NCBI GenBank assembly: GCA_020428535.1
Contig: JAGQMS010000004.1
Coordinates: 35,096 to 59,095, forward strand
Source of the DNA: Candidatus Saccharimonadota bacterium
GTDB lineage: Bacteria > Patescibacteriota > Saccharimonadia > Saccharimonadales > JAGQMS01
DNA length: 24,000 nucleotides
Direction: 5' to 3'
Part shown: one piece after another, positions 1-24,000 of the stretch
Numbering within the stretch: the first letter of the stretch is position 1
Layout of the letters: the number at the start of each line of letters is the position of its first letter
Made by a program: the position numbers and the translations under genes
The notes under the pieces: generated by a model
Told to the model about the DNA's origin: nothing
The model's database searches: none
The model's input: the letters and a program-made list of their open reading frames with translations, nothing else

Positions 1-395
1 AAATAGCTCAAGCTATCAGGATTTTTAGCTAGATTTTGCTGAAAATACCTTGTCGCTAACTCCAGAACTTCAGAGATCCGTTCTTTAAGTTTTGAATTTG
101 AACGACTTCGACCATAAACTTCGAGATCGACGCCAGCTTTGCGAGCCAAAATCTCTAGTGCTCCTCGGAAGTCCACTCCCTCCATTTCCATGACAAAAGA
201 AAACATGTTCCCGCCCTTGTTTGAGCTAAAGTCATGCCAAATCCCCTTCTCTGGACTGACCATAAAACTAGGCGTTTTCTCTGCCTGGAATGGAGATAGG
301 CCCTTCAGGTTCCGACCAGACCGCTTTAGCTGAACATATTCAGCAACGACATCCTCAATCGATAGTCTGGCCTTGATCTCCTCAACAGCATCCAT
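1..395 (-). CDS. dnaG: DNA primase DnaG, N-terminal part. The gene continues past the left window edge.
   Basis: I reverse-translated this ORF by hand from ATG at 395-393. It is absent from the ORF track because it is open at the edge. It reads MDAVEEIKARLSIEDVVAEYVQLKRSGRNLKGLSPFQAEKTPSFMVSPEKGIWHDFSSNKGGNMFSFVMEMEGVDFRGALEILARKAGV... This aligns residue for residue with the E. coli DnaG zinc-binding domain (..[35 protein letters not shown]..). Confidence 0.85.
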   Translation of the reverse strand, partial: MDAVEEIKARLSIEDVVAEYVQLKRSGRNLKGLSPFQAEKTPSFMVSPEKGIWHDFSSNKGGNMFSFVMEMEGVDFRGALEILARKAGVDLEVYGRSRSNSKLKERISEVLELATRYFQQNLAKNPDSLSY

Positions 396-597
396 ACTAG
401 ATAGAATATAGAATATACACTCAAGAAGCTAGGATAAGCATATTGACAAACCTATTGCTTTATTTCGCTAAATATGCTAATATGTTGCTATCTTCGGTTA
501 TATGGCTGAAGGTGTTTAACAATTCACTTTGAAGGTTGAGTTCAGCTCCTGCCAGAAACACTGAAATTTGATATTGAATAATCGAGTTTCGATGTTT

Positions 598-651
598 TGG
601 CGGTTGAGCCGCAATTCCCTTCTCTATCAGTTCCTGGCTTGAGCCGCAATT
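598..651. repeat. Direct repeat TGGC(GG)TTGAGCCGCAATT, two copies. The perfect 13-mer TTGAGCCGCAATT sits at 604-616 and 639-651.
   Basis: Read directly from the sequence. The copies are 35 nt apart, which is not a multiple of 3. A weaker GTCGAGC pair follows at 668-674 and 698-704. Confidence 0.6.
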
Positions 652-770
652 ATTGCAGAGCTCGTCAGTCGAGCTACAATAAACCCGCATGATTCGCGTC
701 GAGCCAAAACATTTGGATCCGCTAGTAGTCAGCGGGTTTTAACATTCAAATGTAATAAATGGCATAGACA

Positions 771-800
771 TTGCTTACGACCACAATAGACCTTTATACT
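771..800 (+). promoter_or_regulatory. Candidate sigma70-type promoter TTGCTT-18 nt-TATACT, ending 8 nt before ATG 809. This would give a leaderless transcript.
   Basis: The hexamers are at 771-776 and 795-800. There is no Shine-Dalgarno sequence in the 8 nt (taagtgta) before the ATG. Confidence 0.4.
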
Positions 801-808
801 TAAGTGTA

Positions 809-1405
809 ATGAATCCTCAGCAACCAGATTTTGATTTTATTATGAACCCCCAAAAGCATAAAGGTGCGGTCGGTGGTGGGCCAAGCAAAAAACAACGAAT
901 AATGATTTTTATCGGTTTAGTTGTAATTATTCTGGCTATAACCATCATCATCGGCAGTATTATAAGCGCATCTGCGAACAAATCTTCGAATGCACTGGTT
1001 GACTTAGGGGCATACCAAGCAGAACTAAAAAGAGTTATAGCTCTCGGGAATGATTCCGTTCGCGATTCAAAATTACACAACAATTCCCTCACTGCGAGTT
1101 ACACCCTCGAATCCGACTATCAAACTACTATGAGTCTATTAAAAGCGCGAGGTGTGAACCCGCCAAAAGACTTTGCAACAAAATACAAGGGTAGCTCGAG
1201 TGATCAAGCGATTGAAAACGCTAAAAATGCTAATAATGTTGACGCCGTTTATCAACAAATCTACACCGAAAAACTAACCAACTACAAAACAAAACTCAGT
1301 GAGGTCTATTCTTTGTTAAAGCCATATGAGCAAGCTCAAATTAAGCAACAAAGTGACCACGCCAAGATTCTTCTCGGCGAGACACTAGCAACAACCACGA
1401 ATTAA
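809..1405 (+). CDS. Hypothetical membrane-anchored protein with one N-terminal TM helix (IMIFIGLVVIILAITIIIGSIIS).
   Basis: A long ORF with a plausible promoter and a hydrophobic anchor followed by a polar domain. I recognise no family. Confidence 0.6.
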   Translation: MNPQQPDFDFIMNPQKHKGAVGGGPSKKQRIMIFIGLVVIILAITIIIGSIISASANKSSNALVDLGAYQAELKRVIALGNDSVRDSKLHNNSLTASYTLESDYQTTMSLLKARGVNPPKDFATKYKGSSSDQAIENAKNANNVDAVYQQIYTEKLTNYKTKLSEVYSLLKPYEQAQIKQQSDHAKILLGETLATTTN

Positions 1406-1734
1406 ACTCCAGCTACTAAGTTGTAGCTGTGCAAGATTAAGGCTTGGACTTCCTCCCACGGTAGTTGACCGCTGAGTATAAGCGTATTCCAATGTTTTTT
1501 GTTGAGGTGATACCCAGGTAATACGGTCTCATATTTTTCTCTAAGAAGCTCAGCAAGTTGGGGATCACACTTCAGACTCACCTGAAGTGGTAATTTGCCT
1601 TCCTGAATAATCGCGAACATTTTTTCCTCAGAGCCAACAGGAACTTTATACACCGCTACCCCCTCCCCAAAAGGGTAATCAAGCCGTGAATTCGGCATCG
1701 AAAGTATGTACCCTTCAAGTAATCTCTGGTTCAT
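1402..1734 (-). CDS. MmcQ/YjbR family DNA-binding protein.
   Basis: SLKCDPQLAELLREKYETVLPGYHLNKKHWNTLIL matches E. coli YjbR (SLKTSPELAELLRQQHSDVRPSRHLNKAHWSTVYL). The length is also similar, about 110 aa. Confidence 0.85.
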   Translation of the reverse strand: MNQRLLEGYILSMPNSRLDYPFGEGVAVYKVPVGSEEKMFAIIQEGKLPLQVSLKCDPQLAELLREKYETVLPGYHLNKKHWNTLILSGQLPWEEVQALILHSYNLVAGV

Positions 1735-2197
1735 AGTTAAATAATCTTAAAATACCTGTGATTTTTCTCGCGCAATCAGGACCAATCGGCGAGATTGTAT
1801 TGTAACGATCTACTAAAGTTGCAATTGCCAGTCCCGCCGCATTGATACCTAAACTCATAGTTGCGCCGTCATTAACAATTCTCAGCAACTTCGAGTTACC
1901 AGCATCGACAGTAGTGAATGAATCCGGCTGTCCCGGCTCAGTACGATAATATCTGATTATTGCGCCCTCTGGCAGTGATCCCAAAGGTGTACCTTCGCCA
2001 AAATAGCATTCTACGCGGCGCAATACACCCTCAGCGTCTACTCCAACTTGATCGATTTTCCCTTGAAAATGTGGATTTTCAGAATCATATACAACATGAA
2101 GACCACCCCTATTAACAATAGTTCTTGAAGTCTGTTCTATTCGATCTTTAATAGTCTCCGGCTCTAGATCAGCACACAAAACTGGGATTGTAAACAT
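1715..2197 (-). CDS. Hypothetical protein, 160 aa.
   Basis: The ORF overlaps the downstream YjbR-family gene by 20 nt, suggesting an operon. An extended -10 sits just upstream. No family recognised. Confidence 0.55.
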   Translation of the reverse strand: MFTIPVLCADLEPETIKDRIEQTSRTIVNRGGLHVVYDSENPHFQGKIDQVGVDAEGVLRRVECYFGEGTPLGSLPEGAIIRYYRTEPGQPDSFTTVDAGNSKLLRIVNDGATMSLGINAAGLAIATLVDRYNTISPIGPDCARKITGILRLFNYEPEIT

Positions 2198-2205
2198 AGA
2201 CCAAT

Positions 2206-2214
2206 ATTATACCA
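2206..2214 (-). promoter_or_regulatory. Extended -10 element TGgTATAAT, 8 nt upstream of ATG 2197. Leaderless candidate.
   Basis: The minus strand reads tggTATAATattggtctATG. There is no SD sequence between the hexamer and the start codon. Confidence 0.45.
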
Positions 2215-2265
2215 TAATTATAAGAATATTGTCTATTTTGCCCCGTCGAGTTCTCATTAAAGCTT

Positions 2266-3426
2266 CTATTTTGTATAATCGAGAGTCTCTATCAGGTCTG
2301 CCCAACCAAGCCGCTCAGGGGCAAGTTGGCTCCAAGTTTTGTCTGCCTCAACAGGGAGACCGTTCGAATCAATACTTACAGGAATTAGCTCGATGTCATA
2401 TTTGTAGCTGGGTTTTGATAATCCTTTACCCCTAGAAACATTAATGCAATTATCTTTTTCTAATGAGCATTGATTAACAAAATTCGACCATTCTAAAACA
2501 TTTTGATCAATAGCTGAACTAGCCGTAATGCTGAGCATGATACCTCGTTTGATTTCTTCGTCTACCGAACTACCTTGGTACGTTAGATTTCCCATCGAGT
2601 AAATAATCAGCTTACCTCTGTAGTTTTCGGCACCCTGGACGGATATTGGGTCATTGCCCAAAACCATATCGGCGCCAGCATCAATCACTGACTGATATTT
2701 GGAGCTCTGAGATGCAGTAGTAGTTAAACCATTTGATGGATTATTGAACACGTATACCCATGTTGGCATTAACGCAGAATAAGCTCGAATATTATCTATC
2801 TGGTCTGCCCTAAGATTTGCTTCGTTCACATATATTGAACAAAGCGCCAAGGGCATTTTAGCAACTTTAAAACTCGTGTCTCCCATGGTAAATCTAGCTG
2901 GTAGCGTCATTGGCGCGCAGATATTTGAGGCGGCTGGGTCTTTTGAGCCAATGTACTGAATTCCAAAATTACTCAACGCTTGCCGAAGGGGCGAAGAAGC
3001 GCTGGAAGATCCTGATGAGCTATTCCCAAGTGCCACGATGTTGAACCAACTACTCATTTCTTCAACAAAACTGGTTTGACAATTGTTCTCTCCAACCTCA
3101 TCTGGAGCACAGTATAAATTTGTCATCCACGCCTCATACTGATTCCTGCTAAACTCAGCGAGAGTTGAAAAAGGATAGCTCGTCACACCGCCCGACCTAG
3201 AACTAATAGCGCCTCCCCAACCAAAGTTCCCGGTAGCCAAGACTCTTGTACTAACTAGTACGGGTGTATTTGGATCGTTTGATGAGGAACCAAGCTCTTT
3301 GTTTTTTACCACATCTTGCTTACTTGCAATCAACAGCTTTGCCACAATGCCCACACCGATGAGGAGAACTGCTAAAAATAAGAACCTTTTTATCTTTGAC
3401 GAGTGTCTTTCGATATAATATCTCAT
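2266..3426 (-). CDS. Membrane-anchored CapA/PGA_cap-like (metallophosphatase-fold) protein with its metal-ligand motifs substituted.
   Basis: It has an N-terminal TM helix (FLFLAVLLIGVGIVAKLLIA). DAGADMVLGNDPISVQGAENYRGKLIIYSMGNLTYQ resembles the CapA consensus GADlviGhHpHvlQ..E.y.gklI.YSLGNF. The SD sequence GGAGA lies 7 nt before the ATG. Confidence 0.55.
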   Translation of the reverse strand: MRYYIERHSSKIKRFLFLAVLLIGVGIVAKLLIASKQDVVKNKELGSSSNDPNTPVLVSTRVLATGNFGWGGAISSRSGGVTSYPFSTLAEFSRNQYEAWMTNLYCAPDEVGENNCQTSFVEEMSSWFNIVALGNSSSGSSSASSPLRQALSNFGIQYIGSKDPAASNICAPMTLPARFTMGDTSFKVAKMPLALCSIYVNEANLRADQIDNIRAYSALMPTWVYVFNNPSNGLTTTASQSSKYQSVIDAGADMVLGNDPISVQGAENYRGKLIIYSMGNLTYQGSSVDEEIKRGIMLSITASSAIDQNVLEWSNFVNQCSLEKDNCINVSRGKGLSKPSYKYDIELIPVSIDSNGLPVEADKTWSQLAPERLGWADLIETLDYTK

Positions 3427-3430
3427 CTTT

Positions 3431-3805
3431 TCATCTCCTATTCATCCAGGTCAAGACACTCTGTGCGTCAGTATGAGCAAGACTTAAAATTATTCGACGA
3501 TACTTTTTCAGATCAGTTTCGATTAAAAATACATTCTTAAAAACTGGGTTGGTAAAGCCCTTTGGAAACGTTACGTATATAAAATCCCAGCCCTGTTCAG
3601 TCCAAAAAGAACCCGCCGCTATAAGTCCTGGTGCGTAGGTCCCTGGAAGCCGGAGCTCGTACTTATGCCAATCATCGAAATACTCACACCACTCTGTGTA
3701 AAGTATGTTCTTCTTTGGAATGTCGATATGACTTTTGAGTGACCAAATCTGTTCCTGCCCCTCTAGCTGAATTCTCAACATGTTTTTGTTCGTTAGAATC
3801 TTCAT
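3431..3805 (-). CDS. Hypothetical protein, 124 aa.
   Basis: A 4-nt ATGA overlap with the msrB stop suggests translational coupling. No family recognised. Confidence 0.55.
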
Positions 3806-4197
3806 TTTTGCTTTGCTTTCATTGGATCAAATTTTAGAGAAAGAGAGTTGATACAATAACGGTTTCCAGTTGGTTGATCTGGTGCGTCGTCAAAAATGTG
3901 TCCGAGATGACCACCACAGTTAGCGCATCGTACCTCAGTTCTACGCATACCATGTGAATTATCTTCAAGAAGAGTGACAGCCTGGTTATTGGCTACGTCA
4001 TAGAAACTAGGCCAACCACAGTGGGCATCAAACTTAGTATCGCTAGAGAATAGTTTATTTCCACATGCCGCACACAAATATACGCCATCGTCAGAGAGAT
4101 CAACATACTCACCACTGAATGGTGCTTCGGTTCCCCTATCTCTCAAAATATGTAGCTGGTCGTCACTCAGCTCATACTTGACTTTTGATAAGTCCAT
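3802..4197 (-). CDS. msrB: Peptide-methionine (R)-S-oxide reductase MsrB.
   Basis: It carries two CxxC zinc motifs (CAACGNKLF and [12 protein letters not shown]), the GWPSF motif and the catalytic RYCINS. Confidence 0.92.
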
Positions 4198-4248
4198 TAC
4201 CTACATTGTACACCTTCTTGGGGTAGATGTCGTAAAATTGGCTTGTAT

Positions 4249-4569
4249 TTACTTTTTCTTTTTATCTAACTTAGTAAGCCCGGCTCTTTCAAAGATAAAA
4301 TAAACCACGAAAGCCGTAGCTACAAGTGCAATCGAAGCGTTCACAATTGCTCCCCAGCCGAATACTAAGTCATGACCACCCCTGGTGAGGCCAGTATTCC
4401 ACTCCATCTTAGTTAAGTCTGTACCTCCCAAAATATAGCCGACCAGAGGGCTGATTAATTTATCTACTATTGAACTGACCGCTTCACCAGCTTTTGCCCC
4501 GATTGCTAAACCAACCGCCAAACCGACAACACCTTGTTCGCGCACAAAACTTACGAAATCGTTTAACAT
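4249..4569 (-). CDS. mscL: Large-conductance mechanosensitive channel MscL.
   Basis: FVREQGVVGLAVGLAIGAKAGEAVSSIVDKLISPLVG is the MscL TM1 signature. The protein has two TM helices. A strong SD (AGGAGGAG) lies 3 nt before the ATG. Confidence 0.9.
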   Translation of the reverse strand: MLNDFVSFVREQGVVGLAVGLAIGAKAGEAVSSIVDKLISPLVGYILGGTDLTKMEWNTGLTRGGHDLVFGWGAIVNASIALVATAFVVYFIFERAGLTKLDKKKK

Positions 4570-4608
4570 TTACTCCTCCTATTGATTACATAGGAAGTAT
4601 AAACTAAA

Positions 4609-6120
4609 TTATTCTTTTGTGTAGTTGTCGAGGAAGTCTTGTGCCCTGTAACCGATTATTCGCTTTCTACCACCGTCCATTTTGTCATATTTATTTAGCA
4701 ACAGAGTTCCTAATCTCGGTACTTTTTTGAGCATTAGCCTACGCGAATCAACGAAGCGCCAATAAAGGCCGTCCCACACATCACACCAGTGATCTTTTTG
4801 ATAATTGCTCTGCGAAAGTATTCCGTTGCTAGAGATAATAGGTAACTTATTAGATACCGATCCCCCATCTACCATCTGGCTAAACAAAAAGACATTCGGT
4901 ACAGCCGACCATTCTACGGCGTCGACACTCATTGACATGAACCAGCCATAGACATCTTTAGGTGCAATATCGCAAAGAAGCATCATATTGCCTATTACCA
5001 TAGACCTTTCTGCTTGATGTAAATATCCAAAATCTCTAGCTTTTCTTATAGCATCGTCGAGAGGTTTGATATTGGTGGTTGCCTGGTACCAATCGACGGT
5101 CAGTTTCTTATTATTCGACATAAGATTCTTTGTAGCTATGTTAGCCCCAGATCTGACATAGAGTGCTCGAATATATTCTCTCCAGCCCAAAATTTGACGG
5201 ACAAAGCTTTCGAGATTCTCTATCTTCAATTCTTTCTTTGTTGACGCTGCAAAGTCTAGAGTAGCCTCCACTACTTCCCTAGAGCTTAGCAAGCCGATAT
5301 TCATTAGTGGGCTAAGAGCTCCATGATAAAGCCATACACCTCGGTCATCGAGAACTTGGCTGTATTCACCAAACTTTTCGAGTCGGTGTTCAAAAAAATC
5401 CTTCAGCCATGCTTTGCTTTCTTCTTTGTTTGTTGGCCAGAAAAAATTATTTGTACGGCCGTTATTGTTCGGGAATTTTAGTTCGACATATGTCACCGCT
5501 TCTCGCACAAAATCGTTGTCGCCATAGGTGCGGATGCCTGGCAACTGCTCTTCTTTTCCAATAGCTTTCTGTGGCTTATCATAAATTAATTTTCCACCAA
5601 ATGGTTTATAGTCTTTATCAATCAGAACATCGAATCTCTCGCGCATGTATTGATAGAATTCGGTAAAATCTGGTGTCTTTTCTCTGAAAAGAGTGTCGAT
5701 ATCCCTTTGTTTCAAATAGAAATTGGGGTTTTCGAGCTTCTTCAGAGGTACGTGAACTTCTAATGATTGCGACGCCGATTCGATCCTCTTCCACAGACGT
5801 TCATCAACCGGATCAAAAACAATAATTTCGCTGGCACCCTCAAAGGCGGCTCTGACAACTGCCGTATCAGTAATTACGTCCTCAGCGCATTCGATATACT
5901 CCACTTCAAACCCATTTGGCCATAGTACTTCTTCAGCATATCGCCGCATTGCCGCTCTCTGAAGGACTAATTTCTGCTTGTGGAAGCTGATAGGCAATTC
6001 TTTATCGCCACCAAATAACAGTGGTTCTTCAACTAGATAAATACGTCCTACTTTTGGCAAAAACTCAACATCGAAGAGTTGATTAGGATACAAAATTAAT
6101 GCGGTGCCCATACTTTGCAC
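4609..6120 (-). CDS. Cryptochrome/photolyase-family protein (COG3046-type deoxyribodipyrimidine photolyase-related).
   Basis: The N-terminal ALILYPNQLF...YLVEEP and the C-terminal FAD-binding-like region are typical of the family. The track start at 6120 is GTG. ATG at 6111 (MGTALIL) is the more likely start, 11 nt after a perfect TATAAT at 6123-6128. Confidence 0.8.
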   Translation of the reverse strand: MQSMGTALILYPNQLFDVEFLPKVGRIYLVEEPLLFGGDKELPISFHKQKLVLQRAAMRRYAEEVLWPNGFEVEYIECAEDVITDTAVVRAAFEGASEIIVFDPVDERLWKRIESASQSLEVHVPLKKLENPNFYLKQRDIDTLFREKTPDFTEFYQYMRERFDVLIDKDYKPFGGKLIYDKPQKAIGKEEQLPGIRTYGDNDFVREAVTYVELKFPNNNGRTNNFFWPTNKEESKAWLKDFFEHRLEKFGEYSQVLDDRGVWLYHGALSPLMNIGLLSSREVVEATLDFAASTKKELKIENLESFVRQILGWREYIRALYVRSGANIATKNLMSNNKKLTVDWYQATTNIKPLDDAIRKARDFGYLHQAERSMVIGNMMLLCDIAPKDVYGWFMSMSVDAVEWSAVPNVFLFSQMVDGGSVSNKLPIISSNGILSQSNYQKDHWCDVWDGLYWRFVDSRRLMLKKVPRLGTLLLNKYDKMDGGRKRIIGYRAQDFLDNYTKE

Positions 6121-6189
6121 TGATTATACCTTAAAAGTCTTATGTTTTTGTATGATTGTATTATTCGTTTTTCATGTTATCGTATACAA

Positions 6190-6825
6190 ATGACACATAA
6201 CCCATTTGACCCCCTTGACCCCGAAAAGTGTAAGAAAGAGGGATACGAATTGATTGGCCATGGCTTTAGCTCGGAAGTTTACTTGTCGCCCGCAGGCGAA
6301 GTTTACAAGTTTTCTCCTCCCTATACAGCTTCACGTGCTAAAAAGTTGCTAGAAAGAAGCGCCCGCAATATTAGCTTGACCGCAAAATCTTTGGGCAAGT
6401 TCGCCACTCCTACCATAGTCTACGTTGTTAAATCTTCTGACGCCGAAGAGGACACGTACCATCTTTGCGCCAGACAGGCATTTATTGATGGCCAACAAAT
6501 AGACACTGCACTGTCAATGGTTGATCTAGATCAATTGAGAGAACTGTTTGGGCTTTCACTTCAAATGTATGATAGGACTGGCAAGATGCCAGATATTGCC
6601 TGCATCGAAGGTGGCTTCTTCAACCCCTTCCAATCACCGAACATAATTGTCAGACAGGACGGCTCACCTGTCTTGGTGGATACAGATTTTGGTAGAACCC
6701 AGCAAATGCCAGGAATCTCTGTTTTATGGAATTTTTGGATGTCCGAGGGTGTAGTCAGAGCTCTAGCTGAGATCAATGAAGCACGGCTCACATCTTTTCG
6801 GGAGCCTCGATACCCAATAGCTTGA
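6190..6825 (+). CDS. Protein-kinase-like fold protein, possibly a pseudokinase.
   Basis: It has a glycine-loop-like GHGFSSEVY, then VYKF, and a DTDFG motif. No clear HxD catalytic loop is present (FQSPNIIV instead). ATG 6190 is preferred over 6142 because TGtTATCGT (6175-6183) ends 6 nt upstream of it. Confidence 0.5.
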   Translation: MTHNPFDPLDPEKCKKEGYELIGHGFSSEVYLSPAGEVYKFSPPYTASRAKKLLERSARNISLTAKSLGKFATPTIVYVVKSSDAEEDTYHLCARQAFIDGQQIDTALSMVDLDQLRELFGLSLQMYDRTGKMPDIACIEGGFFNPFQSPNIIVRQDGSPVLVDTDFGRTQQMPGISVLWNFWMSEGVVRALAEINEARLTSFREPRYPIA

Positions 6826-8455
6826 GCCCCTCATAGAGAGTGTTCGAATAAGATTCGACCAAGTATAGACGCTGGGCTTCTCTTTCGTCACCCACCACCC
6901 TACTAACTTCGTAAAATTTATTAAATATCCCTGCTAAATCATAAAGATAGGTGCACAAAACATGAGGCTGATAGTCTCTAGTTGCTTCTTGTATTTTCTC
7001 TTCAAATTGAACCAAAGCTCTTGCTAGACTTCTCTCTGATGAATCCAGCTTTGTAGGTTTCGCACGCATTTCGCTTTTTGAGAGGATGCTTCGAGCCCGT
7101 ACAAGTGCATATTGTAGATAGGGCCCGCTATTGCCTTGTAGGCTGACAGATTCTTGTGGGTCGAAAGCGATGTCACCACCAAGCCGATATTTCATGAACT
7201 CGTATTTCAAGGCACCGAGCGCAATCTTTTCATCTCGGTCTTTATCTCCACTGTCACCAACTAGCTCTCTAACAGTGTTAACAACATCAACTGCCGAAGT
7301 CACATTGCCCAGGCGAGATGACATTTTTTTACCGTCCCCAAACCTAATTATTCCATTAGTCAGATGTGTCATCTGCGCTTCAACTCCTGGTTCAATCTGA
7401 TCAATTGCCCTCCAGACCACCTTCATATATTCAGCTTGTTCGTTGCCAGTAACCAATACTCGTCTGTCAAAAGCAAAGTCATCTTTTTCAATCAGGATTA
7501 GCCCGATGTCTTTGGCTTCGTAAGTTGGCAGCCCAGCCGAATTAATGAACACTCTGGTGTGAAGGCCAAATTGTTCGCCTTCAAAGACTATTGCCCCATC
7601 TGATTCTTTGAAAACATTCGGTAAGTTAGCACGAACTGTTTCTTTACCACGCCGTTCGGTTGAGCTCTCGGGGTAATATTTTTCAAACTCATCGACCTTA
7701 AGCATTTCATAAAGCCTCAAGAAATAATCCTTGCACCAACCACGACACTCAAAATATACTCTCGCAAAAGCCGACTCCGTATCACCGCTAGCGTGCATCT
7801 CATAGATTCTTTTATTGATTTCAGCGATTTCTTTTTGGGCTTTTTCGTCATTATCAACCGAGTCAGCCTTAGCACCATCGACATATCTTGAAGCTATAAA
7901 TTTTGTTCGCTCCTCAACTGGTATCTCGGCAAGTTTTTCAGGGTATTCACCGCCTAAAAACTGTAAAATCCCCCAAATAGCCCTAGCCGCGCTCAGACCT
8001 ACATCCGCCCCAAAAGTTACTCGGTGAACATCGGCCCCCGCTCTCTCAATCAGCCTAGCAATCACATCACCAAATAGGGTCTGATAAAGATGCCCGGCAT
8101 GGAGTTCTTTAAAATAATTTGGGCAAGAATACTCGACTACCCAAGACTGCCCTTCTAGTTGCCTATCTGGCTGATTAACTAGGCTATCAATAAGTTCCTC
8201 ATCTTGAACACGTATATTCACAAAACCTGGCCCCGCCACAGATGCTTCATAACCCAAGTTCTGCAACGAATTTGCTATCGACTCCGCTATTTCGTAAGGT
8301 TTTTTTTGCAGTTTTCCGGCTATCTGCATTGCTACGTTGGAGGTGAAATCCCCAAACTGTTCCTCTGGAATAGTAATTTGCGGAACAATCTTAACTTTAA
8401 AATTACTTGCGACAATCTCTTCTACTACCTTAGCTATTTTATCCGCCAATTTCAT
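6788..8455 (-). CDS. argS: Arginine--tRNA ligase.
   Basis: It has the class I HIGH motif (HAGHL), an N-terminal additional domain and a C-terminal DALR anticodon-binding-like region. At 555 aa the length is typical. Confidence 0.95.
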   Translation of the reverse strand: MKLADKIAKVVEEIVASNFKVKIVPQITIPEEQFGDFTSNVAMQIAGKLQKKPYEIAESIANSLQNLGYEASVAGPGFVNIRVQDEELIDSLVNQPDRQLEGQSWVVEYSCPNYFKELHAGHLYQTLFGDVIARLIERAGADVHRVTFGADVGLSAARAIWGILQFLGGEYPEKLAEIPVEERTKFIASRYVDGAKADSVDNDEKAQKEIAEINKRIYEMHASGDTESAFARVYFECRGWCKDYFLRLYEMLKVDEFEKYYPESSTERRGKETVRANLPNVFKESDGAIVFEGEQFGLHTRVFINSAGLPTYEAKDIGLILIEKDDFAFDRRVLVTGNEQAEYMKVVWRAIDQIEPGVEAQMTHLTNGIIRFGDGKKMSSRLGNVTSAVDVVNTVRELVGDSGDKDRDEKIALGALKYEFMKYRLGGDIAFDPQESVSLQGNSGPYLQYALVRARSILSKSEMRAKPTKLDSSERSLARALVQFEEKIQEATRDYQPHVLCTYLYDLAGIFNKFYEVSRVVGDEREAQRLYLVESYSNTLYEGLKLLGIEAPEKM

Positions 8456-8490
8456 AGCTCCAGTATAACAGAGGTCGAATAAGATACTTC

Positions 8491-9159
8491 TTAAAATTTA
8501 CTAAGATAGTGCGGATTGTTCACAGCTAATTCGATCGCTTGGGCATGACTATCTAAAATTGCGCTGTATTCTTCTGGTGTTTTATTCATACTACTAAAAA
8601 CAAAGAAAGGGTCTAAAATGTCCATCCCGCAAAAGGCAAGCGTTCCGTGCAGAATTGGATGCAAAACTTGCCTGAGTGTGGCTCGATATTTCCCAAGCGG
8701 TTGATAAAACTCTTCTGGGCTGGCAGCTGTACCCACAAAAAGAACTTTTTTACCACGCAACAATCCGTCTTCGTAGATCTTCCCACTATCCCACGCAAAA
8801 CCCATCGTCAAGACACGGTCAAACCAGCCTTTCAATATCGCGGGAACCGACGACCACCAAATGGGGGTATAAAAGATAACTAAATCAGCCGCTTGAAGCC
8901 TCTGCATCTGTTCCAGCACATCTGGCGAATAAGACCACGAGTTTTCAGTCGCATATTTTTGCTCAAGCATGTAGTTAAAATGTCCGCCACTCAAAGTTTG
9001 AAAGTCATAAACGTTGGCTACCGGGTGGAACCCAATTCCGTACAGATCACTTTCCACAACTTGGTGGCCCATTTCTTGCAACTTGCTGATACCGAGATTT
9101 TTCAAAGAACCAACCAGAGATTTAGGCTCATGATGTGCATATACCACCAAAATATTCAT
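8491..9159 (-). CDS. NAD(P)H dehydrogenase (quinone), NQO1-like flavodoxin-fold protein.
   Basis: [27 protein letters not shown] closely parallels human NQO1 ([27 protein letters not shown]). The N-terminal ILVVYAH...VVESDLY also matches. Confidence 0.9.
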   Translation of the reverse strand: [222 protein letters not shown]

Positions 9160-9227
9160 GCTTATTAGTATATAGACGCTAGGCCCAAGGCGCCAGAGTC
9201 TATGTCTTTATGTGGTAAGGTAAATTT

Positions 9228-9452
9228 ATGATCAGAATAGTAGTTGTAGGTAAAAAGCACGAGACAATGTACCTAGATGCTATCAACCACTTCGAAAAAC
9301 GCCTAAAACCGTGGCAAAAAATTGAATGGTTGATTATCCCACCATCTGGGAAAAACCACGAACTTGCAAGAACCGAGGAAAGCACTATGATAACTGCAAA
9401 ACTTGGAAGTGATGATTTTGTGGTACTGCTTGATGAAGAGGGAGAGCTCTAA
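9228..9452 (+). pseudogene. rlmH: rlmH (23S rRNA m3-pseudouridine1915 methyltransferase), truncated. Only the N-terminal 74 of about 155 codons are intact.
   Basis: MIRIVVVGKK..AINHFEKRL....VVLLDEEGEL* matches the RlmH N-terminus up to the LDxxG motif. A shifted frame (9451-9546) reads KGVTWNSFIDSLVELDKKLAELG, which resembles E. coli [20 protein letters not shown]. No IGG..G or YH knot motifs follow. Confidence 0.7.
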
Positions 9453-9529
9453 GGGGGTTACATGGAACTCTTTTATAGATAGCTTGGTTGAACTAGATAA
9501 GAAATTAGCAGAACTAGGTGTGGTGGTTG

Positions 9530-10015
9530 ATGATGTTCAAAACTAAGACTCAACTACCATCAGAAACTTCACTATTTGATGAGCGTTCATTCTTTGCTGC
9601 GTTCAGTAAAGACTTCAAAAACGCTCAACACGAAGTAATTATCGAAAGTCCGTATATAACTATACGACGTGCTGAGGAAATTGCCCCACTGCTCACTAAA
9701 CTCTCAAAGAAACATGTAAAAGTATTTATACTGACTCGCAACCCAAGTCATCACGATGGAGATTTATACCGTCAAGCAATGGCTGGTATAGACATTTTAA
9801 AAAATTCAGGAGCAAAAGTTGTTGTCTGTAATGATATGCGACATCGTAAGCTGGCGATTATAGATAGCAGTATTTTGTGGGAAGGTTCTCTAAACCTACT
9901 TTCACAAAATGGTAGTAGAGAGTTAATGAGACGCACATACTCAAAAGAACTATGCGCTCAACTTCTTAGATTCACATCCATTAGAAAAGACATCAGATGG
10001 TACAATTGGAGGTAA
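9530..10015 (+). CDS. Phospholipase D-family (single HKD) nuclease, Nuc-like.
   Basis: The HKD motif is HRKLAIIDSSILWEGSLNL, i.e. HxK(x)4D(x)6GSxN. The size, about 160 aa, fits the homodimeric Nuc-type enzymes. The track start 9518 is GTG. ATG 9530 follows a GGTGG SD-like sequence. Confidence 0.75.
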   Translation: MMFKTKTQLPSETSLFDERSFFAAFSKDFKNAQHEVIIESPYITIRRAEEIAPLLTKLSKKHVKVFILTRNPSHHDGDLYRQAMAGIDILKNSGAKVVVCNDMRHRKLAIIDSSILWEGSLNLLSQNGSRELMRRTYSKELCAQLLRFTSIRKDIRWYNWR

Positions 10016-10017
10016 TT

Positions 10018-10209
10018 ATGAGTGGTTTTGAAATTACCGATAAAGATGTACAAGCTATAGTTAATTGGCTTAAACAAGCAGATCCAAAAAACGCCGATGA
10101 AGAACATGCGCGTGATTTTCTACTTTTCTTAAAGTTGAGTTACAGAGATGTGGGTTTTGACGACCCTGATAAGATAGAAGATTTATATGACAAGTTTATA
10201 AAGAGTTAA
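10018..10209 (+). CDS. Small acidic hypothetical protein, 63 aa.
   Basis: The ATG lies 7 nt after GGAGG and 2 nt after the nuclease stop codon. The protein has a net negative charge (many D/E). No family recognised. Confidence 0.5.
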   Translation: MSGFEITDKDVQAIVNWLKQADPKNADEEHARDFLLFLKLSYRDVGFDDPDKIEDLYDKFIKS

Positions 10210-10412
10210 AACGGTAAAATTTCTGAGGATTTTACACCGAGAGCTTTCACAATTTGCTCAAGCGTAGTAATTGTCGGTACTGCATCGCAGCGCTCAATTC
10301 TTGAGTAGTAGTTCGTGCTAATTTTAGCTTTTTTAGCGACATCTTCCTGCGTCATTCGTTTTTGGTCACGAACATACTTTAGGTTTTTAGCAATTTTTTC
10401 TTGAGTTGTCAT
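10206..10412 (-). CDS. XRE-family helix-turn-helix transcriptional regulator.
   Basis: LKYVRDQKRMTQEDVAKKAKISTNYYSRIERCDAVPTITTLEQIVKALGV is a canonical HTH_XRE (HTH_3) domain. Confidence 0.88.
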   Translation of the reverse strand: MTTQEKIAKNLKYVRDQKRMTQEDVAKKAKISTNYYSRIERCDAVPTITTLEQIVKALGVKSSEILPF

Positions 10413-10465
10413 AACTTTATTATAGCTCTTATTAATCAGTAAATGTAACCTCTGTAAGCATAAGT

Positions 10466-10493
10466 ATTATACAATCTATTTGCATTATTGCAA
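10466..10493 (-). promoter_or_regulatory. Candidate distal promoter for the XRE gene: TTGCAA-16 nt-TATAAT.
   Basis: The -35 is at 10488-10493 and the -10 at 10466-10471, read on the minus strand. A second TATAAT at 10419-10424 lies 6 nt before the ATG, a leaderless option. Confidence 0.35.
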
Positions 10494-10527
10494 GTTTCTT
10501 TGATATATTCAAGTTACCATAAGGAGG
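10480..10527 (+). promoter_or_regulatory. Candidate T4SS operon promoter TTGCAT-17 nt-ATATAT(T), plus SD AGGAGG.
   Basis: The -35 is at 10480-10485 and the -10 at 10503-10509. AGGAGG at 10522-10527 lies 9 nt before ATG 10537. Confidence 0.4.
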
Positions 10528-10536
10528 TAAAGGTAT

Positions 10537-10878
10537 ATGAGTAAAAAACAGCTCATCTTCCTCAGCTTATATATAGCTGTAGGGGTACCCTTTGTCCTCA
10601 CCAGCACAGCCTTGGCGCAAAGTGCGGGAGAAGTAGGTCAAGTAGAAAACTTCATCCGCAGCGTCATCCAGGTAATAGCAGGATTAGCCGGTCTCGTAGC
10701 GACCGGCTTTTTTGTTGTTGGTGGGTTCGGGTATATAACAAGTTCTGGAAATCCAGAAACATTAGAAAAATCTAAGCGGACGCTTATTTTTTCCGGTATG
10801 GGTCTTGCGATCACTATCGGTGCGTTTGTCTTAAGTAATATAGTCACGTCGTTGGCTTCGAACGCGTTCGGAGGATAA
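10537..10878 (+). CDS. VirB2/TrbC-like T4SS pilin-type protein.
   Basis: It has a signal peptide ending ALAQSA and two hydrophobic helices flanking the conserved loop GYITSSGNPETLEKSK. It sits first in the T4SS operon. Confidence 0.7.
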   Translation: MSKKQLIFLSLYIAVGVPFVLTSTALAQSAGEVGQVENFIRSVIQVIAGLAGLVATGFFVVGGFGYITSSGNPETLEKSKRTLIFSGMGLAITIGAFVLSNIVTSLASNAFGG

Positions 10879-10884
10879 AGCCTA

Positions 10885-12186
10885 GTGGATGCGTTCGTTG
10901 CCCTAATATCAAACGGGGTGGCGAACTTTGCGGTAGTTAATGCAGATGTGCAGAACTACCTCAGACCGATTATGTTTTCTCTTGTGGGCTTAGCCGGGGT
11001 TGTCTCGGCTTTTTTCATTGTTCAGGGTGGTATCGAATACATGACCAGCTCAGGAAAACCAGAGAAACTTGAGCATGCGAAGAAGATATTACGCAACGCA
11101 CTAATTGGTCTCGTCATGGTAATAGGTGCCGCTACGCTCACAGCAATATTAACGAGCGCCTATCAGGACAGCGGTGGTACAAGTATTGAGAATATTCCTA
11201 GCCTAACACCTGTTGAGACTGATACGGGTGGCGGTGGAATAACCGAAGTGCTCATAAATTCCATCATTGGTTTGTTTAAGCACATCATTACGACTGCCGC
11301 CAGTCCGTTCATTAGTGCACTCGATTACTTCACGCACAGCACGCCACTGATGGCGGATAATCCGTCAGTGTTCAAGCTATGGCTTACGATGCTTGGCATT
11401 GCTAATGCACTGTTTGTTGTTGGCGTGGCATTACTTGGGTTCCAAGTAATGAGCGCCTCTTCCCTGGGGCTAGAGGAAATGGAATTTAAACAGCTTCTAC
11501 CTAAACTTGTCTTTACGTTTCTGCTGATGAATATGTCGATATTCGCAATCGACGCCATTATTAGTCTGTCGAACGTCATGATAAGTGCAGTCGAGAGTGC
11601 TTATAGCTCACTATCGGTTTGGGATGCATTAACTGGAGTAGCGGACACCGCTGGTGGTCAAGGTTTTGTGGCCTTACTCATCATGGTCGTATTCCTCATA
11701 CTTGCAGCTATTCTGTTGGTCTATTACGTGATGCGTATCGTAACGCTTTATATCGGAGCCGTGCTATCGCCAATTGTTGCGCTTCTGCAAATCATCCCTG
11801 GCTTTAAGGATTTCACTACAACGGCAATAAAGGTCTATATATCCAATATTTTTGTTCTGTTTGTACATGTCGTGATTCTCACGCTTGCGGCCACCCTGTT
11901 CGATGGACTACGAACTGAAGGTGCTGACCCGCCGTACGATCCAGTCATGGCAATGATTGTCGGTGTCGCAACCTTAATTGCATTGCTTAAAACACAAGGC
12001 GTCATGATGCAGATTAGTTATGTCTCAGTTGGTCCGAGGGCATTGAGGCGACTTGGAAGTGAGTTTATGCACGGCGTTGGCTATCTAAGTAGTCGTAAAG
12101 GCTCATCAAGGCAATTGGCCGGTGAAGAAGCTACGACTACCAAGTCATCTAAACCTAAGAAAGTAACAAAGGAGGGATACAAGTAA
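10885..12186 (+). CDS. VirB6/TrbL-like polytopic membrane protein with an N-terminal VirB2-like pilin domain.
   Basis: GTG start. Residues about 20-100 align with the upstream pilin (GLAGVVSAFFIVQGGIEYMTSSGKPEKLEHAKK against GLAGLVATGFFVVGGFGYITSSGNPETLEKSKR). At least 5 further TM helices and a lysine-rich tail follow. Confidence 0.65.
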   Translation: MDAFVALISNGVANFAVVNADVQNYLRPIMFSLVGLAGVVSAFFIVQGGIEYMTSSGKPEKLEHAKKILRNALIGLVMVIGAATLTAILTSAYQDSGGTSIENIPSLTPVETDTGGGGITEVLINSIIGLFKHIITTAASPFISALDYFTHSTPLMADNPSVFKLWLTMLGIANALFVVGVALLGFQVMSASSLGLEEMEFKQLLPKLVFTFLLMNMSIFAIDAIISLSNVMISAVESAYSSLSVWDALTGVADTAGGQGFVALLIMVVFLILAAILLVYYVMRIVTLYIGAVLSPIVALLQIIPGFKDFTTTAIKVYISNIFVLFVHVVILTLAATLFDGLRTEGADPPYDPVMAMIVGVATLIALLKTQGVMMQISYVSVGPRALRRLGSEFMHGVGYLSSRKGSSRQLAGEEATTTKSSKPKKVTKEGYK

Positions 12187-12693
12187 ATGAAAACGACAAT
12201 TGTACCGGCACAAGTAACATCTGTCGAAGATAGAATCGCCGGAAACTTAAGTTTTAAACAATTGCTACTGATGATTGTTCCGGTGTTTTTGAGCGCTGCG
12301 CTCTTCGCTTTTCTACCTCCGTTTGCATCGTTTCAGATATATAAAGCCGTTATAAGTGTGGCCGTTTTAGTTATCTGTTTAGCGCTTGCCCTGAGAATAA
12401 AAAGTCGCCTAGTAGTCGACTGGGTCGTCATCTTATCACGCTATAATCTGCGACCTCGCTTCTATGTCTACAACAAGAATAATCAGACTGCTCGAATGGT
12501 TGTTGCAAAACAGCAAGCAGCAACGCTGCAAACCGAACAGAAAGTTACTCTGCCAAAACAATCGCCTCAGTTTGCTCATAACACGAATGATGAAATGACA
12601 TTCGAGGAAAGACTTGGCAATCCAGCCGCCAACTTACACTTCACATTCTCAAAGAAAGGAGGATTACGTGTCCATATTAAAGAAATCAGATAA
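12187..12693 (+). CDS. PrgI-family (VirB3-like) T4SS membrane protein.
   Basis: The N-terminus VPAQVTSVEDRIAGNLSFKQLLLMIVPVFLSAALFAFL matches my memory of the PrgI family, including its two TM helices. It lies directly before VirB4. Confidence 0.65.
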   Translation: MKTTIVPAQVTSVEDRIAGNLSFKQLLLMIVPVFLSAALFAFLPPFASFQIYKAVISVAVLVICLALALRIKSRLVVDWVVILSRYNLRPRFYVYNKNNQTARMVVAKQQAATLQTEQKVTLPKQSPQFAHNTNDEMTFEERLGNPAANLHFTFSKKGGLRVHIKEIR

Positions 12694-13279
12694 ACGCGCC
12701 AGCTCGCGTCAGCAGATACAAATTGATGGTGTTCGTGACGGCATACTACTGCTGCCAAAACGTGAATACCGACTAGTGCTAGAAAGCTCTAGTATCAACT
12801 TCGAGCTTATGAGTGAAGACGAGCAGGATGCTCTCATAGATACCTACCAGAATTTTCTCAATTCACTCAATACGAGCTTTCAGATATTGGTTCGAATACG
12901 TGAGCTTGATATGGATAAGTATCTCGAAAACTTCAAATCAAAAGTAAATGATAAAGACGACGAAGTGTACCGCAATCAAGCAAAGAACTATATGGATTTT
13001 GTAAGTGGCTTGGTAACAAATAACAAGATACTCACCAGAAAGTTTTATATTGTCCTGCCATTCAAAGCCGATGCGAATGATTTCAATGTTGCGGCTGAAC
13101 AACTAAAACTGCAAGCAGACATTGTCGCTAAAGGTCTCGGTCGCTTAGGTATGCAAGTAAGAAAACTAAACAGTATTGAAGTGCTTGATTTGTTCTATAG
13201 CTTTTACTCTCCAGGGCAAGCTAAGCGTGCACCACTGCGTGATCAAACAATCCAGCTTCTAAAGGAGGCCTACCTATGA
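12668..13279 (+). CDS. VirB4-family N-terminal domain encoded as a separate ORF.
   Basis: GTG 12668 lies 5 nt after AAAGGAGGA. QIQIDGVRDGILLLPKREYRLVLESSSINFELMSEDEQDALIDTYQNFLNSL is the typical N-terminal region of Gram-positive VirB4 (PrgJ/TraE-type). Its stop overlaps the next ATG (ATGA at 13276-13279). Confidence 0.65.
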   Translation: MSILKKSDKRASSRQQIQIDGVRDGILLLPKREYRLVLESSSINFELMSEDEQDALIDTYQNFLNSLNTSFQILVRIRELDMDKYLENFKSKVNDKDDEVYRNQAKNYMDFVSGLVTNNKILTRKFYIVLPFKADANDFNVAAEQLKLQADIVAKGLGRLGMQVRKLNSIEVLDLFYSFYSPGQAKRAPLRDQTIQLLKEAYL

Positions 13280-15027
13280 ACACCCCCACAAAGCTAAAAC
13301 CGCTACTGAAGAAATTGCCAAAGATTGGCAGTGATTCAAACGAGCCGAAAGACTTTACCTTTGCCTATGGCGAGCAAGACCCCATGGACTTAATTAGTTA
13401 CGCCGGTATGAAAGAGCAGCCAAGTTACTTGGTGATTGATGGGCGCTTTGTGCGAACGCTCTTCATCTCTGGGTATCCCTTTGTTGCAAATTCTGGCTGG
13501 CTTAACAGTCTCATTAACTTCAACAGCAACATAGACATTAGTTACCACATGGATCAAGTTGAAGCGACGCAAGCACTGCCTAAACTGAACAGAAAAATAA
13601 CTGAGCTTGAAAGTACAAAACGCTCAATGATTCGGGCGGGTAAAATTGTTGGTCCAGAGATTACTGATCCGCTCGAAAGTGCGATGGAATTGCGTGATAA
13701 GATTCAGCGCGGTCAAGAAATGCTCTTCCAAACGTCCATTTACGTTGCCTTATCTGCTGACTCATTGCCAGAACTTGAAAAACTTACAAAACTTCTTGAA
13801 ACGACACTTTCAGCAAGATTATTCTTCACCAAAGTTGCTCGCTACCAACAAGTTGAGGGACTTCAGTCTGTCCTTCCCCGAGCAGAGGATGTCTTAAGCC
13901 AAAAAAGAAATCTCGATAGTAGTTCCGCTAGCTTAACCTTTCCATTTATGAGTTCAGAACTTGTGCAGGAAAACGGTATTCTCTACGGCGTCAATAAGTC
14001 TAATAACTCACTGGTCATTCTTGATAGATTTAGCTTACATAATGCTAATTCGATAGTCTTTGCTCAGAGTGGTTCGGGTAAGAGCTATGCGACCAAGGTA
14101 GAAATTCTCCGTCAGCTTATGCAAGGTACGTCCGTCATCGTGATTGATCCGGAACGGGAGTACAAGCTACTCACAGATTCGGTAAACGGCACTTACGTAA
14201 AGCTATCTACCAACAGCAAACAAAAAATTAACCCATTCGATATCAGTACATCTTCAAAGAAGAAACGAGACCTATCGGAACATATCCAAGATGTAACAGA
14301 AATTGTTAGTTTGATGGTTGAGGGATTAAATCCAAAAGAAAAAGCAGCACTGGATAAAGCTTTGCTCAACATGTATAAACACGCCGCTAATAAACAACCA
14401 TTATTAAAAGATTTGTATCATGAGCTTAAGCTCCTTGAACAACTGAAACTATGCGAGCGTCTCGAAAGATACATTTCTGGTTCACTTGCTAATGTGTTCA
14501 ATAAGCGAAGCAATGTTAGCCTCGATAATCGTCTGGTTGTCTTTGATATTAAGGACATGCCTGAATCGCTTAGGCAGCTGATGATACTAATTGTCAGTAA
14601 CTATGTACAAAACGAAGTTAAGATTAATCCTAAAAAACGCTTACTCGTTATTGATGAGGGTTGGTTGCTTTTAGAGCACGAAGAGTCTGCTCGGTTCATC
14701 TCAGGCTTAGTGCGTCGAGCGCGTAAGTACTACTTGGGCGTATCAATCATCTCTCAACAAGCCAATGACTTTTTAAAGAATGATTACGGACGTGCCATAG
14801 CAAGCCAATCGGCGCTTCGCATACTCATGAGACAAGACACGACTACGATTAAGAACGTCGTCTCGCAGTTCAACCTTAGTGAGTATGAACACAACTTCCT
14901 ACTTACCTGCGAAAAAGGCGATGCGCTGATTATTGCCGATAAAAATCATGTAGCAGTGAAAGTTGTTGCCTCAGAAAAAGAACACCCGCTAATTACTACT
15001 AACCCTGCGGAGATATATAACCTGTGA
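13276..15027 (+). CDS. virB4: VirB4-family T4SS ATPase (ATPase domain).
   Basis: Walker A is in IVFAQSGSGKSY and Walker B in RLLVIDEGWLLL. ARKYYLGVSIISQQ is typical of VirB4/TraE. Confidence 0.88.
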   Translation: MNTPTKLKPLLKKLPKIGSDSNEPKDFTFAYGEQDPMDLISYAGMKEQPSYLVIDGRFVRTLFISGYPFVANSGWLNSLINFNSNIDISYHMDQVEATQALPKLNRKITELESTKRSMIRAGKIVGPEITDPLESAMELRDKIQRGQEMLFQTSIYVALSADSLPELEKLTKLLETTLSARLFFTKVARYQQVEGLQSVLPRAEDVLSQKRNLDSSSASLTFPFMSSELVQENGILYGVNKSNNSLVILDRFSLHNANSIVFAQSGSGKSYATKVEILRQLMQGTSVIVIDPEREYKLLTDSVNGTYVKLSTNSKQKINPFDISTSSKKKRDLSEHIQDVTEIVSLMVEGLNPKEKAALDKALLNMYKHAANKQPLLKDLYHELKLLEQLKLCERLERYISGSLANVFNKRSNVSLDNRLVVFDIKDMPESLRQLMILIVSNYVQNEVKINPKKRLLVIDEGWLLLEHEESARFISGLVRRARKYYLGVSIISQQANDFLKNDYGRAIASQSALRILMRQDTTTIKNVVSQFNLSEYEHNFLLTCEKGDALIIADKNHVAVKVVASEKEHPLITTNPAEIYNL

Positions 15028-15683
15028 CCATATTGCTCTGGTTGATAAAGAATACGAAGACAGAAATTAAGATTGTTCTAGCAACCTTAGCTGTGCTCAT
15101 ATTTTTACCGATTGTATCCGTTGTTGTTGTAGCATCTTCTGGTGTGCAGCTTGTCGGTGACGCATTAGCTGCCTTAAATCCAATAACGCACTTGGTCGAG
15201 ATTTTTGACACCGAAGGCAATGTCATTGGTGAGGTTGAGCTTACAACCAATTGGCCTACACGTGGATATATATCTGATGAATTTGGCTCAGAGCAACAGT
15301 TTAGACTCGACTGGGGATTAGGCGCTCATACGGGTATAGATATTGCGAATCAGAATGGACTTATTGGTGAGCCGGTTACACCGTTTATGACAGGTACGGT
15401 TCTGTTTGTTGATCAGGTTGATGACTCAGCTTGCGGCATCAATGTAAAGTTACAGCACGACTTTAATATAACTAGTACGTATTGCCACCTTAGTAGCGCG
15501 GTGAACATCGCACCGACAACCGAAGTGCATCCTGGCGACATCATTGGGTATATGGGTAGTACTGGTGCATCTACTGGTCCGCATCTACATCTCACGACTG
15601 CAGTGTATGGAATACCAATTAATCCTCGTACGTTTCTAGTTGGGGAACCGGAAGGATCAACCGTTGTCGTACCTACTTTTTAG
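15024..15683 (+). CDS. M23 (LytM-type) peptidoglycan hydrolase with an N-terminal membrane anchor. Probable VirB1-analogous wall hydrolase.
   Basis: HTGIDIA and GSTGASTGPHLHL are the M23 metal-binding motifs. A GTGA overlap couples it to the VirB4 stop. Confidence 0.88.
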   Translation: MTILLWLIKNTKTEIKIVLATLAVLIFLPIVSVVVVASSGVQLVGDALAALNPITHLVEIFDTEGNVIGEVELTTNWPTRGYISDEFGSEQQFRLDWGLGAHTGIDIANQNGLIGEPVTPFMTGTVLFVDQVDDSACGINVKLQHDFNITSTYCHLSSAVNIAPTTEVHPGDIIGYMGSTGASTGPHLHLTTAVYGIPINPRTFLVGEPEGSTVVVPTF

Positions 15684-18225
15684 CGTCGGTTTACTAGTTC
15701 TAGCAATTACCTTGCTCGTTGCTAGGTTTGTGTATGGTTTTATACACCTACTGACAAGAAAAATGGTCTACCTAGAAATAATTCCACCTGCTTTCCAAGA
15801 CAAATCACTTGAAGCCACTGATTCACTCTTTGGAGCTTTGCATAAACTTGGCTCACCAACAGCAGTTGAACGCTTGCTTGGCAAAAAGCATATATTCAGT
15901 GTCGAGATACACTCATCCAGTAAACAAGGTATACGATTCATCATAGCGGTTCCTGACGACAAGACTGACACCGTAGAGAAACTAATCCACTCTTTCGTAC
16001 CTGATTCAAAGACTAAGATTATTGATGTAGACACTATCTCTCCCCGAAGGATATTTGAATTTAGACAAAGCAAGCACTTTAGCTATCCTATTCAGTCCTT
16101 TGATATGCCCGAAAAAGACGATCCCTTGGGGTATATAACAGGGTCGATGACGAAACTAAAGGAGGATGAGCGAGCAATATACCAACTGACGTTTAAGCCC
16201 GTACAACTGCGTCAAGCAAAACAACTGCAACAAAAAATACTGAGAAACGATGCGTTCATGCCTGAAGCAAAAGTTAAGGCGGGTTTTTTAACTCCCGTGT
16301 TCTCGTTAACCAATAAACTTCTTTTTGCAGCAGCTGATGCATTTTCTGCCGGGGTTCATCACGATACAACACACTATGCAGTAGTAGGCGCACAACGGGA
16401 CCTGGAATACAAAAAGCAGCTAGCTCGTGGTGATAAGCCAGTTAGAACGCTAAGCTATTTTGAGCATGAAGTGATTGAATCAGTTAATCAAAAATTGAAG
16501 CGTCCTTTGTTTGATTGCCGTGTCCGATTTATTTTGCAGACTAATCAAAAAGAAACAGAGCGCACGGCGAAGCGCTCAATAGTAGCAGCAATCGGTATTT
16601 TTGACGTTTCTGGATATCAGAAACTTAGTCTGCGACGGCGGAAGTTTGGAGTTTCCAGAAAGTTGCAAGAATTAGCGGTTAGCAAGAGATTACTTGGAGT
16701 CAGCTCAGGCCAAAATTATTTCTCAGCCAATGAATTATCTCGGCTGTATCACGTACCGCATTCGCAAACTGTAAAAACAACAAATGTCATTAAGTCGTTA
16801 AGCAAGACTCTGCCTGCACCTGTGTCATTAAAGCAGAACGAAAATTTGGATGTGCTGTTTGGTGAAAATCTCCATCATGGTCAAACGACAGCAATTGGTC
16901 TAACAGCTGCAGAACGTGAACGACATATGTACATTATTGGGGGTACGGGAAATGGTAAGACTACCATGCTCAAATACATGATTTCTCAAGACATTAAGAA
17001 CAATAAAGGTGTTGCAGTAGTTGACCCGCACGGAGACTTAGCTGAGGAACTACTTGGATTAATACCCGAACATAGACTTCAAGATGTGGTGTATATAAGC
17101 CCTGATGACCTCGCTTACCCGATAGGGATTAATCTTCTTGAACTCACTGAAGGATTAACTGGTGATGAGCTACTGCGCGAAAAAGACCTTATAACTGAAT
17201 CAGCCATATCTGTACTCCGTAAACTATTCTCCGAAGACGATAGCGGCGGACACCGTATTGAGTATGTGTTGCGTAACACAATTCAGACAGCACTCACTGT
17301 GCCAGGAGCAAACCTGTTCACTATTTTCCGGCTTTTAAATGATAAGAAATATCGTAAAGATATCGTAAACAGGCTCGAAGACCAGGATTTAAAGATATTC
17401 TGGAAGAACGAACTTGGTAAAGCTGGAGAGATGCAGAAAGTAAAGATGGCAGCTGGTATTACTGCGAAGATCGGACGATTTCTTTTCTCGGCATCAGCTA
17501 AAAGAATCCTAGAGCAAGAAAAATCTACTATTAACTTTGATGCACTGATGGACGAAGGAAAAATCGTCATCTGTAATTTCTCCAAGGGTTTACTAGGAGA
17601 AGATACTTCTATGCTATTTGGTGTTACGGTACTTGCGAAACTCCAGCTTGCGTCTCTTCGGCGTGCTCGGTTAGCACAGGATAATCGTCGGCCGTTTTAT
17701 GTCTATGTTGATGAGTTTCAAAACTTTGCGACTATGAGCTTTGTACAGATGCTCAGTGAAGCGCGTAAGTATAAGTTGTATCTCACGATGGCTGAACAAT
17801 CAACGCAGCAACAGCAAGAACAGCGACTTGTCGATATTATTCTTGCTAATGTCGCTACTGTAGTTGCATTTCGTTCAGGTAGCCCTGCCGATGCTCGACT
17901 ACTCATACCACTATTCAGTCCATATATTGAAGAGCGCGAACTTGCTAACTTGCCGGCCTATAATTTCTACTGTCGAATATCTGCGATTCACGCACAAGAG
18001 CCTCTATCGGGTGTTACGGTATTGCTCGACTCAGAATCCGATGCTCAAGTCGCTGAAATTGTTAGAACGGCATCACGTACCAAGTATGCAAAACAGAAAA
18101 TTGAAGAAGTTATTGTGGATACACCAAGTGTAAATACTCCTGTTAGCAAACCTATAAAAACTCGTAAGAAATCCAAACAATCTACTAAACGCGGTGTACC
18201 GCAGGAGGAACTAATCCATGGCTAG
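15640..18225 (+). CDS. virD4: VirD4/TraG-family type IV coupling protein (T4CP) with a long N-terminal extension.
   Basis: Walker A is IIGGTGNGKTT, near residue 436. Walker B is FYVYVDEFQNF. An N-terminal TM helix is present. The start is uncertain. The track uses TTG 15640. TTG 15664 lies 7 nt after GGAAGGA and is at least as likely. Confidence 0.85.
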   Translation: MGNRKDQPLSYLLFSVGLLVLAITLLVARFVYGFIHLLTRKMVYLEIIPPAFQDKSLEATDSLFGALHKLGSPTAVERLLGKKHIFSVEIHSSSKQGIRFIIAVPDDKTDTVEKLIHSFVPDSKTKIIDVDTISPRRIFEFRQSKHFSYPIQSFDMPEKDDPLGYITGSMTKLKEDERAIYQLTFKPVQLRQAKQLQQKILRNDAFMPEAKVKAGFLTPVFSLTNKLLFAAADAFSAGVHHDTTHYAVVGAQRDLEYKKQLARGDKPVRTLSYFEHEVIESVNQKLKRPLFDCRVRFILQTNQKETERTAKRSIVAAIGIFDVSGYQKLSLRRRKFGVSRKLQELAVSKRLLGVSSGQNYFSANELSRLYHVPHSQTVKTTNVIKSLSKTLPAPVSLKQNENLDVLFGENLHHGQTTAIGLTAAERERHMYIIGGTGNGKTTMLKYMISQDIKNNKGVAVVDPHGDLAEELLGLIPEHRLQDVVYISPDDLAYPIGINLLELTEGLTGDELLREKDLITESAISVLRKLFSEDDSGGHRIEYVLRNTIQTALTVPGANLFTIFRLLNDKKYRKDIVNRLEDQDLKIFWKNELGKAGEMQKVKMAAGITAKIGRFLFSASAKRILEQEKSTINFDALMDEGKIVICNFSKGLLGEDTSMLFGVTVLAKLQLASLRRARLAQDNRRPFYVYVDEFQNFATMSFVQMLSEARKYKLYLTMAEQSTQQQQEQRLVDIILANVATVVAFRSGSPADARLLIPLFSPYIEERELANLPAYNFYCRISAIHAQEPLSGVTVLLDSESDAQVAEIVRTASRTKYAKQKIEEVIVDTPSVNTPVSKPIKTRKKSKQSTKRGVPQEELIHG

Positions 18226-18309
18226 TATTTCCTTAAAGGGTTTATTAAAAATATGCAAAAAGAATATTTCCACTGGAGAGCATACTGCAAAATTCTACAT
18301 TTAAAACGA

Positions 18310-18939
18310 TTATGCCGTCTGATCGATTAGATTGAATTCATATTCAGTTATGAGTCTCATATCTTTTTTGTCGAATCCAAGTAGCTCATAATTTTTATCG
18401 CTACCTTGCTTACCTAGCAAGACTAAGTCAAAACTATCAAGTAAGCGTTTAGGAATTACATCCTCCGGGCTTGGCCTTGACGTATCATATAGCAGCTTCA
18501 TATTTGCGTTTTTTGCATTCTGATTAATAGTGATGAGCGCATTAGAAAACCGTTCCGTATCAACACAAGCTGCGTCACACTCATCAATTGCAATAAAGAT
18601 TTGTGGTTTAGAAACGTTGTTCTTGGCTCTATCTTTAGAAAGCTCTGCAAGTTTCTCTAATTTATCTAGAGCCTCCTCCGGATCTGTAATTACAGGACAA
18701 TATAGCTTCTCGGCAATTTTAAACTCATCTTCTTCAGGGTGGTTTACCCAGTGCCCAAATTCAACTTGCTTGAAATCAAATAAAGCAAACTGAATGTCTT
18801 CCGATTTTTTGTTACTTGCATAGCGCTTTATTAATTGTTCAACTAGGTATGATTTACCACTACCTGTTTGCCCAGTAATGAAAGCACTGTTATGAACATT
18901 AAAGGTAAAGTAGTCAGCATCTGTTTTTGCATAGTTCAT
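18310..18939 (-). CDS. Small stand-alone P-loop NTPase, FtsK/HerA/VirB4-clade-like. Last gene of the extended BREX operon.
   Basis: Walker A is GQTGSGKS (residues 23-30) and Walker B is IFIAIDE (D119, E120). An ATGA overlap (18936-18939) joins it to the upstream gene. Confidence 0.7.
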   Translation of the reverse strand: MNYAKTDADYFTFNVHNSAFITGQTGSGKSYLVEQLIKRYASNKKSEDIQFALFDFKQVEFGHWVNHPEEDEFKIAEKLYCPVITDPEEALDKLEKLAELSKDRAKNNVSKPQIFIAIDECDAACVDTERFSNALITINQNAKNANMKLLYDTSRPSPEDVIPKRLLDSFDLVLLGKQGSDKNYELLGFDKKDMRLITEYEFNLIDQTA

Positions 18940-20318
18940 AGTTTCAATAATACCTTATAGATTTCTACCATGGCGAGAGTGTCTAGTTTGCAATACTCTA
19001 CTAGGTCATTAAATATGGTCTCTTTTTGGTCGGCACGTTTATCATCTAACACCGCCTCCATCCATAGTCTTTGAGCGGAACCACCTTCTTGGATGCCGAG
19101 CTCTTTATAAGATAGCTCTGGCACTAAAACGGGGAGCACTTGCTTGATACTTGCGCTACCGTTAAAACGAGGGTCGTCATACCATTTTTTCTTGAAGGGA
19201 ATCATTAAATCTACAACTCTGTCGTTTATAGCTTCCATTTGGTCTTTTAGGTCTGGGTACATATCACCAAGCTCAGAGTTCCGAGCTTTTTCGAATCCTT
19301 CATACCAGACTAGTACAGTTCCTTCAGTTCCAATGTCCTTAAGTAGTTGCTCTGCTAGTGGTCTAGATGGATCAGAGTTTTCTCGGTGTAAATACTCACG
19401 TTGCTCCAACTCTGAATCAGCAGTCTGTAATACATGTAGTGAATACTGGAATGGTATTTGTTGGTAGGGTCTATGTCCGTCGAAGTATGGTACAAGACTC
19501 ATCATTGTTTCATAGTCCAAGAAGTACAATGGGAATTTAAGTTCGTCTAAGAATTGTTTAATCTCGTCATGTTGAATAGTAGGTTGTAGGTCATCTGGGT
19601 ATTGATCTGGTTCTTGCGGAACAATGTTTTCATAAATCTTTAGCCAATCGCTTTTAGAACCTAGCTTCGCGAGTGTAGGGTCGGGGTCTGGCATTTGTTG
19701 TCTCTGGGCAGTTTCTAGAGCCATAGGCATATATTTTGCCGTTAGTTCACCCTTTGAGCGTACATCTTCCGTTATGTCTGTGATCTTAGTTATTTCATCT
19801 GCTTTTATCTCACCGTTACGAATGTATTCTTTGTTTACATGAATGACGTAGATGTTTTTAACCGAATATCCAGCGCCCTCCAAAACCGCAGTCTGGTAGG
19901 CGAGGTCAAATGCATGCTCAGGTTTTGCACTGGTGCTTGCCTTGATTTCATATAAATCAACTTCCTTATCACCAACAAAGCTGACAATATCAGATATGCA
20001 GGTGAAGTCTTGCCACACAAAACGTGGCTGGAATAGGACTTGATCCCCGCGCTCGATTGCTGCGTTGGTACGCTCTGGCATTGACCAATAGCTTTGCTCT
20101 GAATCATCAAAGGAGAATCCAATACTCACGCCTTCTGGGAACAACGCCTCCGCGTATTGCTCAAATTGGTGACCAGCATCAAAGATTACCTGTTGATTCT
20201 CGTCAACGGGTGGTATCAATTCTGGTTTATTTTTCTTTACCCATATCCAAGCGGGGTGTTTGAGAAATAGCATGTAGTCAGATTTTGATATGGTGATCGG
20301 CATATTGCTACTTGTCAT
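18936..20318 (-). CDS. DUF2779-like protein with two nuclease-like halves: N-terminal PD-(D/E)xK (RecB/Cas4-like) and C-terminal RNase-H/DnaQ-like.
   Basis: The N-terminal half reads GHQFEQYAE...CISD(110)IV...DLYE(124)IK(126)AST...DLAYQ, in PD-(D/E)xK order. The C-terminal half has PLYFLD(268)YE(270)T, VWYEGFE and CKLDTLAM. The family call is from memory, not a search. Confidence 0.7.
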   Translation of the reverse strand: MTSSNMPITISKSDYMLFLKHPAWIWVKKNKPELIPPVDENQQVIFDAGHQFEQYAEALFPEGVSIGFSFDDSEQSYWSMPERTNAAIERGDQVLFQPRFVWQDFTCISDIVSFVGDKEVDLYEIKASTSAKPEHAFDLAYQTAVLEGAGYSVKNIYVIHVNKEYIRNGEIKADEITKITDITEDVRSKGELTAKYMPMALETAQRQQMPDPDPTLAKLGSKSDWLKIYENIVPQEPDQYPDDLQPTIQHDEIKQFLDELKFPLYFLDYETMMSLVPYFDGHRPYQQIPFQYSLHVLQTADSELEQREYLHRENSDPSRPLAEQLLKDIGTEGTVLVWYEGFEKARNSELGDMYPDLKDQMEAINDRVVDLMIPFKKKWYDDPRFNGSASIKQVLPVLVPELSYKELGIQEGGSAQRLWMEAVLDDKRADQKETIFNDLVEYCKLDTLAMVEIYKVLLKL

Positions 20319-20475
20319 TCCTTATGATTGGCAATATCACAGCGACATGTTCGTCGGTCTCTTGCAGTTTCTTTAGATCTTCATCACTCATGGTTTGTTT
20401 CTTGGTAGAGTTCTTGCTTTTACCAATCATTAAGAGCGTAATGAGGGTTATAGAAAATGCTGCAACAAAAATCAT
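20308..20475 (-). CDS. 55-aa single-pass membrane micro-protein, not in the supplied ORF track.
   Basis: I translated it by hand as MIFVAAFSITLITLLMIGKSKNSTKKQTMSDEDLKKLQETDEHVAVILPIIRNDK*. Its ATG shares one base with the brxL TAA (TAATG). Its last 11 nt overlap the next ATG. A hydrophobic helix is followed by a KSK...KK positive patch. Confidence 0.5.
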   Translation of the reverse strand: MIFVAAFSITLITLLMIGKSKNSTKKQTMSDEDLKKLQETDEHVAVILPIIRNDK

Positions 20476-22502
20476 TATGTATCCAATGCTTTTTGAACTG
20501 CGTCAGCAGGATCGTTATAGAAGCTTATATTGAACTTTGAAAATGTCTCAGCTGGAACAGATGAAATGTCGTTTGCAGAAGACATAGGTAGTAGAATCGT
20601 CTTTGCTCCTGCATCGAAACAAACTTCTAGTGTGTCTGCTAGATCATCTACTTTACCAATCGTACCTCCGATGGTTAGATTGCCCAATATGACCAATCCG
20701 CTTTTTAGCTGAAGTTTTAAGGATGACGATACAAGAGATACAAATGCAGCCAGTGCTATTTCTTTGCATGGTCCAGTTCCTTGCAAATCTTCAACGTGGA
20801 GTAAGAAATCAGAATTCTCTACATTGATGTTGGCGCTTATACTCTTACGATTTGCTTTGAAGTAATTAAACGCAGTTTGTATTGATTCCTTGGTCTGTCG
20901 ATCAGTGCCGATTCCAGAAATTGACATCTTGCCACTTCCGTTAGGGCTTTCGGTTTCAATTCTATATGTACCAATTTGCCCAGAGGTTCCTCTGCCTACA
21001 AAATAGGCATGACCAGCTTTAAGTGATATTTCTGTAATAAGCTTATCTCCGCTGATTTCAGGTACAGGTACAACTTTTTCTTCGTCATTCTCGATGTCTA
21101 TGTAAGACAGGTGAATATCAAAGAACTCCATGCCACCGATGCGCTTTAGTTGTTCTTTGACTCGGCGTCTACCTTCAACAGCGTATCGTACAACTTCTTC
21201 TAGCTCTTCCTTATTAAACTCACCATTTGGGTAAATTAACTTGATCAATCCTGATACAGTTTTTCTCACGGCAATGACATCACGTTGGTTAAGTTCTTTA
21301 CCAAGTTTGAAGTGATTATCTAGTGCATCACTGTAGGTTCGTTTTCGCATTTCTCGGAAAAACTCAGATAGATAATCTACTATGAATCCGTATTCATTTG
21401 TTATTAATTCAGGACGCATCTTCGGAATCTCCCAACCAGGAAGATAGTAGTGCATACGATCAAAGAATGCGCTGTCGTGGCTCATAGCATCAGGGAATGG
21501 CTCAAATAAGTTTGACGTTTTTAGAATCACTTCAACTGATTGGTTGACGTTTCCTACAAACACCATTGATGCTGTAGCGTTCTTCTCCTCTTTTCCTCGA
21601 GCAAAAGAACCAGATGCCATGTAGTCTTTCATGATCTGCACGCCATCTTTATCTTTAAATGTAATACCAGCAACTTCGTCAAATGCCACACAGTCCCAAA
21701 GTCCCACAAGCCCAACAGTCTTACTGGACATGTTATAGAACAGGTTAGCGACTGTAGTCTGGCCACCAGAAATCAAAATTGAGTTTGGTGATATTTCTTT
21801 ATAGATGTGTGACTTACCAGTTCCACGAGGACCAAGTTCACATAGGTTGTAGTTATTTTCCACAAGCGGTACAGCACGCTCGATGAAATGCCATTTTTGT
21901 CGATAATCTAAGTGGTCTGGCTCCATACCCATCGATCGACATAAGACATCAATCCACTCGTCTTTAGAGAATTGTTTTCGACCATTGAAGACTTCAGTTA
22001 AATCCATGTTTGGCATTTGAATTGGCTTTATGTCATTCACGACGAAAGGTAAATTATTCCGCTCTTCTTCGTCGTGGAAGTAAGAAATTTTAGTAATACA
22101 CCAGATGCCACCAACTAGAAGTTTCTCGAATTTCTTAACGATCTCTGCATCAATTGCGGCGTCTTTGATTCCGAGATTACTAAACTCTGCTTCATACCGA
22201 TCTTTCTTTTCATTCAGGTGGACAGTAATCTTGTCGATAACAGTAAAGTTCTTTAGCTCTCGAATTTTACTTTTTACTTTTTGAGCTTCATCAGGACGAA
22301 CGAAATTTTCAGAAAGTATTTTTTTGACAGTTCCAATGCCATCTTCAATTGCAGCTTCGTCATCTGTTGCACAGTACATACCCAGCAGATACTCGAGTAC
22401 ATACACCGGAACATTGGCACCTTCTTTAATTTTCTTTGTTAAATCTTTGCGGACAACTCTACCAGGAAAAACCTGGTTGAGCTTAGTGTTTAAATTATCC
22501 AT
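20475..22502 (-). CDS. brxL: BREX system Lon protease-like protein BrxL.
   Basis: The N-terminus FPGRVVRKDLTKKIKEGANVPVYVLEYLLGMYCATDDE...NFVRPDEAQKVKSKIRE is the highly conserved BrxL signature. It also has a GPRGTGKS P-loop and a Lon-like C-terminus. The SD GGGAGGAAG lies upstream. Confidence 0.92.
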   Translation of the reverse strand: MDNLNTKLNQVFPGRVVRKDLTKKIKEGANVPVYVLEYLLGMYCATDDEAAIEDGIGTVKKILSENFVRPDEAQKVKSKIRELKNFTVIDKITVHLNEKKDRYEAEFSNLGIKDAAIDAEIVKKFEKLLVGGIWCITKISYFHDEEERNNLPFVVNDIKPIQMPNMDLTEVFNGRKQFSKDEWIDVLCRSMGMEPDHLDYRQKWHFIERAVPLVENNYNLCELGPRGTGKSHIYKEISPNSILISGGQTTVANLFYNMSSKTVGLVGLWDCVAFDEVAGITFKDKDGVQIMKDYMASGSFARGKEEKNATASMVFVGNVNQSVEVILKTSNLFEPFPDAMSHDSAFFDRMHYYLPGWEIPKMRPELITNEYGFIVDYLSEFFREMRKRTYSDALDNHFKLGKELNQRDVIAVRKTVSGLIKLIYPNGEFNKEELEEVVRYAVEGRRRVKEQLKRIGGMEFFDIHLSYIDIENDEEKVVPVPEISGDKLITEISLKAGHAYFVGRGTSGQIGTYRIETESPNGSGKMSISGIGTDRQTKESIQTAFNYFKANRKSISANINVENSDFLLHVEDLQGTGPCKEIALAAFVSLVSSSLKLQLKSGLVILGNLTIGGTIGKVDDLADTLEVCFDAGAKTILLPMSSANDISSVPAETFSKFNISFYNDPADAVQKALDT

Positions 22503-22512
22503 TTCTTCCTCC

Positions 22513-24000
22513 CTATAGCCCTAGATCATTAGTTATTGCAATATCAATACGAAAACCGATTCTGTCGATTTCTATATCTTTTTCATCTTTGATTACCAAA
22601 TAATACTCTTCTGCTGGATTGTATTTAATCGCAGCAAACGCAAACTTCTCACGATACTCTCTTGAACCTGAGTCTTTTGCAGTAGAGTCAGCAATTATTG
22701 TGACCTCATCAGATACTTTGTTCCCGTCAATATTTTCGAAACATGCTTTATATCTCGCTGCCATTTTCTCAGTACTTACAGGTTCGTTTTGCAGGAATGT
22801 TAGGTATGTGATCGCGTTCGTTATTTTAAGAGACATGCCCGAGTAGGTGATGTTCACCTTATCGCGAGCGGAGCCTTTACGAGAAGATTTGTAGTTAAGG
22901 ACAGGTACGATAACTTCTTGAGGCATAGCACCGCCATGATAGTATCTGCCGACTCCACCTTGCTTTGCGAAGACAACATTTGCATGCGGAGTAGAGATGT
23001 ATTTCTTATTGCCATCAAACATATCACTCATACGGAAACTTAATGCAGTTTTGTCTGGGTTGTCTGAGATTGCGTATCGGGCCTTTTGTTTATCGGCATC
23101 AGCAACTTTTGGCATTTTTCTTCGAGCTTCAAGAGTTCCATTTTGGTAGAAGAATCCGTGATCTGACGTTACTAACACGTTTACTCCACTAAATGTAACA
23201 TGCAGGTCGGCAATCAGCTCTGCAATTTCAGTTATAGCTTGGTCACAAGCTTTGAATGTAGCAGCATCATCATGCTCTCCAGTGATATCTATTTTGTCAT
23301 GGTAGATATAGACATATTTCTTGCCAGAGAAGAACGACTTCCAGTCCGATTTTTTCATGTTTCGTACTTCTTCAAACTTCACAGCAAGGTTATCTGGGCT
23401 ATAAGACTTAAGTACGGCATCTCGATTGCCAGCATCTGTTTTCTTGCCGTCAGCCAGTACGGTGTCTTTTCCGTCGTATGTAAGTTTCTTATGAGGTAGT
23501 AACGCAGCCATACCTACCGGCGTGATTGATGGTAGTAGAGATATCATGTATTCCGTATTGATTTCTCCACCGGTACTCATTAATGTCTTATTGCTCGATA
23601 ATTCTTTTGCTACTTCATAGCGTAATCCATCAGAAATGATGACAAATACACGGTCTTTCTTTTCTTCGAGTGGCTGCAAGTACGTATCGTAAAAACTACT
23701 TGCCATTGTGTGCTTGGTAGATGTCCAGTTTTCGTCTGATACAGATGCTTCCCATTTTTCAGCAAGTTTCAACAGCCAATCTTCACCATAAACAAATTCT
23801 ATTTTTTGAGATAGTTCTTTATATTCATCGGGCTTTGCTGTTAAGTCGTAGTAATGGTTGAAGTGGCGATATGCCATATCTACACGGTACGACTCATCAG
23901 CATAGTGTTGTTCTGCGGCGTCTTTGCTCGTCGCTTTTAACTCACCGATTAGCTGTCTGACTGTGGCGTAGAAATTATTTGCTGCCGTTAACATTAAGTA
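22513..24000 (-). CDS. pglZ: BREX alkaline-phosphatase-superfamily protein PglZ, C-terminal about 495 codons. The ORF is open at the right window edge.
   Basis: VFVIISDGLRYEV and VLVTSDHGF are the PglZ-domain motifs. It sits directly upstream of brxL with a 10-nt gap. The frame continues upstream of the listed Met (codons at 23995-24000 read Y-L with no stop). Confidence 0.88.
   Translation of the reverse strand, partial: YLMLTAANNFYATVRQLIGELKATSKDAAEQHYADESYRVDMAYRHFNHYYDLTAKPDEYKELSQKIEFVYGEDWLLKLAEKWEASVSDENWTSTKHTMASSFYDTYLQPLEEKKDRVFVIISDGLRYEVAKELSSNKTLMSTGGEINTEYMISLLPSITPVGMAALLPHKKLTYDGKDTVLADGKKTDAGNRDAVLKSYSPDNLAVKFEEVRNMKKSDWKSFFSGKKYVYIYHDKIDITGEHDDAATFKACDQAITEIAELIADLHVTFSGVNVLVTSDHGFFYQNGTLEARRKMPKVADADKQKARYAISDNPDKTALSFRMSDMFDGNKKYISTPHANVVFAKQGGVGRYYHGGAMPQEVIVPVLNYKSSRKGSARDKVNITYSGMSLKITNAITYLTFLQNEPVSTEKMAARYKACFENIDGNKVSDEVTIIADSTAKDSGSREYREKFAFAAIKYNPAEEYYLVIKDEKDIEIDRIGFRIDIAITNDLGL

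Follow-up and report, generated by a model that had tools for sequence, protein, structure and literature searches.

Patescibacteria (CPR) carry a T4SS whose VirB4 proteins form a clade nested in MPF_FATA, with a separate TrsD and VirB2-like pilins (PMC12102498). These systems are devoid of VirB8/9/10 and usually of a relaxase, and other peptidases replace VirB1 (PMC12102498; further described in PMC7427843 and PMC10633639). Their VirB4, counted 2,474 times in 2,417 assemblies, is typically present once and vertically inherited (PMC12102498). The T4SS cluster of Southlakia epibionticum is essential for epibiotic growth (PMC10633639), whereas its T4CP homologue is non-essential, and only 148 of 5,713 CPR T4CP homologues lie near virB4 (PMC12102498). 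Competence in Saccharibacteria needs type IV pili and ComEC, and the essentiality of the T4SS was shown to be independent of ComEC (PMC12857230). It has been argued that the T4SS of the phylum was co-opted for non-conjugative functions (PMC12102498, PMC10633639, PMC12857230).

The locus described here comes from an uncultured Saccharimonadales bacterium (Patescibacteria/CPR) and is a pilus-bearing Gram-positive-style T4SS as previously described for these ultra-small bacteria; it adds a further example to a known kind of system. Its unusual feature is a long coupling ATPase encoded within the operon. The locus is very probably the resident T4SS of its host, of the monoderm, MPF_FATA-related kind known for the phylum.

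A seven-gene operon and its flanks

The window, a 24-kb stretch of DNA, carries on its + strand seven co-directional, closely spaced ORFs at 10537-18225. Their products are, in order, a VirB2-like pilin, a pilin-VirB6 fusion, PrgI/VirB3, a TrsD-like VirB4 N-part, the VirB4 ATPase, an M23 peptidase and a T4CP-like ATPase. An earlier note on this DNA had read them as the packed operon of a Gram-positive/CPR-style T4SS with no relaxase or VirB8/9/10/11; all seven ORFs lie where it placed them, and profile, structure and synteny evidence upheld both the individual gene assignments and the overall reading. With starts at GTG 12668 (ORF4) and TTG 15664 (ORF7), the junctions measure +6, 0, -26, -4 (ATGA), -4 (GTGA) and -20 nt, while taking the mechanical longest ORFs instead (starts 12614 and 15640) enlarges the overlaps to -80 and -44 nt. 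GGAGG/GAAGGA-type Shine-Dalgarno sequences stand 6-10 nt 5' of each of the seven starts.

ORF1 (10537..10878, +; 113 aa) is a VirB2-like pre-pilin that passes the Pfam T4SS_pilin cut-off (37.2 against 26.6 bits) and scores 39.5 bits against the NCBIfam Mbov_0395 pilin-like family (cut-off 40). Its Sec signal peptide ends at ALA-QS and is followed by two hydrophobic helices (hydrophobic segments 4-27, ~39-68 and ~81-108). ORF2 (10885..12186, +; 433 aa) is a fusion in which a pilin domain (residues ~16-92; T4SS_pilin 35.2 bits) that shares 42% identity with ORF1 across 85 aa is followed by a polytopic VirB6/TrbL-like channel protein; the TrbL score of 20.7 bits is under cut-off and the precomputed TrbL_3 match (PF19590) is unmarked. 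The fusion is also kept in ten related loci, among them L093. ORF3 (12187..12693, +; 168 aa) is a PrgI/VirB3-like membrane protein (Pfam PrgI, residues 6-95, 29.6 bits, cut-off 27) with two hydrophobic helices within residues 17-78.

VirB4 is split between two genes. ORF4 (12668..13279, +; 203 aa), whose GTG start is preceded by the Shine-Dalgarno sequence AAAGGAGGA, is a TrsD-like N-part covering positions 11-174 of the NCBIfam CD1110 VirB4 model (52.9 bits; TrsD 36.7 bits), with a precomputed PF26593 TraC-like match. ORF5 (13276..15027, +; 583 aa) is the ATPase; it matches positions 190-733 of the equivalog conju_CD1110 at 352.5 bits (cut-off 325), bears Walker A (AQSGSGKS) and Walker B (LLVIDE) motifs, and has PDB 4AG5, the solved C-terminal domain of VirB4, as a match at E 1.5e-36. 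The operon was assembled identically in 14 metagenome contigs, so the split is not a sequencing error. The nearest VirB4 relatives (68-73% identity) come from MAGs of Candidatus Saccharimonadales/Saccharibacteria in which the genes stand in the same order, and the best plasmid homologue is a Pontibacillus CD1110-family VirB4 (36.7% identity, E 2e-103). Judged by similarity and synteny, the protein would belong to the published Patescibacteria VirB4 clade. ORF6 (15024..15683, +; 219 aa) is an M23 metallo-endopeptidase (Peptidase_M23 74.2 bits) with HTGID (HxxxD) and HLH (HxH) motifs, anchored in the membrane by a hydrophobic N-terminal stretch (residues 12-51). It is predicted to act as the cell-wall hydrolase in place of VirB1; in relatives a CHAP hydrolase occupies this slot.

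Divergent from the operon lies an Xre/HTH_3 regulator (10206..10412, -; Pfam HTH_3 53.8 bits), homologues of which (50-55% identity) directly adjoin orthologous T4CP genes in four related loci. It likely represses or activates the promoter region of the T4SS. The 124-bp divergent intergenic region (10413..10536) reads as a presumed promoter/operator, with an inverted repeat and with short palindromes, TTGCAttatTGCAA around 10480 and a second at 10498-10513. We only infer this function, because a consensus promoter scan found no excess of sites over chance (13 vs 18.2 expected).

Beyond the regulator, 9518..10209 (+) encodes a 165-aa PLD-family (Nuc/NucT-like) nuclease (PLDc_2 45 bits) and a 70-aa ORF (9997-10209). 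PLD and small ORF recur near the T4CP in eight related loci, and in L092 an Mrr nuclease, a 64-aa ORF and an HTH gene stand in place of this arrangement. That replacement fits a defence or addiction module better than a role in DNA uptake or release. Whether the pair is part of the T4SS is uncertain. Directly left of these genes is rlmH, truncated and frameshifted. At the other end, genes for a 209-aa FtsK/HerA-like P-loop protein (18310-18939, -; Pfam FtsK_SpoIIIE 38 bits) and a DUF2779 protein (18936-20318, -; Pfam DUF2779 147 bits; no PADLOC match) are convergent on the T4CP and share the orientation of a BREX system; they are neighbours that we do not assign to the T4SS. DUF2779 also lies 3' of the T4CP in L015, L092 and L093, preceding a different defence system each time. 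The flanks look like those of an island because the locus sits between truncated rlmH and BREX; argS also adjoins. The window holds no tRNA gene and no Rfam match. Each of the 23 contigs carrying BrxL ends within pglZ or within its upstream neighbour, so none extends to the right end of the locus.

The long coupling ATPase

ORF7 (15664..18225, +) encodes an 853-aa, long-form T4CP-like ATPase. Four Pfam families match above cut-off, namely TrwB_AAD_bind (29.4 bits), T4SS-DNA_transf (23.7), TraG-D_C (25.4) and DUF87 (45.9). The Walker A motif, GGTGNGKT, occupies residues 426-433 and Walker B, YVYVDE, stands at 679, in agreement with the earlier count of about 430 residues ahead of Walker A. The note had called this large extra region one of unknown function and proposed predicting its structure. 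The region is indeed there, but the AF2 model resolves it into one TM helix (1-31) and a conserved, well-modelled domain (~32-368, DNA 15757-16767; pLDDT 82.9, pTM 0.77) that appears to have a VirB4-like fold and to be common to the T4CPs of MOBC-type Gram-positive plasmids. Within the nucleotide-binding domain the model places a helical insert at ~501-616.

Foldseek comparison of the N-domain with the PDB returned full-length TrwK/VirB4 chains as all of the best 14 matches (E 3e-6 to 5e-4), with TM-scores of only 0.36-0.42, and generic matches thereafter. The full-length model is colinear with full-length TrwK over ~810 columns (E 3.5e-8). At the level of sequence profiles hhalign found no link between the N-domain and VirB4 (probability 2.6%), no VirB4 family profile matched ORF7 above cut-off, and a PDB sequence search with the ORF7 family profile reached TrwB only, at E 0.079. 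The C-terminal half matches annotated plasmid T4CPs at E-values as low as 3e-45. The family aligns by hhalign with an 885-aa B. subtilis plasmid protein across 642 columns, the N-domain included (probability 99.8%, E 1.4e-28), and the gene for that protein lies ahead of a replication-relaxation gene.

Proteins of this family occur throughout CPR, and also on plasmids of Bacillus and Actinomycetes, where Replic_Relax (MOBC) relaxases are encoded next to them. Relatives 44-72% identical are encoded, in the same gene order, in Candidatus Saccharimonadales/Saccharibacteria MAGs. For about half of the closer CPR relatives the neighbours include a MOBC relaxase and/or a large serine recombinase; of 23 closer loci, 11 had VirB4 within 10 kb, 11 had MOBC and 10 had a serine recombinase.

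Proposed working and its rivals

In the working that we propose, the Xre regulator would control the divergent promoter and the M23 enzyme would open the peptidoglycan locally. TrsD and VirB4 would dock on PrgI and VirB6 and power the assembly of a pilin conduit, or a pilus, directed at the host cell, and the coupling ATPase, held by its one TM helix, would recruit substrate and pass it to the channel. By analogy with the essential S. epibionticum homologue, the core machine most likely serves epibiotic host interaction. The rarity of CPR T4CPs near virB4 and the dispensability of the S. epibionticum T4CP place the in-operon T4CP outside the part that is both conserved and essential, and it may have a different role. 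As the family adjoins MOBC relaxases and the modelled N-domain resembles VirB4, we think that this copy retains a conjugation-type substrate-recruitment arm; the system could move DNA if a MOBC relaxase were supplied from elsewhere. The window contains no feature that identifies the substrate. The two options named by the earlier note, a conjugation module with its DNA processing elsewhere or an effector translocator, are those discussed in the literature.

It is possible, if doubtful, that the system is purely a protein/effector translocator or another host-exploitation device that transfers no DNA, its T4CP-like ATPase having been exapted for protein substrates. The window is free of relaxases, and the literature argues for non-conjugative co-option and for an essentiality in epibiotic growth that is independent of ComEC-mediated DNA uptake (PMC12102498, PMC10633639, PMC12857230). 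However, the T4CP family of ORF7 is tied to MOBC relaxases and recombinases in CPR genomes and Gram-positive plasmids, and the operon encodes no candidate effector. For the core machine this explanation is the same as ours, from which it differs solely on the role of ORF7.

We consider it unlikely that the operon represents one half, for mating pore and coupling, of an ICE inserted in rlmH, with BREX as cargo and with a MOBC relaxase and a large serine recombinase lying beyond BREX, off the contig. Such an arrangement exists in the closest genome of our collection, L018 (70% T4CP identity), where T4SS and T4CP are followed by six cargo genes, a MOBC relaxase and a large serine recombinase, the last two ~6 kb downstream of the orthologous T4CP. 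In L020 and L021 a T4CP and MOBC, joined in L020 by a serine recombinase, lie 3-6 kb upstream of the T4SS genes. The frequency of MOBC and serine recombinases around the closer loci, the damaged rlmH, the differing defence cargo after T4CP and DUF2779 in L092 and L093, and the pairing of ORF7-type T4CPs with a relaxase on homologous Gram-positive plasmids point the same way. Against it, relaxase families matched none of the called genes in the window, tblastn for Replic_Relax, serine recombinases and DUF2958 returned no homologue there, and no integrase or att-like repeat was seen in the 24 kb. L093, with 72% T4CP identity, likewise has no relaxase or recombinase within 10 kb, and the seven T4SS genes match the housekeeping flank in GC and GC3. 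Because Patescibacteria genomes typically carry one vertically inherited VirB4 (PMC12102498), the operon is probably the resident one.

A ComB-like apparatus for DNA uptake or release, working with the adjacent PLD nuclease, is very improbable. That nuclease has weak NucT similarity, lies ~0.5 kb upstream and recurs near orthologous T4CPs, and in many CPR genomes a paralogue group of the T4CP is found in the neighbourhood of dprA and topA. The NucT matches of the nuclease are nevertheless far under cut-off (20.8 vs 211 bits), the protein has no signal peptide, Mrr takes its place in L092, and competence in Saccharibacteria follows the type IV pilus and ComEC route (PMC12857230). Finally, that there is no T4SS here and both ATPases are FtsK/HerA/DUF87-type defence or DNA-translocase proteins next to membrane proteins by chance, an idea prompted by DUF87/HerA as best Pfam score of ORF7, by its weak PADLOC matches to mad8, DndH and HerA and by the adjacent BREX, is refuted by the VirB4 equivalog and 4AG5 matches of ORF5, by pilin, VirB6, PrgI and TrsD in canonical order, and by the three T4CP families and the relaxase-adjacent plasmid T4CP that ORF7 matches.

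Comparison with described systems

The T4SS described here resembles those of Ca. Southlakia epibionticum ML1 (SEML1_0006-0019) and Nanosynbacter lyticus TM7x (PMC10633639, PMC7427843, PMC12102498). All have a Saccharimonadia host, a MPF_FATA-related monoderm VirB4 with a separate TrsD-like gene 5' of it and a non-VirB1 peptidase directly 3' of it, PrgI/VirB3 and VirB6, and VirB2-like pilin genes in the cluster; VirB8/9/10/11 are absent, as is a relaxase nearby. They differ in the pilins, of which one is free and one VirB6-fused here, against an array of six in S. epibionticum, and in the T4CP-like gene, which here overlaps the hydrolase gene and in S. epibionticum is distant. The setting is argS and BREX rather than that of SEML1_0006-0019, and in many classes dnaA/dnaN are reported near virB4.

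Also close are MPF_FATA conjugation modules with a Replic_Relax (MOBC) relaxase on plasmids of Bacillota and Actinomycetota, from B. subtilis (NZ_CP154917), Embleya (NZ_CP108778) and Pontibacillus (NZ_CP062975), whose VirB4s are 29-37% identical to ORF5. Pontibacillus has the same order of pilin, VirB6, TraL/VirB3-like protein, a 274-aa gene in the TrsD slot, CD1110-type VirB4 and M23, and the Embleya plasmid encodes PrgI, VirB4, an 812-aa T4CP, Replic_Relax and NlpC/P60. After VirB4 these plasmids encode a long T4CP (812-885 aa), in which the P-loop matches of the Embleya protein start at about residue 415. A relaxase comes directly after that T4CP, whereas the window has none; the Bacillus VirB4 is a single 847-aa gene, here split in two; and our locus lies on the chromosome of a CPR bacterium with a reduced genome.

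ORF7 itself shares features with two kinds of ATPase. Like VirD4/TrwB-type proteins (R388 TrwB, DotL, Cag-beta), it has an N-terminal membrane anchor, a Walker A/B domain, a TraG-D_C signature and, in its model, a helical insert between the Walker motifs; Foldseek aligns it with DotL and Cag-beta over ~360 columns (E ~5e-4), and its sequence similarity to TrwB is marginal. TrwB was made soluble by removing only ~70 N-terminal residues (PMC7434980), and the published T4CP domain classes (TMD, NBD, AAD, CTD) have no N-domain of the ORF7 type, in contrast to the ~425 residues before Walker A here, with their ~340-aa domain of predicted VirB4-like fold. With VirB4 (R388 TrwK, PDB 7O43/8RTD) the modelled ORF7 aligns colinearly along its whole length, and the significant matches of the N-domain are to TrwK/VirB4 only. 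Yet TM-scores reach only 0.34-0.42, the ATPase domain is nearer to T4CPs in sequence, and the operon already encodes a bona fide split VirB4 besides ORF7.

Composition of the operon and its assignment

Seven co-directional ORFs lie tightly packed on the plus strand at 10537-18225, as the earlier note had described, and our ORF calls on the window recovered the ATGA, GTGA and 26-nt overlaps that it claimed (junctions of +6, 0, -26, -4 [ATGA], -4 [GTGA] and -20 nt). The larger overlaps it also listed come from mechanical longest-ORF starts at 12614 (ORF4) and 15640 (ORF7); the most likely starts are GTG at 12668 and TTG at 15664, respectively. A GGAGG/GAAGGA Shine-Dalgarno motif is found 6-10 nt 5' of each of the seven chosen starts.

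The gene-by-gene assignment to a type IV secretion system (T4SS) proposed in that note agreed well with profile matches, a structure match and the literature. ORF1 (10537-10878) encodes a VirB2-like pre-pilin of 113 aa with a signal peptide and two hydrophobic helices (T4SS_pilin PF18895, 37 bits, above cut-off; NCBIfam Mbov_0395 pilin-like, 39.5 bits). ORF2 (10885-12186) opens with a second pilin domain, also above the PF18895 cut-off and 42% identical to ORF1 over 85 residues, and continues into a polytopic TrbL/VirB6-like part with at least six hydrophobic segments, for which TrbL scored 20.7 bits, below its cut-off of 25.9, and a precomputed TrbL_3 match is unmarked. Two similar GC-rich hairpins with a T-run, at 10686-10708 and 10992-11010, fall inside the coding regions of the pilin domains (segment ...AGLAGLVATGFF...). 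We dismissed the terminator-like hairpins as terminators for their location within coding sequence, both pilin domains included; those of the pilin region probably reflect paralogous coding sequence.

ORF3 (12187-12693) is PrgI/VirB3-like (PrgI, 29.6 bits; cut-off 27). ORF4 (12668-13279), which matches the staphylococcal TrsD family, is the TrsD-like N-terminal part of VirB4, and ORF5 (13276-15027) is a VirB4 ATPase of the monoderm MPF_FATA type (NCBIfam conju_CD1110, 352.5 bits; equivalog cut-off 325); jointly they span the CD1110-family VirB4 model, at positions 11-174 and 190-733. A solved structure of a Gram-positive VirB4 C-terminal domain (PDB 4AG5) matches ORF5 at E 1.5e-36, and the best plasmid matches of ORF5 are CD1110-family VirB4 proteins of Bacillota. 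The division of VirB4 into two genes is no assembly error, because an identical VirB4 protein and the same gene order occur on 14 independently assembled metagenome contigs, and the split is also kept in the loci of relatives.

ORF6 (15024-15683) encodes an M23 endopeptidase, anchored in the membrane, whose HxxxD and HxH motifs are both intact. In seven related loci from other genomes (L008-L010, L012, L013, L018 and L027) a CHAP amidase occupies this slot between virB4 and the coupling-protein gene; M23 fills it in the window and in L093, and in L021 an M23 gene follows virB4. In this VirB1-like role the CHAP and M23 enzymes are non-orthologous replacements of each other. ORF7 (15664-18225) encodes a coupling-protein (T4CP)-like ATPase of 853 aa that exceeds the Pfam cut-offs of three T4CP families and of DUF87.

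Pfam and NCBIfam searches of every gene in the 24-kb window returned no relaxase, VirB8, VirB9, VirB10 or VirB11, in agreement with the earlier note, and VirB7 was likewise unmatched. A survey of 3,035 Patescibacteria genomes places their VirB4 in a monophyletic clade nested in MPF_FATA and describes widespread separate TrsD genes, PrgI, VirB6 and VirB2-like pilins, a near absence of VirB8, and other peptidases in place of VirB1 (PMC12102498). The window holds an MPF_FATA VirB4, a separate TrsD, VirB2-like pilins and PrgI/VirB6, with no VirB7/9/10, VirB11 or relaxase in its 24 kb, and we consider it very probable that the operon is a Patescibacteria-type, MPF_FATA-derived T4SS. Since the literature already describes this system, the reading of the locus in the earlier note was correct.

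The coupling ATPase and its N-terminal domain

The nucleotide-binding domain of ORF7 scores above the cut-offs of TrwB_AAD_bind (29.4; cut-off 20.5), T4SS-DNA_transf (23.7; 20.1) and TraG-D_C (25.4; 22), and its C-terminal half matches annotated plasmid T4CPs by tblastn at up to E 3e-45; none of the NCBIfam T4CP models attains its cut-off on ORF7. PF26449 is listed for its homologues. By sequence the protein is not a second VirB4 (TIGR00929, only 23 bits against a cut-off of 643; AAA_10, 14 bits), and we also considered and rejected its reading as a DUF87/HerA defence ATPase. Walker A lies at residues 426-433, confirming the roughly 430 residues that the earlier note had counted ahead of it. 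A Walker B motif lies at 679, and the structural model has seven helices between the two motifs, at residues 501-616.

In canonical T4CPs the transmembrane domain leads directly into the NBD/AAD (PMC7434980), whereas ORF7 has a folded domain of about 340 aa between its transmembrane helix and its nucleotide-binding domain. The protein begins with a hydrophobic helix (residues 1-31, modelled as helix at pLDDT 87-91), and the N-terminal extension is also present in homologues: more than 1,000 database proteins conserve both the length and the sequence of the region ahead of Walker A. It recurs, in alignments over nearly the full length, in species-representative genomes of many CPR classes (at least 599 stretches).

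This large N-terminal region, to which the earlier note could assign no function, is real, and structure prediction followed by Foldseek searches indicates that it is a conserved folded domain with a predicted VirB4-like fold. The AlphaFold2 model of whole ORF7 is mediocre (pLDDT 67), with a transmembrane helix at 2-31 and an N-domain at pLDDT of about 85; residues 32-368 modelled alone reach pLDDT 82.9 and pTM 0.77. Against the PDB, the top Foldseek match of the whole model is a full-length VirB4, TrwK of R388, over about 810 columns (E 3.5e-8), and the coupling proteins DotL and Cag-beta align over only about 360 columns (E about 5e-4). With the N-domain alone, all 14 significant matches are TrwK chains at E 3e-6 to 5e-4, but with TMq of 0.36-0.42 and rmsd of 9-12 Å; the next matches are generic ferredoxin-like folds at E 9e-3 or above. 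Because VirB4 is the sole RecA-type ATPase in the N-domain match list and the whole-protein alignment of ORF7 with TrwK is colinear, we infer that the match is to the N-terminal domain of VirB4 and not to its ATPase.

We word this as a VirB4-like fold and not as proven homology, because the TM-scores are below 0.5, because a profile of 72 N-domain sequences, compared by hhalign with the TrsD and VirB4 families of the related loci, gave probabilities of at most 2.6%, and because a PDB sequence-profile search with the T4CP family returned nothing at E ≤ 0.01 and only TrwB at E 0.079. A bolder proposal, tentative and in our own estimate rather doubtful, is that ORF7 exemplifies an undescribed coupling-ATPase architecture, distributed across CPR and MOBC Gram-positive plasmids, in which a VirB4-like N-domain is joined to a VirD4-like motor. 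Such a protein would be a living VirB4-VirD4 intermediate that might dock on the VirB3/VirB6 platform as VirB4 does and, with MOBC relaxases, might enable the "essential" Patescibacteria T4SS to go on conjugating defence-island DNA from one ultra-small bacterium to another. The fold, if confirmed, bears on the evolution of VirD4 from VirB4.

Genomic setting, relatives and mobility

The operon is flanked on its left by a divergent Xre regulator, a 70-aa ORF, a PLD nuclease and a truncated rlmH, and the left side beyond these consists of housekeeping genes. To its right, on the minus strand at 18310-24000, lie convergent genes for a 209-aa FtsK/HerA-like P-loop ATPase, a DUF2779 protein, a 55-aa ORF, and BrxL and PglZ of a BREX system, all co-oriented. 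The DUF2779 protein has Cas4-like and RNase-H-like signals, and PADLOC gave no match for it; the family also follows the T4CP in L092 and L093, two related loci, ahead of a different defence system each time. All 23 contigs that carry the BrxL of the window (L088-L099 among them) end within pglZ or the gene upstream of it, perhaps because this part of BREX varies between strains or contains a repeat. Beside orthologous T4CPs, both in the window (9518-10412) and in L008-L010, L013, L017, L028, L030, L092 and L093, stands a triad: a small PLD nuclease gene (Mrr in L092), an ORF of 64-75 aa and an Xre HTH gene. The triad perhaps serves as a module for addiction, defence or regulation.

Homologues of ORF7 and VirB4 are found in Candidatus Saccharimonadales/Saccharibacteria MAGs. 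ORF5 shares 63-73% identity with proteins from MAGs of Saccharimonadales and Daviesbacteria and at most 37% with plasmid VirB4 proteins, and nine related loci (L008-L013, L018, L027 and L093) have the same operon order. After ORFs were called in 80 related loci, clustered and searched with family HMMs, the T4CP relatives fell into two groups. Group B (about 30% identity; 57 loci, L031-L086) is widespread in CPR, many of its loci having dprA, topA and a sigma70_r4/HARE-HTH protein ahead of the T4CP, and VirB4 is nearby in only 1 of the 57. Group A (40-72% identity) comprises 23 loci including the window, and within 10 kb of the T4CP there is a VirB4 in 11 of the 23, a Replic_Relax/MOBC relaxase in 11, mostly directly downstream, and a large serine recombinase in 10; DUF2958 occurs in six and a PLD nuclease in seven. 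The ATPase is thus linked to a T4SS operon here and, in its orthologues, to MOBC relaxases, both in those 11 loci and on plasmids of Bacillus subtilis and Embleya.

These associations bear on whether the locus is an integrative and conjugative element (ICE). The layout of L018 (STL-PAT16), the closest genome of the collection, is ICE-like: T4SS, T4CP, six cargo genes, a MOBC relaxase and a serine recombinase. TrsD, VirB4 and T4CP are each split into two or three ORFs there (7018-12515), probably through indel error of a long-read assembly and not through decay. L092 (62% identity) has its T4CP between a serine recombinase and DUF2779 with restriction and abortive-infection genes, with T4SS genes absent near the T4CP. 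L093 (72% identity) mirrors the arrangement of the window, with PLD, small ORF, HTH, T4SS, T4CP and DUF2779, but PIF1 and a type ISP restriction enzyme come next in place of BREX. Within the window the sole hint of a boundary is rlmH (a SPOUT methyltransferase gene; 9228-9546), which is cut to 74 codons and followed by a frameshifted 37-codon continuation immediately before the PLD gene and which could be an insertion scar. Large-serine-recombinase elements, SCCmec among them, target rlmH.

The 24-kb window has neither a relaxase, an integrase/recombinase nor a tRNA gene; the MOBC, serine recombinase and DUF2958 families of the related loci gave no tblastn matches to it, and its tRNA and Rfam scans were both empty. 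A search of the two flanking intergenic regions for oriT-like or att-like repeats found only short palindromes of 10-11 nt, and a consensus promoter scan gave 13 sites, fewer than the 18.2 in shuffled sequence. The compositional island test gave no reason to regard the core operon as recently acquired: its seven genes have the GC and GC3 of argS and neighbouring genes, and lower values are confined to the PLD, HTH and FtsK-like genes. An ICE is an improbable description of the locus, which we read as a native T4SS core in a variable location where defence and mobile genes abound. A DNA-uptake apparatus is unlikely, as is a locus that is not a T4SS at all.

Function and comparison with known systems

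T4SS genes have been noted across Saccharibacteria (PMC7427843), and Tn-seq of Southlakia epibionticum ML1, the only strain for which this has been demonstrated, showed that its T4SS cluster is essential for epibiotic growth (PMC10633639). The Patescibacteria T4SS is one of few machines shown to be essential for that way of life. By analogy with VirB/PrgI-type systems, the M23 enzyme would open the wall, TrsD and VirB4, on PrgI and VirB6, would extract pilin and assemble the conduit or pilus, and a membrane-anchored ORF7 hexamer would recruit and pump the substrate. ORF7 is probably co-expressed with the machine, because its gene overlaps that of the hydrolase. Most likely the core acts in the host interaction that is essential in S. 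epibionticum, with ORF7 adding a conjugation-type recruitment arm that MOBC elements could use; we are much less confident of the substrate than of the type of system. If the machine still conjugates, this would matter for horizontal gene flow across a very large and poorly understood part of the bacterial tree, and would open a way to genetic tools for Patescibacteria.

Monoderm conjugation modules hold counterparts of every part of the operon, as plasmids of B. subtilis, Embleya and Pontibacillus illustrate. A 27.5-kb B. subtilis plasmid encodes an 885-aa "DUF87 domain-containing protein", whose gene is followed by that of a "replication-relaxation family protein" and by a complete Gram-positive transfer operon. 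The CPR T4CP family profile matches the 885-aa protein with a probability of 99.8% (E 1.4e-28) over 642 columns, an alignment that includes the N-domain, since it begins at ORF7 residue 44. The Embleya plasmid carries PrgI, VirB4, an 812-aa T4CP whose P-loop matches start near residue 415, Replic_Relax and NlpC/P60. The closest plasmid VirB4 (36.7% identity, E 2e-103) is that of a Pontibacillus megaplasmid, where the order is pilin, VirB6, a TraL/VirB3-like gene, a 274-aa gene, VirB4 and M23. Replic_Relax (PF13814) is the MOBC relaxase class (PMC5357655), and T4CPs that pair with MOBC relaxases share the long N-terminal region as a feature of their family.

The plasmids of B. subtilis (L102, NZ_CP154917), Embleya (L103, NZ_CP108778) and Pontibacillus (L104, NZ_CP062975) have VirB4-type transfer clusters yet are called "non-mobilizable" by MOB-suite in PLSDB, and L102 and L103 also have a long T4CP and a Replic_Relax relaxase; transfer modules of this type seem under-recognised. 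An unannotated region of the megaplasmid pFDU301A of Priestia megaterium (L100; 685-694 kb) has a VirB4 homologue (34% identity) and, within about 5 kb of it, a T4CP homologue whose match begins at ORF7 residue 69 and so includes the N-domain.

Much of this is already in print: the system, its unusual composition, its lack of a relaxase and the links between T4CPs and MOBC. The S. epibionticum cluster, whose pilin array is unusual, lacks a recognisable coupling protein or relaxase (PMC10633639). Among the surveyed Patescibacteria there were only 109 relaxases, 58 of them MOBC, and T4CP homologues lay near virB4 in only 148 of 5,713 cases (PMC12102498). The increments that we did not find described in the literature consulted are the predicted VirB4-like fold of the T4CP N-domain, the sharing of that domain with Gram-positive MOBC plasmids, and the recurrent frame of a nuclease, small ORF and HTH gene at one end and T4CP, DUF2779 and defence cargo at the other. 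The locus is no new kind of system; it is a known one into whose operon, in one lineage, a conjugation-type coupling ATPase has been wired directly, and other CPR genomes have members of this ATPase family in company with MOBC relaxases, serine recombinases and defence cargo.

What the first reader, a model, noticed from the sequence alone, without database searches (positions are those of the whole stretch)
18310..20475. Three-gene extension fused to the end of a type 1 BREX operon: TM micro-peptide, DUF2779-like two-nuclease-domain protein and a bare FtsK/HerA-like ATPase
Canonical type 1 BREX ends with brxL. Here three more same-strand ORFs follow with no intergenic DNA at all.
- The 55-aa TM peptide starts inside the brxL stop codon (TAATG, 20473-20477).
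- The 460-aa ORF starts 11 nt before the peptide stop.
- The 209-aa ATPase starts in an ATGA overlap (18936-18939).

The 460-aa protein reads as two nuclease halves. One is a PD-(D/E)xK half (D110, E124-x-K126). The other is a DnaQ/RNase-H-like half (FLD268-Y-E270-T, KLDTLAM).

The ATPase is only a P-loop core (GQTGSGKS, IFIAIDE).

Pairing a nuclease with an FtsK/HerA-type ATPase is a recurring defence and repair logic (HerA-NurA, HerA-DUF4297, HerA-SIR2). BREX loci are known to carry embedded accessory nucleases, such as the GmrSD-type BrxU. I do not recognise this trio as a named system. It could be a BREX accessory effector or an independent anti-phage/anti-plasmid module co-transcribed with BREX. 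It also sits tail to tail with a T4SS.
Basis: partly seen in the sequence, partly recalled or inferred. Interest (0 to 1): 0.82.

Follow-up and report, generated by a model that had tools for sequence, protein, structure and literature searches.

The report
Conserved double nuclease capping a defence island
The three genes after BREX are real but are not one BREX add-on: the double nuclease (DUF2779) is a conserved Saccharibacteria gene found at the end of many different defence operons, while the small ATPase and the tiny membrane peptide come and go independently.

Summary
Three tightly packed minus-strand ORFs follow brxL: a 55-aa TM peptide, a 460-aa (probably 455-aa) DUF2779 protein and a 209-aa FtsK-type P-loop protein.

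The interpretation as one "three-gene BREX extension" is not supported. The window comes from a Candidatus Saccharibacteria chromosome.
- The closest relative (96%) has the same T4SS flank. It carries type ISP/Pif1 instead of BREX and the peptide, and an unrelated 479-aa gene instead of the ATPase.
- A relative with the same BREX, peptide and DUF2779 lacks the ATPase.

The ATPase belongs to a small family (about 42 clusters at 50% identity, so far seen in Saccharibacteria-type contexts). It is loosely linked to DUF2779, to the T4SS coupling protein and to a "domain X".

The Cas4-like + DEDD architecture of DUF2779 is already published.

The new lead is different. DUF2779 behaves as a promiscuous terminal nuclease of defence islands, in Saccharibacteria and on plasmids of other phyla.

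The parts
22513..23994 (-). PglZ of a type 1 BREX system. The 5' end runs off the window.
   Evidence: Pfam PglZ 1.3e-44; PADLOC PglZ 3.6e-143. Relatives L001 and L117 show the full PglZ (832 aa), preceded by PglX and BrxC.
20475..22502 (-). BrxL, the last canonical gene of type 1 BREX.
   Evidence: BrxL_N, BrxL_ATPase and Lon_C domains. TIGR02653 scores 1110 bits against a cutoff of 628. PADLOC BrxL scores 1103 bits. dN/dS is 0.005 against L117.
20308..20475 (-). A 55-aa ORF with an N-terminal hydrophobic helix (MIFVAAFSITLITLLMIG) and a charged tail. It is lineage-restricted and travels with this BREX.
   Evidence: The start overlaps the brxL stop as TAATG. Only two clusters exist among 5.8 billion proteins, at 100% and 87% identity. 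Both lie between brxL and DUF2779. dN/dS is 0.21, from 9.3 synonymous and 8.7 non-synonymous changes. There are no family hits. It is absent from L113.
18936..20318 (-). DUF2779 protein, with a probable true start at 20303 (455 aa). It joins a Cas4/RecB-like PD-(D/E)xK half (about aa 1-205, window 19704-20318) to a DEDDy 3'-5' exonuclease half (about aa 260-460, window 18939-19541).
   Evidence: PF11074 4.4e-43, with weak Cas4 and RNase_H_2 hits. Invariant D110/E124/K126 and D268/E270/D370/Y442/D446. AF2 pLDDT 77, and Foldseek matches to Cas4, RecE, AdnAB, Exo5 and ACE1. Orthologues 67-96% identical occur across Saccharibacteria.
18310..18939 (-). A 209-aa stand-alone RecA-like core of the FtsK/HerA superfamily (the mini-ATPase). 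It sits in a variable slot between DUF2779 and the T4SS.
   Evidence: PF01580 1.4e-9, covering profile positions 42-120 only. Walker A, Walker B and R155 are conserved in 16 homologues. AF2 pLDDT 90.9, with top matches to the FtsK motor, EssC/EccC, TcpA and STIV2 B204. The family is small: 16 hits and 42 clusters at E<=1e-30.
15640..18225 (+). T4SS coupling protein (VirD4/TraG-like). It is convergent with the ATPase, with an 84-nt spacer.
   Evidence: Pfam DUF87, TrwB_AAD_bind, TraG-D_C and T4SS-DNA_transf. Gene callers use an 820-aa version.
9518..15683 (+). The rest of the chromosomal MPF-FATA-type T4SS cluster: PLD-like nuclease, pilin, TrbL/VirB6, VirB4 and M23 peptidase.
   Evidence: Pfam hits. 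The same cluster is syntenic in L113 and L026. The literature describes it as chromosomal, lacking a relaxase and essential for epibiosis (PMC12102498).

Best explanation
The locus is a composite, not a three-gene BREX extension.

**1. DUF2779 is the fixed element.**
- It is a conserved Saccharibacteria gene encoding a Cas4-like PD-(D/E)xK domain fused to a DEDDy 3'-5' exonuclease domain.
- In this group DUF2779 has almost no upstream intergenic DNA. It is therefore most likely expressed as the last cistron of whichever defence operon lies upstream (inferred).

**2. The 55-aa TM ORF is a lineage-specific appendage of this particular BREX.**

**3. The 209-aa FtsK-type mini-ATPase fills a second variable slot.**
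- This slot lies between DUF2779 and the core chromosomal T4SS.
- The ATPase belongs to a small family so far seen only in Saccharibacteria-type contexts. The family recurs near DUF2779, near the T4SS coupling protein, and fused or adjacent to a 130-aa "domain X".

**Proposed mechanism (inferred, not shown).**
- DUF2779 is a general DNA-end processor. Its Cas4/RecB-like domain attacks 5' ends and its DEDDy domain attacks 3' ends.
- It would act on the breaks made by upstream restriction-type systems, degrading cut foreign DNA much as RecBCD does in E. coli.
- In these nucleotide-auxotrophic epibionts it may also feed salvage or repair.
- The mini-ATPase is at most an optional partner.
For: **Shown: different defence genes lie directly upstream of DUF2779, on the same strand.**
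- L011: type I R-M plus a DUF4145 protein.
- L012: type ISP + Pif1 + GmrSD.
- L016: MmeI, a helicase, T5orf172, ThsA and ThsB.
- L021: RE_endonuc.
- L024: type I R-M upstream, and PDC-S14 downstream.
- L113: type ISP + Pif1.
- L015: PDC-S14-like + DUF6994.
- Window and L117: BREX.

**Shown: the junction is unusually tight.** It is 4 nt or less in 9 of 11 lineages, against 41% of 75 background same-strand junctions (binomial P = 0.008).

**Shown: the three genes assort independently**.

**Shown: catalytic residues are invariant and the folds match**.

**Shown: the pattern recurs outside Saccharibacteria.** On plasmids of five other phyla, DUF2779 follows heterogeneous defence-like genes on the same strand. 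These include AAA+, GHKL and DUF4145-NACHT ATPases, a kinase-helicase with a PLD protein, and a PD-(D/E)xK nuclease. WYL, PLD and dGTPase genes are neighbours.

**Shown: ATPase links.**
- DUF2779 is followed directly by the ATPase, with an ATGA overlap, in the window and in L112.
- Domain X is fused to long-form ATPases, free after the ATPase in L024, and free directly after DUF2779 in L115.
Against: - No functional data exist for any DUF2779 protein.
- Identity of 70-77% across Saccharibacteria genera is more typical of a housekeeping gene than of a defence gene.
- The Mycoplasma homologue MMSYN1_0389 is quasi-essential in JCVI-syn3.0 (PMC13621843). A Mycoplasma bovis DUF2779 transposon mutant is listed in a table of mutants from a study of survival in cell culture (PMC7373297).
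- More distant CPR homologues (46-49% identity: L022, L023) have AT-rich upstream regions and no same-strand defence gene directly upstream. In L020 the gene is 5'-truncated with no defence gene upstream.
- Tight gene junctions are common in these compact genomes (41% background).
- The plasmid sample is biased towards accessory and defence genes.
- Only about 12 Saccharibacteria lineages were examined.
Confidence: 0.5

Rival explanations
1. **Hotspot only.** DUF2779 is a purely housekeeping repair or salvage nuclease. Defence islands merely integrate beside it, as they do beside core genes at the E. coli immigration control region. On this reading BREX and DUF2779 have no functional relationship.
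For: - Sequence conservation is high, and the gene is present on contigs of about 1 Mb.
- The cargo is swapped between near-identical strains while DUF2779 and the T4SS stay in place.
- The Mycoplasma homologue is quasi-essential.
- Distant homologues have their own upstream region and lack a same-strand defence gene directly upstream.
- Saccharibacteria are naturally competent and recombine short homologies (PMC10187176). That gives a route for cargo exchange through conserved flanks.
Against: - The same defence-like neighbourhoods recur on plasmids of unrelated phyla, where a core-gene anchor cannot be the explanation.
- The upstream junction is tighter than background (P = 0.008), so DUF2779 lacks room for its own promoter.
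- Defence or mobile genes also occur downstream of DUF2779: PDC-S14 in L024 and terminase/ParB-methylase genes in L021. DUF2779 therefore lies inside the island, not at a clean island/core boundary.
Confidence: 0.3
2. **ATPase-nuclease machine.** DUF2779, the mini-ATPase and optionally domain X form a self-contained motor-nuclease in the manner of HerA-NurA. It would be independent of BREX and present here in its most compact form.
For: - DUF2779 is followed directly by the ATPase, with an ATGA overlap, in two lineages. Their DUF2779 proteins are only 50% identical but their ATPases are 75% identical.
- In L024 the order is DUF2779, two genes, ATPase, domain X.
- In L115 domain X directly follows DUF2779, while elsewhere it is fused to the ATPase. 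This is a Rosetta-stone type link.
- In L017 and L018 a full-length FtsK-like protein (505 aa) lies one gene downstream of DUF2779.
Against: - Most DUF2779 orthologues have no such ATPase within 10 kb.
- Four of seven mini-ATPase lineages (L026, L109, L110, L111) show no DUF2779 in the DNA held; L110 and L111 are short contigs.
- The ATPase is equally often next to the T4SS coupling protein.
- It also sits near a conserved hydrolase + HAD-like gene pair. That pattern looks like loose synteny.
- No complex prediction could be run.
Confidence: 0.15
3. **The first reader's model.** The peptide, DUF2779 and the ATPase form a dedicated three-gene accessory or effector module of this BREX system.
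For: - The genes overlap or abut, and no promoter-like or terminator-like site was found on the coding strand at the junctions.
- The arrangement is identical on 11 metagenome contigs, but these are the same lineage.
Against: - L113 has DUF2779 (96% identical) without BREX, the peptide or the ATPase.
- L117 has BREX, the peptide and DUF2779 without the ATPase.
- DUF2779 follows at least nine non-BREX defence operons.
- The peptide exists in only two protein clusters.
Confidence: 0.05
4. **T4SS accessory.** The mini-ATPase is an accessory component of the Saccharibacteria T4SS, a second FtsK-like ATPase beside the coupling protein. It is unrelated to DUF2779 and to defence.
For: - It lies next to the T4SS coupling protein in the window, in L026/L027 and in L111.
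- It resembles FtsK-type coupling proteins such as TcpA in structure.
Against: - Its orientation relative to the coupling protein varies: convergent in the window, same direction in L026.
- It is separated from the T4SS operon by other genes.
- In L024 it lies on the far side of the defence island from the T4SS.
- In L109, L110 and L112 no T4SS gene is present in the DNA held.
Confidence: 0.12

Closest known systems
PF11074/DUF2779 family (NCBIfam UU173 family; Mycoplasma MMSYN1_0389)
   Same: - It shares the two-domain build: a Cas4-like PD-(D/E)xK domain plus a DEDD(h/y) exonuclease domain.
- It shares the conserved D..E-x-K triad, the four acidic residues and the Tyr.
- This architecture is described in PMC3985635 (family F.17) and PMC13621843.
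   Different: - The Saccharibacteria protein is compact (about 450 aa, against about 650 for the UU173 profile).
- Here it is always the last or an internal gene of a defence island.
- The published accounts do not describe that genomic pattern.
Cas4 and other accessory Cas4-family nucleases (solo-Cas4; Argonaute-associated ACE1)
   Same: - The N-terminal half has the same fold and catalytic triad.
- Like Cas4, the gene is attached to many different immune operons.
   Different: - The Pfam Cas4 hit is below threshold (15.7 bits against 22.7).
- The four-Cys Fe-S signature was not assessed here.
- It is fused to a DEDDy exonuclease.
- No CRISPR or Argonaute genes are nearby.
TM0106 / COG2251 RecB-like nuclease + PF13482 exonuclease proteins
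   Same: It has the same domain logic: a PD-(D/E)xK domain joined to an RNase H-like 3'-5' exonuclease (PMC3985635).
   Different: Hits are very weak (TIGR03491 E 0.016; PF13482 E 0.09). It is a different Pfam family.
HerA-NurA and other HerA/FtsK ATPase + nuclease defence or repair pairs
   Same: A P-loop ATPase of the FtsK/HerA superfamily is encoded next to a nuclease, with translational coupling.
   Different: - The ATPase is only the 209-aa RecA-like core and is too short to carry a HerA N-terminal barrel.
- The nuclease is not NurA, SIR2 or DUF4297.
- The pairing is not conserved across homologues.
STIV2 B204 and other minimal FtsK/HerA-type NTPases
   Same: It is a stand-alone core of about 200 aa with a similar fold (TM 0.62 normalised to B204).
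   Different: It is not viral: there is no packaging context and no phage hits.
BREX accessory genes (such as the GmrSD-type BrxU) and defence-island hotspots such as the E. coli immigration control region
   Same: - An extra nuclease is co-transcribed with BREX.
- Variable defence cargo sits between conserved flanks.
   Different: - The nuclease is not specific to BREX.
- The conserved "flank" is itself a nuclease that also associates with defence genes on plasmids of other phyla.

Membership tests
Type 1 BREX | BrxL (Lon-like) and PglZ are present | tested here: met
   TIGR02653 scores 1110 bits (cutoff 628). PglZ matches Pfam at 1.3e-44 and PADLOC at 3.6e-143.
Type 1 BREX | BrxC and PglX lie upstream (BrxA and BrxB further on) | tested here: inconclusive
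   These lie outside the window. The relative L117 (BrxL 99.3% aa) has BrxC and an Eco57I-type PglX. BrxA and BrxB were not seen in the DNA held.
Type 1 BREX | The three extra ORFs are part of the conserved gene set | tested here: not met
   There are no BREX-family hits for any of them. DUF2779 and the ATPase occur without BREX.
PF11074 / DUF2779 | Pfam model matched above its gathering score | tested here: met
   147 bits against a cutoff of 23.3, covering the full profile 1-126.
PF11074 / DUF2779 | PD-(D/E)xK triad, and a DEDD set with Tyr or His | tested here: met
   D110, E124, K126, D268, E270, D370, Y442 and D446 are invariant in 30 sequences.
NCBIfam UU173 family | Score above the curated cutoff | tested here: not met
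   87.4 bits against a cutoff of 225. It is related but not a member of that subfamily.
Cas4 (PF01930) | Pfam model above its gathering score | tested here: not met
   15.7 bits against 22.7. Fold-level similarity only.
FtsK/SpoIIIE (PF01580) | Pfam model above its gathering score | tested here: met
   38.2 bits against 24, but only profile positions 42-120 of 221 are covered.
FtsK/SpoIIIE (PF01580) | Walker A, Walker B and a RecA-like motor fold | tested here: met
   These residues are invariant in A1. Foldseek matches the FtsK motor at E 6.5e-10, TM 0.65-0.73.
FtsK/SpoIIIE (PF01580) | Alpha domain, gamma (DNA-recognition) domain or membrane anchor of true translocases | tested here: not met
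   The protein is 209 aa, and the whole chain is the single RecA-like domain.
HerA | HerA central domain (PF01935) above threshold, plus the extra N-terminal barrel | tested here: not met
   PF01935 scores 20.5 bits against 23.2, on the P-loop only. At 209 aa, with the whole chain forming one RecA-like domain, there is no room for an extra N-terminal domain.
HerA-NurA type pair | Conserved co-occurrence of the ATPase with its nuclease | tested here: not met
   DUF2779 is adjacent or near in 3 of 7 ATPase lineages, and the ATPase is absent from most DUF2779 loci.
MADS (mad8) | Full-length match to mad8 | tested here: not met
   30 bits, on positions 27-113 of 314 only (the P-loop region).
Any named defence system (PADLOC 2.0) | System-specific HMM hits for the three proteins | tested here: not met
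   Only generic P-loop and weak Cas4 hits were found. DefenseFinder was not available.

The most novel reading that the evidence does not exclude
DUF2779 may be a general plug-in nuclease of prokaryotic immunity. On this reading it is a Cas4-like/DEDDy end processor recruited as the terminal gene by many unrelated defence systems. These include BREX, type I and ISP R-M, Thoeris, AIPR, GmrSD, and NACHT/STAND-, GHKL- and AAA+-based operons, in Saccharibacteria and on plasmids of several phyla. It would finish off or recycle the DNA those systems cut. In Saccharibacteria it would have become fixed as a core gene. The FtsK-type mini-ATPase, with or without domain X, would be an optional motor partner.
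Probability: 0.3. Interest if true: 0.75.

Novelty: new member of a known kind. Interest (0 to 1): 0.45.

Why it matters
**What it prevents.** It stops a mis-annotation: a "BREX + 3" system that does not exist as a unit.

**A testable lead.** DUF2779 is a widespread family of unknown function, and it is quasi-essential in the minimal cell JCVI-syn3.0. Here it shows a strikingly regular position at the end of diverse defence operons. If DUF2779 does process DNA cut by defence systems, three things might follow.
- It could explain why the gene is retained in tiny genomes.
- It would link immunity to DNA salvage in nucleotide-auxotrophic epibionts.
- It would give a marker gene for locating the main defence island, and new defence genes, in Saccharibacteria.

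**Practical use.** It may also matter for improving transformation of these organisms.

Tried and rejected
- **DNA search against plasmids.** The three-gene region gave no match.
- **Phage search.** The DUF2779 protein gave no phage hits.
- **Solved structures by sequence.** DUF2779 gave nothing. The ATPase gave only marginal FtsK hits.
- **Metagenome scan with the ATPase alignment.** It returned mostly generic FtsK homologues at 25-33% identity. Only two true family members appeared, both on short contigs, so it gave no co-occurrence statistics.
- **Recombination at the DUF2779 3' end in L112.** I suspected this because the ATPase is 75% identical while DUF2779 is 50%. The C-terminus is equally well conserved in another distant homologue, L022, so this is not evidence.
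- **Terminator between the ATPase and the coupling protein.** No stable structure was found (z = +1.8). The promoter/terminator scan found no convincing site on the coding strand at the junctions.
- **Small ORF upstream of DUF2779 on the Aliarcobacter faecis plasmid.** It lies inside the tblastn match, so it is probably a split N-terminus and not a peptide analogue.
- **Tn-seq supplement of the Saccharibacteria genetics paper.** It is not held.
- **PADLOC on the unknown upstream neighbours.** The 341-, 348-, 616- and 671-aa proteins and the DUF2130 protein gave no hits.
Full report
**1. Observation**

The minus strand carries, in order, PglZ (22513-23994, cut by the window end), BrxL (20475-22502), a 55-aa ORF (20308-20475), a 460-aa ORF (18936-20318) and a 209-aa ORF (18310-18939).
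- Homologues of the 460-aa protein begin M-x-(I/L)-SKSDYM. The real start is therefore probably Met6 (ATG at 20303), 4 nt after the peptide stop.
- BrxL and PglZ are unambiguous.
- The plus strand carries a T4SS cluster, convergent with these genes: PLD-like nuclease, pilin, TrbL, VirB4, M23 peptidase and a coupling protein ending at 18225.
- Housekeeping genes such as ArgRS lie further left.

**2. What the three proteins are**

*The 460-aa protein.*
- It is a full PF11074/DUF2779 member (E 4e-43), with a sub-threshold Cas4 hit on residues 110-187.
- In an alignment of 30 homologues down to 50% identity, D110, E124 and K126 (PD-(D/E)xK) are invariant. So are D268, E270, D370, Y442 and D446 (DEDDy).
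- An AlphaFold model (pLDDT 77) matches Cas4, RecE, AdnAB, Exo5 and the Argonaute-associated Cas4 protein ACE1 in its N-terminal half.
- This fusion is already in the literature. Majorek et al. 2014 placed DUF2779 among the 3'-5' exonucleases and noted its co-occurrence with the PD-(D/E)xK-like DUF83 domain. A 2026 mSphere paper describes the quasi-essential JCVI-syn3.0 gene MMSYN1_0389 as a Cas4-like + DEDDh/y fusion.

*The 209-aa protein.*
- It has an invariant Walker A, Walker B (E120) and a near-invariant R155.
- Its model is confident (pLDDT 90.9).
- Its best structural matches are the FtsK motor domain (E 6.5e-10), EssC/EccC, the coupling protein TcpA and the 202-aa viral NTPase B204.
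- It is only the RecA-like core of the FtsK/HerA superfamily.

*The 55-aa ORF.*
- It has a hydrophobic N-terminal helix and a charged tail.
- It matches no family.

**3. Origin**

Homologues are annotated as Candidatus Saccharibacteria, and many lie on contigs of 0.9-1.1 Mb. The T4SS of this group is chromosomal, lacks a relaxase and is essential for epibiotic growth (PMC12102498). The window is therefore chromosomal DNA, not a plasmid or an integrative conjugative element.

**4. The trio is not a unit**

Identical copies of the locus occur on 11 metagenome contigs, but those are one lineage. Three comparisons separate the genes.
- **L113.** DUF2779 is 96% identical, and the flanking T4SS is the same (VirB4 92%, pilin 95%). 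Upstream lie type ISP R-M, Pif1 and a 671-aa protein. Downstream lies an unrelated 479-aa gene. There is no BREX, no peptide and no ATPase.
- **L117.** The order is BrxC, PglX, PglZ, BrxL (99.3% aa), the peptide (87%) and DUF2779 (92%). A receiver-domain-like gene then replaces the ATPase. Nucleotide homology with the window stops at 18955, the 3' end of DUF2779.
- **L112.** A divergent DUF2779 (50%) is directly followed, again with an ATGA overlap, by an ATPase that is 75% identical.

**5. The striking regularity: DUF2779 closes many different defence operons**

In Saccharibacteria loci where DUF2779 is 67-96% identical, the genes just upstream on the same strand are as follows.

| Locus | Upstream genes |
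|---|---|
| L011 | Type I R-M + a DUF4145/S-like protein |
| L012 | Type ISP + Pif1 + GmrSD |
| L015 | PDC-S14-like GIY-YIG + DUF6994 + unknown |
| L016 | MmeI-type R-M + helicase + T5orf172 + ThsA-Macro + ThsB-TIR |
| L017/L018 | Type I R-M + two unknowns |
| L021 | RE_endonuc |
| L024 | Type I R-M (with PDC-S14 downstream) |
| L113 | Type ISP + Pif1 |
| L115 | NYN, Fic, DUF2130 |
| Window, L117 | BREX |

- The upstream stop and the DUF2779 start are 4 nt apart or less in 9 of 11 lineages. The figure for 75 other same-strand junctions in the same loci is 41% (P = 0.008).
- There are exceptions. L020 has a 5'-truncated copy next to alaS. The distant homologues L022 and L023 (46-49%) have AT-rich upstream regions.

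**6. Outside Saccharibacteria**

DUF2779 proteins (24-36% identical) occur on plasmids of Campylobacterota, Cyanobacteriota, Bacillota, Pseudomonadota and Rhodothermota. No phage carries one. In the plasmid contexts examined, the gene usually follows a different defence-like gene on the same strand.
- AAA+ ATPases in two Helicobacter plasmids and in Rhodoferax. In Selenomonas an AAA+ ATPase lies two genes upstream.
- A GHKL ATPase in Planktothrix.
- A DUF4145-NACHT protein in Aliarcobacter cryaerophilus.
- A kinase-SF1-helicase plus a PLD protein in A. faecis.
- A PD-(D/E)xK nuclease in A. butzleri.
- In two plasmids (Hydrogenimonas, Salinibacter) the upstream neighbours are only unannotated hypothetical genes.

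WYL regulators, PLD nucleases, dGTPase, an OLD-type endonuclease with DUF2130, and toxin-antitoxin genes are neighbours. The sample is biased towards accessory genes. Even so, it shows the same promiscuous placement at or near the ends of defence-like operons, in a setting where a core-gene anchor cannot explain it.

**7. The mini-ATPase**

It is rare: 16 homologues in the 5.8-billion-protein search, and 42 clusters at E<=1e-30 among 1.84 billion representatives. Its contexts are listed below.
- Directly after DUF2779 in the window and in L112.
- Three genes after DUF2779 in L024.
- Just beyond the T4SS coupling protein in the window, L026/L027 and L111.
- Followed by a 145-aa protein and convergent with an MmeI island in L109.
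- In a SpoU/NUDIX context in L110.

Three further links stand out.
- **Domain X.** Long forms (about 340 aa) carry a C-terminal "domain X". The same domain is a free gene after the ATPase in L024, and a free gene directly after DUF2779 in L115/L116 (54% identity, E 4e-48).
- **A recurring gene pair.** A 205-209-aa protein with a GxSxG motif, paired with a 139-147-aa protein, recurs around the ATPase, DUF2779 and the coupling protein. I read the smaller protein as HAD-like from its DIDGVLL and WFDDD motifs. That is my reading of the sequence, not a database hit.
- **A full-length FtsK-like protein.** A 505-aa protein lies one gene downstream of DUF2779 in L017/L018.

Together these show a loose neighbourhood. 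A functional link between the ATPase and DUF2779 is possible but unproven.

**8. The peptide**

- Only two protein clusters exist (100% and 87% identical). Both lie between brxL and DUF2779.
- dN/dS is 0.21, from 9.3 synonymous and 8.7 non-synonymous changes, and the substitutions are conservative.
- The last 26 codons show only two changes, both synonymous.
- It is plausibly a real small membrane protein tied to this BREX lineage, but the evidence is thin.

**9. Interpretation**

The best-supported model is a composite locus.
- Variable defence cargo (here BREX, with its lineage-specific small ORF) sits upstream of a fixed DUF2779 gene.
- DUF2779 is probably expressed by read-through.
- A second variable slot, here holding the mini-ATPase, lies between DUF2779 and the core T4SS.

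What DUF2779 does is inferred. A nuclease combining Cas4/RecB-like and DEDDy activities suits degradation or resection of DNA ends. Its position suggests it acts on the products of the upstream systems. Its conservation, and the quasi-essentiality of the Mycoplasma homologue, suggest a parallel housekeeping role in repair or salvage.

The main rival is a pure hotspot effect. The plasmid data and the junction statistics argue against it but do not exclude it.

**10. Verdict**

- The reading as a three-gene BREX extension is rejected.
- The protein families are known or are new members of known kinds.
- The position of DUF2779 at the end of defence islands is, as far as the searched literature shows, undescribed and worth a systematic census.

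Noticed in passing
L115:11364-11768; L024:10610-10999; P0127, P0129, P0130, P0134, P0135 (C-terminal ~140 aa): A domain of about 130 aa with no Pfam hit ("domain X") occurs in three arrangements. It is fused to the mini-ATPase, free just after the ATPase, and free just after DUF2779.
   Followed up: partly
L024:11018-12066; L111:2917-3977; L113:61-1190; L115:13310-14355; L026:9511-9936; L109:2556-2993; L018:9606-10034: A gene pair recurs near the mini-ATPase, DUF2779 and the T4SS coupling protein in many Saccharibacteria. One member is 205-209 aa with a GxSxG motif. The other is 139-147 aa with HAD-like motifs (DIDGVLL, WFDDD). Neither has a Pfam hit.
   Followed up: partly
window 9518-10015 (+): A small PLD-like (Nuc-type) nuclease gene lies about 520 nt upstream of the T4SS pilin gene.
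   Followed up: no
window 20308-20385 vs L117:10091-10168: The 3' half of the peptide ORF is far better conserved at the nucleotide level (2 changes in 78 nt) than the surrounding genes (about 10-15% divergence). It may carry a signal for DUF2779 expression.
   Followed up: no
L021:2451-5711: In a relative with 95%-identical DUF2779, the slot downstream holds phage-like genes on the opposite strand (terminase large subunit, ParB-methylase). The downstream slot therefore also receives mobile DNA.
   Followed up: no
L020:2423-3667: This DUF2779 copy (77% identical) lacks the first ~40 codons. It sits next to alaS with no defence genes upstream, and may be a remnant left after island loss.
   Followed up: no
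L024:7055-7273: A called 72-aa ORF bridges the HsdR stop and the DUF2779 start, overlapping both. It is not similar to the window's 55-aa peptide.
   Followed up: partly
P0170, P0175, P0181-P0183, P0194, P0198: Giant proteins of 2,400-3,100 aa contain 5-7 tandem copies of a domain matching the mini-ATPase profile.
   Followed up: no
L115:8457-10001 and L120:1129-2415: A DUF2130 protein lies directly upstream of DUF2779 in a Saccharibacterium. Another lies near DUF2779, next to an OLD-type endonuclease, on an Aliarcobacter butzleri plasmid. DUF4145 likewise recurs upstream of DUF2779 (L011; L119, fused to NACHT).
   Followed up: no
window 15640-15683: The longest ORF of the coupling protein starts at a TTG overlapping the M23 peptidase gene by 44 nt. 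Gene callers on identical contigs use a later start, giving 820 aa.
   Followed up: no
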